DNA of 64,000 nucleotides, from NCBI GenBank assembly GCA_963837805.1, contig CAWIOU010000019.1, positions 26,610 to 90,609 of the forward strand, written 5' to 3'. The first letter of the stretch is position 1. Every line of letters begins with the position of its first letter. This document shows, piece after piece, positions 1 through 64,000 of this stretch. A program made the translations under genes and the position numbers. The notes under the pieces were generated by a model. The model was not told the origin of the DNA. It worked only from the letters and a program-made list of their open reading frames with translations, and searched no databases. The stretch comes from an uncultured Acidimicrobiaceae bacterium. GTDB taxonomy: Bacteria; Actinomycetota; Acidimicrobiia; Acidimicrobiales; RAAP-2.

Positions 1-467
1 GGCCTTCAAGGACGTGGAACCCGAACGGAGGGACCCTAACCTATGGGGGCCGTCCTGTGCCGATGGCAACCTCGTCTAGTCCGAAAGGGCCTGGTTGCGG
101 GGCACCTCCCGCCTTACCGACATCGGGCCGCTGGCTACGGAAGTGGTTCCGAAACCGTGCGCCCCTCGGCTGGGAGCCGATGGATGAAGAACCGGAGCCT
201 GGTTCCGAATGAGTCACGACGGTGCGTCCAGCCGGATGGCGATCCCGGGCCAATCCGGCCAGTAGGCGGGATTCAGCTAGGCATGAGCGTCGGGCGATGC
301 GCGGTGATGTACAGGGCTGCTGAGCAGGGACTTCCCAAAATCGCAGACAGGTCACGCAACATGGGGTCGGAAAAGATTAGACGCAGATTAGACACGGACG
401 GCTATTTGTCACACCCGGTAAGTACCCTCCGATCACCGTCACCGTGACGGCGAAAGGAAGCTGCGCC

Positions 468-617
468 ATGACCCCCGAACTGTCCAATGATCTCACAGAC
501 ATCAGCGCCCACGTCGAGCATGTTGCCATCAATAACCCGGCTGGGTCCGATCTCAATATTCTGGCCCACGCCATTCACAATCTCTCCAAGGTCATCGAGA
601 GACTCGCAGACGGCTAG
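468..617 (+). CDS. small hypothetical protein (49 aa)
   Basis: ATG at 468 sits 7 nt after GAAAGGAAG (SD-like). The peptide looks helical (MTPELSNDLTDISAHVEHVAINNPAGSDLNILAHAIHNLSKVIERLADG). It is too short for the supplied ORF track. The stop at 615-617 lies 11 nt before repeat copy A. Confidence 0.4.
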   Translation: MTPELSNDLTDISAHVEHVAINNPAGSDLNILAHAIHNLSKVIERLADG

Positions 618-628
618 GTGTCGGAAGT

Positions 629-684
629 GCCGGCCCCGGAGCGCAGGTGGCGGAACCCCGCTCGACGGGGCCGGCCGGCGAAGG
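629..684. repeat. structured ~55-nt repeat, copy A
   Basis: gccggcccc-g-gagcg-caggtggcggaaccc-cgctc-gac-ggggccggc-cggcgaagg. It has an outer 9-bp stem and an inner 5-bp stem. It is homologous to the copies at 2532 and 3673, with compensatory changes in both stems. Confidence 0.75.
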
Positions 685-766
685 CCATAGCTGCTCGACC
701 ACGATTATGAGGGACCATGACCACTTTGCTCTACGATGAGTCAACACTCACAGAGGGGTAGAGGCG

Positions 767-1207
767 ATGCAGAAGCTGACGAGGATAGCCCTTCCGGTGG
801 TCGTTATTGCGGCCGTGGCGTTGGTCGGCTTGTCTCCCGAAGCAAGTTCAGCCGCTACTTCTCAAGCCAGGACGAGGGTCACCTGCAGTTCGATAAGCGG
901 TATCTTTCAGCCCGGTCAAAAGCTCACACTCAGTGGATGCACCGGTGCCACCGGCGGATCTGGAACAACTGCCGCCCCGTTCTTCACCCCAAGCACTATC
1001 CAATGGAAGAGCGGCGCCACGACGACGGTGACATTCAATCCGTGGGTGCAACTCCATGCGACCAGCACATGTCCTAACCAGACAGCGTTAAGGGATGGTC
1101 GTGTGAAGAGCACTACATTGAAGGGCATCACACTCCACTTCTGGGCAGACTTCTGCCTCCGTGGGAATCGCGTAAGTCTGGTGCCCGGAACGTTGATGGA
1201 CTTCTAG
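767..1207 (+). CDS. secreted hypothetical protein (signal peptide, 4 Cys)
   Basis: The ATG is preceded by a GAGGGGTAGAGG purine box. The N-terminus MQKLTRIALPVVVIAAVALVGLSPEASSA looks like a signal peptide. No family recognised. Confidence 0.6.
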   Translation: MQKLTRIALPVVVIAAVALVGLSPEASSAATSQARTRVTCSSISGIFQPGQKLTLSGCTGATGGSGTTAAPFFTPSTIQWKSGATTTVTFNPWVQLHATSTCPNQTALRDGRVKSTTLKGITLHFWADFCLRGNRVSLVPGTLMDF

Positions 1208-2206
1208 TAACCGCAAGTGGATCCGCCGACTACGACGCCCCAGCCGGGCCCGGCGATGTTCACCGACCCGAGGGGCAATGGGTGGCGCTGCTCAATCACG
1301 GGGTTCCAGGTGATAGTTGCGATCGAATCATCATCTCGAGTTAGCGTTGTTGCCGGAGTCGACTCGTCACCGAGGACTGGCACCGACCCGTTTTCAATGG
1401 CCTCAGCCACGGTCATTCTGGTCCCTTCGACGGGAATCTCGAGTTCTATAAGTCCGGCGCTCAGGGCGCAATAAGCCGTCGCAGGGATTCCATCGCTCGC
1501 TGTCATTCCTGTAGAGACAACGCCGATGACCCGGCCAGCGACACTGATGACAGGGCCACCGCTCATCCCAGGCGGGTACAGCGCACCAGTGCGGAACGAA
1601 GGGAAGGTGACCAAAGAACTGTCACGTCGGGACTCGTGCACTTCCTCGATGCGCCCTCGTGAGGTGCAGAGTGCGACGGATCCGGTTGCTTTTGTTTCGA
1701 CCGCCCTGCCGACCTCTATCTTGGGATACCCGACAGAAAGACAGTTCTCACCAAGCACGGGTGGCTCAAGGCCCAGCCGCATGATCCGAGGAGGCGCCAC
1801 GTTCTCATGTAGCTCAGCAACCATGATCGCTACGTCTGACGAGGGCACTCGACCGCCGCGAAAAGCCATGCCTACGACCCAGCAAAATGTTAGGGATAGT
1901 TCACGGCCCGGCTGTAGACGATCGGGGAAGCCAACAGCCAGTCCTCCCTCTTTCATATTCATCAACGTTGTGTCGAGCCGTTACGAGGATCGGATGCCCT
2001 CGATCGACTTGGCCCACGACGAAGGCCGTGCCGAGGCCATTGGCAACGGGCCCGTACCCCGGACGATGTACAAGCGGTACAACCCCAGGCGCCATCAGCG
2101 CCCGCGCGTCTCCCTCTAGGGCAATGAAATCGCTCTCTGTGATTGAGATCGGAATTCCGGGAAGGGTGCCCTCAGGGGTCATAGATCGAATCGTAAACCC
2201 AAACAT
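1204..2206 (-). CDS. trypsin/chymotrypsin-fold serine protease 1 (frame change within 1901-1965)
   Basis: ORFs 1901..2206 and 1204..1965 together supply His (ILVTARHNV), Asp (SDVAIMV) and Ser (PPGMSGGPV) motifs. No signal peptide. There is one frameshift in the sequence as given. Confidence 0.7.
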
Positions 2207-2254
2207 ACGTTCGACGCTGAGCTACAACACGTCCTCGGGTTCGACGGCACGTCG

Positions 2255-2482
2255 CTACAGGGCAGATTGCGCCCGACCCGGAGATTGCTCGGCGATCACG
2301 CTGCAGACACCCCACCGCACAAGAGCCCTGCAAACCTCACACTGAGCGAGGCCGGCATCTATGGGCTCAGGAATCTCGTTGCCCAACGCAACGAAGCCCC
2401 GTGGTCGGTTGGCTCGGATTGAAAGTCCGTCGGGGGCGCGGCAGACGGGGCAACCGAAGTGGTCGAATCCGTCACTGTGCAT
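2255..2482 (-). CDS. small zinc-ribbon-like protein (75 aa)
   Basis: Contains CPVC...(about 35 aa)...CEVC. Same strand as protease 1 and 49 nt upstream of it. Divergent from the Cys/His ORF at 2644. Confidence 0.5.
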   Translation of the reverse strand: MHSDGFDHFGCPVCRAPDGLSIRANRPRGFVALGNEIPEPIDAGLAQCEVCRALVRWGVCSVIAEQSPGRAQSAL

Positions 2483-2531
2483 GACAAAAGGTTATGGCGG
2501 CAATCGGTCAAACGGGTGGATTCCCGAGGTC

Positions 2532-2587
2532 GCCGGGCCCGGAACTCGGTGGCGGAACCCAGTTCGACGGGCCCCGGCCGGCGAAGG
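2532..2587. repeat. structured ~55-nt repeat, copy B
   Basis: gccgggccc-g-gaact-cggtggcggaaccc-agttc-gac-gggccccggc-cggcgaagg. It lies in the divergent intergenic region between 2482 and 2644. Confidence 0.75.
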
Positions 2588-2643
2588 TTGCGGCCAGTGG
2601 GTAGCCCTGAGCGCAGGTCACTCTCTCGCCCTACCGTGGGCCC

Positions 2644-2931
2644 GTGGAGCACTACGCCAACTGCTTCAGCCTTCGCTCGGGGCACTGTTTTCGGATGATT
2701 CAGGCCGAGAATGGCACAGGGCATGCCCAGCGTTGCCCGTACGCTACGATCTGGCGTGGTCGGTGCAAGGACAACGCTGGCAAGTGGCATACGATCGTGG
2801 CCTGCGACGGTCACCGAGCCGACCTGAGCGAGGTCCGGAGGATCAGCGTGTTCTGGGCCGCTCCGCTCAGGGCTGCCCTGGATCGACGGACCATCGTTTC
2901 TTCATCGACAGAAAGACGGCGGCGAGGATGA
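2644..2931 (+). CDS. Cys/His-rich small protein, paralog 1 (family unknown)
   Basis: GTG start. 46 of 66 aligned residues are identical to ORF 5777..6010 by hand count. Shared pattern: HYAxxFxLxSGxCFRxIQAExGTGHAQxCPYxTxWRGRxKDNAGxWHTxxACxGHRA. Confidence 0.55.
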   Translation: MEHYANCFSLRSGHCFRMIQAENGTGHAQRCPYATIWRGRCKDNAGKWHTIVACDGHRADLSEVRRISVFWAAPLRAALDRRTIVSSSTERRRRG

Positions 2932-2968
2932 TGCCGGGGAGCCAGAAGAACCAATACCCGACGATCAT
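2867..2968 (-). CDS. tiny single-TM peptide (33 aa)
   Basis: MIVGYWFFWLPGIILAAVFLSMKKRWSVDPGQP, with high third-position GC. Its ATG overlaps the TGA of the upstream ORF (ATGA). Below the ORF-track size cutoff. Confidence 0.35.
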   Translation of the reverse strand: MIVGYWFFWLPGIILAAVFLSMKKRWSVDPGQP

Positions 2969-3114
2969 GCCGAGCGATCACAACCACCTTGCACCAGTCG
3001 ACAGGCCCGGCGAACGCGTGCGACCTGCACGACCGAATAGATGACAAACGCGAGCCCGCCCGCCAGCACAACTAGGAGGATCAGCCCCTGCTCCCCGAAG
3101 ATGTCCGCTCCCAT
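2965..3114 (-). CDS. tiny single-TM peptide (49 aa), or C-terminal TM of the upstream protein
   Basis: MGADIFGEQGLILLVVLAGGLAFVIYSVVQVARV... The open frame also continues upstream to 3558, so it may be fused to the 3165..3558 protein if an indel is present. Confidence 0.3.
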   Translation of the reverse strand: MGADIFGEQGLILLVVLAGGLAFVIYSVVQVARVRRACRLVQGGCDRSA

Positions 3115-3164
3115 CGAGTCGAACAGTAGCCGGATCAGGGGCCGGTTCGCGGCTGGTAGTGCGG

Positions 3165-3558
3165 TCAGCCGTGCATCGTGTGAAGTAGCTGCGGAAAGTA
3201 GTTCGCCGCGAGACCGGTCAGAAAGCCGGCCGGGACACTCTGCAACTGATTCAGCGCCCACCCGATCACCGTCCTCGACGGTTCGGGCATCTTCGTGACG
3301 GCCCGAATCGTGTCCGACGGCGCCCCGAATCTGCGCCGCCTGGTCGCCTTCGATGCCGGGGGCACCGTCGTCGAGGAACCTGACGACGGCCGTCACGACG
3401 ACCTCGATTTGCTGCCCTTCCTCGACGGTCAGCACGTAGTCGGGAAAGACGATCATCGCCGCCTGGCCCTGCACCACCGTCGCGTCCTGCGCGCTTCCGA
3501 ACCCGATCCTGCTGCCAAAACCGCCCCTTGGACTGAATCCGTTGTCGAATCCGCTCAC
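3165..3558 (-). CDS. hypothetical protein (frame change near 3290-3300)
   Basis: GTG at 3558. The N-terminal part (SGFDNGF...VVTAVVRFLDDGAPGIEGDQAAQIRG) has high GC3 in one frame. From about 3295 the high-GC3 frame switches to ...EPSRTVIGWALNQLQSVPAGFLTGLAANYFPQLLHTMHG, with the stop at 3165. Confidence 0.35.
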
Positions 3559-3672
3559 TTACTTGCCTCTCGTCCCCTCTGGCTTGACGCCTTGGTGCGC
3601 CGGGTCCGCGCCCCTCATGGCAAACGAACCCGGCTAGACAGAGCATCGACGCAGCTAGCGACGACCTTTAGA

Positions 3673-3727
3673 GCCGGGCCCGGAACTCGGTGGCGGAACC
3701 CAGCTCGACGGGCCCGGCTCGGGAAGG
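3673..3727. repeat. structured ~55-nt repeat, copy C
   Basis: gccgggccc-g-gaact-cggtggcggaaccc-agctc-gac-gggcccggc-tcgggaagg. It lies in the divergent intergenic region between 3558 and 3875. Confidence 0.75.
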
Positions 3728-3874
3728 CTACAGCCCGTAATCTCGACGCCATGAACAAGCGCCAGCGATTCATCAACGCAGCCAGTCGAGCAGTCGCATC
3801 GGGATCGGGTCATCTCGGCGCACTAGGACACCTCGCTGAACGAGTACGGCCTCCCGTTGCCGCCGGGGCGGAAG

Positions 3875-4090
3875 ATGTCCGACGAGGAGCACGAAGCTCT
3901 GGCCGACCGAATGGAGGAGCACGTCCGACTGGTGCTGGCCGGGCAACTCCCAGCCGACTCGCCCCCCGACTTCGTTCCGCCAGCGAGCGGCGAGAACGAG
4001 AAGGGTCAGCCATGGTGGTGGGGTCCCGACTTCGACGCCGACCAGGCCAAGAAGATCATGGACGCCGACCGAGACGAGAACGCCCCTTAG
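3875..4090 (+). CDS. small acidic hypothetical protein (71 aa)
   Basis: The ATG is preceded by GGGGCGGAAG. High GC3. Peptide: MSDEEHEALADRMEEHVRLVLAG...GQPWWWGPDFDADQAKKIMDADRDENAP. Confidence 0.55.
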   Translation: MSDEEHEALADRMEEHVRLVLAGQLPADSPPDFVPPASGENEKGQPWWWGPDFDADQAKKIMDADRDENAP

Positions 4091-4185
4091 GCCGTACCGG
4101 AACCTACGTCTGTCTTTCGTCACCGGGATGCGCGTGGCGTTCGGAAGGAACCCCAAGGCAAGCGAACCGGATTGATGGCTGCGAG

Positions 4186-4974
4186 TTAGTCATACTCATT
4201 CAAGAGGCGGAGGACGTGCGTGGACGGGACGAAGTGGGAGAACTGAAGCGGCAATCCGGTACTGTCGTGGAAGTGTCCAGTGTTGATCCCGACGACTCGC
4301 ACTGGACGGTGGGGAGGACCGGACAGACCTTCTCCAAGGTAGAGGCCACGCTGAGTAGCAATGACTGGTGCTCCAGACATACCGGCTCGGCTCAGTGACT
4401 GATAGAGCAGGACTTTGCTTGTTCGTGAGTGTTTCCTGACCTCAACGGGTACCCGTGGATCGCTGGCGATGATGCCAGCCAAGAGGACTGGCCTGTCATT
4501 GATTGTGTCTGGCAAGTCTATGTACCCCGGAATAACGAGGAAATCACCGGCGGAAATGTCTGTAGTGAATCCAGCCTCGTCGCACAGTTCACCTTCGTTG
4601 ATGCCCATTCCGAGTGTGACCGGACCGACATGCCTCTTTATGCGTCGGCCGTCGAGAATGGCTAGGTCGACATCGGGATCGCTGGAAAAGACAGGTGGAT
4701 CGACGAAGGAGAAGACCTGTCGTTGCTCGGACGCTAGATCGTCGGCGTAGTGATAGCCCTCTGCGGTTACCTCGTCGAGCGTCCATCCGATCCGCGTGGA
4801 ATAGCGTGGATCAACAAGGTGACGGCATGTCACCAGCAGGTTGGCCCCGTCTGAACGTTGAACGAACGCTCCCGTACCGGAAGCCGTTCTGGTGCTGCCA
4901 TCAGGAAGCGTGTAGGAGATTCTGAGCCTGAATGAAGCGTAGAGCTGAGCCGTTCGAAAACCTAGGTCCAACAT
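4186..4974 (-). CDS. trypsin/chymotrypsin-fold serine protease 2 (intact)
   Basis: His (LLVTCRHLV), Asp (DVDLAIL) and Ser (AGMSGAPV) motifs sit in one 262-aa ORF. No signal peptide. Confidence 0.75.
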   Translation of the reverse strand: MLDLGFRTAQLYASFRLRISYTLPDGSTRTASGTGAFVQRSDGANLLVTCRHLVDPRYSTRIGWTLDEVTAEGYHYADDLASEQRQVFSFVDPPVFSSDPDVDLAILDGRRIKRHVGPVTLGMGINEGELCDEAGFTTDISAGDFLVIPGYIDLPDTINDRPVLLAGIIASDPRVPVEVRKHSRTSKVLLYQSLSRAGMSGAPVIATQRGLYLGEGLSGPPHRPVRVVGINTGHFHDSTGLPLQFSHFVPSTHVLRLLNEYD

Positions 4975-4981
4975 AGGCCAG

Positions 4982-5296
4982 TCAGTCTGCCAGGCTCAGC
5001 AGGGTCGAAGTCGGTGCTGCTGCTGAATTGACGAGCAGCGTAAACGTCTGAGTATTAGTGCCGACCGAGTTCGTCACCTTGAAGGTCAGCGTGAATGTGC
5101 CCTTGGCGCTGGCCTTGCCGGTAAGCGTGTCGGTCCCACCGCCGGATGAAGTAAAGGTCACTCCGGTGGGAAGCTTGCCCGACGGACGGCAAAGGGCCGC
5201 CCATCGGGCGGCACTGTGGGAATCGGGGGGCGGAGCCGTTAAACTTGGGACTGTCAGTCCCGATCGGGAGTCGCCGCCCTGTTTACTCCGGACTGA
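4982..5296 (-). pseudogene. 3' remnant of an Ig-like-repeat surface protein gene
   Basis: Open frame with no upstream start. The C-terminal part, ...GKLPTGVTFTSSGGGTDTLTGKASAKGTFTLTFKVTNSVGTNTQTFTLLV..., resembles bacterial Ig-like/He_PIG repeats. It is bounded upstream by an in-frame TAG at 5297-5299. Its stop lies 7 nt before the protease 2 ATG. Confidence 0.35.
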
Positions 5297-5302
5297 CTAG
5301 TA

Positions 5303-5337
5303 GCGTCGGTCCCCTTTTCCCCATCGGGGACCGACGC
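5303..5337 (-). terminator. perfect 12-bp stem hairpin (terminator-like)
   Basis: gcgtcggtcccc-ttttccccatc-ggggaccgacgc. On the minus strand it follows the small ORFs at 5378-5754 and precedes the Ig-like remnant. There is no U-tract on the minus strand. Confidence 0.45.
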
Positions 5338-5540
5338 GCCCACCTTTGGCCTTTGGTGCACAACTCCGCTACGCCACTTATCCGCAGGTGCTCGGGTCCG
5401 ACGAAGTTGCCCATGGATCAAGGTACGGCATACATGTGTCGATGGTGATGTGCACGGTTACCGGCGGTGCGCTTTCGGCGGGAACCGTGCGACTGGTGCC
5501 GTCGAGCCGAGTCGGGATGTCTTCGCTCCGGGCCTGTGCC

Positions 5541-5754
5541 CTATCTGTGCTCCGGGTGCCTGGCGTGCCCGTGGCAGTAGCCCTGGAGGCACTGCCCGCA
5601 TCTGGTCTGCGAGATCTTGATACAGGTCGGGTTGGAGCACATGCCGCCACTCGCGCTGCTCCACGTCGATGTCTTCACCCCAGCCACAGTGGTGGTCGCC
5701 GACATGGACGAAGCCTACGCCCAGGGAGTCCATTGTCAACCCGACACTGTCCAT
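5541..5754 (-). CDS. small Cys-rich (zinc-ribbon-like) protein, possible counterpart of 2255..2482
   Basis: The high-GC3 frame 5541..5705 encodes ...MCSNPTCIKISQTRCGQCLQGYCHGHARHPEHR. An N-terminal piece in another frame (MDSLGVGFVHVGDHHC) resembles MHSDGFDHFGCPVC of ORF 2255..2482. Either a frameshift or an alternative start is needed. Confidence 0.3.
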
Positions 5755-5776
5755 TCATCCGAGCGCCTGAGCGCGT

Positions 5777-6010
5777 GTGACAGGCGGCTGGAACTTTGGA
5801 GCCGTGGATCACTACGCCGAGGCGTTCTGCCTGACCTCGGGATTGTGCTTCCGACTCATCCAGGCCGAAGATGGCACAGGGCACGCCCAGCACTGCCCCT
5901 ACCTGACTGAATGGCGGGGACGCTTCAAGGACAATGCAGGCCGGTGGCACACGGTGGAGGCGTGCCAGGGCCACCGGGCGGGCCCCGACTCCGTCCAGCG
6001 GATCGGGTAG
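5777..6010 (+). CDS. Cys/His-rich small protein, paralog 2 (family unknown)
   Basis: Paralog of 2644..2931 (see that entry). The conserved block starts at VDHYAEAFC (GTG at 5804 is an alternative start). Confidence 0.55.
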   Translation: MTGGWNFGAVDHYAEAFCLTSGLCFRLIQAEDGTGHAQHCPYLTEWRGRFKDNAGRWHTVEACQGHRAGPDSVQRIG

Positions 6011-6011
6011 C

Positions 6012-6917
6012 TCACTGCGACGAGCGGGGTTGCCTTGTTACCTCGGCGTTGCACTCCCGACATCTGCTCGTCAGCCCGTCCCGCTTGCCCTTGTGCTTGC
6101 CGAACGCCTGCAGCGGGAGAACCCGAGTGCATCTGGTACATCGCTTCATGTTCGGAGGCAGCTCGACCTTCGACCGAACTCGACCGAGAGGGACGCGGAC
6201 CGCTTTGCCATCAGCGTCTACCTCACCTGGGAATGGACGGCGTGGAGGCGACAGGTCTGCCTCAGCGTCATCGGCTGGACGGTATACAAACTCGTCCTCC
6301 AGCAACTTGAAGAACTCGTCGTCAGTCAGTACGCCCTTCCGCCGATTGCAGGGCTCGCAGGAGGGAACGATGTTTGAGATGTCGTTGGTTCCTCCCCTCG
6401 CCAAGGGCACCCGGTGCTCTCTCTGGAGCCTCTTACCGCCCTTGCCGCAGTAGTAGCAACGTCCGTCGTACATCTCTCGGATGAACCGCCACACGTCATC
6501 GCTCAGACCAGGGGCGGGGACTCGGTTGACAGGTGAACGACCGCGAGGGAGCGTCGGCGGCACCACGTCGGTCAGAACGACGCTGGAGCGGCCCTTCTGG
6601 ATCGACCGAGAGAGCTGCTTGGCGTGCCGCTCGGCATCCTTACGCCGACGATGCTTCGTGGGGCACACGCGGTAGCGCCCGGCGTTGTCCCAGAGAATGT
6701 CGATGAACTCCTCGTAGGGCCTGAAGATGCGGCGACCCCGAGCTGAGAAGTAGGGGGTCCGCTTCTTCTTGCGGACCACCTTGACCTGCCATGACACCCC
6801 GCACTGGTGTCGACTCCAGTTTGGCTTCGCTCCACAGACGGCGCACGCCGCCACCTCAGCGATCCCTCGACCATCCGGGAACGGACAACTTGCCCTTGAA
6901 AGTGTGGCTACCGCCAA
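6012..6917 (-). CDS. HNH endonuclease
   Basis: CYYCGKGGKRLQREHRVPLARGGTNDISNIVPSCEPCNRRKG is an HNH core. There is a C-terminal CTRC...CREC zinc ribbon. Confidence 0.8.
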   Translation of the reverse strand: MAVATLSRASCPFPDGRGIAEVAACAVCGAKPNWSRHQCGVSWQVKVVRKKKRTPYFSARGRRIFRPYEEFIDILWDNAGRYRVCPTKHRRRKDAERHAKQLSRSIQKGRSSVVLTDVVPPTLPRGRSPVNRVPAPGLSDDVWRFIREMYDGRCYYCGKGGKRLQREHRVPLARGGTNDISNIVPSCEPCNRRKGVLTDDEFFKLLEDEFVYRPADDAEADLSPPRRPFPGEVDADGKAVRVPLGRVRSKVELPPNMKRCTRCTRVLPLQAFGKHKGKRDGLTSRCRECNAEVTRQPRSSQ

Positions 6918-6971
6918 AGATCACGTCGCAAGGATACGGCCGCGTGTCGGGACCCGGTGGCCTCCGAGGGG

Positions 6972-7520
6972 TCAGGCCGTGAGGATCTGCGCCTGAGAAG
7001 CCGTCACATCCACGACCGGCCTCACCTTGTGGCGGTAGGCGGTTGCCAGCATCCGCACATCGTTATGACCGGCGAAGTCGGCCACTTCCCTGAAGGTGGG
7101 TCCCGGCATCAACCAGGAGTGAGATAGCCGTGTGGCGTAACTCGTTCGGGCTGAGGCCCACGATGCCGATCTGGACGCCGAGTTCGTCCACCGACCGTCG
7201 CAGGTTGGAGGGGTCGATGGGGGTGCCGATGTCCGTGGTGAACACCAGTCCGTGTTCTTCCCACGCAGGTGATGCCAGGCGCACCCGCTTCTGCTGTGCC
7301 TTGTAAGCCTTCAGCAGCGCGGTCAGCCCGTCCGGCATCTTCAAGGTGCGGTCGCCTCCTGCCTTGGGGTGTTCGATGGCAAAGGTGCCGTCAGGCAACC
7401 TCACTTGCGCCTGCTTCACGGTGAGCGTGCCAGCCTTCAGATCAACGGCAGACCACGGAAGGCCCAGCACTTCCCCAGGGCGAAGCCCCATCCAAACAGC
7501 GGTCAAGCCGCACCCTGGCG
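6972..7520 (-). pseudogene. tyrosine recombinase (phage integrase) catalytic domain lacking its N-terminal domain
   Basis: GLRPGEVLGLPWSAVDL...ELRHTAISLLVDAG, then one frame change, then ...FREVADFAGHNDVRMLATAYRHK. This gives the R, HxxR, H and Y motifs. The N-terminal core-binding domain is absent. The reading frame is fused to the upstream DLH domain. Confidence 0.7.
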
Positions 7521-7524
7521 CGCT

Positions 7525-8851
7525 CGTTGCCCGCAGGTACTTCTCGAACCATGCGCCGGACAACTGGGCCACTTCCTCGAGCGACCCGGGCTCTTCGAAC
7601 AGGTGGGTTGCGCCGGGCACGACGGCGAGCCGGCACGGGCAACAGAGATGGGTGGCCGCCACCCGATTGAGCTCGAGAACGTCGCGATCCGCCCCGCCCA
7701 CGATCAGCAGGGTGGGGCAGCGTACGAGAGGAAGCCGAGCGTCAGCGAGGTCGGGGCAACCCCCGCGCGACACTACGGCTCGGACGGTGTTGCCCGGCGA
7801 CCCGGCCGCCCACAACGCTGCGGCCGCGCCCGTGCTGGCGCCGAAGTAGCCCCGGGGCAGCCAGCCGAGCTGTCCCTGCCTGCGGATCCAATCGCTCGCG
7901 GCCAGCAGTCGACTAGCCAGAAGCTCGACATCAAAGACCTTTCGTCGGTCCGAAGCTTCGGCGGAGGTGAGGAGATCGAACAACAGCGTCCCGAGGCCCC
8001 GCGCGTGAAAGGTTCCGCGCCACCGCCAGGTTCCGAGGGCTGAGACGGCTGCTCCCACTTCCGTGGGCGAAGAGCACGAGACCCCGGGCGCCGGTCGGCA
8101 CCTGCAGGAGTCCCTCCAACTCGCTACCGTCGATGGGGACCGTTACCGCTCGATCGAGGTCAAGTCCGAGAGCCGGATCGGCGGCTCCGCTTGCGTTCTG
8201 GCGAAGCAGTGCGGCGACCTCCTCGTCCGACGTCTGCCCGAAATCGCGGTACCAGAGCCCGACGGCCACGAAGTGAGGGGGGGTCACCAAACTCACGACC
8301 TGGTCGACCTCAGCCTGGAGTTCCTTGACCGTCTCCGAGGGGGCCACGGGCACCGCCAGGACGATGTGACGGGCTCCCCGGGCCCGGGCGATGCGCACGG
8401 CCGTGCGCGCTGTTGCCCCGGTAGCCAGCCCGTCGTCGACGATGACCACCGTGCGTCCCTCGATGGCGATGGGCGCCCGTCCGTCCCGATACCGTCTGAC
8501 CCGGCGGGTCAGCTCTCGACGTTCGAGCGCTTCCACCTGGGTGATGTCCCGTTCTGTCAAACCCACCCGACGGACCAGGTCGGAGTCGAGCAGGCGAACG
8601 CCACCCTCTCCAATGGCCCCGAATCCGAGCTCGGCCTGGAACGGAAGGCCAAGTTTGCGGACCACGATGACGTCGAGCGGCGCCCGTAGGGCGCGGGCCA
8701 CCTCGGCGGCCACCGGCACGCCTCCCCGGGGCAAGGCCAGCACGACCGGCTGTTCGTCCCGGAGGGGGGCTAGCAGTGCGGCTAGGCGCCGACCAGCGTC
8801 TTTCCGGTCGGCGAAGACCTTCTGCCTCTCGTTCGGCCCGACGACGGTCAT
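7525..8851 (-). CDS. phosphoribosyltransferase - dienelactone hydrolase two-domain protein (frame change near 7990-8040)
   Basis: PRTase motif VVIVDDGLATGAT. DLH part: VLFAHGSGSSRLSPRN / GASTGAAAALWAA / VPGATHLFEE. Its ATG at 8851 is 1 nt from the stop of the upstream esterase-like gene. No stop precedes the integrase remnant. Confidence 0.75.
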
Positions 8852-8852
8852 C

Positions 8853-10199
8853 TCACAACCCCGTGGGGAACGTCTCGGCTGGCTCCCCCCGATCCCACAG
8901 GGCGGTTCGCTCGAGGGGCTCGAGGGCACGGGTGCGGTCCATATGGATGACGGCATCGAACTGCTGGGCTAGCTGGGCCTCGAAGTAGTGGCTCTGAAAC
9001 TCGGTCTCCTGCCGGTAGATCACGCCGATGGCCCGCTCGAGCCGAGGGTGGCTCAGCGCGGCGTGAACGGGAAGGTCGGATGTGGACACACAGAACTGGG
9101 GAAGGCCAACGGCGTGCAGCAACGCCTCGTGGCTGTCGGGACGGGCGGGCCGGACCCGCTTACGCTGGGCCGGGGCGCCCCAGTCGTTGGCCGCGGTCAC
9201 CCAGCCGTCGAAGGTGGTGAACCCGATCAACGCGGCATCACCTCCGTATCGCTGCCGTGCCAGCTGACCAACGTTGAGCTCGCCCCGAAGGCCCATCGCC
9301 GTGGCGCGAGCGTCACCCACCTGGGAATTGTGCTCCCACACGACCACCTTGGTGTTGTTCGACTGGCGGTCGAGATGTGAGATCAACGTGTCGAGGGTGC
9401 CAGCCATATGCTGGTCACGTAGGTTCCACGATGACACCTCGGCGCGGTACATCTGGTGGTAGTACTCCTCGGCGTCGCGGACCAGCGCGGATTCTGCTCG
9501 GCATAGAACTGCTCATCCTCGGCCACCCAACCGTCCCGCCGGAGGTAGAGCTCCGCTCGCCGCCGCAACTCCAAAAGTTGGGCCACCACCTCGTTCTCGC
9601 ATGGGGCGGCCCCCTGGTAGACGACCGCATATCCGTACGCCTGACCCTCGAGACTCACATGGTCGAAGCACGAGTAGCGCCGCCGTGCCATTTGAGCCTC
9701 CCGCGGGATCGACCTCATCGAGGTACCCGATGACCGCCTCGATCGAGGTACGTAGACTGTAGAGGTCAAGTCCATAGAAGCGGGCCTTGGCAGCACGGTG
9801 GGTCTGAGCGTCGTTGCGGGCCCGGAGCCACTGCACGAAGCCCAACACATCCCGGTTTCGCCACATCCAGGTGGGAAAGCGGCGGAAGCCCCCAAGCGCG
9901 GCATCAGCATCCTTGTCGGACGACATGCCCATCACATACCTGTTGACCCGGTAGGCGTCTGGCCAATCCCCCTCGACGGCGACGACCGAAAAGCCGAGCT
10001 CGTCGATCAGGCGCCGGGTGATGCGGGCGCGCTCACGGTAGAACTCGTGGGTGCCGTGAGATGCCTCGCCGATCAGGACGAAGCGCCGGTCGCCGATGAG
10101 GGCGAGCAGCGAGTCATAATCCTCGGCCACGCCGATCACCGGCGACGCCGCCTGTCTGAGTGCTTGGGCCGACCGATCGACCAGCAAACTTGTGTCCAT
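8853..10199 (-). CDS. erythromycin esterase family protein (at least 2 frame changes)
   Basis: Three overlapping ORFs (9513..10202, 9383..9910, 8853..9452) tile one Ere-like protein: FVLIGEASHGTHEFY ... VVWEHNSQVGDARAT ... DAVIHMDRTRALEP. Confidence 0.7.
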
Positions 10200-10234
10200 C
10201 AATCCACCATGATCGGCCAGACGCGGGCCGACTA

Positions 10235-10248
10235 GGGCATGAAGTCCC
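10235..10248. promoter_or_regulatory. GGGCATGAAGTCCC, candidate DosR/NarL-type box
   Basis: Matches 11 of 14 positions of the mycobacterial DosR core GGGACTWWAGTCCC as I recall it. It lies 36-49 nt upstream of the esterase-like/PRT-DLH operon start. Confidence 0.3.
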
Positions 10249-10806
10249 TAATCGCTCGCTGAGGGCGCATGGGCAAGAAATAGGGGATCCTGGCGGCTCA
10301 GTTGAGGTGACCCGATTGCAGCTGCTCCATGCTCTGGAACCAATTCCTCGACCAACTCGACATCCAGCGTCCGGCCCGGGTCAGCAGCGGCTCGTTCGGG
10401 TCAATAGCAACGTGTGACGGTGGTGTTCCAGAATGAGGCGCCACAAGAGCGGGTCAACTCCACCTTGGCGGCTTACCCACGTGCTTACTAGACCGTCACT
10501 ATGGGACATCGAGACGGCACCGGAAGCCAACATTGCCGATATACGCCGTTTTCCTCCGTCATGATCTGAAGGCCCGGGGCTGCTTGCCCAAGCCCCAAGA
10601 CGCGCCATAAGTGACCCAGTGCTCACGACCGTTGCCCGCCTGGGACCGGCCCGGTTGAGGCACCTCGCCCCAGGCCTGCAGGCACGGCCGGGAGCAGCTC
10701 GGCGAAGATCGATAACTACGCCAGCAGGGACTGATCCTTGGCCACCTGATGACCTTTGGCCCTGGCCAGTTGGCATCTCCGATGCTGAACTGAATTGGTG
10801 AGCCTG

Positions 10807-12371
10807 ATGACCCAACCCGACGAGGCGATGCCCGGTCTGCGGGATCGTCACCGACGGCTGGCCCTAGCCATCGTGTGTCTCACGGCGCTGATCATCAACG
10901 TCGACAACACCATCCTCAACGTCGCGTTGCCGACGCTCGTACGGGATCTGCATGCCACGTCGAGCCAGCTCCAATGGATCGTGGACTCCTATGCCATGGT
11001 GTTCGCCGGCCTGCTGCTCGTGGGAGGGACGTTGGCTGACCGGTTCGGCCGCAAACGGCTTTTTCTGATCGGACTCACCGTATTCGCACTGGGGTCGATC
11101 GGCGCGGCCCTAGCCGGATCAGTGACGTCGCTAATCGGGTTCCGGGCCGTCATGGGTGCTGGTGCCGCACTCACGATCCCGACGTCGCTGGCGATCATCA
11201 ACGACATCTTCCGTGATCCGGGCGAGAGGGCTCGCGCCATCGGTGTCTGGGCCGGCACGATCGGGCTCGGGATCGCCATCGGTCCCATCGCCGGTGGGCT
11301 TCTGTTGTCGAAGTTCTGGTGGGGGTCGATTTTCTTTGTCAACGTCCCGATCGTGTGCATCGGCTTCCTTGGGGCCACGCTGCTGGTTCCCGACTCGAAG
11401 AACCCGCACGTGCAGCGCCCCGATCCCGTCGGGGGCCGTGTTGTCGATCGCCGGCCTCGGACTGCTGCTCTGGGCGATCATCGAGGGCCCGACCCGGGGG
11501 TGGACGTCAGCGACCGTGCTGGGGGCAGGACTGGCCAGCCTCGTGGTGCTCGGTGGGTTCATCATCTGGGAGTCCTTCAGCACGCATCCCATGCTCAAGC
11601 TCGAGTTCTTCCGCAATCGCAGTTTTTCGGTCGCCCTCGCCTCAGAGTGCTTGGCCGTGTTCGGGCTTATGGGGGCACTGTTCCTGTCGACGCAGTTTCT
11701 GCAGTTCGACCTCGGGTTCTCACCCCTCCAGGCCGGCCTCCGGATCCTCCCGATTGCGGTCATGATCGTCGTCGGCGCTGCGGTGTCCCCCCTGGCGGCC
11801 CGCCTGGTGGGCATCAAGTTCACGGTAGCGGCCGGCCTCGTGTCGATCGCGGCCGGCCTCTGGCAGGTCTCGGCGTCATCGCGGTTCTGATACGACTTAC
11901 GGCGACGTCGTCGTTGGGCTTGCTCCTGATCGGCCTCGGTGCCGGCCTCATGCTGCCGACCGCCACGAATTCGGTCATGGTCGGTCCCCCAGGGGGACTC
12001 GGGGATGGGGTCCGCCAGCAACACCGTGGCACTCCAGGTCGGCGGAGCGTTGGGTGTCGCAGTAATCGGCAGCGTGATGCTTACCCGCTACCAGGGCCAC
12101 ATGGCGGCAGTGTTGGCTGGCCGACACGTGCCTTCATCGGTCGCACAGACCATCTTCGGGTCCCTGGGCGCTGCCCTAGCGGTGGCAGTCCGCGTCGGAG
12201 GCTCGACCGGGTTCGGGCTGGCCCGCGCCGTGCACCGCTTTCATGAGCGGCAACGACGTGGCACTCACTGTGGGCGCTATCGTCGCCGTCGCCGCAGCCG
12301 TCCTCGTGCTCGTGGCGCTACCCTCGAACTGTCCTGCTACGCCGACACCTCCCGACGAGCCGGATCATTGA
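10807..12371 (+). CDS. MFS drug:H+ antiporter, DHA2 (EmrB/QacA) type (multiple frame changes)
   Basis: NVDNTILNVALPTL, LADRFGRKRLFLIGL and later TM segments are spread over ORFs 10795.., 11156.. and 11939.. plus a final frame ending AFMSGNDVALTVGAIVAVAAAVLVLVALPS...DH, with the stop at 12369-12371. Confidence 0.7.
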
Positions 12372-12802
12372 GCCCGGAGTAGGCATACCGTCTGGAACCC
12401 TGGCCGGAGCCGAATCCACCCGGGGTCGACTTCCTGCCGCTTCCAACCTGCCCCAATCGGCCGGGAAAAGACATGCCTTTTCGGACCTGAACGTAGTTGC
12501 TGCCGGGGCGATCGTAAGGTTCTGTCGGTTTGAGTCCAGGAGATGGACAGCCGGAGCGATCAGACGAGTGGTGCCGATAAGACCTGTGTCGATGATTGCG
12601 ATGTCCACGGTGGTGCTCTCAGATCGACCTCAAACCTATCCCTACAGGGTTTACTCGCTGCTGTCAGGTGATCGTGGTCAGCGTGGAGTCCTGAGGCGCT
12701 CGAGTAGTCGTCAAAGAGGTGCGTTCAACCATGCCTTGATTCCTGCGGACCGGGCCTGATGGTGGCGGCAGTTGCAACCCTTTTGACCCTCAAGGCGTCG
12801 CG

Positions 12803-14226
12803 GTGAGCGAAAGCGAAGAACACCTCAAGAGCGGCCAGCGGGCATGTGGACGTAACGGCATCGACGGTCGCCAACATCGGGCCGGGGATCGACTTCTACT
12901 TCGCATTCGGGGTGATTGCTGTACTCGCCGGCGTCGCCGCGCCGCTTACAATCATCGCTGGAGGCGTCGCTGTCGTGCTCCTTGCCTTCACGGTGGCGGA
13001 ATTCACCAAGGTGGAGCCGTCCGCTGGAAGTTTCATCACGTATGTGGAAACCGGCTTGGGGAGCGAGAGCCGGTGGTCACCACTGCGCTGCTCGTCATCG
13101 TCGGATACACGGTGGCCATCGCAGGGGTCTTTACCATGTCGGGCGGGGACGGCGGCCTTGACGCTCGCCCACTACACCTCGTGGCATCCCCACTGGTCCG
13201 CTCTCCTTCCTCCTGACAAGTGGCGCCATCTGGTTGACGATTCACGGCGTCAAACTGTCCACGACGTCCGTGGGGGCTGCTCGTGATCGTTGAGGTCGCG
13301 GTCATGGTTGCCGGTCTGCGCCGTCGTACTCGTCGATCAACGAGCTCACCTCTCTGCCATCCCGTCTCGATGGTCCCACCTCAGTGGTGGTTTGGCTGGC
13401 CTCCTCGGCCGGCTTCCCGCTGGCTCTTTACATGTTCATAGGCTGGGAGAACGGACCGGCGCTGGCCGAAGAGTGCCGGAATCCGAGAAAGGCCGTTCCG
13501 AAGGCTCTGGGACTTCTCCAGGGGCATCGCGGGCGCCCTGTTCGTCCTCTTCGCATACGCCACGGTCACCGGATTTGGCTACGACGTCTCCTCAATCGGT
13601 CGTTCGTCAGTGCCGTTCCTCACGGTGGCGGACCAGTACTTAGGGCGAGCGGCCGTTCTGGCCTGGATCGCCGGCATCGTCTCGGTGTTGGCCACGCTGG
13701 TTGCCGCCGCTAACTCCCAGTCACGAATGCTCTACGACGGCGGGCGTAACGGACTCCTTCCCGCGAAGCTTGGGCTTGTTCGTTCGAGTTCAAACACACC
13801 GTCGAACGCGTTGGTCATGTTTGTCGTGGGCTTCGGGATCATCGGCGTCTGGTGGATTTCCACCTGGCCAGTGGGAAGCACCGCCTCAATGGATCCCGTC
13901 GGTCTCTATGCCGAGTGCTCGACGACGGGCACGATCGTGATCCTGTTCGTCTATTCCCTGACGACGCTCTCTCTCCCGGTATTTATGTGGCGCCATCACC
14001 GGGGGTCATTTTCGATCTTCCGACATGTCGTATCCTGGTTCTCGGGTCGCTCACGCTCGTCGTGCCGTTTATCGAATTGCGTAACCCTGGCCAACCAGCG
14101 CCCTACAGCTCGTTCCCGTTTGTCGCACTCACGATCCTGGTTGCAGCGATCTTGATCGCCTGTGTCGTGGTCCACCGTCGTCCAGATACCGGTTCGCAGG
14201 AGGGTGCTTTCTCGGAGGCTGAGTGA
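12803..14226 (+). CDS. APC-family amino acid permease (multiple frame changes)
   Basis: TM-rich pieces lie in ORFs 12846.., 12803.., 13384.., 13610.. and 13852.. Examples: ANIGPGIDFYFAFGV, YMFIGWENGPALAEECRNPRKAVPKA, VLATLVAAANSQSRMLYDGGRNGLLP. Confidence 0.65.
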
Positions 14227-15133
14227 TGGTCGCTGGCGTCAACTCAGGCTCGATGCCACCCTGCCATTGGGAACCCGCGGCACCAGGGCCGCCGCTGTAT
14301 CGAAGACTCGAATCACAGGACCCTCGAGGGCTTTTGGGTCAAACGCGCGAGGTTAAGTCAAGTTGCTGCCCCACCGATATCAGTTTCACGGCGGAAGTTG
14401 AGGAGTAGCGCGGTGGTGACCAATCTCCGGGTGCTGAAGCCTGCGGTCGACAAGATCCGTCACCTACTGCACGCAGCCCAAAGTGAACCAACTGAACCAT
14501 AGGAAACGTCGCCAGTTCCACGGCCCGGTCGGCAACGTCGTGTTCCCCTGGAGCGTTTGTTCGGCCCACGCCCGCACCACCTCGTCGAGCACGTGCTGCC
14601 TATTCACGCCATTGCTCCTGCGGCCGATGTGGAGGGTGCGGACCGTTGGTGTGTAGGTCGCGAGACGGATGGCGGCTGGCTCTCTCCGACGAGATCGTCG
14701 ATCACCTGCTGGCCACACTTCGGAGAGGCTTCAACGAACATCGTCCGTCATGCCCACCTTCTCGGGCCAGTGTGATCCTCAGTGTGGATACCGAGTCGTG
14801 TCGTCTGCAGATCCTCATTAGCTAATGGACTCGGTATTGATCACGTGCAGAATCAGGGTGGAGGCAACGGACTCGTCAACATGAGGAGACGGGCATAGAA
14901 GTTGCGGGGAAGCTTCGAGATCGAGACTCCCGGGGCCGACGGCACTCTGCAGATCTGGCAGATGCCCTTTGGTCGAGCGACATGACCAAGGCATTGCTGG
15001 GTGCGGAGCCCGAAGACCGGGGATTTCCCCCACATGTGGCATCGGGGCACCGGATAAGCGCCTCCGACCCGGCAGCGATAGAAGACAGGATCAGTGCTTT
15101 ATCGCCCTGGGCGCGAGCATGCGCAACCCCAAA

Positions 15134-15343
15134 TCAGTCGTGCGTATATTTGACGACGGAGGCGTCCGGCCCTGGGAAAAATAGGTCCTCATGGCCTGTA
15201 TCCCCCCACCGCACGAGGTATGGAGGTTCCCCGGTCTCATGGCGAACCTCCAGGACTTCGCAGTCACGATCAGGCTCACCCATGCGATGCCCCTTGATGA
15301 CAATCCTGTCTCCAGCCTTCGCTTGCATCTGGGCTCCCTTCAT
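15134..15343 (-). CDS. DUF1918 domain protein
   Basis: AKAGDRIVIKGHRMGEPDRDCEVLEVRHETGEPPYLVRWGDTGHEDLFFPGPDA matches the DUF1918 pattern as I remember it. Confidence 0.75.
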   Translation of the reverse strand: MKGAQMQAKAGDRIVIKGHRMGEPDRDCEVLEVRHETGEPPYLVRWGDTGHEDLFFPGPDASVVKYTHD

Positions 15344-15426
15344 TGCTTAGAGGACTAATAGTCATGATCCACCCCCAGGTGAACCGTCACCAGGGTCTAA
15401 GGTCCCTGTCCCACCCACGTCGGGCT

Positions 15427-15440
15427 GGGACTATTTGCCC
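15427..15440. promoter_or_regulatory. GGGACTATTTGCCC, candidate DosR/NarL-type box
   Basis: The left half matches the DosR core exactly. It lies 84-97 nt upstream of the DUF1918 start. Nearby are GGTCCCTGTCCC and CAGGGTCCCTG. Confidence 0.25.
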
Positions 15441-15967
15441 TAGGCTGGGGGTCGTCGCAGGGTCCCTGCTGGCATGGTGGGACGATTGAGAGTTTTCGAC
15501 CAGTGGCAGCAGAGTTCCCACCTCCCCTGGGTTCGCTTGTTCGGTGGTCTGCTCCTCGTACTTGCTGGCGTGTAGGTCTTGGTGGCCGGCCCTCTGTTTC
15601 ATCGGTTGTGACTGGACATCATCGGGGTAGCGATACTGACCCTCGGCGCCTTCTGCGTGCCAAATACCTCAACCGAAGCGCTGAAGTGGGACTTTCTTGG
15701 GAGGCTAGGGGCCGCGAAGAATGGCGGCGGTCATTACTTCGCTACGCCTCACTTAGTCGGCCAGTCGATCCGCGAAAGCCTATTCGAGGCACCCGGATGA
15801 CATCTTTGGCACCAAGCCATTGCAGAGGGCACTAACCACGTGGCCGGTGCCGCTTTGGTCGGAGGCGCGCCGAGGTTCGTCGCTCGACATGGATAGTGGA
15901 AACCGTTTCGTCTGACACGTCGTCGGCAATTGGGTGACGAAACTGGGTTGGCGTGTAAGACGATCCA

Positions 15968-17275
<1,308 letters not shown>

Positions 17276-17329
17276 TCACCCCGGAGGTCACCACTTGGAG
17301 CGTTCCCTTGGATTGCGGTGCCAGCGCCA

Positions 17330-17737
17330 TCAGCCCGACGACCCGGGACCCGTACTGGAGGCCTGCATCTGCTCGAGCAGCTCCTGGGTTTCGGTCAACG
17401 ATGCCGTGATGATTTGCTTGGCCACTTCCAGAAGATCGAAGAGCAGCGGCTCGGTGACCGAGTAGTAGACGTTCGCCCCCACCTTCCGGACCTGGATGAG
17501 GTTGGCCCGGCGCATGATGCCGAGCTGTTGGGAGAGGTGCGATGCCTCGATGCCGACCTCAGGGATGAGCTCGCTGACCGGTCGCTCACCGTCCCGGAGG
17601 ACCTCGAGGATGCGGATCCGCGCCGGGTGCCCGAGGGTCTTGAAGAACTCCGCTTTCACCTGGTAGATCGGGGTACTCATCGGTGTCGCATCTCCTGTCA
17701 TGGTCACGGCCTCACGCTTCCCGAGAGACAGGGCCAT
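17330..17737 (-). CDS. ArsR/SmtB family transcriptional regulator
   Basis: FFKTLGHPARIRILEVLRDGERPVSELIPEVGIEASHLSQQLGIMRRANLIQVRKVGANVYYSV. It starts 77 nt downstream of the hydrogenase-like operon on the same strand. Confidence 0.85.
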   Translation of the reverse strand: MALSLGKREAVTMTGDATPMSTPIYQVKAEFFKTLGHPARIRILEVLRDGERPVSELIPEVGIEASHLSQQLGIMRRANLIQVRKVGANVYYSVTEPLLFDLLEVAKQIITASLTETQELLEQMQASSTGPGSSG

Positions 17738-17813
17738 GAACTCGAGTGGTGCCGGTCGCCCGGCTCAATCCCTTCAAGCTTAATGAATTGATGAATCTGG
17801 CAATTGACCACCA

Positions 17814-19349
17814 TCAGAGGTCGTTCCCCGCATAGGAAAGGTTGAAGCTCTTGTTGGCCAGCGGGAAGTCAGGGACGATCGTGTCGGTCAGGCACACCGG
17901 GAGTGCCGGCCAGTTGAGGAAGGACGGATCGACCACCTTGACCCTGACCACCCGGCCCTCTCCGTCGAGCTCCACCCGATGCACCACAGCCCCCCGCCAG
18001 CCCTCGGCGATACCCACCCCTCCCTCCGAAGGCTGCGCACCGCTGCGGTTCTCGATCCAGGTCACCACCTCGAGGGCATCGCTGCGCTCGATGAGGTCGG
18101 CCAGGAGCGACAGCGATGCCCGGACCTCGTCCACCCGGATGCGAAATCGGGCCAGCACGTCTCCGCCCGAATGCACTGTCAGCGAAAACCCGTCCCCTAG
18201 GTCGGCAAGGGGATGGGCTGACCCGGGCGTCGAAGGCCAGTCCCGACGCCCGGCCGACGACACCGATGACCCCGAGGTCTCGGGCGTGGGCCTTATCGAG
18301 GGTCGCCGTCCCCGTGAACCGCTCCATGACGAGGGCGCTCGAGGTGACCAGCTCGACCAGCTCCTCGAAGCGCTGACCGATCTCGGCCAGCTCGGCCTCG
18401 GAGGGGAGGCGGAGCACACGGGCGCCTCCCGGCACGACGCCACCCCGCAGGAGGCGGTGACCGGTGACGGCCTGGTTCAGGCGCAGAAGGTTCTCGCGAA
18501 GGGTGAGCGCCCAGGCCTGGGCGATCCCGAACCCGACGTCGTTGCACAGCGCACCGATGTCGGCAACATGGTTGTAGAGACGTTCGAGTTCCAACAGCGC
18601 ACACCGCAGGAGCTGGCGCGTCCTCCGGCACCTGGGTCTGCCGGGCGTCCTCCACGGCCAGGCAGTAGGCCAGCCCGTGCCCGACGGCGGTGTCCCCGAG
18701 ATCCGCTCAGCGATCTCGAGGCCGGCGGCGACGTCTTTTCCCTGGCACAGCCGTTCGATCCCCTTGTGGACGAACCACAGCCGGGCCTTCATCCGCAGGA
18801 TGGTCTCCCCCACCACCCAGAAGCGGAAATGCCCGGGCTCGATGAGCCCGGCGTGCACCGGTCCGACCGGGATCTCGTACACACCGGTGCCTTCGACCGG
18901 GATGAACGGGAACGATCCGGCGTCGGCGACCATCGGGGGGACGTCGCCCGATCCGTGGCGCATCGGATGCCAGCCCTCCGGCCAGTGCTGATGGAGCACC
19001 AGGCGCCGGGGTTGGGGGTGGTCGACGGGCTCGATCCCGAAGAGGTCGGAAAGCTCGCGCTCGAACCGGGAGGCGGGAAACGAGAGCCCGGCCAGGGAGG
19101 GCACCTGGCGGCCGCGACCGGTCGATGGGTACATGGAGCTCGACACGGCTGTCGGGCGGGCCGCCGGTGAACAGGTAGACGGCGCGCATCGACACTCCGT
19201 CGTCGTGTCCGGACACAAGGGCGAGCCGCATCCCGTCGGCGAACAGGGACGTGGCCACGTCCACCAGGTCGCCGCTCTGCACGGCGGCGGCGACCCGGTG
19301 ATGACCCACCTGGCGAAGGGGCTCGGACAGCGTCGGCGGGAAGGCTCAT
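17814..19349 (-). CDS. NuoC-NuoD/HycE-like 'large subunit' lacking NiFe cysteine ligands (several frame changes)
   Basis: GVYEIPVGPVHAGLIEPGHFRF is present. The L1 position reads ERISGDTAVGH (expected RxCGxCxxxH). The C-terminus reads SFNLSYAGNDL (expected DPCxxCxxR). Its ATG overlaps the stop of the upstream gene (ATGA). Confidence 0.8.
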
Positions 19350-20804
19350 GTGGCCACCACATGGGCCGCGGCGCTCGAGCAACCCGGACAGCGGCCAGGC
19401 GAACACGCCGATGAGGCCACAGATCACCAAACCGCCGACCAGGGGCGCGGCCACCCAGCCGGGTGGAGGTGCCTGGACGACCGCTGTCCCCGAAGGACCG
19501 AGGAGCATGTGGCGGGCATGACCGACGACGGCGACGAAGATCACCACCATGGCCACGATCGCCGCCACCGCGGCCCAGCCCAGCCCCACCTCGAACTCAG
19601 CTCGGGCCATGAGCAGCTCGCTGCTGAACAGGCTGAAGGGCGGGAGCCCGAGCAGGGCCACGAGCCCGATGCCGAACACCCCACCGAGCGCGGGCGTCGG
19701 GCCAGCAGCGCCCGCACCCCGTCGATCTGGCTGGTTCCCTCGGCTGCCATGATCTCGCCGGAGGTCAGGAACAACACGCTCTTGGCCAGGCCGTGGCCGA
19801 GGATGTGGAGCAACACCGCGGCGATGGCGAGCGGGATGCCCGCCGCCGCGCCGAGGGCGATGAGCCCCATGTGCTCGATGCTGTGGTAGGCGAGCATCCG
19901 CTTGTAGTCGCGTTGGGTGAGCAGCAGCGAGGCGGCCATGGCCAACGACAGGAGGGCCACGATGACGAGCAACCCCCGGGCGAACCCGGGCCCACGGCCA
20001 GGTCCACCACCGCCTTGAACCGCAGGATGGCGTAGAAGGCCACGGTGAGCAGCACGCCGGACATCAGGGCGGAGATCGGAGCCGGTGCCTGGCTGTGGGC
20101 GTCGGGCAGCCAGCTGTGCATCGGGGCCAGGCCCACCTTGGTCCCATATCCCAGGACCAGCAGGGCGAAGGCCAGCCGCATCACCGACGGGTCGAGGTGT
20201 CGGGCGTGGGCCATGAGTGACGTCCAGTCGAGGGCGTCGGCCGAGTGGCCACCGGCGTGCAACGCGGCCAGGTAGACGAGCACCGTGCCCAGAAAGGCCA
20301 AGGCGATGCCCACCGAGCAGATCACGATGTACTTCCACGAGGCTTCGAGGGCCCCCTTGGTCCGGCGGTGGCCGACCAGGAAGGTGGTGACGATGGTGGT
20401 GGCTTCTATGGCCACCCACAGCACGCCGACGTTGGCAGCCAGGACGGCGAGCAGCATGGCGGCCACGAACGCCTGGACCAGCACGCCGTAGGTGGTGGCT
20501 CGCCGTTGTGTGCTCTGTCCGTTGGCCAGCTCGAGGGCGACGGTGCGGATCCCGATCCACGAGGCCAACAGGGCGATGGCCCCGATGACCACGACCATGA
20601 ACGCACTCAGGGCGTCGGCCCGCAGCACACCCCCCGCCCCGGTCAGCGGACCGGTCCGGACCACCCGCACCGCCGCCCAGATGCCGAGGCCCAGGGCGGC
20701 ACCGTTTGTGCCGACCCGGCCCACCCGAGTATCGGCCGTCCCCTGCCGGCGGCACGACCGCTGCCGCCGAGGAGGGGAAGGACGAGGATGCAGACCAGGA
20801 CCAT
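19346..20804 (-). CDS. HyfF/NuoN-like proton-conducting membrane subunit (frame changes)
   Basis: WVAIEATTIVTTFLVGHRR...GTKVGLAPMHSWLPDAHSQAPAPISALMSGVLL. The start overlaps the stop of the upstream gene (TGATG). Confidence 0.8.
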
Positions 20805-21466
20805 CAGTCGTGCAGCTCGGTGAGTTCGTCGAGGTCGAGGTCGCCGAACTCGGAGCGCAGGCGCTGGGCCAGCACCATGAGGACGACCACCCCCAACAGC
20901 ACGTCGAGGGAGACGCCCATCTCGATCAGGAAGGGAACGCCAGCCGTGCATAGGAAGGCCACCATGGCGATCCCGTTGTCGATCATGAGCAATCCGACCA
21001 TCTGGAAGATGGGCCGGCGCCTGGCGACCAGGACGAAATAGCCGAGGAGGGCGGTGGCCGACACCCACTGGGACCAGCGCACCGGTGGTACTCGCCCACG
21101 AAGTGGGCCACGCCCCGGGCGGCGGCGAAGGCGAGCACGATGAGCACGGCGGAGGCGACCAGCGAGGCAGGGACGTTGACCAGTGGCCTGCGTCTCGCGG
21201 GTGAGGGCCCCGCCGCCGGCTCGCTGCCGAGCAGGACGCGGGATGGCGATGCCCTTGACGGCCAGGACGACGGCCGCGGTGGCGATCAGGCCGGCGTCGC
21301 TCAGGTGGACGCCGAGCACGAGGACCACAAGGCCGAGGGCGACGCCCTGGAGGGCGACGACTCGGATGACCGATCGGACCGAGCTCAGCCACACCACGGT
21401 CACCGCGCAGACCAGCACCGCGCCGACCGCCAGCGTAAGGGTCGAGGTGAACGGCGACCCGTTCAT
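20804..21466 (-). CDS. HyfE/NuoK-like membrane subunit (paired frame changes near 21150-21240)
   Basis: MNGSPFTSTLTLAVGAVLV...IFQMVGLLMIDNGIAMVAFLCTAGVPFLIEMGVSLDVLLGVVVL. The corrected middle reads PLVNVPASLVASAVLIVLAFAA. Confidence 0.75.
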   Translation of the reverse strand: MNGSPFTSTLTLAVGAVLVCAVTVVWLSSVRSVIRVVALQGVALGLVVLVLGVHLSDAGLIATAAVVLAVKGIAIPRPARQRAGGGALTRETQATGQRPCLAGRLRRAHRARLRRRPGRGPLRGRVPPVRWSQWVSATALLGYFVLVARRRPIFQMVGLLMIDNGIAMVAFLCTAGVPFLIEMGVSLDVLLGVVVLMVLAQRLRSEFGDLDLDELTELHD

Positions 21467-22426
21467 GGCACCACCAGGGCCGAGAGGACGGCCAGCACCG
21501 AGAGCACGAAGGCCCCGGCCAACAGTTCGGGGACCCGGAAGAGGCGGAGCTTGGCCACCGTCACCTCGAAGACGGCGAGGCGCGATCCCGAGGGCGGCGA
21601 CCTTGGCCACGGTCGTCGCCAGACCCAGCGGCAGATGGTGGCGACCCGGTGCCGTGGCGATGCCCCAAGGGACGAAGAGATCGGCGAATAGCGCCATCAG
21701 CAGAGCCAGGCGCATCGACTCACCCAGCTTGATGAGCGCCAGATCCGTGCCCGAGTACTCGAGGACCATCGCCTCGTGGATCATGGTCAGCTCCAGATGG
21801 GTGCTCGGATTGTCGACGGGGAGGCGACCGCTCTCGGCCACGATCACGATCACGAATGCCACCAGCGCCAACAGCCGTTCCGGGGTGGCCAGCCACAGGG
21901 GATGGGCGAGGGAGCGGGTGATGATGGCGGGCAGGTTGGAGGAGTGGGCGGGCACCGACAGGGCCAGAATGGCGACCAGCAGGGCCGGCTCGGACAGGGC
22001 CCCGATGGTCATGGCCCGGCTGGCCCCCATGCCTCCGAAGGCGGTCCCCGAGTCGAGGGCCCCGAGGGCCAGGGCGACCGAGCCGAGCAACAGCATGAAG
22101 ACGACGGCGAAGAGGTCGCCAGACCACCCAAAGGCGGGATCGGTGGCGAGCAACGGAGCGATGACGGCCACCACCACGGTGCTGCCGACCAAGACCAACG
22201 GGGCCAGGGGGAAGATCCAACTCGTCTCGTCGGAGGTGGTCCGCTCCCGCCAGGCCAGCTTCCTGAGGTCGTAGAGGGGTTGGCGGACCGGGGGACCGAC
22301 CCGGCCTTCCAGGCGGCAGCGCACTGTGCGCATCAGCCCGACCAACAGCGGTCCCCCGACCAGCACTCCCGCCACCTGGAGCATTGAGACCGCCACCATC
22401 GAAGCGGTCGGCCAGCTCGTCTTCAT
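21463..22426 (-). CDS. HyfC/HycD/NuoH-like membrane subunit (frame change near its 3' end)
   Basis: RLEGRVGPPVRQPLYDLRKL...ESGRLPVDNPSTHLELTMIHEAMVLEYSG. ATGA overlaps at both ends. Confidence 0.8.
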
Positions 22427-24346
22427 CCGACCACCACCAGCACCACGACGAGGGCCACCAGTCCGAAGGCCAGGTAACGGTGCGATACTGCCGTTGGGCA
22501 CCCGCCGGGCCAGGGCCCCCCACCGCCCGAGGCCCACGGAGGCGGGGCGGTAGGCGTGTCGCTCGAAGGCGTCGTCGAGCGAGGTGTGGAATGTAGCGGC
22601 CTCGACGTAGTACCGGGACTCGGCCGCATGGCTCACGTCGAGATCGTGGGCCGGCTGGAGCACGTCCTCGAACACCCGGGTCAGCGGCTCACCGAACGAG
22701 GTGGCCGTGTACTCCATGGCTGCCGTCTGGAGCTCCCGGCCGCACCCCCACGCCTCGGTGCGCCGAACCGGGGTGCGCTGGAGCACCCGTCGAGCCCCGG
22801 CGACCAGGGTGACGGCAACGACCAGCGCCAGAGCCAGGAGGCCGGGGGCGAGCGCACCGTGGACGCTGGCCAGACCCACCTGCCAGCCGCCCAACAGGGG
22901 GTCGGGGATGCGGGACTCGGTGACGCTGCGGGCGGCGCTCGACCACGGCCGGGACGACCAGGAAGGGGGCCACGCCGAACACCAGGCAGAGCGTGGCCAG
23001 GACGCCGGCCCCGAGCCACATCGACGGGCCGACCTCGTGTGCCTCGGCCGCCCCGGTGCTCCGGGGTTGCCCGAGTAGCCCGATGCCGGCGGCCTTGACG
23101 ACCGTGAGGGCGGTCAGCCCACCGGTGAGGGCAAGGGCGCCTACCCCGATGGGCATGGCCACCGCGATGGCGGGATCGGAGGAGGGAAGGCCGTGCAACA
23201 TGGCCTGGAGCAGGAGCCATTCGCTCACGAAGCCGCAGAGCGGCGGGCATGGCGGCCATGGCCAGGCCGCCGACCAGGAAGATGCTGCCCGTCATCGGCA
23301 TGCGCCGCAGGAGCCCTCCGATCCGGTCGAGGTCCCTGGTGCCTGTCGCCTGCTGGAGCGAGCTTGCCGACAAGAACAGCGATCCCTTGAAGACGGCGTG
23401 GAAGACCACGTGCAGGAGGGCGGCGACCAGCGCTAGGAGGGCCAGTGTCCGGTGCCCGGTCGAGGCGAACAGGCCCGAGGCGCCGACCCCGAGCAGCATC
23501 AGCCCCACGTTGTCGGTGGTCGAATAGGCCAGCAGCCGCTTCAGGTCGCTGCTGGTCGCCGAGTGCAGGGATCCGAACAGGGCCGACAGCGCGCCGAGGG
23601 TCATGACCAGAAGCCACCACCATGTCGGTCCCCCGCCGAGCAGCCCGTCGCCGACCCGGACGATGCCGTAGATCCCGAGGTTGACCATGGCCGCCGACAT
23701 CAGGGCGGACACCGGACCCGGGGCTTCGGGGTGGGCCCGGGGCAGCCACACGTGAAGAGGCGCCATGCCGGCCTTCGAGCCGAAGCCGACCACCGCCAGC
23801 ACGAAGGCGCTGCCCCGCACCCAGGCGGGCAGGTGCGCCGACCTGGCGGCAATGGCGGCGAACGACTGGCTCGCCGCGTGGGCGGCCAGGAGGACCAGGC
23901 CGACCAGCAGGGCGGCGGCGCCGAACTGGGTCATCACCGCGTACCACTGGCCGGCCGAGCCCACCTCCGAGCGCCGCCGATGATCGACGAGGACGAGCAG
24001 GAGCGAGGTGACGGCCATCAACTCCCACAGGAACAGGAATGTGGTCACGTTCGACGCCGCCGGGACCAGCAACAGGGTGGTGACGAACAGCGGGAGGAGG
24101 CACGACGCTGTCCGGCTGGAAAGGCCATGACCGTGGTAACCGAGGCGGAAGACCATGGCGCAGATCCCGACGACGGCGCTGACGGCGACGAACATCGCAC
24201 CGAAGCGGTCGAGGCACCATCAAGAGACCGCTGAAGGGCAGCAACGTTGCAGTGTGCACGACGGCCACGTCTCCGGTGTGGAGCACCGCGGTGGCCATGA
24301 CCAATCCACAGGCGCAGGGAGCGATGGTGAGCGCGACCGCAGACAT
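22423..24346 (-). CDS. HyfB/NuoL-like membrane subunit (frame changes)
   Basis: GSKAGMAPLHVWLPRAHPEAPGPVSALMSAAMVNLGIYG. The C-terminal block EAWGCGRELQTAAMEYTATSFGEPL is typical of HyfB. Confidence 0.8.
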
Positions 24347-24431
24347 GCATCCTGATCCTCGGTGGCGCCATCGCCCCGACAGCAGAGGCGGACAGTCCGA
24401 CCAGCGCGGTCGAGGACGAGCAGGTCGGACG

Positions 24432-24920
24432 TCATGTACCGGCCAGGCCCCGTAGCGCGGTGATGATCGTCTGGGGGTCCGGGGGGCAGCCGGGAATCTC
24501 GAGGTCGACCGGCACCACGTCGGCCACTGCTCCTTCGACGCCGTAGGCGTCGCGGAACACCCCGCAGTTGCGGGCGCAGTCGCCGAGCGCCACCACCACC
24601 CGCGGTCGGGGCACGGCCTCGAAGGTCTTGCGCAGGGGGTCGGCCATGTTGCGGGTGACCGGCCCGGTGACGAGCAGGCCGTCGGCGTGCCGGGGTGACG
24701 CCTCGAGCCGCATCCCGAAACGCTCGGCGTCGTAGACCGGAGAGAAGATCGAGGCGATCTCTAGCTCACAGCCGTTGCACGACCCGGCGTCCACGTGGCG
24801 GAGCTGCAAGGAGCCCCGGTTGCGTCGGGCCGCCTCCTGGATCGGCGGCGCCCCGGGGTCGGCCGGAGGCAGGGCGACAGGCCTGGCCCGCAATCGTCGG
24901 ACCAGCCCAGTTAGTCGCAT
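24432..24920 (-). CDS. NuoB/HycG-like small subunit with [4Fe-4S] cysteines retained
   Basis: GSCNGCELE...ALGDCARNCG...IPGCPP. The likely start is the ATG at 24920 (MRLTGLV). First gene of the operon. Confidence 0.85.
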   Translation of the reverse strand: MRLTGLVRRLRARPVALPPADPGAPPIQEAARRNRGSLQLRHVDAGSCNGCELEIASIFSPVYDAERFGMRLEASPRHADGLLVTGPVTRNMADPLRKTFEAVPRPRVVVALGDCARNCGVFRDAYGVEGAVADVVPVDLEIPGCPPDPQTIITALRGLAGT

Positions 24921-24962
24921 GATTGACAGATATATCAATCAATGATTATGTGAGTTGTCAAA
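24921..24962. promoter_or_regulatory. AT-rich divergent promoter/operator region between the hydrogenase-like operon and pckG
   Basis: TTGACA at 24923-24928 (plus strand) and TTGACA on the minus strand at 24961-24956. Imperfect palindrome ATTGACAGATATATCAAT. This is by eye the most AT-rich stretch I noticed in the window. Confidence 0.45.
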
Positions 24963-25071
24963 TCACCACACTCTGCGACGGATTCATGCCTGCCGGCGGG
25001 TGCCGGTAATGGCCGCAGCACGGACGGCCCCAGAACTGTGGCTGAGGCACATCGCAAGAAGGAGGCAGCAA

Positions 25072-26878
25072 GTGAGCACGACGGCGACAACGCCCACAAG
25101 GAACAAATCGCTCCTGGAATGGGTCGAGGAGTGGACGGCCATCCTCACCCCCGCTGGCGTGGAGTGGTGCGACGGGTCCGACGCCCAGTACGAGGCGCAG
25201 TGCCGGCGCCTGGTGGAGTCGGGCACGTTCATCCCGCTCAACCCCGAGTTGCGGCCGGACAGCTTCCTCTGCCGGTCCGACCCGGGCGATGTCGCCCGGG
25301 TGGAGGACCGGACCTTCATCTGTTGCGGGAAGCCTGAGGACGCCGGTCCCACCAACAACTGGATCGAGCCGGTGGTCATCCGCGCCGAGCTGCTCGACCT
25401 GTATCGGGGAGCGATGCGAGGTCGGACCCTCTATGTCATCCCGTTCTCGATGGGGCCGCTCGGCAGCCCTATCGCCCATATCGGCGTGCAGCTGACCGAC
25501 TCGGCCTACGTCGCCGCCTCGATGCGCATCATGACTCGTATGGGCACCGCCGCCCTTGATGTGCTCGGGGAGACCGGCGAGTTCGTGCGGTGCCTGCATT
25601 CGGTCGGACACCCTCTCGCCCCGGGCGAAGCGGATGTTCCTTGGCCCTGCGATCCCGATCGGAAGTACATCGTCCACTTCCCCGAGACTCGGGAGATCTG
25701 GTCGTACGGCTCCGGCTACGGAGGGAACGCGCTCCTGGGCAAAAAGTGCTTCGCCCTGCGCATCGCCTCGACCATGGCCCGGGACGAGGGTTGGCTGGCC
25801 GAACACATGCTCATCCTCAAGCTGACCAATCCACGAGGCGAGAGCCGTTTCATCGCGGCCGCCTTCCCGAGCGCTTGCGGCAAGACCAACCTGGCCATGG
25901 TGGTTCCCACTATCCCCGGATGGAAGGCCGAGACCATCGGTGACGATATCTGCTGGATGAAGTTCGATGCCGAGGGCCACCTCCGGGCCATCAACCCGGA
26001 GTTCGGGATGTTCGGCGTGGCGCCAGGCACGGGGATGAGACCAATCCCATCGCCATACGGGCGCTCGCTGGCGGCACCATCTTCACCAACGTCGCCTTGA
26101 CCGACGACGGTGACGTCTGGTGGGAGGGCCTCACCCCCGAACCACCGGACCACCTCACGGACTGGCGCGGGGACGACTGGACGCCAACGAGCACGAGCCC
26201 GGCCGCTCATCCCAACAGTCGTTTCACAACCCCGCTCTCCCAGGTCCCGACCATGGCGCCCGAATGGGAGGACCCGAACGGCGTGCCCATTTCGGCCATT
26301 CTGTTCGGCGGTCGCCGGGAATCGGTCGTCCCCCTGGTCACCGAATCGTTCGACTGGGCCCACGGGGTGTTCCTCGGGTCGATCATGGCGAGTGAAACGA
26401 CAGCCGCCGCGGCCGGTGCCACCGGGCGCCTGCGCCGCGATCCCTTTGCCATGCTCCCTTTCTGTGGGTACAACATGGCTGACTACTTCGCCCACTGGCT
26501 CCGCATCGGAGAGATGGCACCGAACCCGGAACTGCTCCCAAGCTCTTCTACGTGAACTGGTTCCGGAAGGACGCTGAAGGTCGTTTTATCTGGCCAGGCT
26601 ATGGCGACAACGCCCGGGTTCTGGCTTGGATCTTCGATCGGTGCGAGGGGACGGTCGATGCCACCGACACGCCGATCGGATTGCTACCCGAACGGGACGA
26701 CCTGAATATCGACGGACTGGAGATCGATCCGAGCGCCCTCGCAGAGCTGCTCGTCGGCGAGGCTTCCGCCTGGCGCAACGAGGTACCACTCATCGAAGCG
26801 CACTTTGCCCAATTTGGTGAGCGACTTCCTGACGAATTACGCCATCAGCTCACGACCCTGGAACAACGGCTCGGCTAA
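25072..26878 (+). CDS. pckG: phosphoenolpyruvate carboxykinase (GTP) (at least 2 frame changes, near 26041 and 26550)
   Basis: GTG at 25072 follows AAGAAGGAGG. Motifs: [42 protein letters not shown]. The gene continues in ORFs 26097.. and 26552.. Confidence 0.9.
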
Positions 26879-27122
26879 TCACAGTTGAATAGCGCGTCGA
26901 GTGCATCGGCACAACGAGAGCGTCGCATGCGATGAGTTGAAGCATCGTCAACGCGTCGCTGTGTCCGAGCCGAGCCTGCGCCTTAATCAGTTTGACCTCG
27001 TCAACAAGATGTGTGGGCACCCGTGTCGCAATCGGTGCACTGCCAGGTTTGAGACACCAACAAATCCGGTAGTTGCCGAAAATGACTGGTATCAACAGGA
27101 GAGCGGGTAAACGCTCGAGTTA

Positions 27123-27136
27123 GGGTCCAAAGACCC
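27123..27136. promoter_or_regulatory. GGGTCCAAAGACCC palindrome upstream of the amidohydrolase
   Basis: Perfect AGGGTC/GACCCT arms with a CAAA spacer, 90 nt upstream of 27226. TCCAAAGA recurs at about 27183. Confidence 0.3.
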
Positions 27137-27225
27137 TGTCCACGGTCCGCCCCAGACGTCACAGTATTCAAAGGGCGTTGGTGTCCAAAGAAGCATTGTG
27201 ACCGCAGGCGAGAGGAGTCGGCACC

Positions 27226-28446
27226 GTGGAGTTCACCCCGTACAGCCCCGACATGGAGTTCACCGACATCGGGCACCCGGTCTTTGATTGCGACTTCCAC
27301 TTCTACGAAACCGCCGAGTCCTTCACCCGCTACCTGCCCAAGGAGTACTCGGGGCTGTTGCGTCTGGCGAACATCGACGGGCGCACGAAGATGATCGTCC
27401 GGGGCCGGGTGTCCAATTACATCCCCAATCCTACGTTCGAGGTCGTGGCCGCACCGGGCTCGGGCTTCGAGTACTTCTCTGGCCGCAACGTGGAGGGCAA
27501 GAGTTTCCGCGAGATCGTGAAGCCCATGCGGGCCATCCCCGAATTCACCGACCGCGACGCACGGATGGCACTCATCGACCGTATGCACATCCAGGCGATC
27601 GTGAATTTTCCCACCCTCGCCTCGACGATCGAGGTCAACTTCATGGACGACCCGGTCGCCACCCAGATCTTGATTCACGCCTTCAACGAGTGGATGTACG
27701 ACGACTGGGGCTTCGACTTCGGCGGTCGTATTTACTCCACCCCGGTCATGAACCTGGCCACCGCCGAAGGAGCGGTGAGTGAGCTCGAGTGGGCACTCGA
27801 GCGTGGTGCCAAGACTGTACTCGTCCGCCCGGCGCCCGTGGCTGGGTATCGGGGGTCGAAGTCGCCGTTCCTTCCCGAGCTCGATCCCTTCTGGGCCCGG
27901 GTCCAGGAATCCGGCATCCCGGTCATGTTCCACGCCTCGGACTCCGGTTACGCGAAGTACTCGAACGACTGGACCGGCGCGGACCGTGAGATGCGTCCGT
28001 TCGAGTACAACCTGTTCGAGTCGATGTCCCAGACCCACCGGCCGATCATGGACACAGTCTTTTCGGCCGTCGGTCACGGGATGCTGTCGCGGTTCCCGAA
28101 CGTGCGGATCGCCACCATTGAGTGCGGCAGTGCATGGATCACTCCGGTGGTAGATACGATGAAGATCCAGTATGGGAAGACACCGCAGCTATTCGCCGAG
28201 CATCCCCTCGACGTGCTCAAGCGGTCGCTCTACATCGCCCCGTACTGGGAGGACCCGCTCGAGCCGCTCGCCGACGCGATCGGGTTCGATCACATCCTCT
28301 TCAACTCGGACTGGCCCCATCCCGAAGGGATCGCCGATCCGAACGAGTACGCCGTGTACATCCGTGATGAGCTGGGCTTGCCCGACGCCGACGTCGCCAA
28401 GGTGATGGGTGAGAACATGTTCGCCCTCATGGGCGTAGCCGCCTGA
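27226..28446 (+). CDS. amidohydrolase-2 family (PF04909-like) metal-dependent hydrolase
   Basis: Intact 406-aa ORF. The VFDCDFHFYE N-terminal metal motif and FNSDWPHPEG near the C-terminus are typical of this family. Confidence 0.75.
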   Translation: MEFTPYSPDMEFTDIGHPVFDCDFHFYETAESFTRYLPKEYSGLLRLANIDGRTKMIVRGRVSNYIPNPTFEVVAAPGSGFEYFSGRNVEGKSFREIVKPMRAIPEFTDRDARMALIDRMHIQAIVNFPTLASTIEVNFMDDPVATQILIHAFNEWMYDDWGFDFGGRIYSTPVMNLATAEGAVSELEWALERGAKTVLVRPAPVAGYRGSKSPFLPELDPFWARVQESGIPVMFHASDSGYAKYSNDWTGADREMRPFEYNLFESMSQTHRPIMDTVFSAVGHGMLSRFPNVRIATIECGSAWITPVVDTMKIQYGKTPQLFAEHPLDVLKRSLYIAPYWEDPLEPLADAIGFDHILFNSDWPHPEGIADPNEYAVYIRDELGLPDADVAKVMGENMFALMGVAA

Positions 28447-28982
28447 GGTACTCGGAGCGAAGGGCCCTTGTCCACCGGGCCCGATTCCCTGACTGAAATT
28501 CTGTGATGACACCCTCGCCAACTCTGGAGGAAGGCAATCCATCGAACTGGTAGGCCCTGCAAGTGTCTAGCGTGAAGCGCCGCCGCCGCGCCCCGTCAAT
28601 GATTCTTTTCGAACCCCTACACTCAGAAATCACTTTCCGAGGAAGAGATCCTCATCCTCACGGAATGTGAAATGGGGCCCGGTCTCCAAAATCTTCAACA
28701 CCCAACGCACCCGATCGGACTGGCCCGCTTGCCCTCTCTTGACGATCATCCGTTCATCGGTCCTTGCGCCCATGATGACCCCCTTCGTCGGTTCTTCAAC
28801 TACTTAGATGGTGAGCCTGAAATCGTCCATTCCGAAGGGCCAAAAGTCACATCCTGCCCCGACAAAAGATCGAGATCCCGACATGGGGCCTTTGGTCCTC
28901 CTATTTGCGGAGGCCCCCTCCGCTCACAATCTTTGTAATCGGGGGTCAGTGTCGCTCGGCAAGGGTGGTGCATAGTTCAGCA

Positions 28983-29808
28983 ATGGTCGAAATTGGCGAT
29001 GACACCCCAGACCTGGTGGGTTCCACCCGTGACCCTGCTTTCCTTCGATCGGTCCGACCGCTTCTCCAGCTGTACGCGGCGTATTTCCGGTCGGAGGTGA
29101 GGGTTCGATCGCCTCCCAGAACGCGGGCCTTTCCTCGTGGTTGGCAACCATTCGGGAGGTCAGATGCCACCTGACATCCCTGTCCTCTTGACTGCATCGT
29201 GGCGCGAACGAGGTGAAGACGAACCCATCTATGCCCTTTTCCATCAGTTCTTGCTTGGGATCCCCGGCGTAGGCCGCTTGTTGAGGCGTGCCGGCGCAAT
29301 CGATGCCGGGCCAATCGCACGCGGAGGCGATCCTCCGCGGCAATGGGATCCTCATCGACTATCCCGGCGGCGACTATGAGGTCTTCCGACCCTGGTGGCA
29401 ACGCAACCGCATCGAATTGGGGGGCGCCTCGGCTTCATCCGACTTGCCCTGCGCACACAGGTTCCGATCATTCCCGCCGTCTCCGTGGGCTCCCACGAGA
29501 CGCTCGTAGTGCTCAGTCGAGGAGAGGGCGTGGCCAATCACCTCGGAATCGACCGGTTGTTCCGCATAAAGGTCATGCCGCTTGTCTTCGGGCCGCCTTT
29601 CGGGATCGTTCCGGGCGGGATCCCGACATGGCCACTTCCTGCAAAGATCACCGTAGAGCTGGGCGAACCGATTCACTGGCCTGAACACGGCGCTAATGCT
29701 GCTCACGACGATGCGATCGTACGTAAGTGCTACGACGAGGTAACCGCGGCCATGCAGGCCACACTTGACTGCCTCGCGGCAGAGCGCCGCTTTCCGATCC
29801 TTGGATAG
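28983..29808 (+). CDS. PlsC-like lysophospholipid acyltransferase, paralog 1 (several frame changes)
   Basis: Pieces in 4 ORFs parallel the intact paralog 51348..52295: LQLYAAYFRSEVR, VGNHSGG, ILIDYPGGDYEVFRPWWQRN, GFIRLALRTQVPIIPAVSVGSHETLVVLSRGE. Confidence 0.65.
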
Positions 29809-29909
29809 CCGGATGCAGATGCGTCGGCGTGATCCAGCAGACGCCACTGGTCCAGATTGACCTGTTTCTTCGCCCACGGAATGCCGATCCGGACGACGGG
29901 TATCGTCCC

Positions 29910-31527
29910 TCAGTCGTTCCGGTTGTCGTCCGCGCCCGCCGACTCGGCGACCGATCGCGCCCAGGGGTAGTCTGGTTTGCCGGTCGGTGATCGCAGGATC
30001 TCGTTGACGACGATGACTACCTTCGGCACCTTGTATCCGGTCAACTGGCTGCGCTCGTAGCGTCGTAGCGCTTCGGTGTCGATTCGGCATCCGGGGCTGG
30101 GCTGCACCAATGCAACGACTTGCTCGCCGAAGCGGTTGTCGGGCATGCCGACCACGATTGCGTCGCGGATATCCGGGTGGCCCTTCAAGACCGCCTCCAC
30201 CTCGTCGGGAAAGACCTTTTCACCCCCCGTATTGATGCACAATGACCCGCGCCCCAGCACGGTGATGGTCCCGTCACTCAGTACTGACGCCAAATCTCCG
30301 GGTAGCGCCCAGCGCTGCCCACCCAGCTCAACGAAAGTCGCTGCCGACTTGGCTGCATCACCGAGGTAGCCGATGGGAACGTGGCCCCCCCTTGGCCAGG
30401 CGCCCGATAGCTCCAGAGCCAGGCCGGACCGGGTGGAGATCGTCATCGAACACGTCAGTCCGGTCGTCCACATGGAGTCGAGGCGGCCCGAATGGATCCC
30501 CAGGCGGCGTCTCGCCGCCAACCTGTCCCGTTTCCGAAGCACCGAATCGATCGGCCACGACTCGGCCGGGCAGAAGCCGGCTCAGCTGGGCCTTTGTGGA
30601 CGGCGACAGCAAGGCACCGCCTGAGCCCACGGCCATGAGCGAGGAGAGGTCGTAGCGGCCCGGTTCGGCCGCCAGCACGTCGAGAAGTGGGCGGGCCATA
30701 GCATCGCCAACGACAGCGATCACGTTGACCGATTCGGATTCTACGAGTTGCCACACCTCCGAAGGATCGAAGATGCCTCTCTCGAGGGTGACGATTTCTC
30801 CTCCGCCGAACAGAGTGGAGAACGCCAACCAGTGACCGGCCGAATGAATGAACGGCGGAATGGCAAGAGCGGTCATGCCGGGACGCAGGATCCGTTCAGC
30901 AAGCTCACCGGGAGTAGCAATGTAATTTCCCAGAGACAGGAGGTCACCACCGCCCATGGCCGCGAAGAAGATATCGTCGTGCCGCCAGAGAACCCCCTTT
31001 GGCATTCCCGTCGTTCCTCCGGTGTAGACGCAGTACAGATCATCGGACCGCCGCGGAGGGAAGTCACGCGTGCCCGGGGCCGACTCCAGTGCCGCCTCGT
31101 AGTGACAGGCGATGTCCGAGGGGTCGCTGCCGTCAAGAACCTCCAGCATTCCGCGTGTGTCTTGCATGGCACCGAGTGCGCCGGTCACCGCTGGGGCGAA
31201 TCGACTGTGGAAGATCAGACCCGCAAGTGCCGCATCCCGGTAGATGTATTTCAGTTCACTCGATATGTAGCGATAGTTCACGTTGATCGGCACGGCACGG
31301 ATCTTGAAGCAGGCCAGCATGACCTCGATGTACTCGGTTCCATTGACCAGCTGGATGCCGATGTGATCTCCAGGACCAATGCCGACACCCTCGAAATAGT
31401 GGGCAAGACGATTGGATCGTCGGTCCAAATCGAGGTACGTGAGTCGTCGCGCGCCAGACACCATGGCGGTCTCGGCCCCCACCTGATCAACCACGCTCTC
31501 AAAGAGATCGGCAAGATTGAACTCCAC
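29910..31527 (-). CDS. acyl-CoA synthetase (AMP-forming), frame change near 30390
   Basis: YTGGTTGMPKGV, GASETG and GGEKVFPDEVE motifs. ORFs 30358..31527 and 29910..30542 tile one protein. Confidence 0.85.
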
Positions 31528-31643
31528 GACCCTCCTCTGTTACCGATTGGCCATTCCAGACGGCCTTCAACGTGAGTACAGGAGGTAGTATCTCAGGTGG
31601 CGAGCCCGCCGGAGCGTGTGCGCCGCAGTGAGGAAGGACACCC

Positions 31644-32966
31644 ATGGGGGAGGCCAAGCTTGACGCTGGGGCCGGTGACCGGAGTGGCGAAACGGGCGAG
31701 GGAACGATCGACGCGACGATCAAAGTTGCCTATCCGTCCGCCGTCGATCGCATCACGGGACCGATCCGAGCCGCGGCCGGCTTTCTCCGTCGCCGAGCCT
31801 TGATCCGGGCCACCCGGGCCATACCACGCACCTTCTTGTTCCTCGGATCCGCCATGTTGCGCGGCGAGGTGGCCGACTCACTCCCCGCGCCGCACCTGTC
31901 CGTCGGCCTCGCCGCTCAGGTGGCAATGGACGAGGCTCTCCTGGCTGTGGCCATGACGCCTCGGCGGTTACCGCTCTCCGGGGACTATGCGAGAGTGGCG
32001 GCCGAGCTCGCCGACGCCGACGACCTTTACGCCCGGCATGGATGGATCGGAGACCCTCGCTCGTATCATCGGCGGCCGACACCCCTTTCCGATGGTGACA
32101 TTGGGAACCGCAGGGGCTGGGCGATGGGCTTCGGCTACGACCGGCTGAGTTGGGAAAGCGGTTTCGAACCCCATCAGGGCGAGCCCGGCGGCGATCGGTG
32201 GATGGCGTTCGGACCGAACCAAACCGCCTCAGCTGTCGTCCTCCGTCACCCTGGTGGCCCTCGACCGTGGGTGATCGCTGTGCACGGCTTCTGTATGGGG
32301 TTTCCGTTCATGGACTTCCAGGGTCTTCACGTCGCACGGATCCATCGCGAGCTCGGAATGAACGTTGTGATGCCCGTGCTGCCGTTGCACGGCGGACGCC
32401 GCGTCACCCTGATCAGTGGGGAGCCATTCCTCTCCTTCGAGTTGATGAATGCGGTTCATGGCCTGACCCAAACAGTGTGGGACATCCGACGACTGCTTCA
32501 CTGGGTCCACGATCAGGGGGCGCCTTCGATCAGTCTCTATGGGGTTTCGCTCGGTGCCTACGTCGTGTCTCTGTTGGCCGGGATAGAAGAAGGCGTTGAC
32601 TCAGTAGTGGCCGGCATCCCTGTATCGGACTTCCCAGAGCTCTTCCACCACCACAGCCCTCGCCACATCCGGGCCAGGTCGATCGAGCACAAGATCATGG
32701 GAGGTGCCGCTCAGAACGTTTACCGAGTCGTGTCACCTCTGAGTTTCGAAGCGCAGATCCCAACGAGTCGCCGCTTCATCTTCGCGGGTTACGGTGACCG
32801 GGTGGCCCGTCCCGACCAGGCCCAGCGCCTCTGGGAGCACTGGGACAGGCCCCGCATCTCGTGGTATGCGGGCAATCACGTCGGCTACCTCTGGTCTAAG
32901 CAGGTATCCGATTTTTTGGTTGATTCGCTGCGCAAGGGTTCTATGTTCTCCCCTCCACGATCGTGA
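31644..32966 (+). CDS. alpha/beta hydrolase
   Basis: Intact 440-aa ORF. VIAVHGFCMG and the nucleophile elbow LYGVSLGAY are present. Confidence 0.7.
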   Translation: MGEAKLDAGAGDRSGETGEGTIDATIKVAYPSAVDRITGPIRAAAGFLRRRALIRATRAIPRTFLFLGSAMLRGEVADSLPAPHLSVGLAAQVAMDEALLAVAMTPRRLPLSGDYARVAAELADADDLYARHGWIGDPRSYHRRPTPLSDGDIGNRRGWAMGFGYDRLSWESGFEPHQGEPGGDRWMAFGPNQTASAVVLRHPGGPRPWVIAVHGFCMGFPFMDFQGLHVARIHRELGMNVVMPVLPLHGGRRVTLISGEPFLSFELMNAVHGLTQTVWDIRRLLHWVHDQGAPSISLYGVSLGAYVVSLLAGIEEGVDSVVAGIPVSDFPELFHHHSPRHIRARSIEHKIMGGAAQNVYRVVSPLSFEAQIPTSRRFIFAGYGDRVARPDQAQRLWEHWDRPRISWYAGNHVGYLWSKQVSDFLVDSLRKGSMFSPPRS

Positions 32967-32977
32967 GGGGCTGAACC

Positions 32978-34379
32978 ATGGAGACGATGGCGGCCCTCGA
33001 CGCCAAGTTTCTCTATTCCGAGACCCCTACAACCCACATGCACACGATCAAAGTGGCGGTGGCGGACGCGTCGGACGTTCCGGGTGGTTTCTCCTATGAC
33101 AACTTGACCGAGGTCCTCCGGCAGCTTCTCGTCCGACTGCCGGCTTTTCGCAGACGGGTCATTTCTGTGCCGGGAGGCCTGGACCACCCCGTGTGGATAG
33201 AGGATCCTGAGTTCGAGCTGAGGCACCACCTCACTCGGATGGAGCTTCCCGACCCGGGCAACGATCGCCAGCTCGCCACTGCGGTGGCCGCGTTCGCAAG
33301 TAAACCATTGGCAAGGGATAGACCACTCTGGGAACTACTTGTCATTGAGGGTTTGGCCAATGAACGCGTCGCAGCCGTGGTGAAGATCCACCATGCAGTG
33401 GCCGATGGTTCGGCCGCGGTCGCAATGCTTCGAAATGCTGTACAAGGTGTCGCCGCGGCGGCCACCGAACCCATCGACGACCCATGGCATCCCGAGCCAA
33501 TTTCCACGAGGCGACGACTGCTATCGATGGCCGCACACGACCATGTCACCCGCTGGAAAGGTCTGCCTCGCCTGGTGAGGCAGACAATTAGGCAGACCAA
33601 TGCCTCTGAGCACCGGCGTCGAGCCTTCTCTCCCAGACCGCCGCTCCCGCTCCACCACATCCCCAAGACATCCTTCAATGTTTCCATTACGTCCGAGCGG
33701 ACCTTCGCCATGACCAACTTGCCGCTCCGAGACCTTAAGGCGATCCGGCAGACAACCGGAACCACATTGAACGATGTCTACCTCGCTCTATGTGGAGGTG
33801 CTCTTCGGCGCTACCTATCAGATCGTGACGAGCTACCCGATCGTCCGCTCGTAGCCAGCATCCCTGTGTCTACCGATCCTGATAGCGCCCGTCTGTCGGG
33901 AAACCGAGTCGACAATCTCTACGTCTTCATTGGTACTGAGATCGCCGACCCGCTTAGGCGCCTCAAGCAAATCCATGAGGGGATGGAAGCCTCCAAGGAG
34001 GTGCGGGGACTGCTCGGTCATGACGGCCTTGCGCAACGAGCCGACGTTGTCCCGCCTCAGATCTACCACTCGAATTGTCAGGATGTGGGGCCGCTCACAC
34101 ATCGCCGACCGAGTGAACCCGCCGCTCAATGTGATTCTTTCCAATGTGGCTGGACCAAGAGACAGAATCTTCTTCGGCCGCGCTCAGCTAGAGGGACTTT
34201 ACTCGGCGGGACCGATCCTAGAGGGGATCGGCCTGAACATCACTGCGTGGAGTTACGCGGACGCACTGGGTGTCTCCGCTCTCGCGTGCCCGACAAGTGT
34301 TGCCGATCCGTGGGCGATCATCGCTGCCCTCCACGACTCGCTGGATGAGCTTCGGATCGCGATCGATGGAAACGCGTAG
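32978..34379 (+). CDS. wax ester synthase / diacylglycerol acyltransferase (WS/DGAT), frame change near 34060
   Basis: HHAVADG active-site motif. The C-terminal part in ORF 33930..34379 reads NVAGPRDRIFFGRAQLEGLYSAGPILEGIGLNITAWSY. Confidence 0.85.
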
Positions 34380-34575
34380 TGTCCGAATACGGATCTGTGA
34401 GTGCCGAATGTGGCGGTGGGTGCCAAAATCATCCGTGAGCGTGACCAGGGGCTATTCGTACCTAGTTGCGTCAGCAACAATGTGGGAAATCGAGACCGAT
34501 AGCGTGGGAAATGGTCCCGAACAGAGCGCAGTTGACCCAGGCCAACCGAGTTGTGTCGGTAGCCCACCCGCCAAG

Positions 34576-34615
34576 CAACCAACCAACCAACGACGACGAC
34601 GACGACGACGACGAC
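34576..34615. repeat. (CAAC)4(GAC)8 microsatellite
   Basis: Read directly: caaccaaccaaccaac then gac x8. It lies immediately 5' of an IS-transposase remnant. Confidence 0.9.
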
Positions 34616-34629
34616 CGAACCAAACCAAC

Positions 34630-34707
34630 GAAGTACTCTCCTGCGACTTCTTCACCGTGGATACCGTCCTCCTGAAGAGGCTCTACGCCCTCTTCTTCAT
34701 CGAGCTG
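34630..34707 (+). mobile_element. about 78-nt remnant of an rve-type transposase gene
   Basis: EVLSCDFFTVDTVLLKRLYALFFIEL compares with ALACDFFTVDTVPLKRLYVLFFIEL in the IS at 42717-43791. Confidence 0.7.
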
Positions 34708-34819
34708 AGTGAGGGGTCGGAATCGCCAATCTGACGAGATTCTCAGGAACGATCCCTCCCCGTGTCGCAAGCCATCTACTGGGTCCGCCGAAGCCCCAAG
34801 GCAATTGAGCGTGGGTTGA

Positions 34820-35911
34820 TCAGTGCGATACGGCGCAACGATTGGGGCCTACCTCCAAGGTACGTAGGGCAGCCAGCGAGTCACTCACGCGGCCCATGTT
34901 GGCGTCGATGATCCTCGCGTAGTTGGGAGGCCGTTCGACTGAGCGAGACGCCGCCCACTCGATAAACGTGGACCGGTCGAACGAGAGTGCCGCAAGGTCC
35001 CTCCGTAAGTCACCCAGCAATGCCCCGACCGGCTCATCGGGCCGGACAACGATCGCGTCCCCGTAGTGACCGGGCAGCACCAGGACTTCGTCAGGAAGGA
35101 TAATCAAGGACTCATGGAGCGAGGTGTAGAGATCATCCGCGAACTCTGCGGCCCGGTCCACCAGGTCGGGACGACCGACGCTCTCGATGAACAGGGTGTC
35201 GCCGGTGAGGGCAGCTCGGTCGCTCGCCACATAGACAGTGGATCCCCGGGTGTGCCCCGGGGTGTGCAGTGCAACCACCGAGAGCCCATTCCCACCGGGC
35301 AGTTCAAATCGGTCACCGTCAGCGATGGGCTCGTAGGCGAACTCGAAGTTGTCCGCTGGATTGAGGTGGAGCGAAGCCCCGGTGATGCCAGCGAGCGCCC
35401 GAGCACCGCTCAAATGATCAGCGTGGAGGTGCGTGTCGAAGACTCTCCCGATGATCCATCCGTGCTCGTCGGCGAGCCGTGTGTAGATGTCCGTGTCAAC
35501 TGAAGGGTCGATGACGAATGCTCGATCGGCAGACCCCACCACATAGGAAAGACACCCCTTACCCCGTCGGCGGACCTGCACGATTCGCAGGTCGAAGAAC
35601 TCAATGGTGACGGAATCGTAGGTTTGCCCCCACGCATTCATGCCGCCAGAAAGGTTGCCTACTTGTCGACCCGACCGGCTGAGCGTTTTGGCTGCCAGGG
35701 TTGACCGGCTGCCAGAGCCACAGACCGTCACCACTTCACGGTCGGTCGGCACTTCGTCGATCCGGGCGGACACCTGCCCGATAGGGATGTTCACCGCCGT
35801 TGGAATCGACCATTCGTAGAATTCAGCCGGCTCTCGCACATCGACCAGAAAGAACTCTGCCGACGTCCCGAGCCGAGCTGCAACCTCGGATGCTTCCACG
35901 TTTCGGTACAT
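34820..35911 (-). CDS. rhodanese - MBL-fold persulfide dioxygenase-like fusion
   Basis: N-terminal rhodanese (VVTVCGSGSRS). The MBL motif THLHADHLSG and LHTPGHTRGS are present. Intact. Confidence 0.8.
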   Translation of the reverse strand: MYRNVEASEVAARLGTSAEFFLVDVREPAEFYEWSIPTAVNIPIGQVSARIDEVPTDREVVTVCGSGSRSTLAAKTLSRSGRQVGNLSGGMNAWGQTYDSVTIEFFDLRIVQVRRRGKGCLSYVVGSADRAFVIDPSVDTDIYTRLADEHGWIIGRVFDTHLHADHLSGARALAGITGASLHLNPADNFEFAYEPIADGDRFELPGGNGLSVVALHTPGHTRGSTVYVASDRAALTGDTLFIESVGRPDLVDRAAEFADDLYTSLHESLIILPDEVLVLPGHYGDAIVVRPDEPVGALLGDLRRDLAALSFDRSTFIEWAASRSVERPPNYARIIDANMGRVSDSLAALRTLEVGPNRCAVSH

Positions 35912-36097
35912 TCAAGTCCTCCGTTCGGGACAACAATGGCTGCCGCTCGTCGCCCCTCAATGTCCTTTGTGCCTAGATCTTCGAACTTTCCATCAAATGG
36001 CCATTGAACATGCAGCCGACGTTGGTACTCGTCAAGAATGGAAAACCGCGCCAAACTCGAAGGGAACAAATCCGATCGTAACGGCGCCATGGCTCTG

Positions 36098-37779
36098 CTA
36101 CTCGGCAATGGTGGCTTTCCCAGCTCCCTCCTGGGCTCGGGTCCATGCCAGCCACGTCTGATAGCCGCCGTCGAGGTTCCGGGCGACTATTCCAAGCTCT
36201 TGCATCAACGCCGTGGCGGTATGTCCCCGCTGGCCCACCTGGCAGTAGACCACGACCGGCCCGTGACCAAGCGATGCGAGATTGTCGCGGAGCGAGTCGA
36301 TCGGAAGATTGACGGATCCTTCGATTGCCCCGGCCGCATGTTCCTCCGCAGTCCGCACATCGATCACCGGCCATCCCTTCTCGACGAGCTGTCCCAACTC
36401 TTGTGGGTCGACAATGTCGCATTCCCCGCTCAGCACGTTCTCCGCCATATAGCCGAGGAGGTTGACGGGATCCTTTGCAGAAGAAAAGGGGGGGCGTAGG
36501 CCAATTCGAGATCGGCGAGCTGATCGGCGGTGAGGCCACCTGCCATCGCTGCGGCGATCACGTCGATTCGCTTGTCGACGCCGTTCCGTCCGACGATCTG
36601 GGCCCCGAGGATCGTTCCATCACCCGGATCGAAGATCAGCTTCGCAGACATGCGAGTCGCCCCAGGGTAGTACGACAGCGTGATCGAAGGGGTGCGAATG
36701 GATCGCCCGGAACGGGAGACCAGCGGCCCTCAATCGCCGTTCGTTCCACCCGACGGTGGCAGCCACGATGTCAAAGACCTTCACGATGGCTGTACCTAGG
36801 GACGGCACGGTGCGCGAGGGACGGCCAGCGATGTGGTCGGCCACCCTCCGCCCCTGTCGGTTGGCCACATTGGCCAACACGATGAGGGACTTGGCGTGTG
36901 AGACGGCATCTGGTTTCTCGACGGCGTCACCCACGGCATAGATGTCGGGGGCGCTGGTCTGGTTGTCCTCATTCACGGAAATACCGCCACTCGGCCCAAT
37001 GGCGAGCCCGGCCCCCTCGGCCAATTGAATATCCGGCCTGACGCCGATCGCACCGACAGCAATCTCTGCGTCAATCACGCGTCCGTTGCTCAGCTTGACC
37101 GATTGCTCCTCGACGGACTCCACGGATAACCCTGTTTCGACCGCTACACCGTGGGCCTCCAGTTCGTCGCGTACAAGGATGGCCAGCTCAGGATCGAGTG
37201 GGGCAAGCACCTGGGGCGTGGCCTCGACGATGGTGACTTCGAGGCCCTGCCCGACAAGATTCTCCGCCATCTCCAAGCCGATGAACCCGGCGCCTATCAC
37301 GACGGCCGTCTTCCCAGCTACGTCGACATCGGTTGCCAGGCGGGCAGCATCCTCGACGGTCCGCAACGTCCGAACTCGGTCGTAACCGGGGATGGGCGGC
37401 CGCACCGGGGCTGCTCCCGTACTGAGGACCAGGTTGTCGTAGGCCACGACGTCTTCTTGACCGCTGATGGTTGACTGGGTGCGGACCGTCCCCGTTGCCC
37501 TGTCGATGGCCACCACTTCCTGGTTGACCCTCACATCGAGTCGGAAGCGGTCGAAGAGCTGTCGGGGGTCTGAGAGGTGAGATCCTCCTCCTCCTCGATG
37601 AGGCCACCGACGAAATAGGGCAGGCCACAGTTGGCGAAGGACACGTGCCCCGAACGCTCGAGGATGGTGATCGGGACCTCAGCGTCGAGACGCCGGAGCC
37701 GGGTAGCGGTGGACATCCCTCCGGCCACGCCACCCACGATGACCACTCCATTGTTCCGGCCGACGAGTCCTTTCTTCAT
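36098..37779 (-). CDS. CoA-disulfide/persulfide reductase with C-terminal rhodanese (several frame changes)
   Basis: VVIVGGVAGGMSTATRLRRL...SFANCGLPY, VVIGAGFIGLEMAE, YAVGDAV, then rhodanese VVVYCQVGQRG. It is tiled by ORFs 37531.., 36620.., 36430.. and 36098.. Confidence 0.8.
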
Positions 37780-37929
37780 CGGGTGAACCACGATCCCCCC
37801 TTGCCCGGCGATGTCGTCCGACACCGGCCACGATCATCGCTCGGCAGAACGCCCGGGACCTGTCCGACATGGGCCCTGCAGCCTCTCCCGTACGGCCGAC
37901 CGCAATTCCTACATGAAGAAGGTCTGCGC

Positions 37930-37945
37930 ATACCCCATAGGGTAT
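37930..37945. promoter_or_regulatory. ATACCC-CATA-GGGTAT palindrome, candidate CsoR/CstR operator
   Basis: Perfect 6-bp arms in the divergent region between the CoADR-rhodanese operon (start 37779) and the CsoR-family gene (start 38063). It resembles the GC-core TACCC-N-GGGTA operators of this family. Confidence 0.6.
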
Positions 37946-38062
37946 CATCGGTGGCTGTCCCCGCAATGGCGCCGCGCACTCCCCGGAGTGCAGTTCTCGC
38001 ACTGAACTGGGCACATCGAGTCCACCAGGCTTCCCCCAGAAGACCCAAAATGAGGAGAGAAC

Positions 38063-38332
38063 GTGCAATTACCCGATGAGGTGGTCGAGGACCTTCGGAA
38101 GCGGCTACGCCGGGCTGGAGGTCAGGTGCAGGCCGTAGAGACCATGCTCGCTGAAGGTCGTGAGTGTCGTGACATCGTGACGCAGCTCAGTGCCGCGAAC
38201 AAGGCGCTCGAGCAGGTGGGCTTCCGGCTGATCGCCAGCGGGCTGACCTACTGCCTCGAGCATCCCGAGAAGGCGGCCGAGTCCGGCTATCCGCTCGATG
38301 AAGTTCAGCGCCTCTTCACCAAGCTGGCATGA
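38063..38332 (+). CDS. CsoR/RcnR (DUF156) family repressor, CstR-like by context
   Basis: LRRAGGQVQAVETMLAEGRECRDIVTQLSAANKALEQVGFRLIASGLTYCLEH, with two conserved Cys. It lies next to sulfide-oxidation genes. Confidence 0.8.
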   Translation: MQLPDEVVEDLRKRLRRAGGQVQAVETMLAEGRECRDIVTQLSAANKALEQVGFRLIASGLTYCLEHPEKAAESGYPLDEVQRLFTKLA

Positions 38333-38396
38333 GCTTCGGATGACGATCGTCATGCTTATTCGCCCTATCCGATTCGAGGGATGGAGGAGGCCGACC

Positions 38397-39053
38397 ATGA
38401 CTAGCCATGAGTGGGACGATCGCTACAGCGGCGAGGACCTGGTGTGGACGAACGCACCCAATCAATTCCTTGTTGCCGAAACTCTCGATCTCCGCCCGGG
38501 ACGCGCGGTGGATGTGGCCTGCGGGGAGGGCCGCAACGCCATCTGGCTCGCGGAGCAGGGCTGGGAGGTGACTGGCGTCGATTTCTCACCAGTCGGACTG
38601 GCCAAGGCCGAACGGCTTGCCGACCAACGCGGCGTGAAGGTCATCTGGGTTGAGTCCGCCGTACAGGACTGGACTCCGCCTCGAGAGGGGTTCGACCTCG
38701 TCGCCATGCTGTACCTTCAGCTCCCATGGCCGACGCGGCAGGAGGCTCTCAGCCGAGCCGCACGGGCAGTAGCCCCCGGAGGGAAGCTCGTGGTCGTGGC
38801 CCACGACCTGGAAAATTTGGCCCATGGATACGGGGGGCCACAGGACCCCGACGTCCTCTACCAGGTGAGTGAGGCGACCGATCTGGTGATCGATGGGGGC
38901 CTGAACGTCGGGAGGTCCGAGCGGGCGGTCCGGTCCGTGGATACGGACTCGGGCCGTCGAGAGGCCCTCGATACCGTCGTCACAGCCTGGCGACCGGCCC
39001 GTGCTCGATCCTCCCCAGACTCGACGAAACCGTCGCCGCCCGCCCCAGGCTGA
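38397..39053 (+). CDS. class I SAM-dependent methyltransferase
   Basis: The ATG follows GGAGGAGG. Motif I: AVDVACGEGRNAIWLAEQGWEVTGVDFS. Confidence 0.75.
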   Translation: MTSHEWDDRYSGEDLVWTNAPNQFLVAETLDLRPGRAVDVACGEGRNAIWLAEQGWEVTGVDFSPVGLAKAERLADQRGVKVIWVESAVQDWTPPREGFDLVAMLYLQLPWPTRQEALSRAARAVAPGGKLVVVAHDLENLAHGYGGPQDPDVLYQVSEATDLVIDGGLNVGRSERAVRSVDTDSGRREALDTVVTAWRPARARSSPDSTKPSPPAPG

Positions 39054-39172
39054 ACGCTCGATGGAGCAGCGGCCAGGGAATGCCTTGCGCACGCGGCGGA
39101 CCTGCGGTTTCGTCGGATCAATGAGGACGAATTACCCTAGTCAAGCCTTGATGACATGACCACAATGGGGTC

Positions 39173-40413
39173 ATGACCAAACGGATCGTGATGCTCGGTG
39201 GGGGAACGGGGGGACCCTGGGTGCCAACCGCATGCGGCATCACCTTCCCCCGGAGGAGGTTGAGATCGTGGTCGTGGACCAGAATGACGATCACGTCTAC
39301 CAGCCAGGGTTGCTCTTCGTCCCGTTCGGGTTGACCCACGTCGACGAGATCGTCCGCTCTCGTGGCCAGCAGCTCCACAAGGGCATCGACTTCCGCCAAG
39401 TTCCGATCGAGAGCGTTGACATCGATGCCGACACCGTGCATCTGGGCGACGGTACTGCGCTGGACTACGACGTTCTGGTCGTGGCCTCGGGATCCACGTT
39501 GGTCAAAGAGGAGACCGAAGGACTGACCGGACCCGGCTGGATGGAGAAGGTCTTCACATTCTATGACGTAGCGGGCGCGGCGGCCCTCCACGATGCACTC
39601 GAGGGGTTCGATGGAGGTCGTGTGGTGGTCAACGTCGTGGACATGCCCATCAAGTGCCCGGTCGCTCCTCTTGAATTCTGCTTCCTAGCTGACTGGTACT
39701 TCCAGCAGACTGGCCTTCGTGATCGGGTCGAATTGACGTACGTGACCCCGCTGGACGGTGCCTTCACAAAGCCGGTCGCATCGAGGGCCTTGGCCGGGCT
39801 GCTCGAGGAAAAGGGGGTCGCCATCGTGACCGAGTTCAACACCGGGGAGGTCGACGGATCGGGCGGACGACTCGTCGCCTACGACGGGCGCGAGGTGGCG
39901 TTCGATCTGGCCGTGGTCGTGCCGTTGCACGGCGGGGCCGGTTTTGTGGCGAAATCCCCGGGCCTGGGGGACGAGTTGGGCTTTGTGCCCGTGGATGAAC
40001 ACACCCTGCAATCGACTGCCAAACCCAACATCTTCGCCATTGGTGACGCCGCGGGCGTCACGTCCAAGGCGGGATCGGTCACCCATTTCGAGGGCGAGGT
40101 ACTGGTCGAGAACGTCAAGCGCTATCTGGCCGACGAGCCTCTCGACGTGAGTTTCGATGGGCACACCAACTGCTTCATCGAAACAGGGTTCGGGAAGGCA
40201 CTGCTCATCGACTTCAACTACGACACCGAGCCACTCCCTGGGCACTTCCCGACCGCGGTCGGGCTGCCATTGTTGAAGGAGTCGCGGTTGAACCACTTGG
40301 GCAAGCTGATGTTCCAGCCTCTCTACTGGCACAGCTTGCTGCCCGGTCGCGACCTTCCCGGTGTCGGCGCGGCAATGCCCACGAGGGGCAAGCACTTCCG
40401 GGACACGGCGTGA
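39173..40413 (+). CDS. sqr: sulfide:quinone oxidoreductase-type FAD disulfide reductase (frame change in the G-run at 39208-39213)
   Basis: MTKRIVMLGGGTGG then (one G missing) TLGANRMRHHLP...HVYQPGLLFVPFG...AIGDAAGV...KAGSVTHFE. Confidence 0.75.
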
Positions 40414-40454
40414 GCGCCGATGCACCCGTAGATTCACCAGAAGAGGAGAGGACC

Positions 40455-40772
40455 ATGCCCACCGCTATATACGCCGGATCGGCGGTTGCCGTCAATGAGG
40501 AGGGGTTCTTCGAGGACCCGGGCCAGTGGACCGAGGCGATGGCTCCCGAAATCGCCAAGGAGCAGGGCATCGACGACCTCACCGAATCGCACTGGCAGAT
40601 CATCAAGTTCATGCGCGGCGAGTACGCCAACAAGGGGACGGGACCGACTGTTCGGGTCCTCGGCAAGACATCAGGAGTCTCAATCAAGGAGCTCTACCAA
40701 CTGTTTCCGAAGGGTCCGGCCAAAACAGCCGCCAAGATCGCCGGAATCCCCAAGCCGCGTGGCTGCATCTAA
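40455..40772 (+). CDS. TusE/DsrC family sulfur-relay protein
   Basis: GFFEDPGQWTEAMAPEIAKEQGI..LTESHWQIIKFMRGEY, with C-terminal PKPRGCI. Confidence 0.8.
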   Translation: MPTAIYAGSAVAVNEEGFFEDPGQWTEAMAPEIAKEQGIDDLTESHWQIIKFMRGEYANKGTGPTVRVLGKTSGVSIKELYQLFPKGPAKTAAKIAGIPKPRGCI

Positions 40773-40809
40773 GCGCTCGCTACCGTCGTCCACTATAGAA
40801 AGGTCCATC

Positions 40810-41277
40810 ATGAGTGACACGATCGAAAAGGTGTCGATCATCGTCTCGAAGGGCTCTCTGGAAGGGGTCTATCCGGCGCTGATCATGGCCAATGGTGCTC
40901 GCGCCGAGGGGATCGAAGCCAACCTCTTCTTCACGTTCTTCGGCCTTGATGTCGTCCACCGGAGCACGATCGATCACATCAAGGTGGCCACGGTCGGCAA
41001 TCCCGGTCTCCACCTCGCCACCATCGCGGGCGGCCTGCCGGGTGTGTCGTCGGTCATGACCCACTATCTCGAGAAGAAGATGGAAAGACTTGATATTCCC
41101 CCCATTCCCGAGTTCGTCGAGATGATCGCCGACACCGGAGCGGGGATCTACGCGTGCAAGGCATCGACGGACCTGTTCGAACTGACCAAGGAGGAACTGA
41201 TCGATCAGGTCATGGACATCATCACCGTCGGTGAGTTCTACGCCATGGCCGCAGGCGGCGAGATCATCTTCACCTAG
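40810..41277 (+). CDS. DsrE/DsrF-like family protein
   Basis: 155 aa. VSIIVSKGSLEGVYPALIMANGA...IYACKASTDLF. Confidence 0.7.
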   Translation: MSDTIEKVSIIVSKGSLEGVYPALIMANGARAEGIEANLFFTFFGLDVVHRSTIDHIKVATVGNPGLHLATIAGGLPGVSSVMTHYLEKKMERLDIPPIPEFVEMIADTGAGIYACKASTDLFELTKEELIDQVMDIITVGEFYAMAAGGEIIFT

Positions 41278-41360
41278 GCAGAGAAACATTGACGAGGCAG
41301 GGATCCGCAGAAGGGCAGGCCACCCTTCATGATCCCAGCCATGACCATCGGAGTAGAACT

Positions 41361-42520
41361 ATGGCACTTTCTGACGGGGCGATCCCAGGGGCGGCCCTCC
41401 GGGTCGGAGGGGCAAGCGTGCCGATCATCGGCTCGGCGCGCGATCTACGTCTGCGGAATCACTCCGTATGACACCACCCATCTCGGTCATGCGGCTACGT
41501 TCGTTTGGACCGATCTCGCCGCCCGGGTCATGCGCTTGACCGGCACCCATGTCGACATGTGCCGCAACGTGACTGACGTGGACGACCACCTCCTGGCCGA
41601 GGCCAGGGCCAGCGGTGTCCCGTGGCGCTCCTTGGCGACCCAACAGACCTATCGGTTCGAGCGCGATATGTCGGACCTGGGGATCGCTCGCCCGGCCTAT
41701 GAACCAAGCAGCCACGACTACGTCGACGACGTCATCCGTCTCGCCCTAGAGCTCTATCGCACAGGGGGCAGCATACGAACGGGATGGTTCGGTCTTTTTC
41801 CGTGGGGAGAAGGTCTGCGAGGCCGCAGGTCTCGATTCCAGCGACGCGACCATCTGCTGCGGCGAAGATGTCGGGCTCGTCGCGACGCCCGAGTGAACGA
41901 GGCGGCCGAGAACGCGCTCGACGTGGCCATCTGGCAATGCTCTTCCGATCACGAGCCGGCGTGGCCGAGCCCATGGTGGGACGGCCGACCCGGATGGCAC
42001 GCCGAGTGCGCCGCCATGGCCCTCTCGACATTCGGTCCGACGGTCGACCTGCACGGGGGTGGGGCTGACCTCCGGTTCCCGCACCATGCCTACGAGTCGG
42101 CGCTGGCCGAGGCGTTCACCGGTGCATCGCCCTTCGCCCGCTCCTGGATGCACGTGGGCACAGTCATGACCGGGGGGCAGAAGATGGCCAAGTCCACCGG
42201 AAACCTGGTCTTCATCCACGATCTCCTCCAGCGTTGGCCGGCAGCTGCCATCCGCTACCTGGTGCTCTCTAGGTCCTGGCAGGACGACTGGGAGTTCGAG
42301 GACGTCGCTCTCGACGACGCCACCCGACACCTCGACGACATGTGGAAGGGTTCCACGACGCCCGTCGAACGGGAGGTCACCCGGCGGAGGATCGTCGCAG
42401 CGCTTCTTGACGAACCTCGACGTACCGACGGCTCTCGCCATCGCCAGGGAGGCCGGGGGTCAGGTGCTTACCGAGCTGCTCGACTTCTTGGGCCTACGGG
42501 ACACCACCACCTGGGAGTGA
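41361..42520 (+). CDS. mshC: cysteine:GlcN-Ins ligase (mycothiol ligase) (several frame changes)
   Basis: YVCGITPYDTTHLGHAAT, GRPGWHAECAAMAL, DLHGGGADLRFPHHAYE and KMAKSTGN (in place of KMSKS). The end was reconstructed as ...LDFLGLRDTTTWE. Confidence 0.75.
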
Positions 42521-42716
42521 CGAAGCTGGAGGCGGCCTTGTACGGAATATTCATGCCCGTGGTCTGATCTGCGAGTCCGGCGTCGATAGGTCACGACCGG
42601 CCATCGGGGCGCGTATCAGAGCCGGCAAATCCTCCTGGCCTGTGGGTGCCAACAATATCATCCGGGTGCCTTGATCAGGACTTTCGCGAATCAACCTGAG
42701 ACGACGAAACTGGGCC

Positions 42717-43791
42717 ATGGCCCTGTCGTTTCTCTACCTCGCATTCGTCGGATTCCTCCAGTTGGTGCCCCTTTGGTCACCGCGACAGCGAGGAGTTGGC
42801 CGTTGAAGTCGTCATGCTCCGACACGAGGTTGCCGTACTTCGTCGCCAGGCGGTCCGACCGGCCCTCCAGCCTCACGATCGAGCCCTGCTCGCCGGACTG
42901 AGTCGGCTGCTTGATCGCCGGCGTCGAGGCCGGTCCTTCGTGCAACCCGAGACCCTGCTCCGATGGCACAGGGACCTGGTCCGCCGGAAATGGATCTAGC
43001 CCACCGCCCGGGTCGACCGAGCATCCCCGCCGGCACGGTGGCGATCATCCTCCGGCTGGCCGAGGAGAATCCCACCTGGGGCTACCGCCGGATCCAGGGT
43101 GAACTGGCAAGGATGGGGGTGGCCTTGGCCCCCTCCAGCGTCTGGGCCATCCTGCAACGGCACAACGTCGATCCATCACCGATGCGGACGGGGCCCAGCT
43201 GGAAAGAGTTCCTTCGAAGCCAGGCGACATCTGCGCTGGCCTGCGACTTCTTCACCGTCGACACGGTGCCACTGAAGCGGCTCTACGTGCTGTTCTTCAT
43301 CGAGCTCGACACCCGACGGGTGTACGTGACGGGGATCACCGCTCACCCGACGGGAGCGTGGGCTGTCCAGCAGGCACGCAACCCCACCATGGCGCTCACC
43401 GACCGGGCTCAACCCGTCAAGTTCCTGATCCGAGACCGAGACACCAAGTTCACCTCGAGCTTCGACGAGGTCTTCCGGGCCGAAGGCATCCGGATCATCC
43501 GCACCCCGGTGAGGGCACCTCGAGCCAACGCCTTCGCCGAGCGCTTCGTCGACACGGCACGCCGCTAGTGTCTGGACCGGATGTTGATCTTTGGTCGTCT
43601 TCATCTGGAGCGCGTGCTGGCCGAATACGCCGTCCACTACAACCACCACCGCCCGCATCGCGGCTCTCGATCAGCAGGCTCCACTATCGGTGGGGACGCG
43701 TCCGGCGTCGATCGGAGATCCAGACCTCGACCGATTATGGAAAACCGACAAGCTCGGTGGTCTCATCCACGAATACGAACTCGCAGCGTGA
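42717..43791 (+). mobile_element. IS transposase (HTH + rve/DDE integrase core), disrupted by several frame changes
   Basis: MALSFLYLAF..VVMLRHEVAVLRRQ..LLRWHRDLV..ENPTWGYRRIQGEL..ACDFFTVDT..FLIRDRDTKFT..ANAFAERF..HYNHHRPH..GGLIHEYELAA. Terminal inverted repeats not identified. Confidence 0.8.
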
Positions 43792-44051
43792 GGGCTTTGG
43801 ATGGCCTTTTCGGCACCCATAGGCGCTGACCGAACTCTTGGCCCACCCTCGCAGGATCGTTCAACTCGGCTCGCGTGCTCGGGAGCATGTTCTCGAGAGC
43901 TTCGTAGGAGACAAGGCACTTGCTTCTGTTTGCCCAGCTGATGGCCGAACTGTCCGAGTAGACGAGTGGGCTGCCTCTTGCTTTGGAAGTCCCCGGCGGA
44001 CCGGTGACGCCATCGCGATCTTGTGAGTCGCGCCGGGTGCTGCTCAGAGAC

Positions 44052-45041
44052 TCAGCACGGGTCTTGCTCTCGGCCCGGCGAGGTCAGGCCTCGGTAAGCC
44101 TCCAGGGGCTGAATGTCACCATCGATGATTCTGTTGATCATGCTGCAAATCGGCAGCTCGAGACGGTGCCGATCGGCCAGCTCGAGCGCCACGGTCGCGG
44201 TGTGCACACCCTCGGCGACCATATGCATCTCTCCCAGGATGTCCTCGAGTTGTCGTCCCTTGCCAAGCTGTTCACCCACGGCGCGGTTGCGGCTGTAGGG
44301 ACTCATGCAGGTGGCTATCAGATCTCCCATGCCCGCCAGGCCTGCGAAGGTGGCCGGTTGAGCACCCAAGGCTACACCGAGGCGGGTCAGCTCGGCCAAC
44401 CCTCGGGATATGACGGCCGCACGCGTATTGTCCCCGACACCGAGCCCCTCCCCAATTCCTGCCGCGATGGCGATGATGTTTTTGAGCGCGCCACCCATCT
44501 CGCAGCCGACGACGTCGTCGTTCAGGTAGACCCGGAATACGCCTCGAGTGAACACCGCCTGGAGGGCACTGGCCACTTCCAGGTCATCGGTTGCGATAAC
44601 CGTGGCCGCAGCTTTGCCCGTCATGATCTCCAGTGCGATGTTCGGTCCAGTCAGTGCCGCCACAGGGTGCCCGGGGACCACTTGCCTAATCACCTCGGTC
44701 ATCCGCAGGAGAGAACCGCGTTCGAGGCCCTTGGACAGACTGATTACTGGTATCCAGTGACGGATGCACCCGACGGCCTGTTCGAGCACACACCGGAAGC
44801 CGGAGGTCGGCACGCCTACGACCAGAAGGTCAGCATCGCACACGGCCTCCTTGAGGTCGGCGGTGGCCGACAGTGCGGGAGCCAATCCGAGACCGGGTAG
44901 GTACGCCGGGTTGACGTGCTCAGTGTTGATGGACCTGGCCACCTCAGGGTTACGTGCCCAAAGGACCGTGTCGTGCCTTGGTGCCACCAGGGACGCCATC
45001 GTCGTGCCCCAAGAGCCTGCTCCAAGCACAGCGATCCTCAT
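44052..45041 (-). CDS. gpsA: NAD(P)H-dependent glycerol-3-phosphate dehydrogenase
   Basis: MRIAVLGAGSWGTTMA..., NTEHVNPAYLPG, GALKNIIAIAAG. Intact. Confidence 0.9.
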   Translation of the reverse strand: MRIAVLGAGSWGTTMASLVAPRHDTVLWARNPEVARSINTEHVNPAYLPGLGLAPALSATADLKEAVCDADLLVVGVPTSGFRCVLEQAVGCIRHWIPVISLSKGLERGSLLRMTEVIRQVVPGHPVAALTGPNIALEIMTGKAAATVIATDDLEVASALQAVFTRGVFRVYLNDDVVGCEMGGALKNIIAIAAGIGEGLGVGDNTRAAVISRGLAELTRLGVALGAQPATFAGLAGMGDLIATCMSPYSRNRAVGEQLGKGRQLEDILGEMHMVAEGVHTATVALELADRHRLELPICSMINRIIDGDIQPLEAYRGLTSPGREQDPC

Positions 45042-45254
45042 CGACGATCAGTCATGTCCATGTCGAGCAGGTCGACCCCGGAATGGATACGACCAGCCGT
45101 TCGATCGGTCGAGGGAGGAAGGCCCCGACCGGCCATCCATGGAATCAGACGGGCCGATCCCACCGATCCTCCGGAGCGTCGCCTACCTCTGATTCCGCCC
45201 TTGGGAGGGGTTCCAGCCTCCGAGGATCCAACTGTTGGGGTGCGTACGGTCATC

Positions 45255-46295
45255 TCAGCGGGAGAGCACGACTTTCAGCGCTCCGGTGTCGGCGGCTCGG
45301 GCGAACACGTCGTAGGCCTCATCCATCTGCCCCAGACTGAATCGGTGGCTTACGAATTGCGCAGCCTCGATCTGTCGAGCTGTCACAAGCCTCAAGAGAG
45401 TTGGTGTGGAATAGGTGTCCACCAGACCGGTGGTGATGGTCACGTCGCGGATCCACAATGACTCGAGGTGGAGGGTAGCCGGCTGGCCGTGGACTCCGAT
45501 ATTGGCCACGTGACCACCGGGCCTTACCAGTTCGGTGCACATTTCAAACGAGTCGGGGACACCAACCGCCTCGATGGCCACATCGGCGCCGAGGCCACCG
45601 GTCAGCGCTTGGACCATAGCGACGGCGTCTTGGTGCCCATTGTTGATCGTCACATCGGCGCCGAATCGCTTGGCGGCTTCGAGGCGGGCATCGGCGAGGT
45701 CGACAGCCACCACGTGGCCTGGTGAGAAGAGCTTGGCGCCGAGGATGGCCGACAAGCCGATCGGGCCAGCTCCCACCACGACCACCGTGTCACCCGGTTG
45801 CACCTGGCCGTTGAGCACCCCGACTTCGTAGGAGGTGGGGAGAATATCTGCCAGCATCAGGATCTCCTCGTCGCTCGCTCCGACCGGCACTGGATAGGTC
45901 GACGTATCGGCGAAGGGGATCCGGACGAACTCCGCCTGGGTGCCATCGATCAGGTGCCCGAGGATCCATCCGCCTCCCCCCAGGCACTGGCCATAGCGGC
46001 CTTCTCGGCAGAAGCGGCAGCGCCCGCACGATGAGATACACGAAACCAGGACTCGTTCACCGTGGACGACGCTCTTGACCCCCGCGCCGATCTCAACGAC
46101 AGTCCCGACAGCCTCATGGCCCAGGATGCGCCCGCCGGCGACCTCGGGGACGTCGCCTTTCAGGATGTGCAGGTCGGTACCACAGATGGTGGTGGCATCG
46201 ACTCGGACGATGACGTCGGTGTCGTCCTGGATCGTCGGGTCGGGAACCTCCTTCCACGACTTCGAGCCCGGTCCTTCGTAGACGAGCGCCTTCAT
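45255..46295 (-). CDS. zinc-dependent alcohol dehydrogenase (MDR family)
   Basis: CGTDLHILKG, GHEAVGTV, CGRCRFCREG, VVVVGAGPIGL. Intact. Confidence 0.85.
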   Translation of the reverse strand: MKALVYEGPGSKSWKEVPDPTIQDDTDVIVRVDATTICGTDLHILKGDVPEVAGGRILGHEAVGTVVEIGAGVKSVVHGERVLVSCISSCGRCRFCREGRYGQCLGGGGWILGHLIDGTQAEFVRIPFADTSTYPVPVGASDEEILMLADILPTSYEVGVLNGQVQPGDTVVVVGAGPIGLSAILGAKLFSPGHVVAVDLADARLEAAKRFGADVTINNGHQDAVAMVQALTGGLGADVAIEAVGVPDSFEMCTELVRPGGHVANIGVHGQPATLHLESLWIRDVTITTGLVDTYSTPTLLRLVTARQIEAAQFVSHRFSLGQMDEAYDVFARAADTGALKVVLSR

Positions 46296-46609
46296 GGTGG
46301 CCTCCTTGTGAACGCCTCAGACCTCTAGCATGGAACCCAGCATCGGTATTGGCTAGGGCCAAAGGTCACACCGAGTCCCGCACACAACCGTCGAGTCGTG
46401 GGAATGCCGGGGGCCCGACACCTGCCGGTCACAGAAAGGTCAGGGCGTATGAACGTTCTTCGTGATTCCGATTGCCAGGTGGCAGGGACCGATCTTCACC
46501 CCCATCTGACTAAGGACCCGGGTGTCGTCAAGCCTTGCCCCCTGGCACGATGTGGCGACATCGACGTTCTGGAACCCGCGTCTTCCGGGCCAACCCCGAG
46601 TCTGACCCC

Positions 46610-47845
46610 ATGCGGATCGTCTCGCTCGAGGAAATCACCAAGCATCTGGGCGCACTGCCGGACGAAGAGCCACGGGTCGTTGTATCGGGCAATTTCGCCA
46701 CGCCAGCGAGCCTCGTCCACGCCCTGGGGGCCTCACGCGAGCGGTGTCGCATGTTCGCCATCAACGCCCAGACGGGTTGGCCCCAGCGCCCCGGTCTCAT
46801 CAACGAGACTCCATTCGTCGGGCCCGGAATGCGCCATGATCCTTTGCTCGACTACCTGCCGATGCGCCTGTCACTAGTTCCCCGACTGTTCGACACCTCG
46901 CGGCCAGTCGACGCTGTTCTCATCCATACCACGGTCCCCCGTGGCGGCAAGGTCTCGCTCGGGATCGAGGTCAACATTCTTCCTGCGGCCATCGAGCGGG
47001 CGCGTGCGCGGGGCGGACTGATCATTGCCCAGTTGAATCCGAACATGCCTTACACATTTGGCGACGGCGAGCTATCGGTCGACTGGATCGACTTCGCAGT
47101 CGAACTCGATGAACCACTCCGAACAGCTCCGTCTCGGCGGATCTGCGAGACAGACAGGAGAATCGGTGAGCAGGTCGCTCGCTTCGCCGATGACGGGGCC
47201 ACGTTGCAGCTCGGCATTGGGAAGATTCCGGACGTCGCTGCAGGTGAGCTCGTTGCTCGTCGAGATCTCGGTATCTGGTCCGAAATGATCAGCGATGGCG
47301 TCCTAGCCCTCGAGCGGGCCGGTTCTCTTGATCTGGGCCGATACCTTCAGACGTCGTTTCTGTCTGGGTCGTCGGAGCTCTATGAGTGGGCCGACGCCAA
47401 TCCCCGGCTACAGATGGTACGGACCGAGGTCATCAATGACCCAGCACGCATAGCCCGCAATCCGGCCATGGTCTCTGTCAACATGGCTCTGCAGGTCGAT
47501 CTCTTCGCCCAAGCCAATGCCAGCTTCGTCGGTGGGGTAGTTCACTCAGGCTTCGGCGGCCAAGCAGATTTCGTCATCGGTGCCCTTCACTCGCCAGGCG
47601 GGCACGCGGTGGTCGCCGTGCACTCGTGGCACGAAAAGACAGACGCCTCATCCGTTCTTCCGGTCCTCATCAATCCGGTCACGTCGTTTCAGCACTCGGC
47701 CATCGTCAGCGACCAAGGGTGTGCCGAGATCTTCGGCCGATCACAGCAAGCGCAGGCCCGACTGATCGTAGAAAATGTGGCCGATCCTCGGGCCCGCGAC
47801 GAGCTTCTGGAGGCGGCTGGTACGCTCAGCCGTCTTCGGGCATAA
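46610..47845 (+). CDS. acetyl-CoA hydrolase/transferase family protein
   Basis: Start MRIVSLEE. The family was assigned from overall resemblance (IHTTVPRGGKVSLGIEVN, GGQADFVIGA). Intact. Confidence 0.65.
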   Translation: MRIVSLEEITKHLGALPDEEPRVVVSGNFATPASLVHALGASRERCRMFAINAQTGWPQRPGLINETPFVGPGMRHDPLLDYLPMRLSLVPRLFDTSRPVDAVLIHTTVPRGGKVSLGIEVNILPAAIERARARGGLIIAQLNPNMPYTFGDGELSVDWIDFAVELDEPLRTAPSRRICETDRRIGEQVARFADDGATLQLGIGKIPDVAAGELVARRDLGIWSEMISDGVLALERAGSLDLGRYLQTSFLSGSSELYEWADANPRLQMVRTEVINDPARIARNPAMVSVNMALQVDLFAQANASFVGGVVHSGFGGQADFVIGALHSPGGHAVVAVHSWHEKTDASSVLPVLINPVTSFQHSAIVSDQGCAEIFGRSQQAQARLIVENVADPRARDELLEAAGTLSRLRA

Positions 47846-47957
47846 AGTTGGCCCCAGAGCAAGATCGTCCAGGCGGTGCTCCGATCCGCAGATGGCTATG
47901 GTGCACGGGACCGCTTGGGTGCTGCCTCCGTCGTGCTCCCGTCGACCGAGTGGATTC

Positions 47958-48965
47958 CTAACTCCTAGCGACAATGGCTGCCAGGTCGACGAGTCGACTC
48001 GCATAGCCCGACTCGTTGTCGTACCAGCCGAGAACCTTGACGAGGTGTTCATGGGCCATGGTGAGATCCGAGTCGAAGATGCACGAGTAGGGAGATCCAA
48101 CGATGTCCGAAGAGACGAGGGGTTCTTCCGAGTACTCGAGCAGCCCGGACAACCGACCGGACTCGGCGGCCGCCCGGTAGGCGTCCTTGATCTCGGTGAC
48201 GGTGGGCGTGTCCCGTACGTTGGCGACCAGATCGGTAATCGATGCGTCGGGTACTGGAACTCGGAGCGCCAAGCCGTCCAGCGCTCCGGCCACGCTGGGA
48301 AGCACCAAACCGGTGGCGCGCGCCGCGCCAGTCGTGGTCGGCACGATGTTGATGGCCGCGCCTCGTGACCGTCGGGGGTCTTTGTGGAGAGCGTCGACCA
48401 GACTCTGATCACCGGTATAGGCGTGAACGGTCGTCATGAACCCATCCTCGATTCCGAATGCGTCATCGAGGACCTTGGCCAGGACGGCGAGGCAATTCGT
48501 GGTGCAGGACGCGTTCGAAACGATGAAGTGCCGCTCCGGGTCGAACTGCTCTTCATTCACCCCGACCACCAAGGTTGCGTCGGCGTCTGGGGAGGGAGCA
48601 GAGATCACGACTCGGGTTGCGCCCGCTTCGAGGTGAGCTGACGCCTTCTCGCGGCTGGTGTACCTGCCGGTCGACTCGATGACCACGTCAACCCCGAGCT
48701 CACCCCAAGGGAGGGCCTTCGGCTCGGATTCTCCGAGTATCGCGATCCGGCGCGAGCCGACGACCAAGGCGCCATCATCGACCCAGACGGGTTCGGGAAA
48801 TCGTCCGTGCACAGAATCACGAGCGAATAGTCGGGCAAGTGCCTCCGGCGAGCCGAGATCGTTGATCGCAACAATCTCGATCTCATGCGAGGAAGAGAGT
48901 GTCGAACGTAAGAACGACCGTCCGGTCCGTCCAAAGCCGTTGATTGCCAATCGCACCGTCATCAA
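47958..48965 (-). CDS. gap: type I glyceraldehyde-3-phosphate dehydrogenase
   Basis: INGFGRTGR, SNASCTTNCLA, WYDNESGY. Intact. Confidence 0.92.
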   Translation of the reverse strand: MMTVRLAINGFGRTGRSFLRSTLSSSHEIEIVAINDLGSPEALARLFARDSVHGRFPEPVWVDDGALVVGSRRIAILGESEPKALPWGELGVDVVIESTGRYTSREKASAHLEAGATRVVISAPSPDADATLVVGVNEEQFDPERHFIVSNASCTTNCLAVLAKVLDDAFGIEDGFMTTVHAYTGDQSLVDALHKDPRRSRGAAINIVPTTTGAARATGLVLPSVAGALDGLALRVPVPDASITDLVANVRDTPTVTEIKDAYRAAAESGRLSGLLEYSEEPLVSSDIVGSPYSCIFDSDLTMAHEHLVKVLGWYDNESGYASRLVDLAAIVARS

Positions 48966-49367
48966 AGCTCCTCCGTGGATTCTCTATCAACCTTCTTGCT
49001 CAAGGGTGCCGGACACGCTCCAATCCAGGTAGGGCCAAACGTCCCACACTTTTCCGTCGCGTCTTCGAAAGTCCCATGGAACGAAAATTCAGACTTTCAA
49101 CGCATGCGTGAGCCTGCCGGGGCCCCGATCGGGTCAGGCATGTGCCGCGCACGAATCCGATGCGGTTGCAACATCGCACGTCACCGAACGTTGTGGGCGG
49201 ACGGTGAAAGCCCAACTGCGCCGCAAGGATGGAGTGAGCTGGATCTTGTGCGGAACAAGGTGGGGCGACGGGCAGCAGCGAACCGGTCGACGCCCCGGAT
49301 AGCCGGACTCGTGCCGGGCCAGGAGAATCATCTTGCAGTGCAGAATCTGCCTGCGGTGGGGATCACG

Positions 49368-49862
49368 CTAAGGGGCTGTTGGCGGGCAACGAAGCCTTCG
49401 ACCCGAAACCTCCGAGTGTGTGATGGAGATGTAGTGCTCGTGGGGCCCCTTGACCCAGGGGTCACCTACGGAGTCGCGGGCTCTCTCGGCCCACGGGTTG
49501 GCCGCATCTGTAATGTCTTCGGCAAATCCGCGCACTTCGACGACCCAACCTTCACGAGTGTCGGGGTCGATTTGCTCGACCTCGAATGCCACGTGGGCGA
49601 GTGATGCGTAGGTCAGCTTCACTCCTGGCTCCGTCCTGATGGCAATGATGCGCTCGGAAATGGCATAGTTGACGGGAAAGATCTCCGGTCGACCATCGCG
49701 AACGATAGCGAGTCGGCCCAAATCTTGACTCTGAAGAAGTTCGAAGCACTCCTCCTCGCCGATATTGTCTAACTGTCGCTGCCGATCCGGCGGGCCGGCG
49801 ACCGGTTCTATGGGCCCAGGTTGCGAGGCGCTGTGAGCGTTTCCCTTCATCGGATCCATCAT
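49368..49862 (-). CDS. pyridoxamine 5'-phosphate oxidase (PPOX/F420-binding-like) family protein
   Basis: ECFELLQSQDLGRLAIVRDGRPEIFPVNYAI...VAFEVEQID...GWVVEVRG. Confidence 0.7.
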   Translation of the reverse strand: MMDPMKGNAHSASQPGPIEPVAGPPDRQRQLDNIGEEECFELLQSQDLGRLAIVRDGRPEIFPVNYAISERIIAIRTEPGVKLTYASLAHVAFEVEQIDPDTREGWVVEVRGFAEDITDAANPWAERARDSVGDPWVKGPHEHYISITHSEVSGRRLRCPPTAP

Positions 49863-50264
49863 GCCACGTGGCTTCGTGCCGTCTGGCCTTCAAATGCATA
49901 CGCCCTTTCCGCAGCGTGATCCCGTTCGGTCGTGGGGGCCTTTCACCGACATCAGCACCGAACGTGGTAGCTCAGCGAGCAATGGCGGCCGTCGTCGGTC
50001 GTAACGGCCGCTAAGTCCCACCACGGATTGAGCAGTCCAGATGAGACGAACCGATAGACGGAAGATCCGCGGGTCTGCATCAGCGCCAGCCTGGTTTGGA
50101 TTGCAGACGAGGAGAAACAGATTGTAGCAACAGAGCCCGGACGCAGTATTTGCGACGGCGTAAGTCGACGCCGCGACAGCGAAGGGCCAAAAGGTCCGTC
50201 AGCGCCCCTGGCTAAGATCAGCATTCGGTGCCCCCACGAACCGAAGGCAGTAGGAGCGAGTCCC

Positions 50265-50855
50265 ATGAGCGAGATCGACGCAGCCGGCCAGGACGATGAG
50301 CACCCTGACGGCTCAGACAATGGGGAACCTGCGTCGGACGGGGTGCAAGAGGGCGCACACTCTGCGGGCGGAGATTCGCTGAATGAGATCGACGAGATTG
50401 TTGATCATTGGTCCCAGCTGCGCCAAGAGTCTGCCGACGAGCAAGCTCATGCTGAAATCGAACGGGAGCACTTCCTGCAAGAGTTTCGAGCCATCACATC
50501 GTCAGTCATACGGCCGACGATGGATACGGCACTTGAACGGCTTCGAAAGGATGGAGGCGGCGGTCTGATCGAAGAAGGCGGGCCGGAGAGCCGGCGCAAG
50601 CCCCGGGTGACTCTCTGGATGTCGATGAAAGGTGAGATAGCGGGCTCTCCTCGTCAGGACCTGAACCCGTTTTTACAACTCGACGCCGACCCGGTGCAGC
50701 GGCAGATCGATGTTTGGGAAGGTGACATGGTCGAAAATCAAGGCACCAGCAGGGCAACGTCTCCATGGGCATTGTCTGAGGTCACAGAGGAAGCTGTCAT
50801 GGGGAGAATCGTCGCCATCCTTCGACGCGCCGGTACCCATGGTGTGGGCCAGTAG
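50265..50855 (+). CDS. hypothetical acidic protein
   Basis: 196-aa ORF with plausible composition. No family recognised. Confidence 0.45.
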   Translation: MSEIDAAGQDDEHPDGSDNGEPASDGVQEGAHSAGGDSLNEIDEIVDHWSQLRQESADEQAHAEIEREHFLQEFRAITSSVIRPTMDTALERLRKDGGGGLIEEGGPESRRKPRVTLWMSMKGEIAGSPRQDLNPFLQLDADPVQRQIDVWEGDMVENQGTSRATSPWALSEVTEEAVMGRIVAILRRAGTHGVGQ

Positions 50856-51150
50856 GCGTTTCAGGCCCGACCAAGGGCATTCGTGGTGCGGCCGGAAATC
50901 TCGGCTGATCCAAACGCTCGCCCCCAGTGTCAGAGAGATCGACATGCCGCGGGAGGCGTTGCGCAAGTCACGTGCAGGGAGTATCAAAGCGGCCGTGCTG
51001 ACGATCCTCAGACGCATTTACATCCTGTCGGTGCCAAGAACCTCATCCACGTCATGCGACCAGGCGATACTCGTGGATTACTCCGCCAAGCCGATCTGTC
51101 CCTTTGAGTCGTGAAGGATCGATGTTCTCTGGTCCTGCGGCGGCCAAGCC

Positions 51151-51345
51151 CTAGGCCTGAGGCGGTAGCTGACCCAGTGATCGATGAGGCCTATGACAGT
51201 TGTAGTGCTCGAGATACTCGTGGACGACGCCTTCGAGATGTCGACGGCCGAAGATGATCAGCCGATCCTGACATTCGCGACGGACGGTCCCCACGAATCG
51301 CTCAGCGAAGGCATTGGCGCTAGGTGCCCGGATAGCGGACTGGGG
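51151..51345 (-). mobile_element. 3' fragment of an rve-type transposase gene
   Basis: IRAPSANAFAERFVGTVRRECQDRLIIFGRRHLEGVVHEYLEHYNCHRPHRSLGQLPPQA aligns to the C-terminus of the IS at 42717-43791. It abuts the stop of the acyltransferase gene. Confidence 0.75.
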
Positions 51346-51347
51346 GT

Positions 51348-52295
51348 TCAGCGAGGGAGGGCACGGGAGACCAGGTTGACGAGCCCGCGGCGGACGGGGT
51401 GGGCCTGCTCCACCCGCAGGCGGTTCAAGGCGTCCTGCATCGTCTCGACGACCTCCGTAGCGCATCGGTCGACGATGTCTGCGTCCTCCGCCATCTCGGG
51501 TCCGAGGTCGTGCCACTCGATGGGTGGTAGGAACTCGACGGTCACCGACGAGGGAAGGGGCGGCGGCGGAGTGATCGCCGTGGTCAGCCCGAACGGTCCC
51601 AGAAGGATCGGGAAGACCTTGATGTGGGAAGCACTAAGGCCGAGTGCCCGGGCGATGGTCTCCCCGCGGGAGATGACGATCACCGCGTCGTGGCTCCCGT
51701 GGGCCACCACCGGCACGATGGGCACCCGGGCGCGGAGCGCGAGTCGGATGAAGCCGGTCCGCCCTCCGAAGTCGATGGTGTTGCGATCCAGCCACGGTCG
51801 GCAGGCTTCCCAGTCCCCACCCGGGTAGTCGAGTACGAGTGCTCCAGCATCCAGGGCGGCTTCGGCTTCGGCACTCGACGCCGGGATGGCACCTATGCGA
51901 CGCAGGAACGGCCCGATCACGGGGAGGGCGAAGAGGAGGTCATAAGTGAGGCTGTAGGCGGGATGTGCGGTTCCGCGGCGGTCGACGATAGAGAGCGCGG
52001 TGACCCAGACCTCCGGCATGTAGAAGAGCCCGCAGTGGTTGCCGACGACTAACGCCGGTCCGTCGGCGGGGAGGTGCTCGAGACCTCGCACTTCCGGCGA
52101 GAAGTACCGGGTGTAGACACGGACCAGCCCCTGTGCTCGCTCGATGTACGCGGGATCTCGGTGCAGGGCCCCTGGGGCGTGCTCACGTTCAAGGCGGCGG
52201 GCCAGCGCCGCACCTGGTCTGCGGACTCGGCAAGCCCGCTGTCGGGATCTGGTCATCATCTTGTCGTCCGGGTGGGTGAGCCCTCCATCGTCCAT
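51348..52295 (-). CDS. PlsC-like lysophospholipid acyltransferase, paralog 2 (intact)
   Basis: VVGNHCG (HX4D-region variant), VLDYPGGDWEACRPW, GFIRLALRARVPIVPVVAHGSHDAVIVISRGE. Confidence 0.75.
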   Translation of the reverse strand: MDDGGLTHPDDKMMTRSRQRACRVRRPGAALARRLEREHAPGALHRDPAYIERAQGLVRVYTRYFSPEVRGLEHLPADGPALVVGNHCGLFYMPEVWVTALSIVDRRGTAHPAYSLTYDLLFALPVIGPFLRRIGAIPASSAEAEAALDAGALVLDYPGGDWEACRPWLDRNTIDFGGRTGFIRLALRARVPIVPVVAHGSHDAVIVISRGETIARALGLSASHIKVFPILLGPFGLTTAITPPPPLPSSVTVEFLPPIEWHDLGPEMAEDADIVDRCATEVVETMQDALNRLRVEQAHPVRRGLVNLVSRALPR

Positions 52296-52472
52296 AGCCC
52301 CGTTCTCGCGCCGAATTCAGGACACGAACAGGGCCATTCGGCCCGAGTCGGGCCCGCCGGCGACCGTGTGCCAACTGCCGGGTGGACGAGATGTGACTTT
52401 CGCCTCTCGCCATCCGGGTCGGAAAAGGCGGAGGATGAAGGTCAGAGGGACTCCAGTCGAAAGGTGAGGAAC

Positions 52473-52925
52473 GTGGTTGAGCCGAAGGACATGAGGCACA
52501 AGATCGAGCGGGTGATCGAGCGGGCACAGGACGAGTTGATGGGCGCCAGCCGTGAGTTGGCCAGTGGCATCAGCAGGGAGACGGAGCGGCTCGTCCCGCC
52601 GGTTTCGAACGACATCGAGCGCCTGGTCGATGAGGTGTTCGACTTCGCCGAGCGGGTGGTCAAGGGCCAACGGAAGATGGTCGGTGACGTGGTCAAGACC
52701 ATCAACGAGCAGACAGACCGGGCGGCTCAGGCAGGCCGGACCGCCACGCAGCGGGTCACCAAGAAGGGGGCCACGAAAAAGAGACCCGTGAAGAAGGGGA
52801 CGGCGGTGAGAAAGGCAACCGGTACAAGGGCCGCAGGTAGAAAGGCCGTAGCCAAGAAGACCGTGGCCAAAGCGTCACCGACAGCAAAGAAGGCACCCGC
52901 GAAACGTGGGTCAGCCAAGCGGTAG
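52473..52925 (+). CDS. HbhA/TadA-like coiled-coil protein with Lys/Ala-rich tail
   Basis: GTG follows AAGGTGAGGA (ATG at 52491 is an alternative). Helical N-terminal part, then ...KKGATKKRPVKKGTAVRKATGTRAAGRKAVAKKTVAKASPTAKKAPAKRGSAKR. Confidence 0.6.
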   Translation: MVEPKDMRHKIERVIERAQDELMGASRELASGISRETERLVPPVSNDIERLVDEVFDFAERVVKGQRKMVGDVVKTINEQTDRAAQAGRTATQRVTKKGATKKRPVKKGTAVRKATGTRAAGRKAVAKKTVAKASPTAKKAPAKRGSAKR

Positions 52926-52931
52926 GTTCAA

Positions 52932-53915
52932 ATGGCCGAGAGGATGGAAGAGGAGCGGGTAGAGGGCGGGCACGGTCAGCCGGATCCGGCATTTCCGGTC
53001 GAGCAGGTAACTATCCACGGGCAGCAGATCGCCTATCGGCGCAGCGGCGAGGGGCCTGCTCTCCTCTTCCTGCACGGGATAGCGGGCAGTTCGCAGACAT
53101 GGGTCCCCGTCATGGAGCTACTCCGGGCGGAGTACACCATGATCGCGCCGGACTTTCTCGGCCACGGACATTCGGCCAAGCCGATGGGAGACTATTCGCT
53201 CGGCAACTTCGCCAGTTCCATTCGTGACCTCCTGCAGATCTTGGACATCGATCGGGTCACCGTGGTCGGCCAGTCGTTCGGGGGCGGTGTGGCCATGCAG
53301 TTCGCCTACCAGTTCCCCGACCAGTGCGAGCGCCTGGTGCTGGTGGACGCCGGTGGCCTCGGGCGCGAGGTGAGCTGGGTGCTCCGCATGGTCACCCTCC
53401 CCGGCGTCGAATACGTGATGCCGGCCCTGTTCCCACCCTTTGCACACGGATGGGGGGATGCCGTCGCCCGCCTCGGGCATCGTCTGGGCTTGCGGAATGC
53501 GCAAGCGGTCGAGATCTGGCGTTCCTACCGCTCACTGACCGATGCTGACAGCCGCCGCGCCTTCCTGCGAACCATGCGATCGGTGATCGAGCCGGGCGGT
53601 CAGTCGGTCAATGCGATGGACCGCCTCTACCTGGCCGAGCAGACGCCGACTCTCATCGTGTGGGGAGGAAAGGACAGGATCATCCCCCTCTCCCATGCCT
53701 ACCAGGCGCTTGAGGCGATGCCCAACAGTCGGTTGGAGATACTTCCCAACGCAGGCCATTTTCCCCAGGCAGAGGAGCCCGCCAGGTTCGTCGAGGTCCT
53801 GAGAGACTTCTTGCACACCACCGAGCCGGGCAAGTTCACCCCAAGAGAGAGACGAGAACGGCTCCGTCGGGGTCCGTCTGGCTCCTCATCCGAGCCCCAG
53901 CCGATCGCAGAGTGA
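52932..53915 (+). CDS. alpha/beta fold hydrolase
   Basis: LLFLHGIAGSSQTW, nucleophile elbow VVGQSFGGGVA, C-terminal NAGHFPQAEEP. Intact. Confidence 0.8.
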   Translation: MAERMEEERVEGGHGQPDPAFPVEQVTIHGQQIAYRRSGEGPALLFLHGIAGSSQTWVPVMELLRAEYTMIAPDFLGHGHSAKPMGDYSLGNFASSIRDLLQILDIDRVTVVGQSFGGGVAMQFAYQFPDQCERLVLVDAGGLGREVSWVLRMVTLPGVEYVMPALFPPFAHGWGDAVARLGHRLGLRNAQAVEIWRSYRSLTDADSRRAFLRTMRSVIEPGGQSVNAMDRLYLAEQTPTLIVWGGKDRIIPLSHAYQALEAMPNSRLEILPNAGHFPQAEEPARFVEVLRDFLHTTEPGKFTPRERRERLRRGPSGSSSEPQPIAE

Positions 53916-54026
53916 CCACCGAGCCGTAGTTCGGTTCGGGACCCAGGTCGATGTAGAAGTGGAGTGGCATCGGCTAAGGGTGGCCTTCGACGATCACGAT
54001 GGCAGTCGAATCTTCCTTGAGACCTC

Positions 54027-54498
54027 ATATCGGGGCGGTCACCCTAGTCACGTACACCTGGCGAGTGTGAAGCTCGATGAAGAAGAGGACGTGGAGCCTG
54101 TTCAGGAGCAACGGTACCCACGGTGAAGACGTCGCAGGCCAGCATCGTCGTGGCCCGGCTTTGAGGGACTCACCCGATGTCGGCCGGTTCTGTTCGGGAA
54201 GGGGTCGAGGCCGTGACGTGGAGAATGTTCCAGACGCTGGTTGGCGCCAAACAACACCCACCCTCGCCAGCTCCCAGTGGATCCGGCGATAGCCCCACGT
54301 CGGGTTCTCTCGGGCCAAACGAACCACTACTTGGACGGTCCCTAAGATCCGGTTGGTTCCCCGTCGGATGGCTGAACGGCGCATCCGCAGGCCATCCGGC
54401 AATGGGTAGCATGAATGAGATCGATAGGAGCGGAAGCCGCTGCGTGTGCCATGGGAGCCACGGCCCAGGTCAGCTTGCGCTCGGGAACTGTTGAGCAT
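54027..54498 (-). mobile_element. degenerate 5' fragment of an rve-type transposase gene
   Basis: VVRLARENPTWGYRRIHWELARVGV...LHVLFFIELHTRQVYVTRVTAP breaks off where HPTGAW should follow. It may extend to about 54640. Confidence 0.65.
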
Positions 54499-54664
54499 GT
54501 GCGGAGGCGGCCATGGGCTTTCAGCCTTGTCGGCCTGTTGCCCTCCTCGACAATAGGCCTCATCATGGGGCGAGACAGAGCCCGAGGGAGAAGAGGATGT
54601 CTGGGACGACCGAAGCAGACCGGGGCAATGGCAAACATGTCGGGGGAGCGGTCAGGGTGAGTGT

Positions 54665-56227
54665 ATGACTCCCACAACTTTCAAATTCGGGCTCTCTCGA
54701 GCGCGAGGTCAAGCTGGGAGTCCGCCTCGACTTTGTGCTCCCTGATTTGACCATGGGCAAGCTCGTCGCGACGAGTGAGCGGCTGATCGAACAGGAAATG
54801 CGCACCGCCTACTTCGACACTTCGGATTTCCGGTTGTGGCGACGGGGAATCTCGCTTCGTCATCGCACAGGTGAAGAGCCGGGTGTGGAGACCTGGACCG
54901 CAAAACTTCCTAGTCTCAGTGAGGGACCGACGCTCGATCGGATGGAACTCTCCTGGTCCGGCCCCCGGGAGTCGGTGCCGGACCGAGGCTGCCCGCCTCT
55001 TTCAAGGAATAATTCGCAGCTCACCGCTCCATCAAATCGTCGAGTTGGTCACGACGAGGCGGCGCCATCTCCTGAGTGACCTCGCAGGTGCATCAAGGGG
55101 CGAACTCGATGACGACACGGTCACCGTGGTTGGCGGTATGAGAGATGGTCTCCGCTTTCGTCAGATCGAACTGGAGCTCGGAACCGGAGGGGAAGTGCTG
55201 GTCGGCCCCGTCGTGAAGGAGCTCACCGCCGCCGGCGCTCAATTGGGTGGTGAGCAGAAGTTGGCCAAGGCGGTCGACCTTCCGGCTCGATCGCCTCAGT
55301 GTCCGGGGCTGAAGATCCACAAGGAATCCCGGATCGGGGACATCGCAACGGGCTGCATTGCCACGGCCTTGGATCGCCTTCTCGATAACGACCTCCTTAT
55401 CCGCTTCGACCCATCGGAGCCCCCGGTGGAAGGAGTACATCAAGCTCGAGTCGCCAGCCGGCGGCTACGCTCAGATCTGAAGTTGCTCGGCATGGCGCTT
55501 GACCCCGAGTGGTTGGCCCAGGTACGCACGGATCTCAAATGGCTGGGCGAGATACTCGGATAGCGTGCGTGACGCAGACGTGCTCGCGCGGCTGTTCGAC
55601 GGAGAGGGTGATGGTTCGTCGTTTGACGCCGACGGACGGATCCAGCTTCGATCGAATCTGGGGAAGCAACGACGTAGACACTGTCGGGAGCTGAGTGGGG
55701 CGCTCTCGAGCGCTCGGTATTTGGACTTGCTCGATCAGCTCGACACAGCCGCCAGACTTCTCCCGGTCGGCGGAGCCATTCAAGGCAAGCGTCCGCTGAG
55801 TCGCTCAGCGCTCATTGACCGGTCAGCGGCGAAGGTCCTTCCAAAGCTGGTGGGAAAGCGCTGGCGATCCCTCCGCCGCGCAGTGAGAAAGGCCGGTCGT
55901 CACCCGAGCGATCATGAGCTACATGGGATGAGAATTTGGGCGAAGGAACTTCGATACGCAGCGGAGATGGCGACTCCGGTGATCGGAAAGGCAGCCCGCC
56001 GCAGCGCCGTCGCGGCGGAGGAAGCTCAAACTGTCCTTGGTGAGCACCACGATTCGGTGACCGCCGAGTCCTGGCTCCGTGGCCAGGCGATGAACGGTAC
56101 GAACGCAACGAGTTATTCTGCCGGGCGGCTCGCAGCTGAGCAGGATCGATTGGCGCGGCGGCTCAGGCACCAGTGGCGACAGGTGTTCCACGAGCTCGAT
56201 CAGAAACGCCTCCGGCGTTGGTGTTAG
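54665..56227 (+). CDS. CYTH-CHAD two-domain protein (several frame changes)
   Basis: LEREVKLGV...TAYFDTSDFRLWRRGISLRHR (CYTH). VHQARVASRRLRSDLKL, HELHGMRIWAKELRYAAE (CHAD). Confidence 0.7.
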
Positions 56228-56494
56228 GAGTATTCACTCGGGAGTCCGCGGCCCTGACGGTATGTCGGGTGGAAGCCTTGGCCCGGCCACCCAGGAGTCA
56301 TCGATATGGATGTGGTGTCCGCACTGGCCGGACCCATGAGGGATTTGACCCAACGACACCCTCCCGAAGGAGAACTAGTGGGCACTAGCCAGTGCCTAGC
56401 CCGCCCGACCGGCTGGCCGATGGACATCGCCAAGGAATCTGTAGCTCCTGTGTAGACAGTCGGCTGAAATCGTGGGTGAGGCTATCCCAGGGTG

Positions 56495-56707
56495 CTACTC
56501 ATGACCGAGTTGCCCTCGTCGACGACTAGCCCGTCGCTCATTTCGACGATGCGGTGTGCGTGGGCAGCGACATCGGATGCGTGTGTCACCATGATGGCCT
56601 AGTGCGTGCGCTTTCTCCTTGTTTCGCTTCGAGAGGGGGGCATCGGGCCCGCCTGGTTGCAGTGGAACTGCCGGCTGTGCCGTCGGTCGGTCGCTGGTGA
56701 TTGACAT
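56495..56707 (-). pseudogene. decayed C-terminal remnant of an ABC-transporter ATPase
   Basis: IMVTHASDVAAHAHRIVEMSDGLVVDEG is preceded by an in-frame stop and by SDRPTAQ (compare ADEPTGA). Walker A and signature regions are absent. Confidence 0.5.
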
Positions 56708-57155
56708 CTGATCTCCTATTCAAATAGCAGCGGCATTTGTGCTCGTGCCGGATTCATCTCTTCTCCTTATTGACTCTGACCTAGATCAGATCGTTCAGTA
56801 GGGCACAAGGTCCCTTAAAAGCAACGCCGATACCGCGAGAGTGGGCGCCTAAACCCCAGACCCGGGAAGGGATCTGGAGAAGGCAAGGGATCCTGGGACC
56901 TTTGGCCCTGTGCGGCGGCTCGCTCCGGCGGGATGATGAGTTCTTGGGGTGCCAGCGTTCGGCGGTCTAGTGAATCGAGGGAGTCATGGCATTGGTGCAC
57001 CGGCACATGGGGGGTTGCCCTGCTTTTGGTTGGCCGAGAAATCGGAAGCAACCGTTGGCGGGGGCCAGGAATGCCTTCGCGTGGAGACAATCCACGACGG
57101 GAACATGCTGGTAGTGAGTGCTTCGCCGATTCGTCGGCGCTTGGCTGGAAGGTTG

Positions 57156-57577
57156 TGACTGTCGTGAACGAAGTCAAGTCTCGGTGGGGGTCGTCCGGAT
57201 GTGAGGCTATTTTGCTCAGCGATCCACCCGATTGCGGTCGACAATGCGAGGAACGATTGGCTTGGAAGCGGGATGTCGCACTTGAGATCTCGGTTGATGT
57301 CGATCGGTTTCCGGCGACCGTCCGATTTGCAGGGATGCTCGACGCAGACACGGCAGAGAACCTGACGGCACTGTTGGCTGAGTTGATCGGCGAGGGATTC
57401 GTTGACTTCGAGCTGCAGACATCTTCGCTTTGTATACCAGACGAAGGTGGGATGAAAGCGTTGACTTGCCTCCGACACCAGTTACGAAAGGCGGGTGGCA
57501 ACCTTACTTGGGACGGATTGACACTGAACCACCCCTTCCTGGCCAGGAGCGCCCTGTGCACCGAAGTGTCCCGTTAG
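57156..57577 (+). CDS. STAS-like (anti-sigma-antagonist-like) domain protein
   Basis: VRFAGMLDADTAENLTALLAELIGEGFVDFELQTSSLCIPDEGGMKALTCLRHQLRKAGGNLTWDG fits the STAS layout. The start is uncertain (the ORF opens at 56933). Confidence 0.3.
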
Positions 57578-57628
57578 GGTCACGGCGTGGGGATTGTTCG
57601 AGGCCGGGTCGAACGAAGTGGCGGGTGC

Positions 57629-58425
57629 ATGAGCAGGCGATGGGGAACCCTGGTGATATGCGCAGCGCTCTTACTCGGCGCTGTCACGACACTGGCGCTG
57701 TTCCAGAGGTCAGCGGACCACGCAACTCGCGGTCGGGAACGAGTGGTGATCTTCGGTGACTCACTGACCTATCAGGCAGAGCCGTATTTCAACCTTTTGG
57801 TGCAAGCCGGCGGAAAGGCAGCGGTGAGCGATTTTGCATTCGGTGGAACCGCCGTTTGCGACTGGTTACCGAAGATGCGTGCGGTGGCAAATTCGCAACG
57901 CCCCAGGTGGCCGTGCTCGAGTTCGCCGGCAACAGTTTTACTTCGTGCATGGACGGCTGCGTGGCGGGGTCCCACGCAGCGGTGAGCCGGTACTGCTCCA
58001 ACCTGTCGGTGGCCATTCAGGTCTTTGTGACCGCCGGGACGCACGTCTTCCTCGACGGTGCGCCAATCGACTACCAACAATGGGTTACCCATGATCCGCA
58101 CTGGAAAGATCTGGACAACGCCATCGCCGCCTTGGCGGAGAAATACCCCGGACAGGTGACCTATGTGGATGCGGGCAGAGCCGTCGAAGGTCCCGACCAG
58201 TCGTACGTATGGACCCTGCCGTGCCTGTACTTTGAGCCATGCACGGGACCAAGGATTGCCGGTGTCAGAACCAACGTGGTCCGATCCCCGGACGGAACTC
58301 ACTTCTGTGTCGGCCAGAGTGGCAACGCCGTGGGCCAGGTCGAGGGTTGTCGAAGCTACAGCTCCGGGGCCTTCCGGTTCGCCGCGGCGATGGCCGGCCC
58401 GGTCATAGCGTGGCTCCACCTCTGA
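57629..58425 (+). CDS. SGNH/GDSL hydrolase with signal/TM N-terminus (frame change near 57895)
   Basis: MSRRWGTLVICAALLLGAV..., VVIFGDSLTY, LEFAGNS, SPDGTHF. Confidence 0.65.
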
Positions 58426-58537
58426 CGATGGCAAACGGCACCCCTTCCGACGGATGCGTTGTCAGTGTTGCTCCGAGCCGAGGTCGGTGCATCGCCCCGG
58501 TCGCCGTGATGGGATTGTCTTTCTTAAGGTCGACGGT

Positions 58538-59155
58538 GTGAAAGTCATCGAGGTGTTCGCCGACATCTGGTGCCCGTTTGCGCATGTCGGGCTGCGCTGC
58601 GTTGTCGAACGCAGGGCTCAATTGAAGCGTGAAGACGCTGTCCTGCTCGTGCGTGCGTGGCCTCTCGAACTCGTGAACAAAGCGGCCCTCGATCCCAAGA
58701 ACACTGCCCACCACGTTCAAGAGCTCCGGCGTCAAGTGGTCCCTGATCTATTTCAACGGTTCGATCTGAATCACTTTCCGACGAGCACGCTTCCGGCTCT
58801 GGCCTGGGTCCACGCCGCTTACAAAATGGATATGAGACGGGGTGAGGCAGTGAGCCTTGCCCTCAGAAATGCCCTCTTTGAGGACGGTGTCGATATTTCC
58901 GATCCTGATGAGCTCTCGGACATCGTTCGCGCCGAGGGGGTCGGTTCATTCGACTCCAATGATGAGGCGGCAGTCCTGGCGGATTGGCACGAAGGAACAG
59001 AACGAGGGGTCAAGGGTTCTCCGCATTTCTTCTGCGGAGATGCGGATGCGTTCTGTCCATCGCTCGTTATCTTCAAGGACGGAACGGGTCACCTCGAGGC
59101 AGAGCAACATATGGAAGTTCTGGATGCGTTCCTCGCAGGTTGCTTCAGCGAGTGA
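58538..59155 (+). CDS. DsbA-like thioredoxin-fold protein (CPFA instead of CxxC)
   Basis: VKVIEVFADIWCPFAHVGL...VKGSPHFF. Confidence 0.6.
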   Translation: MKVIEVFADIWCPFAHVGLRCVVERRAQLKREDAVLLVRAWPLELVNKAALDPKNTAHHVQELRRQVVPDLFQRFDLNHFPTSTLPALAWVHAAYKMDMRRGEAVSLALRNALFEDGVDISDPDELSDIVRAEGVGSFDSNDEAAVLADWHEGTERGVKGSPHFFCGDADAFCPSLVIFKDGTGHLEAEQHMEVLDAFLAGCFSE

Positions 59156-59341
59156 GGCCCGGCATTTGACAGAGCCGGCCGACCATTGCGACGGCCTCCC
59201 TGCTGGTGATGTTTCTTGGGGGGAAGTCGTTCTTCAGGAGGTCCAGTTGACCAGTACGTCCGGGGGGCGGGCTTTCGGGTCGAATTACTTCTGCACAATG
59301 ACCGGCCAGAGCCACCCACTTGACCCGCTGCCGCGATCGGA

Positions 59342-60472
59342 TCAGCGAATGGGCACCTGCCAGATCAATAGCGTGCCCCCGGCATCGGGCGTCTCGACGT
59401 CGAATGTTCCGTACAGCTTCTCTGCCCGGCGTTTCATATTGACCAGTCCGTGGCCTCCAGCTCGCTTCCCGCCCCGATCGAGGCCAAGTCCATTATCGAA
59501 GATCTCCAGATGACACGCCTCGGAGTTAACGCTGAGCATCACGCTGGCCCGTGAGGCTTGAGCGTGTCGACCGACGTTCGTTAAAGCCTCTCGAAGAGTG
59601 GCCAACAGGTGCTCGACGATCTCGTCAGAGAGAGCCGCATCGACGGGACCATCGATTGAGGTGCTGATTTCGAAGCCGACAACCGGGGTCAGTTCTTCGA
59701 CGAGTCCAAGGATGGAGGCTCGTGGACCTCGGCTCGTGTTGTCGAGTCCCAGTTCGAAGATCGTGGTCCGCACCTGGCGGATGGTGTCGTCGATGTCGGC
59801 AATCGCCTGAGACAACCGGTCGGCTTCTGGAGAAGTCACCGTTCCGGCGATGCTCTGGAGGGTGAGTCCCACCGCAAAGAGCCGCTGGATTACCGTGTCG
59901 TGGAGGTCCCGAGCCAACCTGTCCCGCTCGTCGAAGACAGCCACGTCCTGCACCCGCTGGTGAAGCCGGGTGTTCTCGATGGCGATACCGGCGGCGATGG
60001 CCAAGGCTCCCACGAGTGCCTCGTCATCGCTGGTGAACTCGGACCATCCGATCTTGTCGGTCAGATAGAGATTTCCGTAGACCTCGTCTCGAACCTTGAT
60101 GGGCACGCCCAGGAACGTACTCATCGGTGGATGCCCGGGTGGGAAGCCAAAGCTCTTTGGGTGTGTCCCTATCTCGGATACCCGGAGTGGCTTGGGGTCC
60201 GAAATGAGTAGACCCAGCACGCCACGCCCGGTTGGGTGGGCACCGATCTCTTCTTCCTGCTCTGTGGTCAGCCCCGCCGTGATGAACTCAATCAGCGCAG
60301 TACGATCCTCGTTAAGGACCCCGAGCGCCCCATAGCGGGCATTGGTCATGGAGAGGGCTTCTTCGATGACATGGCGAAGCAGGACCGGGAGTTCGAGATC
60401 GGCCTCAACCAGGAGCGTGGCTTCGAGAACCCGCCGCAACTTAGCTGGATCCTCGATGGAGTGGTAAGGCAT
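59342..60472 (-). CDS. GAF-domain sensor histidine kinase (HisKA_3 type, DosS/DosT-like architecture)
   Basis: GAF: ARYGALGVLNEDR...GVPIKVRDEVYGNLYLTDK. H-box: RDRLARDLHDTVIQRLF. HATPase: NVGRHAQA...DNGLGL...GHGLVNM. Intact. Confidence 0.85.
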   Translation of the reverse strand: MPYHSIEDPAKLRRVLEATLLVEADLELPVLLRHVIEEALSMTNARYGALGVLNEDRTALIEFITAGLTTEQEEEIGAHPTGRGVLGLLISDPKPLRVSEIGTHPKSFGFPPGHPPMSTFLGVPIKVRDEVYGNLYLTDKIGWSEFTSDDEALVGALAIAAGIAIENTRLHQRVQDVAVFDERDRLARDLHDTVIQRLFAVGLTLQSIAGTVTSPEADRLSQAIADIDDTIRQVRTTIFELGLDNTSRGPRASILGLVEELTPVVGFEISTSIDGPVDAALSDEIVEHLLATLREALTNVGRHAQASRASVMLSVNSEACHLEIFDNGLGLDRGGKRAGGHGLVNMKRRAEKLYGTFDVETPDAGGTLLIWQVPIR

Positions 60473-60691
60473 TCGAGCCTCTCGATGGAACTGCTCAGGG
60501 CCATTTCTTGGCCACAGTTAATCACCAGAGAATCAGGAATGCTAGGGAAAGGGCGGCAGCATGATTCTTGTTGAAGCAAGATCCTGAAGGGGTGACCGTC
60601 TGCACTATTCGGGGGTCGCTTGCCTCGCTCGATGTGACATCGGCGTGAACACCCTGCCGCTTGCTGATCGATTTCAGGACTTGAGCCGCAT

Positions 60692-61105
60692 TCACTCGAT
60701 GCGGTGACCCGAGACTCCTGACAGGTCGATTCGGAAGTAGTGATCAGCTGACTGCCCGATTGCCCAGGGTTCGGGGAGTGCGCCCTCAAGCTCCAACCGA
60801 CCGAGCGTCTCGGCGTCTCTGACATGAAGCGCCTGTCCCACCGCCATGACCGTCCAGCCCGAGCGATTGTTTGGATCATAGGAATCGGCCTGGAATGCCG
60901 TTACCGCACCGTCCGTTGCGTTGGACAGCGAGGACCCGGCCATGGCCCCGAAGATGACCGAATCACCGGTGAGTGTGTAGTTCACGGGAAAGATGACGGG
61001 AAGGGCGTTCAGTGTCAAGGCGACCCGCCCGATAGGAACCCTCGCCAGGAGCCCAAGACACTCTTGCTTTGATAGCGTCTGGATTGCCACGTCATTACCT
61101 TCCAA
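60692..61105 (-). CDS. PPOX/F420-binding-like family protein
   Basis: QECLGLLARVPIGRVALTLNALPVIFPVNYTL...GWTVMAVG. Upstream of the GAF kinase on the same strand. Confidence 0.7.
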   Translation of the reverse strand: MEGNDVAIQTLSKQECLGLLARVPIGRVALTLNALPVIFPVNYTLTGDSVIFGAMAGSSLSNATDGAVTAFQADSYDPNNRSGWTVMAVGQALHVRDAETLGRLELEGALPEPWAIGQSADHYFRIDLSGVSGHRIE

Positions 61106-61147
61106 GAGCCCAAGCTTCAGTATTGAACGGATCGGAACTCGGACATA

Positions 61148-61177
61148 GGGCCATTGGTCCCATTGGCCCCATTGGGC
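61148..61177. promoter_or_regulatory. three tandem 9-mers (CCATTGGNC)x3 overlapping GGGCCATTGGTCCC
   Basis: gggCCATTGGTCCCATTGGCCCCATTGGGC lies 43-72 nt upstream of the PPOX-kinase operon start at 61105. Confidence 0.4.
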
Positions 61178-61483
61178 AGGGTGGTCAAGAACACAGACAC
61201 CCTACTCACTTCATCAAGTCAAGGAATGAGGCTGAGCCACAGCGGCTGCTGCCCCTCGGCAACGAATCTTCCGATCCACGCTGCCGCCGCAACTTTGGCC
61301 ACGCTTCGAATCTAAGCCGACTTCGCCTGTGTCAATAGGGCCAAGAGGCCCGAAATGTCCATTGCCTGGGGCCGAACAATGGGACCAAGGACCCTGGCAA
61401 CTGAGCGGGCATCCGGGTGACGATGTCTGCGAGGCCACGAAGCTCAGCAGCTTCCTGGTTTAGAGCTGATCGGAGGCGTTGCT

Positions 61484-61678
61484 ATGGCGATCTTGTGTCT
61501 GTTGGCAATATGGACGTTCTACTTCTGGGTGGTTCAAAAGTACCTCCGAAGGTCAGTTGCTGGAATCAAGGCCGGGGACCTCAATGTCGAATCCCGGATC
61601 CGCCGTCCTCGTGTGCAGATTCCCGACACTGTGCCGTCCGAGTGGATCGAGGCGTACGGGGCGGAGAACGATGTCTGA
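61484..61678 (+). CDS. small single-TM protein (64 aa)
   Basis: MAILCLLAIWTFYFWVVQKYLRR... The stop overlaps the next ATG (ATGTCTGA). The local DNA is lower in GC. Confidence 0.5.
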   Translation: MAILCLLAIWTFYFWVVQKYLRRSVAGIKAGDLNVESRIRRPRVQIPDTVPSEWIEAYGAENDV

Positions 61679-61916
61679 TCTGACCAGTCCGGCCTGGACA
61701 GGGCAGTTCGAAACATGGCAGGAGATGGAGCGGGCGCTGAGCATCGTTCATGTAGCTGGGATGGAGTTGATCGCCGAAATCAAGACCGACGGCGAACAGT
61801 CCGAGAGTGCGGCTCGACACAGATTCGAGGAGGCGCTAATGAGCTTCCACAGTGTTCTCGAAATACTCGGGATCTTGCCGACACTTTCGATCAATGCGCT
61901 CATGAGACCTGAGTAG
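61671..61916 (+). CDS. small helical hypothetical protein (81 aa)
   Basis: MSDLTSPAWTGQFETWQEMERALSIVHVAG... The stop lies 3 nt before the nucleotidyltransferase ATG. Confidence 0.5.
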   Translation: MSDLTSPAWTGQFETWQEMERALSIVHVAGMELIAEIKTDGEQSESAARHRFEEALMSFHSVLEILGILPTLSINALMRPE

Positions 61917-61919
61917 CAC

Positions 61920-62363
61920 ATGATCAGCGACGAAAGAAAGCACGAGTACCGCCGGATCAAGCACTCGGTGTTTGTTTGGTCACAAACTCATCCCGACATC
62001 AAAGGAATCGCCGTCGTCGGTTCATGGGCTCGAAGAGAGGCTCAGATGGTTTCGCACCTCGACCTCTTGGTGCTGACGCCCGACACGAAGCGCTACATCA
62101 CCTCCAATAGCTGGATCTGCCATGCACTCCCGAGTTCGGGCGTGATCGTTGGGGCACAGACCTTGGGGTCCCTGACCGAACTCCAGGTGCGACTCCCATC
62201 GGGTCTGATCATCGACTTTGGGTTCGTTCCACCGTCGTGGTTCTCGATCAATCCGGTCGATCCGGCAGCCGCTCAACTTGTACGTGACGGTTGCCTTCCT
62301 CTGGCCGATCCCGAAAGCATGATTGAGCGATTCATTGAATCCGTGTCAACGGGTGTTTGGTGA
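61920..62363 (+). CDS. Pol-beta-superfamily nucleotidyltransferase domain protein
   Basis: IAVVGSWARREAQMVSHLDLLVL fits hG[GS]x9-13[DE]h[DE]h, except that His replaces the first acidic residue. Confidence 0.6.
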   Translation: MISDERKHEYRRIKHSVFVWSQTHPDIKGIAVVGSWARREAQMVSHLDLLVLTPDTKRYITSNSWICHALPSSGVIVGAQTLGSLTELQVRLPSGLIIDFGFVPPSWFSINPVDPAAAQLVRDGCLPLADPESMIERFIESVSTGVW

Positions 62364-62776
62364 ATAGGGACTTCACCCGGGGGTTGGACAGTTCGAACGT
62401 TCTCACGACGAACTGGGCGGCCTTGTCGGTACGATCCGGTTGCACGCAGTTTCCGCCGCTTCTCAGTAGAACAAGCGTCCCGGCTTCATTTCAAGGACAG
62501 TTGCCACGGAAAGCACTCAGGATGAGCCTCCAGATGACGATGATCCGAACAAGGTCAAGTGGCTTCCGCCAAGGGGACGACAATGAGCGATGTCAACCAG
62601 AATGAGGAACCTCAGGTTGGACGGGAGGATCAGACGCCCCTGAGTTCGCTGGATCCGAGAAATCGATTCGCACATGGGAGCAGCGCCGTCAGAGAGCGGT
62701 GACTCGCTTCCAGAACACAACTCCCCTCATGCTTCGAAGCGGACTTCGGCACCGTTGCCTGGCTTGATCAGGGACA

Positions 62777-62944
62777 GTGGGCTGTGGGTGCTGGATTTGG
62801 GTGATTGGTGCCGTCGTGCTGATCATTCTCCTCATTGTCGCACTCTCAGCACTGCCTTCGGGGCCAAGTCATCACGGCGCCTCAGAAGCCGTCCGGACGA
62901 TCTCAGCTCTTGGACATCATCCCCTGACGGATACGCTGTTCTGA
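62777..62944 (+). CDS. small single-TM protein (55 aa)
   Basis: GTG start. VGCGCWIWVIGAVVLIILLIVALSALPSG... Below the ORF-track cutoff. Modest codon-bias support. Confidence 0.25.
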   Translation: MGCGCWIWVIGAVVLIILLIVALSALPSGPSHHGASEAVRTISALGHHPLTDTLF

Positions 62945-62983
62945 GCTAGTTTCACGGTCTCATGGCTGAGCCCGACTATCCGA

Positions 62984-63226
62984 TTGATGCGATCGACTTC
63001 TCGACCCCTGGGCGATGGCGACAAGGTGGTAGCCATCGAATCGTGGACCGAAGGCGATACCGAGATGGTCACCGTCGTGTTCACGGACGGAGAGATCGAG
63101 AGCATGCCTATGACCAAAGCCGAAGCTTGTGCCAAGGCTGAACGTTGCTTCGGGCTCGACGTGCTGACTGAGATCAAGGAGAACGGGGTCTCGTATCGGT
63201 GGACCCGACTTCCACCCTGCGAATAG
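62984..63226 (+). CDS. small hypothetical protein
   Basis: GDGDKVVAIESWTEGDTEMVTVVFTDGEIESMPMTKAEACAKAERCFGLDVLTEIKENGVSYRW. It may start at the ATG at 62963 if there is an indel in the cccctggg run. Confidence 0.45.
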   Translation: MMRSTSRPLGDGDKVVAIESWTEGDTEMVTVVFTDGEIESMPMTKAEACAKAERCFGLDVLTEIKENGVSYRWTRLPPCE

Positions 63227-63336
63227 CCAAAGCACTCGATCGTCTTGCCCTGCCCACGCCGAGCCAACGGAAATCCGATGACACCGCCCAGTCGAGTCCA
63301 CATTCAGAGATCACCAAGATTCGAAAGTGTTGAGAA

Positions 63337-63918
63337 ATGAGTAGAGCGCTTGTCTTCGTGGGTGGCCTCGCCGCCCCCGGAAACGAATGGCCTCTCACTC
63401 CGATCCGGCGCCGTGCTCGTGAGAAGGGGTGGCGAACCAAGTACTTCAACGAGCGATTGATACTTGGGCCACTTACTAGCTCGGCGGAACGCCTGGTCAA
63501 GCTGATCGAGAACCTGGCCGAGACTCACGACACCATCGTTGTAATCGGGCACTCCATGGGGGGCCTCGTCGCAGAGCACGCAGCGGCGCTGGGAGCGCCC
63601 ATCGACGCCGTCGTCACTATTGCTACTCCCCACCAGGGCCACTTCCTCTCCCGTTTCGGACCGTTGCCGGTTATGAGGGAGATGGGGACGAACAGTGCAT
63701 ATCTGAGAAGCGTGGAGGCGATTCCTGGCCCACGCCCACCGATTCTGGTGGTTACAGCGGCGAAAGACAGATTGGTTCCAAGAAGCGCATCACGACCGAA
63801 CAGGCCGCACACTCTCCTAGAGGCACCGAACGTCGGGCACCTGGGCGTGATCTTTGATCAGGGCACAGCCGACGTTATCTTGGAGTGGGCCGAAGTTCGC
63901 ATAAGAGAGACTGCCTGA
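63337..63918 (+). CDS. alpha/beta hydrolase (lipase/esterase-like, GHSMGG)
   Basis: VVIGHSMGGLVAEHAA nucleophile elbow. The late HLG may supply the catalytic His. Intact 193 aa. Confidence 0.65.
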   Translation: MSRALVFVGGLAAPGNEWPLTPIRRRAREKGWRTKYFNERLILGPLTSSAERLVKLIENLAETHDTIVVIGHSMGGLVAEHAAALGAPIDAVVTIATPHQGHFLSRFGPLPVMREMGTNSAYLRSVEAIPGPRPPILVVTAAKDRLVPRSASRPNRPHTLLEAPNVGHLGVIFDQGTADVILEWAEVRIRETA

Positions 63919-64000
63919 TGACAACTGATGGGCGCACTCAGATTAGGGAAGCTGACTTCTAGGTGTCCGGTGGTTTGAGCGTCCAGGCTGCCACGGTCAA

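Follow-up and report, generated by a model that had tools for sequence, protein, structure and literature searches.

A genus-wide family of bulged hairpins positioned behind -10 boxes in uncultured soil Acidimicrobiales

Repeated extragenic hairpins are common, and their usual location is at the 3' ends of genes. The REP/REPIN sequences of enterobacteria and Pseudomonas are short, GC-rich, extragenic imperfect palindromes that are dispersed, lineage specific, and variable in copy number; they lie mostly 3' of genes and have a GTAG-type head and a RAYT gene. The Correia elements of Neisseria are promoter-linked MITEs of 100 to 155 bp with terminal inverted repeats, a TA duplication, and promoters inside the element, and their transcripts fold into hairpins. 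Among small RNAs, the actinobacterial 6C RNA carries C-rich apical loops on stable hairpins, and the LhrC-type RNAs are sibling copies under different promoters. The hairpins described here, from a 64,000-nucleotide stretch of an uncultured Acidimicrobiaceae genome (the window), recall each of these in part. They are dispersed, extragenic, GC-rich imperfect palindromes, as REPs are, but they are fixed after a -10 box, have no GTAG-type head and no Y1 transposase, and occur in fewer copies. They are linked to promoters like the Correia elements, but none of the defining features of those elements was seen. The 6C RNA differs in having two loops with C runs, in being single copy, and in its conservation across Actinobacteria.

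An earlier note on this DNA described three structured copies with compensatory base changes and an unchanged loop core. The copies, at positions 629 to 675 (or to 684; copy A), 2532 to 2578 (or to 2587; copy B), and 3671 or 3673 to 3720 (or to 3727; copy C), share one orientation, and their loop cores are indeed identical (GGTGGCGGAACCC); this exact 13-mer has no further occurrence in the window or the 5 Mb genome. Outer-stem position 6 is C:G in copy A and G:C in copies B and C, and the two inner-stem pairs that differ are both G:C in copy A but A:T and T:A in the others. The proposed GAACT/AGTTC layout needs small corrections: copy C reads GAACT/AGCTC, where the plus-strand A.C mismatch becomes a G.U pair in the minus-strand RNA, and the 3' arm of copy B carries an additional C. 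As minus-strand RNA, copy A folds as GCCGGCCCCG-UC-GAGCGGGG-U UCCGCC A-CCUGCGCUC-CGGGGCCGGC. The minus-strand hairpins score 68 bits against covariance model R1 (copy A, 629 to 675), 62 bits (copy B, 2532 to 2578), and 72.6 bits (copy C, 3671 to 3720, with a lower stem lengthened to 12 bp), the last being the top score genome-wide. Minus-strand folds of the window copies are equal to or better than plus-strand folds; for copy C the values are -40.4 kcal/mol (z, -4.7) and -34.9 kcal/mol (z, -2.7), respectively. A candidate fourth relic in the opposite sense, at 5489 to 5540 (10.8 bits; E, 0.9), was left out of the copy count.

The hairpins are a dispersed, genus-wide family and not a local trio. 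A covariance-model search, as the earlier note had proposed, counted about 37 hairpins in the 5 Mb genome (G000), with pairing kept, and detected the element in 17 of the 18 congeneric genomes sampled. The relatives derive from Danish soil and from samples of Stordalen, SPRUCE, and Chersky. The model returned no copies in 12 other genera, in 150 further genomes from this order, or in the viral contigs searched. Full hairpins were found only in Acidimicrobiales MAG loci in a pattern search across all species, and a loose regular-expression scan for further copies was too unspecific. The family numbers about 10 to 40 copies per genome within a single group of uncultured Acidimicrobiales from soil, where copies are dispersed, extragenic, and enriched in low-GC island DNA and on small contigs. 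The earlier view that the element belongs to no named RNA family is borne out: Rfam 15 gave no match at the gathering score across the whole window, permissive thresholds (E of ≤10 around the window copies and ≤1 around 20 other copies) gave chance-level matches only, and a literature search returned nothing relevant.

Several specific identities were considered and rejected. Integron attC sites have R''/R' core sites (RYYYAAC ... GTTRRRY), whereas the stem bases here read GCCGGGCCC/GGGCCCGGC. The target RNA of ANTAR proteins is a pair of tandem hairpins with A1 and G4 in the hexaloop, whereas this is a single long hairpin with G4 but U1. The sequence departs from the loop and helix rules of tRNA-like structures, T-loops, group II domain V, and riboswitches, and the downstream genes are unrelated.

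The compensatory change reported between copy A and copies B and C recurs across the family. Each hairpin has a covarying lower stem of 10 to 11 bp, an invariant U-Y bulge, an upper stem of 8 bp with a GAGC/GCUC base, and an invariant hexaloop, UCCGCC. The parts held constant over about 80 diverged copies are U17, Y18, the G16-C47 pair, and UCCGCC; the loop is closed by U-A in 28 copies and by U.G in 25. In an alignment of 67 sequences, 86% of cells are paired, compared with 32 to 50% in slid controls, and double changes occur at 15 of 20 pairs (149 cells), a degree of covariation that none of 500 shuffles matched. At one orthologous locus, that of an SDR gene, the hairpin is kept in six genomes with compensatory changes.

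Two features bear on the working strand. On the minus-sense strand, G.U wobble pairs number 107 against 31 A.C mismatches (which would be G.U on the plus strand), and a TANNNT motif precedes the stem. In 45 of 79 copies the last T of this motif lies 7 to 9 nt before the first stem base, the placement of a 5'-terminal leader hairpin, and in 56 of 79 it falls within -5 to -16 nt of the stem; the opposite strand has a well-placed motif in only 2 of 79 copies, and 23 copies are without one. The pattern was seen again in 20 of 27 loci of a second, partly overlapping set. A weak TTG stands upstream of the -10 box at 18- to 19-nt spacing, with a G at the second base ahead of the hexamer; box and stem are separated by a spacer of unconserved sequence. 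C is the commonest third base of TANNNT, which rules out a stop codon; with the sixth T fixed, a reading as stop codon plus terminator was rejected, as were ECF or SigF-type promoters on the plus strand, whose spacings are unsuitable. A simple sigma-70 and terminator scanner was uninformative in this GC-rich actinobacterium.

The wobble asymmetry and the position of the -10 box identify the window's minus strand as the predicted functional RNA strand, with one subfamily (the C7/C5/L140 type) pairing slightly better on the other strand. Because TANNNT stands 7 to 9 nt before the stem, transcription is predicted to begin at the stem foot, with 0 to 2 nt between start site and stem. The earlier note's suggestions of a 5'-UTR RNA motif and a REP-type hairpin each capture part of this picture, but its plus-strand assignment is wrong, by the wobble count and by the position of the -10 box. 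Its claim that the copies are not simple terminators is upheld, as they follow a -10 box and not a same-strand stop codon, where an intrinsic terminator would be placed. It had also reasoned that many further copies in random contexts and without pairing would speak against the element; the additional copies keep both their pairing and a fixed position relative to the promoter, so that objection does not arise.

Among the window copies, copy C has a canonical minus-strand hexamer, TAGCCT (3725 to 3730), which ends 4 nt before the extended stem and 7 nt before the core stem. The boxes of the other two are imperfect: TATGGC at copy A (684 to 689, minus strand), assigned by the family pattern, is without the final T and lies 8 nt before the stem, and the non-canonical CAACCT at copy B (2585 to 2590, minus strand), inferred by its register with copy C, retains A2 and T6 at the spacing of the copy C box. 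The likely first minus-strand gene after copy C (2965 to 3558; 197 aa, with a hydrophobic C-terminal segment) has a GTG start 113 nt past the hairpin and GAGAGG 8 nt upstream. Past copy B, a minus-strand ORF of 75 aa with a zinc-ribbon-like CxxC...CxxC pattern (2255 to 2482) starts after 49 nt, and the next gene encodes a trypsin-like peptidase (1204 to 2206). A candidate minus-strand ORF of 65 aa, of uncertain coding status, follows copy A (377 to 574).

Across the family, the genes downstream of the copies are unrelated to one another, and what immediately follows the hairpin varies. T makes up 45 to 51% of minus-sense positions +2 to +5 past the hairpin, against a background of 16.5%. A short U-rich tail is present in about half of the copies, about one-third have at least four T's in 9 nt, and the three window copies have no U tail. 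In certain copies a perfect U7 tail precedes a conserved 170-nt leader and then a gene. About half of the copies are tailless and have a same-strand gene within 18 to 200 nt. Some copies instead face a convergent gene at its 3' end and have no gene close by on their own strand, and tandem units occur 100 to 250 nt apart, each with its own -10 box. The loop complement, GGCGG(A), is not enriched in the downstream leader or Shine-Dalgarno region, and pairing of the loop in cis with these regions was accordingly rejected.

Our preferred reading, which we regard as evenly poised between right and wrong, is that the family is a lineage-restricted 5'-terminal leader hairpin, or promoter-proximal attenuator, read in trans through its loop and bulge. 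The transcription start site, termination, and the trans-acting factor are here inferred from sequence. A bulged hairpin of about 50 nt would form the extreme 5' end of a minus-strand transcript that starts at the stem foot, downstream of a housekeeping-type -10 box. Stem sequence is free to vary while paired, with the bulge, the GAGC/GCUC base, and UCCGCC held constant, and the loop and bulge would be the putative docking site for a single factor acting in trans, probably a protein. Where a U-rich tail is present, in about half of the copies, the hairpin may act as a promoter-proximal terminator or attenuator. The factor would then set read-through or, alternatively, mRNA stability or translation, bringing many unrelated promoters, mostly in island DNA, under one control. 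There being no RNA upstream of +1, a competing antiterminator fold would be impossible, so regulation would have to act in trans. The analysis turned up no candidate binding protein for the hairpin; ANTAR proteins occur regardless of the element, being present also in a congener without it, and were rejected as partner.

More tentatively, and on balance improbably, the hairpin may be a lineage-specific RNA operator: one dedicated factor would read UCCGCC and the U-Y bulge at tens of promoters, many of them in acquired island DNA, and decide between termination and read-through or the survival of the mRNA. If so, TAR/Tat or nut/N control would have a bacterial counterpart on the scale of a regulon, one that might gate the expression of foreign genes. 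A factor that reads the hairpin would provide a compact, portable control module in uncultured soil and peat Acidimicrobiales, for which about a hundred natural sequence variants are already in hand.

The preferred leader reading competes with the idea that the units are stand-alone sibling small RNAs, in which promoter, hairpin, and U tail yield an RNA of about 55 to 60 nt. We consider this unlikely, if credible. The tandem units with separate -10 boxes, the strong U7 tails of some copies, and the copies with no same-strand gene downstream fit such RNAs, the last better than they fit a leader; but about half of the copies have no U tail and are followed by a same-strand gene 18 to 200 nt on. 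In this scheme the C-rich loop UCCGCC would serve as a seed for G-rich targets in trans, with different promoters answering different signals. An invariant loop on covarying stems is what a seed would be expected to look like, but its complement is not enriched nearby.

It seems improbable to us that the hairpin is a plain 5'-terminal stabilizer against 5'-end-dependent RNases (RNase E/J), needing no specific factor and serving transcripts of which many come from AT-richer foreign DNA. Protection of this kind, as in ompA-type and Bacillus 5' stabilizers, requires a stem near the start, and here the stem lies within 0 to 2 nt of the predicted start; enrichment in low-GC DNA also fits. A stabilizer, however, needs no invariant hexaloop, U-Y bulge, or GAGC/GCUC box over about 80 diverged copies, and it leaves the U-rich tail unexplained.

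A selfish repeat similar to REP/REPIN sequences or MITEs, spread as DNA and linked to promoters through insertion preference or a carried promoter, strikes us as quite improbable. Dispersal as GC-rich extragenic palindromes, a copy number from 0 to 24 or more among same-genus genomes, enrichment in islands and small contigs, and presence or absence at one locus across the genus are all in its favor. However, the genome (91% complete) has no match to the Y1 (RAYT/IS200-type) transposase family PF01797, which was detected in control genomes, and an identity with REP/RAYT systems was rejected on this ground. No GTAG-type tetranucleotide head was found; the flanks show only TANNNT at 7 to 9 nt and, opposite, the T-rich tail. 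Neither a target-site duplication nor a clean empty site was visible at the one locus compared, where filled sites differ by 300 to 550 unrelated bases. The unconserved spacer implies that the -10 box was not copied along with the hairpin, the G.U strand bias argues for selection on RNA, and copies at orthologous sites have been kept with compensatory change.

A plus-strand 5'-UTR motif or DNA operator for ORFs 767, 2644, and 3875, as the earlier note had proposed, is highly improbable: copies do lie 57 to 148 nt upstream of these ORFs, and paralogues of the 2644 gene have an upstream copy in one other locus, but a -10 box suited to the plus sense occurs in just the 2 of 79 copies noted above, mismatched positions read as A.C in the plus sense, covarying stems whose sequence is not conserved speak against a DNA palindrome bound by protein, and, with the RNA on the minus strand, the three ORFs would be divergent neighbors rather than led genes.

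As far as we could find, no described class consists of start-locked hairpins with an invariant loop and bulge, covarying stems, and unrelated genes downstream. Even if the hairpins prove to be mere stabilizers or selfish repeats, the copies would map promoters and start sites in these genomes.

The leader reading finds its closest parallels in HIV-1 TAR, lambda nut boxB, and HK022 put. The shared features are a hairpin that forms at the start of the nascent transcript or close to it, a small 5'-strand pyrimidine bulge and a conserved apical loop that are read in trans, and a promoter-proximal decision on termination or pausing. Those sequences are unrelated to the present ones and are viral, with one or two sites each, compared with tens of chromosomal or island promoters here; the likeness is one of working principle, we claim no membership, and the factor in our case is hypothetical. 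The iron-responsive element (IRE) read by aconitase/IRP has a CAGUGN loop and, 5 bp beneath it, a C bulge; in the hairpins here the loop is UCCGCC, the U-Y bulge lies 9 bp beneath it, and there is no link to iron genes. What the IRE shares with this family is a bulge at a fixed distance below a conserved hexaloop and reuse 5' of unrelated mRNAs, an arrangement that in the IRE makes a post-transcriptional regulon.

The three hairpins of the window (copies A, B and C at 629-675, 2532-2578 and 3671/3673-3720, with outer ends at 684, 2587 and 3727) lie where an earlier note had placed them and share a single orientation. The invariant loop core that it described holds as a 13-nt word, GGTGGCGGAACCC, identical in all three copies, and the compensatory differences of copy A from copies B and C are confirmed on the sequence. 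Two details had been overlooked: in copy C, a plus-strand A.C mismatch corresponds to G.U pairing in the minus sense, and the 3' arm of copy B carries one additional base. As an exact word, GGTGGCGGAACCC has no further occurrence in the window or the 4.99-Mb genome. The view of the hairpins as a trio did not survive covariance searches of the genome and genus, which revealed a dispersed family. Short-word BLAST of the whole genome found diverged relatives on many contigs, and a covariance model built from 12 of these diverged relatives recovered at least about 37 copies in the source genome and copies in 17 of 18 sampled same-genus genomes; copy numbers are lower bounds, and counts overstate independence because the copies are mutually related. 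No copies were among the matches listed for 12 other genera, or among those listed for 150 further genomes of the order from 122 other genera, searched with stricter filters that still recovered at least 22 copies in the source genome. A scan with a 21-nt degenerate core, followed by the model, covered the genomes of all species and every viral contig; it found full hairpins in Acidimicrobiales MAG loci only, with no viral contig carrying one. Relatives of a window protein identify the lineage as uncultured Acidimicrobiales/Acidimicrobiaceae, represented by MAGs of soil and peat origin. The perfect 12-bp hairpin at 5302-5338 is a separate element, ruled out as a family member by its score of 17.8 bits against the family model.

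Sixty-seven copies were aligned in the minus sense and tested against the structure ....((((((((((((..((((((((..........)).)).))))))))))))))))...., for which 86% of cells were paired (32-50% in slid controls). Fifteen of 20 pairs were changed on both sides, in 149 cells, and 0 of 500 shuffles matched the observed pairing/covariation. The hairpin combines a freely variable 10-11-bp lower stem, an invariant G-C pair, a bulge of two bases (U in 67 of 67, then C or U), an 8-bp upper stem with an almost fixed base (GAGC/GCUC), and a hexaloop, UCCGCC, in which each position is invariant or almost so; the loop-closing pair is U-A in 28 copies and U.G in 25. With the closing pair included, G.U pairs number 107 in the minus sense versus 31 in the other (binomial p = 5e-11, ignoring kinship among copies), and in the orientation first proposed the stem mismatches are A.C in 35 cases versus G.T in 9. 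Model scores reach 62-73 bits on one strand versus 15-27 bits on the other, and copies A to C fold at least as well on the minus strand as on the plus strand. Just after some full hairpins (relatives' loci L236, L281 and L262; source-genome contig C3:118850-118878) lies a half-copy without the lower stem, GUCGAGCnnGAUUCCGCC, which could compete with the full hairpin for 3'-arm pairing. Four paralogous copies (C33:414700-414754, C24:339250-339300, C35:475693-475740 and C30:1250-1303) are directly followed by a second strong stem-loop, GCCCCC-UUCG-GGGGGC.

The main new result, read from sequence, is the apparent promoter position of the hairpins. In the minus sense, the last T of a TANNNT hexamer precedes the first stem base by 7-9 nt in 45 of 79 copies, and the hexamer falls within -5 to -16 nt in 56 of 79; the same test places it correctly on the other strand in 2 copies. 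The pattern recurs in 20 of 27 members of a second, partly overlapping locus set. Actinobacterial housekeeping promoters have TANNNT as their established -10 consensus and start transcription 6-7 nt past its last T; from this rule and the hexamer position, transcripts are predicted to begin 0-2 nt ahead of the stem. When the copies are aligned on the hexamer, a weak TTG appears upstream at 18-19 nt spacing, along with a G two bases ahead of the hexamer; the stretch between hexamer and stem shows no conservation. A stop codon was rejected as the source of the hexamer since its third base is most often C. In the window, the box of copy C, TAGCCT (3725-3730, minus strand), is canonical; the hexamer is CAACCT in copy B, at the matching register, and TATGGC in copy A. 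In one subfamily a palindrome, TTAC-N7-GTAA, overlaps the -10 box TAATAT, and in another TTGCSGCAAC...GGTTGC spans the -35 region (jointly L124, L141, L142, L144, L153 and L219; C7:33774-33810 and C5:3057-3090); the two probably serve different repressors as operators ahead of the same hairpin. The alignments and hexamer positions show, in the minus sense, a conserved RNA-type hairpin that is locked to -10 boxes and keeps its loop and bulge invariant. We infer that it is the 5'-terminal stem-loop of transcripts, and consider a 5'-terminal RNA hairpin after a promoter quite probable.

Past the stem, T content at +2 to +5 is 45-51% versus a background of 16.5%. Among orthologous copies, some have a perfect U7 tail; behind such a unit, two genomes have a conserved 170-nt leader and then a gene for a secreted protein. 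Several loci have units in tandem, with a -10 box for each, and some copies point towards a convergent gene, at its 3' end. The tail is absent from other copies, including the three of the window, and a same-strand gene follows within 18-200 nt. Set beside both kinds of copy, stand-alone sibling small RNAs are an unlikely reading; a plain 5' stabiliser, set beside both the predicted 5'-terminal position and the near-fixed loop, is less likely again. Downstream genes are mutually unrelated (short-chain dehydrogenase, HNH/DUF222-type protein, dienelactone hydrolase, small zinc-ribbon proteins and secreted proteins). By gene calls made in this analysis, which are rough in the low-GC stretch, the genes led by copy B are a 75-aa zinc-ribbon ORF and one for a trypsin-like peptidase, and copy C most likely leads a 197-aa ORF at 2965-3558. 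Two trypsin-like peptidase genes (PF13365) lie on the minus strand at 1204-2206 and 4186-4974; the first, split into overlapping ORFs 1901-2206 and 1204-1965, may be frameshifted. Small Cys/His-rich proteins of 77-95 aa, without a Pfam match, form a multi-copy family (window 2644-2931 and 5777-6010; C24:338664-338902, C33:413772-414010, C30:1020-1259 and C31:3722-3902) that is often encoded divergently from or adjoining a hairpin copy, with DNA paralogues 72-81% identical.

Copies cluster in islands carrying IS-type genes, and 57% of them fall where GC is below 64%, versus 23% of random positions, a setting that a REP/MITE-like repeat might share. No Y1/RAYT transposase is present, and at one core locus the space between the genes spans 19-95 nt in five genus genomes and 300-550 nt, including a hairpin, in others, the long versions being mutually unrelated and without duplication. 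At the dehydrogenase locus the hairpin is kept in six genomes with compensatory changes and is missing where the upstream context differs. This distribution looks like regulatory-region turnover under selection, not cut-and-paste spread, and a REP/MITE-like repeat is improbable. More improbable still is the earlier note's plus-strand element upstream of ORFs 767, 2644 and 3875. An exception to the strand preference is one subfamily, of the C7/C5/L140 type, which pairs slightly better on the strand opposite to the rest. Between two conserved genes lies a hypervariable intergenic stretch (C44:247750-248200 and orthologous loci L194-L206) of 19-95 nt in five genus genomes, which in others comprises 300-1100 nt of unrelated sequence. 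Window positions 1-7600 (about 60-62% GC versus 67% for the genome, with weak codon-position bias) contain an HNH endonuclease (6012-6917) and, within ORF 7063-8058, the truncated C-terminus of a tyrosine recombinase, and resemble the margin of an acquired island. At a contig end, a lower-GC stretch of 65 kb (C33:396000-460000) carries transposase ORFs of IS110-like and IS3/IS481-like type together with five copies of the hairpin.

Rfam gave no match, in keeping with the earlier note's statement that the element belongs to no named RNA family. The presence of ANTAR proteins, considered as candidate partners, does not track the element, and the loop complement is not enriched downstream of the hairpins. 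Because nothing would be transcribed ahead of the hairpin, an alternative upstream fold could not compete with it; read-through control of the tailed copies would require a trans-acting factor, for which the invariant loop and bulge would be the obvious handle. For these reasons we favor a factor-read leader hairpin or attenuator, a reading that, taken whole, has about an even chance of being correct.

Follow-up and report, generated by a model that had tools for sequence, protein, structure and literature searches.

An orphan family of small, candidate metal-binding Cys/His proteins in the flexible genome of Acidimicrobiia

Two similar small open reading frames (ORFs) rich in Cys and His lie in a 64,000-nucleotide stretch of an uncultured Acidimicrobiaceae genome (hereafter, the window), and they raise the question of what, if anything, they encode. 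Small proteins without a database family are a large blind spot in genome annotation, and the Acidimicrobiia, a lineage of soil and peat, have almost no genetics. Both ORFs were confirmed at their coordinates on the plus strand in the ORF list (Table 1). A preliminary description had called them paralogues with a shared pattern (HYAxxFxLxSGxCFRxIQAE...). The pattern is right for the two window copies, and BLASTP aligned them with 45/68 identities, 52/68 positives and 0 gaps (E 3e-34), against 46/66 identities in the earlier hand count. Copy 2 was listed from GTG 5777, but it most likely starts at GTG 5804, as in most relatives. It carries L61P (85% of members have Leu there), has a GC3 of 0.84 and is 89–90% identical to the copy designated C31 in the same genome and to the metagenome proteins P0001 and P0002. 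Copy 1 forms a long terminal branch in the family tree and has the unusual changes F41C and H30R. Its tail is shifted by 1 nt from the frame in which the family usually reads ...PLRSGLPW, which accounts for its length of 95 aa and its Arg-rich end; the 'PLRSGLPW' tail is present in another frame (C19:29440-29490).

Table 1. Positions in the window of the two small genes, their candidate ligand codons and neighbouring features
Feature	Position	Strand	Basis or remark
Copy 1, small Cys3His protein	2644..2931	+	ORF list; 95 aa as read, core = residues 1-68
Copy 1, candidate ligand codons	C15 2686-2688, C31 2734-2736, C54 2803-2805, H57 2812-2814	+	
Copy 2 (most likely start)	5804..6010	+	68 aa from GTG 5804 (MDHYAE...); stop TAG 6008-6010
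Copy 2, candidate ligand codons	C15 5846-5848, C31 5894-5896, C54 5963-5965, H57 5972-5974	+	
Promoter-like motif of copy 1	2617..2643	+	GTCACTCTCTCGCCC, then TACCGT 2632-2637 (-10-like TAnnnT), 6 nt, GTG 2644
Low-GC island, part in window	1..7500		GC 0.57-0.64 vs 0.70-0.72 in flanking core genes
HNH endonuclease	6012..6917	-	Pfam HNH_5 2.3e-12; PHROG endonuclease VII 5e-25
Tyrosine integrase, C-terminal catalytic half	7063..7494	-	Pfam Phage_integrase 1.1e-10, residues 189-321 of ORF 7063-8058

Both ORFs are genuine protein genes kept by purifying selection. The window pair differs mostly at third codon positions (dN = 0.26, dS = 1.35, dN/dS = 0.19). Comparison with the nearest paralogues gave dN/dS values of 0.11–0.14 for copy 1 (against C30 and C33) and 0.07 for copy 2, and pairs within this genome gave 0.06–0.20. 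Over 32 copies (477 pairs) the plus frame had a dN/dS of 0.16, and diversity was 0.43 at third codon positions compared with 0.15–0.19 at positions 1 and 2. With dS at 0.4–2.6, nearest paralogues included, the divergence is old, as had been proposed from the two sequences, and not the product of a recent duplication; a dN/dS near 1, which would mark one copy as decaying, was not seen for the pair or against the nearest paralogues.

The two genes belong to a family of 74 close and 349 distant cluster representatives (the latter from clusters at 50% identity), all annotated 'hypothetical', from metagenome genomes of Acidimicrobiales and other Actinomycetota. Acidimicrobiales/Acidimicrobiaceae genomes contained 45 loci of the family, several to a genome; five genomes had 5–26 matches each, and in the window genome copies and remnants together number about ten. 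Many of the copies that look 'frameshifted' stem from MAGs which we take to be long-read assemblies, and these may be assembly errors. The distribution is patchy: the family was present in 9/401 genomes of a phylum-wide sample and in 7/21 genomes of one family, and was absent from all 20 listed genomes of the same family and the same order.

Analyses of the genomic context placed the family in the flexible genome, in a setting of mobile DNA. Both window copies lie in an island of roughly 20 kb (contig C19, about 14,000–34,100) that looks like foreign DNA. An N-terminal integrase fragment (C19:15366-15743, outside the window) stands at its left end, and the integrase half listed in Table 1 forms its right end, where GC steps from 0.57–0.64 to 0.69. 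This remnant is fused in frame with a hydrolase-like gene and is homologous to integrases adjoining other copies. The HNH gene is convergent with copy 2 and ends 1 nt past its stop; the order small gene, HNH, integrase was found in one other assembly (L019; synteny cluster 20), and in L020 an HNH fragment immediately follows the small gene. Among 55 loci, integrase homologues lay within 5 kb of the copies at 16 and IS110 transposases at 9, and the neighbourhood comparison revealed no constant partner gene. The 5-Mb genome that holds the window has five integrase loci, two of them within 2.5 kb of a copy, and a phage-like contig in IMG/VR has the order large serine recombinase, small gene, terminase. 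Sequenced phages and plasmids yielded no member of the family, though these collections contain few Acidimicrobiia. Stable syntenic orthologues across genomes (L023/L028/L030/L034) indicate that not every copy resides on an active mobile element.

A conserved motif, gtcaCTCCCCCGCCCTAnnnTgg, composed of a C-rich box and a TAnnnT -10 element and followed by 6–8 nt to an ATG or GTG, precedes 26/49 copies from many genomes, including copy 1. It was invariably in front of the gene and never seen without it. Such motifs are read, from established knowledge, as leaderless actinobacterial promoters. With only 6–8 nt between the TAnnnT box and the start codon, a leaderless mRNA is probable, and many copies, copy 1 included, may be transcribed in this manner. 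Copy 2 does not have the motif; its upstream region differs and places it in a second class.

The preliminary description could not place the family, and library searches agree with it: Pfam (E<=1; both window proteins and 55 members), NCBIfam, PHROGs, PADLOC and PDB sequences gave no family-wide match. In general character the family recalls the WhiB-like (Wbl) proteins, being small, actinobacterial, present as multiple paralogues, located on mobile DNA and equipped with a Cys-ligated metal centre, here a candidate one. Wbl proteins are 80–120 aa long and occur only in Actinobacteria, as several diverged paralogues per genome and also on plasmids and phages; their four Cys (C-x14-22-C-x2-C-x5-C) hold a [4Fe-4S] cluster in a helical fold, and they act by binding partners and not by catalysis. 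In contrast, our family has three conserved Cys and one His, the Cys spaced x13-17 and x22 without C-x2-C, its predicted fold is all-beta, and none of 55 members matched Whib (PF02467) at E<=1. The misfits with WhiB, ZAS and Rieske noted earlier by eye were all upheld: neither window protein, nor the family consensus, contains the ZAS anti-sigma motif H-x3-C-x2-C, and there was no zf-HC2 match; the Rieske [2Fe-2S] boxes C-x-H...C-x2-H are absent from the alignment, which has one conserved His only and no Pfam match.

Zinc ribbons and Ogr-Delta fingers, in which beta hairpins carry two C-x2-C (or C-x2-H) knuckles, were rejected since the family has one C-x2-H knuckle, its other two Cys being isolated on separate predicted strands. 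Ogr/Delta (P2/P4) and Com (Mu) are metal-binding mobile-element proteins of 60–80 aa that regulate via host machinery or RNA. They share with our family the size range and the mobile setting, but they come from phages of Proteobacteria and are fingers of the Cys4 type with C-x2-C knuckles, and no similarity in sequence or fold was found. The core of the RNA-polymerase-binding protein RbpA of Streptomyces is a small beta-sheet domain that binds Zn via three Cys and one His and attaches to a conserved machine. It is thus also small, actinobacterial and built on the same number of Cys and His, but its ligands are spaced C-x3-H...C-x2-C, and RbpA is a single-copy core gene product with a sigma-binding helix and a basic linker. 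Our family ends about 10–25 residues past its last ligand, without a helical C-terminal domain. RbpA (PF13397) matched none of the 55 members and was not found anywhere in the window genome, and no RbpA structure was among the 50 Foldseek matches shown. That our family has a regulatory role can only be guessed.

Conservation over 221 members narrowed the candidate metal site. The preliminary description had taken three Cys and four His as conserved and had suggested metal binding. In the 68-aa numbering, Cys15 (97%), Cys31 (96%), Cys54 (98%) and His57 (97%) are indeed nearly invariant, as are Arg17 (97%) and Gly39 (98%), but the other three His vary; weakly kept His stand at positions 3 (67%), 27 (58%), 30 (73%) and 49 (52%). 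The likely metal site is therefore a single Cys3His site, spaced C-x13-17-C-x22-C-x2-H and smaller than first proposed. An AlphaFold2 model built from 55 diverse sequences reached moderate confidence (pLDDT 75, pTM 0.56), whereas a first one, built on a shallower alignment, scored poorly (pLDDT 49). The model is all-beta, with strands at residues 7-9, 14-20, 26-30, 35-42, 48-54 and 63-66; Cys15, Cys31 and Cys54 are predicted to end strands along one sheet edge, with His57 in the next turn. Conservation and strand topology both speak for the putative metal binding through these four residues. A Foldseek search with the model, a step that the preliminary description had also suggested, gave no match among solved or viral structures, the best zinc-ribbon hits having E 0.3–0.6 and TM 0.35–0.40. 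The core domain has a near-neutral pI (median 6.95), which gives no support for nucleic-acid binding.

We favour, with slightly more belief than doubt, the reading that this is an undescribed family of small metal-binding, probably zinc-binding, and partner-binding proteins of the flexible genome. Its members would be cytoplasmic, all-beta proteins of about 68–84 aa in which Cys15, Cys31, Cys54 and His57 hold one metal ion, probably a structural Zn2+, at the edge of a five- to six-strand sheet. Many of the genes, including copy 1, would be self-contained units with their own leaderless promoter, and birth-and-death turnover would leave several diverged copies per genome beside many decayed remnants. 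The protein appears too small and too uniformly conserved for an enzyme and has no constant neighbour, so that a partner-binding module seems most likely; this compact, metal-stabilized module would bind a conserved protein or nucleic acid to the benefit of the element or the host. As matters stand, the family is a well-supported orphan, though hardly a surprising one. It is a well-defined case: it comprises hundreds of clusters, is under strong purifying selection, has one clear candidate metal site of four residues and a predicted fold without a match in solved or viral structures, and is consistently linked to the mobile genome in Acidimicrobiia. A new Pfam family could be built on it, and it would be a compact subject for structure and metal analysis. 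Were it a regulator on integrative elements, actinobacterial mobile DNA would be spreading a second kind of small metal-centred regulator, unrelated to the WhiB-like proteins.

The same four residues, at 96–98% conservation, might just as well ligate an Fe-S cluster, such as a [2Fe-2S] cluster like that of mitoNEET/CDGSH proteins. The small protein would then sense redox state or iron, or carry electrons, and would not be a zinc module. CDGSH domains are likewise small and beta-rich with a 3Cys-1His ligand set, the last ligands in the close subfamily of our family (A-C-D-G-H) recall C-D-G-(S/A/T)-H, and small multi-copy metal-cluster regulators such as the WhiB-like proteins are known to be typical of Actinobacteria. 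We consider this reading unlikely. The CDGSH signature, C-x-C-x2-(S/T)-x3-P-x-C-D-G-(S/A/T)-H, demands a C-x-C pair 8–10 residues upstream, which the family does not have, and C-x3-H, whereas Cys54 and His57 form C-x2-H, one residue fewer. D-G is not kept family-wide (Gly56 62%), the CDGSH model (PF09360) matched none of 55 members at E<=1, Foldseek gave no such match, and Fe-S assembly or redox genes are not regular neighbours.

Phage 21 and e14 integrate in icd, and many islands in tRNA genes. It is conceivable, but distinctly unlikely, that our family multiplies because the gene likewise is, or contains, an attachment site: integrative elements would recombine in its 3' part, at about codon 50, and bring their own replacement end or a whole copy, the function of the protein being secondary. 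That a new metal-binding fold is encoded by a gene doubling as a portable landing site for tyrosine- or serine-recombinase elements seems to us just as doubtful. Recombinases of three kinds adjoin copies, and by our own count in five genomes orphan 3' fragments exceed orphan 5' fragments by about 18 to 7. Several fragments seem to start at codons 49–53, one (C33:414426) adjoins the end of a 320-nt repeat with three occurrences in the genome, and codons 50–51 are the breakpoint in the chimeric proteins P0212 and P0087. However, in at least two cases (L032/L052 and C3) a 'same-start' fragment extends upstream in decayed form, so that the cluster of starts largely reflects the strongly conserved block at codons 51–61, and other fragments start anywhere from codon 6 to 53. 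No element was found with an integrase between a full copy and a matching fragment, the L024 genome has no partner near its integrase-linked copy, integrases lie on either side at variable distance and orientation, and the conserved 5' motif is nowhere present without the gene. Were the gene such a landing site, each integration would add a paralogue and leave a displaced 3' remnant, and this would account for the copy number as well as for the surplus of 3' fragments. As a protein-coding gene it would then be to these elements what tRNA-gene attachment sites are to islands and icd is to e14.

The protein might instead assist site-specific recombination, as a recombination directionality factor (RDF) or an architectural protein encoded beside its integrase: the gene immediately follows an integrase in L024 (8 nt past the stop), L046 and L057, and follows a large serine recombinase in L093. 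This is very unlikely, given that the same conserved protein accompanies tyrosine and serine recombinases, that about 70% of loci have neither, that copies outnumber integrases in most genomes and that the pI is near neutral. Winged-helix Xis excisionases were rejected on the predicted all-beta fold, the presence of an integrase, at variable position, at 16/55 loci only and the lack of a Pfam or PHROG match; RDFs of serine integrases are, to our knowledge, too diverse to be excluded by sequence. We give equally little credence to one half of a toxin–antitoxin or defence/counter-defence pair. The islands do contain a candidate defence protease (PADLOC PDC-S45, 2.8e-9), an HNH nuclease and a gasdermin-protease gene, a nearby 493-aa gene looks SIR2-like by eye, and a 147-aa gene stops 3–4 nt before the start of the small gene in L039 and L042. 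Against such a pair, no neighbour recurs across loci, the 147-aa partner is confined to one subclade and matches nothing in Pfam, PADLOC has no match for the family, and many copies stand alone with their own predicted leaderless promoter.

That the conserved entity is a DNA or RNA element or an antisense ORF and not the Cys3His protein is extremely improbable and was rejected: homology between paralogues is limited to about 250 nt and antisense ORFs are open in the window (2359-2814 and 5675-5974, minus strand), but the conserved tail yielded no consensus RNA fold, substitutions are concentrated at third positions of the plus frame, and the other five frames gave higher dN/dS values, the lowest (0.32) in an antisense frame with a stop in 32/32 copies and the other four (1.5–2.2) in frames with stops in 11–28 of the 32.

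The two small ORFs at the centre of the preliminary description are both present (coordinates in the table below), and their paralogy held in BLASTP, which aligned them without gaps at 45/68 identical and 52/68 similar residues (E 3e-34). We analyzed coding status and selection over a 64-codon core in 32 distinct gapless copies drawn from the window's own genome and 45 loci of public genomes. Codon positions 1, 2 and 3 had pairwise diversities of 0.19, 0.15 and 0.43, GC3 was 0.82, and the Nei-Gojobori dN/dS over 477 pairs was 0.16 in the family reading frame, compared with 0.32 and 1.5-2.2 in the five other frames, where stops occur in 11-32 of the 32 copies. This codon-position analysis rules out an antisense or non-coding explanation of the conservation. 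The window pair itself gave dN 0.26 and dS 1.35 (ratio 0.19), and comparison with the nearest paralogs gave 0.11-0.14 for copy 1 (paralogs on contigs C30 and C33) and 0.07 for copy 2 (C31), so that purifying selection, earlier suggested by synonymous differences, stands, with a ratio near 1 in neither copy. On these values either the duplication is old or the copies were acquired separately. Together, the analyses support a reading of the ORFs as two old paralogs from an undescribed, strongly constrained small-protein family.

Because the N-termini of relatives mostly read M-(D/E)-H-Y-A or M-A-Q-L-A-H-Y-A, the predicted start of copy 2 is most likely GTG 5804, giving a protein of 68 aa, the form used here for residue numbering; it carries L61P at a position where 85% of members have Leu. 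Copy 1 is the odd one, with a long terminal branch in the tree, the changes F41C and H30R at positions well conserved in the family, and a tail read 1 nt off the family frame, the usual ...PLRSGLPW lying in another frame.

A word-indexed search retrieved 74 proteins at 56-90% identity, all without a Pfam domain and named only 'hypothetical protein', and an exhaustive profile search at E<=0.001 retrieved the representatives of 349 clusters (50% identity), 85 of them with E<=1e-10 and nearly all 55-130 aa long. Where sources are named, they are Acidimicrobiales or Actinomycetota metagenome-assembled genomes (MAGs). Only 9 of 401 genomes sampled across the phylum had a match, seven of these falling among the 21 genomes of one family, and there was none among 20 listed genomes sharing the family or order of the window's own genome. 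Carrier genomes are multi-copy, with 5-26 matches per genome in five genomes. The window's own genome has intact copies on contigs C19 (both window copies), C30 and C31, frameshifted copies on C24, C33 and C14 (C14:3879), divergent copies at C14:233742 and C18:102285, and orphan fragments on C3, C33 and C35. Paralogs are homologous only over the gene, from ~20-40 nt before the start to just past the end. Many frameshifted 'pseudogenes' were found in MAGs taken to be long-read assemblies and may be assembly errors. As a separate observation on the same genome (91% complete), a six-frame search did not find the RbpA family (PF13397), which Actinobacteria usually have.

The earlier failure to place the proteins in a characterised domain family was upheld by Pfam-A, which at E<=1 returned 0 matches for both window proteins and, across 55 diverse members, no family in common. 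NCBIfam, PADLOC and PHROGs likewise gave no match to the small proteins, a profile search of all PDB sequences gave chance hits only (E about 1), and a full-text literature search found nothing relevant. AlphaFold2 reached a pLDDT of 49 with a shallow alignment and of 75 (pTM 0.56) with 55 diverse sequences, predicting an all-beta protein with strands at residues 7-9, 14-20, 26-30, 35-42, 48-54 and 63-66. Foldseek found no match at E<=0.001 among 350,542 PDB chains and BFVD, the best query-normalised TM-scores being below 0.5.

Three Cys and four His had been described as conserved. Over 221 domain-covering members aligned to the profile, the three Cys stood (C15, 97%; C31, 96%; C54, 98%), as did one His (H57, 97%), while H3, H27, H30 and H49 were retained in only 67, 58, 73 and 52% of members; the Cys and His therefore reduce to a single Cys3His set, C-x13-17-C-x22-C-x2-H. 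R17 (97%), G39 (98%) and V51 (92%) are also conserved. In the model, C15 opens strand 2, C31 ends strand 3, C54 ends strand 5 and H57 lies in the next turn, a strand order that would place all four on one sheet edge if the sheet is up-and-down. Neither a signal peptide nor a hydrophobic segment is present, which makes disulfides unlikely, and the candidate site probably holds a metal, which could be Zn or an Fe-S cluster. The core pI is near neutral (median 6.95), a value that lends no support to simple nucleic-acid binding. The most likely mode of action would be that of a compact metal-stabilised module binding a conserved partner.

Both window copies lie inside an island where GC drops to 0.57-0.64, from 0.70-0.72 in the core genes of contig C19. 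Each end of the island carries part of an integrase; at the right edge, where GC steps up from about 0.62 to 0.69, the catalytic half is fused in frame to a hydrolase-like N-terminal part. The HNH gene next to copy 2 matches PHROG endonuclease VII (5e-25) and a Lar-like model (2e-8), and the order small gene, HNH, integrase is also kept at L019, a locus in another assembly. The island also encodes two trypsin-fold proteases, unrelated to each other and cytoplasmic. For the right one, PADLOC gives a match to PDC-S45, a candidate defence protein (2.8e-9). The left one weakly hits models of LmuA and of the retron RT-protease (about 2e-5); a separate ORF seems to encode its N-terminal part, perhaps split off by a frameshift. 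Protease and small protein were rejected as a duplicated module, since the proteases are not detectably paralogous (E 0.03) and neither recurs beside other copies. A zinc-ribbon ORF facing the gene was likewise rejected: the two ORFs concerned are dissimilar, and C-x2-C...C-x2-C ORFs were not found upstream at other loci. The island further holds a 50-nt GC-rich sequence forming a strong hairpin (-30 kcal/mol), whose only two good copies in the genome, in direct orientation, bracket copy 1 and a 197-aa ORF. To the left of the window it encodes a 353-aa protein with two Clp_N repeats and a ClpX-type C4 zinc finger and no ATPase domain.

Coordinates of the features discussed (bare numbers, window positions; C numbers, contigs of the same genome; L numbers, loci in other assemblies)
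Feature	Position	Strand	Remark
Low-GC island	about C19:14,000 to 34,100		right limit about 7,500 in the window
Integrase N-terminal fragment	C19:15366-15743		left end of island
Clp_N/ClpX-finger protein	C19:20779-21840		in island, left of window
Hairpin, weaker copy	630-679		
Left protease	1204-1965	-	
ORF with apparent N-terminal part of left protease	1901-2206		
ORF compared as zinc ribbon	2255-2482		
Hairpin, good copy	2532-2581		
Upstream motif of copy 1	2617-2643		
Copy 1	2644-2931	+	95 aa
Usual family tail, other frame	C19:29440-29490		at copy 1
197-aa ORF	2965-3558	-	
Hairpin, good copy	3673-3722		
Right protease	4186-4974	-	
ORF compared as zinc ribbon	5541-5705		
Copy 2	5777-6010	+	77 aa
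HNH endonuclease, Cys-rich C-terminal region	6012-6917	-	end 1 nt past copy 2
Hydrolase-like/integrase ORF	7063-8058	-	
Integrase C-terminal catalytic half, tyrosine type	7063-7494	-	right end of island
Repeat of at least 320 nt	C33:414100-414425		
Repeat of at least 320 nt	C33:429412-429731		
Repeat of at least 320 nt	C35:475120-475435		
L093 unit	6016-14039		
L093 large serine recombinase	6016-7482		
L093 small Cys3His gene	7961-8164		
L039 gene group	2583-5210		

Within Acidimicrobiia genomes, the family is part of the mobile, variable fraction. A homolog of the same tyrosine integrase lies within 5 kb at 16/55 loci and an IS110 transposase at 9/55, small serine recombinases are near the gene at 5/55, and five of the nine annotated loci have a transposase, resolvase or integrase within 6 kb. 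In the window's own genome, 2/5 integrase loci are <=2.5 kb from a copy, against about 0.1 expected on a rough estimate. Related genomes share some copies as syntenic orthologs, so part of the family is stably chromosomal. On the 16-kb contig L093 (IMG/VR UViG 3300025862_000239), a large serine recombinase is followed by the small gene and then by only four convergent genes of phage-like character, among them one for a large terminase and one for a 639-aa protein of PHROG 13692; this short unit could be a satellite or decayed prophage. No family match occurred in 50,697 phage records, and in 72,556 plasmid records tblastn gave only weak hits, at 'transposase' genes of haloarchaeal plasmids; we regard these as chance because they run antisense to the transposase gene, without the invariant Cys and His residues. 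A conserved operon partner was rejected: no neighbour gene recurs across loci, and the up- and downstream genes of the nine annotated loci are unrelated. In one subclade only (L039 and L042), a 147-aa gene without a Pfam match is coupled to the small gene, its stop in L039 lying 3 nt from the small gene's start (TAAGCGATG). There an integrase and a 238-aa gene (no Pfam match, N-terminus RHH-like by eye) run leftwards and the coupled pair rightwards, a layout reminiscent of an integrative element's divergent control region.

Orphan 3' fragments are commoner than 5' ones (about 18 vs 7 in our own count over five genomes), and several seemed to share a start nucleotide at codon 51, which suggested an attachment site within the gene. 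Two chimeric proteins (P0212 and P0087) break at codons 50-51, and the fragment at C33:414426 is a true junction, abutting the end of a 320-nt sequence of which the genome has three copies. However, when 24 fragments were searched with nhmmer, starts ranged from codon 6 to 53, and the 'same-start' fragments of L032/L052 and C3 run on upstream in decayed form; most of the clustering therefore reflects the very conserved codons 51-61, and the shared breakpoint was downgraded. No integrase-containing element with a full copy at one end and a matching fragment at the other was found, and an attachment site inside the gene is a low-probability reading. The repeat of at least 320 nt, whose copies share 84-88% identity and a common end point, seems to include the beginning of a gene on the minus strand (MDPVREWWQ...) and is probably the end of an insertion sequence. 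Readings of the conserved gene tail as a hairpin, a terminator or a target of IS110 were rejected, since RNAalifold gave no consensus pairs.

Upstream of the gene, 26/49 copies, copy 1 included, have gtcaCTCCCCCGCCC-TAnnnT-gg, with 6-8 nt from the final T to the ATG or GTG. This 23-nt motif was never found without the gene in the own genome and fetched loci, and was rejected as an attachment site for that reason. A second class (copy 2, C31, L020, L025, L037 and L055) has a different upstream region, conserved in part as a possible N-terminal extension, L-I-H-P-D-G-S-L. A generic sigma-70 scan gave nothing relevant. TAnnnT is the actinobacterial -10 consensus, and transcripts usually start 6-8 nt downstream of it; at this spacing the mRNAs would therefore begin at the start codon, and many family members look leaderless as judged from their promoter-like motif. 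Directly upstream lies an invariant C-rich stretch, which could be an operator common to all copies.

Follow-up and report, generated by a model that had tools for sequence, protein, structure and literature searches.

On the minus strand of the window, by which we mean the whole 64-kb stretch of DNA analyzed here, six contiguous genes and an adjoining arsR gene probably constitute an Ehr-type module of the kind seen in Actinobacteria, corresponding to M. tuberculosis Rv0081–Rv0087; we put the probability of this reading, which is drawn from sequence comparison, at roughly 0.8. With the same degree of confidence, the module would consist of a metal-free, cysteine-free ArsR repressor and a six-subunit membrane complex. 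The complex is most likely a redox-coupled ion-translocating one and not a hydrogenase. A preliminary description of this DNA had already proposed an Ehr-type complex, and the loss of cysteines from the large subunit, the Fe-S ligands kept by the small subunit, the membrane arm, and the placement of the family in a tree all fit that proposal.

Gene Order and Membrane Subunits

The cassette begins at the small-subunit ATG (24920) and runs on the minus strand to the large-subunit stop (TGA, 17816–17814). Its genes follow one another without interruption by any additional gene, each stop overlapping the next start, and the successive junctions (ATGA, ATGA, ATGA, TGATG, and ATGA) are those of translational coupling. 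The six coupled Hyc/Hyf-like genes that had been described at 17814–24920 lie exactly there, and their Pfam and NCBIfam families, listed here in gene order, bear out the description (corrected lengths are those obtained once the private indels discussed below are removed):

24432–24920, minus strand: small subunit EhrS (NuoB/HycG-like), 162 aa, the sole intact gene of the six (Pfam Oxidored_q6, 1.6e-29)
22423–24435, minus strand: HyfB/NuoL-like antiporter-type membrane subunit, ~668 aa corrected (Proton_antipo_M)
21463–22426, minus strand: HyfC/HycD/NuoH-like membrane subunit, ~320 aa corrected (Pfam NADHdh, 1.2e-34)
20804–21466, minus strand: HyfE-like small membrane subunit, ~218 aa corrected (NCBIfam HyfE model)
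19346–20804, minus strand: HyfF/NuoN-M-like antiporter-type membrane subunit, ~486 aa corrected (Proton_antipo_M)
17814–19349, minus strand: large subunit EhrL, fused NuoC-NuoD/HycE-like, 510 aa corrected (Complex1_30kDa and Complex1_49kDa)

The two Proton_antipo_M proteins find their best NCBIfam models in those for HyfB (hydrogenase 4 subunit B; 538 bits over the full length, under the cut-off of 667) and HyfF (hydrogenase 4 subunit F; 375 bits, also under cut-off). The HyfE-like subunit matches a single NCBIfam model, hydrogenase 4 membrane subunit (HyfE; 2.9e-18, again under cut-off), the NuoD and NuoH equivalog scores all fall far under theirs, and none of the six subunits reaches an NCBIfam hydrogenase cut-off. 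Conserved in the HyfB-like subunit are the TM5 Glu, the TM7 Lys, and the TM12 Lys, in the HyfF-like subunit the Glu and Lys, and in the NuoH-like subunit the motif AESGRLPVDNPSTHLELTMIHEAMVLEYSG, which is nearly invariant among 74 sequences. The Glu and Lys on which complex I and Mrp rely to translocate ions are retained in the NuoH-like subunit and in both antiporter-like subunits. A membrane arm with NuoH-like, HyfE-like, and NuoL/M/N (Mrp antiporter-like) subunits, named as in PMC7894505, is one of the features that mark Ehr complexes, and it is present here.

The Large and Small Subunits

Among solved structures, the large subunit is closest to HycE of the E. coli formate hydrogenlyase (FHL; 7z0s_E, 1.9e-61), and the protein descends from the large subunits of group-4 [NiFe]-hydrogenases. 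It contains both ERISGDTAVGH and SFNLSYAGNDL. When the two proteins are aligned, the CGxC and DPCxxC cysteines of HycE are replaced by S, T, S, and G, respectively, and every one of 79 relatives, including those with as little as 58% identity, has S, T/S, S, and G at the four Ni-Fe positions. Although the L1 motif straddles a 1-nt deletion near 18699, its Ser codon is TCN regardless of the base put back, and correction against five relatives (87%–91% nucleotide identity) yields S/T/S/G. The loss of all four NiFe cysteines, as first described, thus holds in the alignment and in every relative, and error correction restored no Cys codon at L1 or L2. The protein ends at …AGNDL, whereas HycE runs on after CTDR, so there is no C-terminal maturation extension. 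Because the four Ni-Fe cysteines are replaced and this extension is missing, the large subunit cannot be that of a NiFe hydrogenase.

In an unrooted neighbor-joining tree of 94 representatives, built without named HydDB references and a test of moderate strength for clade placement, 19 of 19 Cys-bearing sequences fell within one split that held no Cys-less member. The window family lay elsewhere and not inside the true NiFe clades; representatives at 50% identity divided into many Cys-less clusters.

Few parts of the large subunit vary as little as the former active-site pocket. His224, Asp219, Tyr505, Asn508, Asp509, and Glu170, the last belonging to the retained EPGHFR loop, are each conserved in at least 97% of the 79 relatives, and the pattern Ser-Gly-Asp-Thr/Ser…His, Asn-Leu-Ser-Tyr-x-Gly-Asn-Asp-Leu, with the Glu of EPGHFR, is invariant across hundreds of actinobacterial species. 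The quinone ligands of complex I (Tyr87 and His38 of Nqo4) align with Gly and Ile; a quinone site would therefore need a different construction.

The small subunit had been said to keep its cluster cysteines, and it does: Cys54, Cys57, Cys121, and Cys151 (counted from an upstream in-frame TTG, at 24938, that precedes the ATG at 24920 by six residues) are 99%–100% conserved in 67 loci and align with the four cluster cysteines of its best solved relatives, HycG (7z0s_G, 5.5e-35) and MbhJ. The single [4Fe-4S] site has thus been kept.

Regulator, Candidate Operators, and Distribution

Three further features flank the structural genes:

17330–17737, minus strand: Rv0081-type ArsR/SmtB regulator, 135 aa (HTH_5)
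17783–17792, no strand assigned: palindrome ATCAATTGAT, candidate ArsR operator, between the large-subunit gene and arsR
24920–24947, no strand assigned: AT-rich inverted repeats TGATTGA-N8-TCAATCA and AATCA-T-TGATT, candidate operator or promoter, abutting the small-subunit ATG on its upstream side

The regulator scores 77 bits against an NCBIfam metalloregulator subfamily with a cut-off of 55, and it has no cysteine and no α3 or α5 metal ligands. Of the solved structures, M. tuberculosis Rv0081 (PDB 6JMI, 6jmi_A; 1.7e-27 over nearly the full length) comes closest, at 99 bits, compared with 46 bits for the next match; the recognition helices read ASHLSQ in the window protein and SSNLSQ in Rv0081. 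Rv0081 likewise is without metal sites and cysteines, and it autoregulates rv0081–rv0088 (bioRxiv 10.1101/465575). The position of the arsR gene at the 3′ end (17737–17330), as originally described, is one of two that are common: the gene adjoins the cassette in approximately 62 of 81 loci, following it in the closest relatives and preceding it in Streptomyces, Micromonosporaceae, and others.

The inverted repeats at 24920–24947 are nearly invariant in the loci of the four closest relatives (L010, L029, L002, and L003) and partly diverged in L001, and the intergenic DNA that flanks them varies among relatives; they were not found in distant loci, nor was a consensus sigma-70 promoter found in this region. 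Of five close relatives, all but L001, which has ATCAATTGCT, carry a perfect copy of the palindrome between the large-subunit gene and arsR; the window itself has ATCAATTCAT.

At least 554 species-representative genomes, most of them from Acidimicrobiales and other Actinomycetota, carry the cassette, which is also found on Rhodococcus plasmids. Wherever a locus contains the whole cassette, the gene order is the same. Some relatives are named "formate hydrogenase HycE" in the database. Across the 81 loci kept, ArsR is the sole conserved neighbor, and no other conserved partner gene was found; hyp, hycI, and fdh families are not among the conserved neighbors, and NuoE and NuoF genes are found neither there nor in the 64-kb window. 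The earlier observation that the window holds no HycF-type ferredoxin subunit, hyp gene, or endopeptidase is matched by a search of its other open reading frames of at least 100 aa, which contain no ferredoxin-type subunit, hyp, endopeptidase, or formate dehydrogenase family. The GC content of the cassette (70%–72%) is raised relative to that of the genome (60%–64%).

Proposed Mechanism

We know of no Ehr complex for which an electron donor, an acceptor, or an activity has been demonstrated. We suggest that the complex would couple a redox reaction to the movement of H+ or Na+. The specific chemistry that we have in mind, in which electrons pass from a low-potential carrier through the [4Fe-4S] cluster to an acceptor in the pocket, is a tentative proposal. 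A soluble low-potential partner, e.g., ferredoxin, would dock directly on the small subunit at the position taken by HycF or NuoI, and electrons would travel by way of the cluster to an acceptor held in the remodeled, invariant polar pocket, made up of Ser217-Gly-Asp219-(Thr/Ser)…His224, Asn502-Leu-Ser504-Tyr505…Asn508-Asp509, and Glu170. Menaquinone would be the most plausible acceptor, by analogy with complex I, in which the same pocket was turned into a quinone site. That the former Ni-Fe pocket is a new active site that binds and reduces menaquinone or another small acceptor, and not a relic, is conceivable but on balance doubtful. By analogy with Rv0081, the ArsR protein would repress both the operon and its own gene.

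If this scheme is true, the cassette would be a self-contained, ion-pumping oxidoreductase of six subunits and a single FeS cluster, fed directly by a soluble low-potential carrier. It would then stand as a present-day intermediate linking group-4 hydrogenases to complex I, would move between genomes, and would serve soil Actinomycetota under hypoxia or energy limitation.

Alternative Explanations

It is improbable that the complex is a non-redox, Mrp-like cation/proton antiporter in which the peripheral hydrogenase-derived subunits form a structural, regulatory, or sensing cap. Neither an electron-input module nor a conserved redox partner gene was found in the 81 loci, the Glu and Lys of the two antiporter-type subunits are intact, and NCBIfam puts both near the Mrp A and D models; yet the invariance of the former active-site pocket is hard to square with a mere cap, the four [4Fe-4S] ligands are conserved almost without exception, and equivalents of MrpB, C, E, F, and G are absent.

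No better are the chances that the cassette encodes the membrane module of a formate dehydrogenase–Ehr complex, with the dehydrogenase encoded elsewhere in the genome. The absence of fdh, NuoE, and NuoF from the window and from the conserved neighbors in 81 loci speaks against this, as does a cassette that moves with ArsR alone, plasmids included, even though the pairing has been proposed (PMC6349859) and such complexes have been suggested for Margulisbacteria, Saganbacteria, and Geobacter. Ehr subunits of Geobacter peak in abundance on formate (PMC7894505), and formate sensing by Rv0081 has been floated as a possible, untested idea (bioRxiv 10.1101/465575).

The window cassette carries approximately 20 private indels, all of 1 nt except one of 2 nt, which break every gene other than that of the small subunit. 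They comprise insertions near 24411, 24340, 24214, 23243, 22938, and 22483 in the HyfB-like gene, one near 21582 in the HyfC-like gene, and five in the HyfE-like gene (21239, 21229 [2 nt], 21191, 21094, and 21060), together with indels at 20716, 19994, 19692, and 19373 in the HyfF-like gene and near 19336, 19108, 18699, 18616, and 18219 in the large-subunit gene. Were these frameshifts genuine mutations, the cassette would be a decaying pseudogene cluster in this organism, a reading that we consider very unlikely. Five of six genes are indeed out of frame, and the indels of the operon differ from those of the pckG and thiolase flanks in density (~2.9 per kb versus 0.8–1.6 per kb) and in type (mostly insertions [16] versus deletions only). 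We nevertheless read them as long-read assembly errors and not as gene decay, because their removal restores six full-length genes with zero internal stops in 6.9 kb, because dN/dS is close to 0.15 (0.135–0.17 in pairs that include the window, resembling the 0.12–0.15 of other pairs), and because pckG, a central-metabolism gene, the thiolase gene, and several further window genes are likewise frameshifted. Nor does the cassette contain larger deletions, and sister long-read metagenome assemblies bear private indels of their own in the cassette, six in L029 and three in L003, that differ from those of the window. Purifying selection acts on each of the six genes.

A working formate hydrogenlyase-type [NiFe] hydrogenase, as names like "formate hydrogenase HycE" imply, is scarcely credible, and group 4 (FHL/Hyf type) was rejected: the large subunit does have HycE as its nearest solved relative, and relatives are annotated at source as "Ni,Fe-hydrogenase III large subunit" or "formate hydrogenase," but the four cysteines of L1 (RxCGxCxxxH) and L2 (DPCxxCxxR) that ligate Ni-Fe are missing from all 79 relatives, there is no HycF/NuoI-type 2x[4Fe-4S] or HycB-type subunit and no C-terminal extension for an endopeptidase, hyp, hycI, and fdh families are absent from the window (reading frames of at least 100 aa) and from the conserved neighbors, no subunit reaches a hydrogenase cut-off, and M. 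tuberculosis is without NiFe maturation genes (PMC6728331).

Comparison with Known Systems

The Ehr family and the M. tuberculosis locus are already known, and the Ehr-type module of the window is an ordinary further member. Rv0081–Rv0087 has been classed with the Ehr complexes and excluded from the hydrogenases (PMC6728331), and the parallel with it, already drawn in the preliminary description, is upheld by the ArsR protein, which is closest to Rv0081, and by the annotated series Rv0082–Rv0087 (two "oxidoreductases," then hycD, hycP, hycQ, and hycE; PMC6901956), which, going by these annotations, is compatible with the gene order here. In both loci an ArsR protein without cysteines or metal ligands adjoins hyc-type genes, GC content is raised (69.1% versus 65% at the horizontally transferred M. 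tuberculosis locus; PMC3087520), and there are signs of horizontal transfer; maturation genes are lacking in M. tuberculosis, and none was found among the window reading frames of at least 100 aa. The loci differ in that arsR lies downstream of the large-subunit gene in the window and upstream in M. tuberculosis, and in that equivalents of Rv0079, Rv0080, and Rv0088 were not seen at the window locus. Pseudonocardiales and other Actinomycetes came up in a second homology search, whose best 120 matches included no Mycobacterium.

Ehr complexes are a recognized class of unknown function (PMC6349859, PMC10284858, PMC10432482, PMC7894505). Those of Geobacter sulfurreducens (GSU0739-45), Nitrospira, ammonia-oxidizing archaea, and Margulisbacteria have the same subunit set, with NuoL-like, HyfE-like, large, and small subunits among others (PMC7894505), and have likewise lost the CxxC motifs (PMC10284858, PMC10432482), but the window cassette lies on a different phylogenetic branch, and we saw the tight link to ArsR only with the actinobacterial cassette.

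With E. coli FHL and hydrogenase 4 (Hyc and Hyf; group 4a; PDB 7Z0S), which provide the closest solved relatives of both its large and its small subunit, the complex shares a fused NuoC-NuoD large subunit, HyfB-, C-, E-, and F-type membrane subunits, and the EPGHFR loop. It differs in having no Ni-Fe cysteines, no HycF, HycB, FdhF, HycH, or HycI, and no C-terminal extension of the large subunit, and in that the operon starts with the small-subunit gene.

Respiratory complex I itself was rejected as an identity, since NuoA, E, F, G, I, and J are absent from both cassette and window and the quinone ligands are replaced by Gly and Ile. Nevertheless, all six subunits share the folds and families of the NuoB, C, D, H, K, L, M, and N core, along with an N2-type cluster and the conserved charged residues of the antiporter-like subunits, and in both complexes the ancestral NiFe pocket would have been put to another use.

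The Operon and the Putative Activity of Its Product

On the minus strand, 17814-24920 is coding sequence. Its six genes, with boundaries transferred to the window from a near-intact relative, and the adjacent regulator gene are as follows.

24920-24432, minus: S, the small subunit (EhrS, NuoB/HycG-like)
24435-22423, minus: A, HyfB-like
22426-21463, minus: B, HyfC/NuoH-like
21466-20804, minus: C, HyfE-like
20804-19346, minus: D, HyfF-like
19349-17814, minus: L, the large subunit (EhrL, NuoC-NuoD/HycE-like)
17330-17737, minus: ArsR-type HTH protein (Pfam)

From S to L, successive stop and start codons overlap as ATGA, ATGA, ATGA, TGATG, and ATGA. Pfam recognizes Oxidored_q6 (NuoB-like), two Proton_antipo_M domains, and NADHdh (NuoH-like) in the ORF pieces of the operon, with Complex1_30kDa and Complex1_49kDa (NuoC-NuoD-like) in those of the large subunit. 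The mapped boundaries and junctions agree with the preliminary description, which is therefore correct in its coordinates, its genes, and their translational coupling. The best NCBIfam models are hydrogenase-4 subunits B, E, and F for three membrane proteins and NuoB, NuoH, and NuoD for the others; because no equivalog match reaches its curated cut-off, and the small subunit lies 0.2 bit under that of the NuoB subfamily, no curated family claims these proteins. NCBIfam holds no model specific to the cysteine-less cassette family.

Both motifs that hold the Ni-Fe cysteines of [NiFe] hydrogenases, L1 and L2, had been described as changed in the large subunit. Correction of the frameshifts discussed below gives a protein of 510 aa that has no Cys codons at L1 or L2 and keeps Ser/Thr/Ser/Gly. 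ERISGDTAVGH (L1) and KSFNLSYAGNDL (L2) are identical in all 12 intact homologues, at 69-90% identity. In the best solved relative, E. coli HycE (FHL; 7Z0S chain E, E = 1.9e-61), VCGICGFAH aligns with ISGDTAVGH and DPCYS with NLSYA, and the large subunit ends at the point where HycE runs on into the extension removed by the endopeptidase. The replacement recurs in every one of 79 sequences, out of 81 fetched loci, at 58-94% identity.

Residues at the four Ni-Fe cysteine positions (n = 79)
Cys 1 position: Ser in 79 of 79
Cys 2 position: Thr in 53, Ser in 26
Cys 3 position: Ser in 78, Thr in 1
Cys 4 position: Gly in 79 of 79

D219, H224, Y505, N508, D509, and the EPGHFR loop vary little or not at all in the same 79 sequences. 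These alignments show a real loss of the cysteines, conserved across the relatives.

The small subunit was said to keep its cluster cysteines, and C54, C57, C121, and C151 (numbered from an upstream in-frame TTG at 24938) are indeed 99-100% conserved and align to the residues that ligate the cluster in HycG and MbhJ; the complex keeps one [4Fe-4S] site. The membrane subunits keep their ion-translocation residues: TM5 Glu, TM7 Lys, and TM12 Lys, which characterize subunits of complex I and of Mrp antiporters, are present in the HyfB- and HyfF-like subunits, and the acidic motif is present in the NuoH-like subunit.

We infer that the complex is most likely a redox-coupled ion-translocating enzyme. 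Because HycF/NuoI is absent, a soluble low-potential carrier would reduce the small-subunit cluster directly, and the invariant polar pocket in place of the Ni-Fe site would bind the electron acceptor. By analogy with complex I, menaquinone would be the most plausible candidate; the residues aligned to the quinone ligands of complex I are Gly and Ile, so a quinone site, if any, would be built differently. It is unlikely that the complex, with its conserved cluster ligands, is a non-redox antiporter. We are equally doubtful that a formate dehydrogenase with its genes elsewhere uses the complex as its membrane module. In the remaining ORFs of the window (100 aa or longer) we found no formate dehydrogenase, Fer4-type subunit, hyp, or endopeptidase families, in keeping with the earlier statement that the window lacks a ferredoxin subunit, hyp genes, and an endopeptidase; clustering of all flank ORFs from the 81 loci gave no conserved redox partner, the ArsR gene being the sole general neighbor.

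Frameshifts: Assembly Error or Decay

Only S is an intact ORF in the window; the remaining five genes show repeated frame switches in a GC3 frame plot. We aligned the operon with five relatives (L001, L002, L003, L010, and L029; 87-91% nucleotide identity), all Acidimicrobiales/Acidimicrobiaceae MAGs, most of which belong to a single series of long-read soil assemblies. The window operon has about 20 private indels (16 insertions and 4-5 deletions), each of 1 nt save one of 2 nt, and majority-column correction restores six full-length proteins with no internal stops. Pairwise dN/dS is 0.135-0.17 for the window vs 0.12-0.15 among the relatives, indicating that all six genes are under purifying selection.

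Indels are not confined to the operon. The gene pckG (24955-26887 +) is broken over three frames and has three private deletions, and a thiolase gene has one. Three further genes, which encode an erythromycin esterase, an acyl-CoA synthetase, and a CHAD protein, each fall into two neighboring ORFs in different frames. The frameshifted flank and window genes lie at these coordinates.

24955-26887 (+)
15968-17236 (-)
8856-10247 (-)
54787-56224 (+)
29913-31539 (-)

Sister MAGs carry private indels of their own in the same operon: L029 has six, L010 has a frameshift near the end of the large subunit (at about 11240, window-equivalent about 18111), and the HyfB-like gene of L001 (4897-6932) was called in fragments. 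With such frameshifts in related public MAGs, published protein sets for the cysteine-less family include truncated or chimeric entries.

The window assembly looks like unpolished long-read data. Indels number about 2.9 per kb in the operon, mostly insertions, vs 0.8-1.6 per kb in the flanks, deletions only; the operon insertions are mostly C or G beside CG or GC, and base-caller bias in 70% GC sequence may account for their excess. That the operon is a real pseudogene cluster is very improbable, and we reject it: no stops persist once the private indels are removed, dN/dS lies near that of the relatives, and the indels are window-wide. The higher density and insertion excess aside, these comparisons lead us to conclude that the operon frameshifts are assembly errors.

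Place Among Relatives

We searched 1.84 billion cluster representatives exhaustively with HMMER. Matches below 1e-30 number 881, and of the best 150 sequences 108 are near-full-length. Three or more of the four cysteines occur in 19 of the 108 (all four in 17), as in ERVCGVCAVSH and KSFELCYSCCDR; two further, C-terminally truncated sequences have both L1 cysteines. Most of the remainder show Ser/Gly-type replacements in recognizably the same motifs. In a neighbor-joining tree of 94 of these sequences, which is unrooted and contains no named references, a single split sets all 19 Cys-type sequences apart from every cysteine-less one, and the window family lies elsewhere, ruling out, on such a tree, a position inside a bona fide NiFe clade. 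The sequences show that the complex is not a NiFe hydrogenase, and a true hydrogenase is scarcely credible.

Distribution, Neighbors, and Regulator

With each species represented by a single genome, a relative turned up in at least 554 genomes. The best 80 of these are mainly Acidimicrobiales MAGs and also include Streptomyces, Micromonosporaceae, Actinopolymorpha, Actinoallomurus, and Pseudonocardiaceae. Soil Acidimicrobiales very commonly carry the M. tuberculosis-type cassette with its Rv0081-like regulator, as do many cultured Actinomycetes, among them Amycolatopsis, Kutzneria, Saccharopolyspora, and Streptomyces. Gene order is S-A-B-C-D-L in each locus holding the whole cassette, and an ArsR gene adjoins it in about 62 of 81 loci; where it is downstream it shares the strand of the cassette, and where it is upstream it may be on either strand. 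Rhodococcus linear plasmids (L082) hold the cassette, with the same motifs, beside IS110 transposases, and a Pseudonocardia copy carries a plasmid annotation. The cassette moves as one unit of seven genes, its Rv0081-type repressor included.

Of the other neighbors, pckG, thiolase, and a DNA polymerase-like ORF recur in sub-lineages only among the 81 loci. In the window pckG, encoding GTP-dependent PEP carboxykinase, is divergent beside the small-subunit gene, as it is in a set of Acidimicrobiaceae relatives (10 related loci). Mobile-element remnants (an HNH endonuclease, a fragment of a phage integrase, and part of an IS-type HTH_32 transposase) occupy 6015-8142 (-) and 42915-43565 (+).

The best solved relative of the window ArsR is Rv0081 (6JMI; E = 1.7e-27, 99 bits, almost the whole length); the next match scores 46 bits. 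The window ArsR resembles Rv0081 in lacking cysteine as well as the alpha3 and alpha5 metal ligands, and the two share the recognition-helix Ser/Gln that binds DNA in Rv0081 (bioRxiv 10.1101/465575). An AT-rich inverted repeat, TGATTGA-N8-TCAATCA, at 24920-24947 touches the small-subunit ATG, which suggests a leaderless or near-leaderless transcript, and another, ATCAATTGAT, lies at 17783-17792 upstream of arsR. Both are conserved among the closest relatives and not among distant loci; in those closest relatives alone they are candidate ArsR operators. A general operator ATCA-N(0-3)-TGAT upstream of S was rejected, being present in only 5 of 66 loci, all closest relatives, and stands only as a local candidate. 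A promoter and terminator scan of 17200-25100 found nothing.

Elsewhere in the window, 34823-41274 resembles a cluster for detoxifying sulfide or persulfide, with a rhodanese that carries a fused metallo-beta-lactamase domain, a flavoprotein similar to CoA-disulfide reductase, a Pyr_redox_2 protein resembling SQR, and a DsrE_2 protein; a small ORF at 38054-38329 looks CsoR/CstR-like by eye. The following genes recall mycobacterial DosR-type dormancy functions.

59345-60517 (-): GAF-HisKA_3 sensor kinase
49371-49889 (-): Pyridox_ox_2 protein
60695-61201 (-): Pyridox_ox_2 protein
32975-34345 (+): WS/DGAT triacylglycerol or wax-ester synthase

Comparison with Known Systems

Ehr complexes are widespread and stand between hydrogenases and complex I; to our knowledge no substrate has been assigned to any of them, nor any structure solved. 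The interest of the family lies in this unsolved function and in misleading database names: genes of the cassette labeled "formate hydrogenase" or "Ni,Fe-hydrogenase III" should not be scored as H2 metabolism in metagenome surveys. The remodeled pocket is strictly conserved among large-subunit relatives, and a common cassette with a conserved pocket offers tractable organisms and precise residues for testing the M. tuberculosis complex.

Rv0082-Rv0087 are listed as two oxidoreductases followed by hycD, hycP, hycQ, and hycE (PMC6901956); this series, and the closeness of the window ArsR to Rv0081 among solved structures, uphold the parallel drawn earlier with Rv0081-Rv0087. The M. tuberculosis genes are homologous to Ehr complexes and almost certainly encode no hydrogenase, as maturation genes are missing (PMC6728331). 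That reading, the cysteine loss, and the tree position support the Ehr identity; the preliminary observation and its interpretation both stand. A homology search seeded with a Pseudonocardiaceae sequence gave no Mycobacterium among its best 120 matches.

The M. tuberculosis locus was shown in 2009 to have been horizontally transferred among Actinobacteria, its GC of 69.1% vs 65% being a signature of acquisition (PMC3087520). The window operon bears the same signature: 70-72% GC (GC3 0.83-0.95) over 18000-24000, vs 60-64% in surrounding genes. In Nocardioides the hyc locus sits in pckA (PMC3087520), of which pckG next to the window operon is a curious echo; no partial pckG duplication like that described from Nocardioides was found across the operon in the window. 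Ehr complexes of Geobacter, Nitrospira, ammonia-oxidising archaea, and Margulisbacteria have the same subunit types and no known function (PMC7894505, PMC10284858, PMC10432482, PMC6349859). The window system is no new kind of system; it belongs to the Ehr kind already known.
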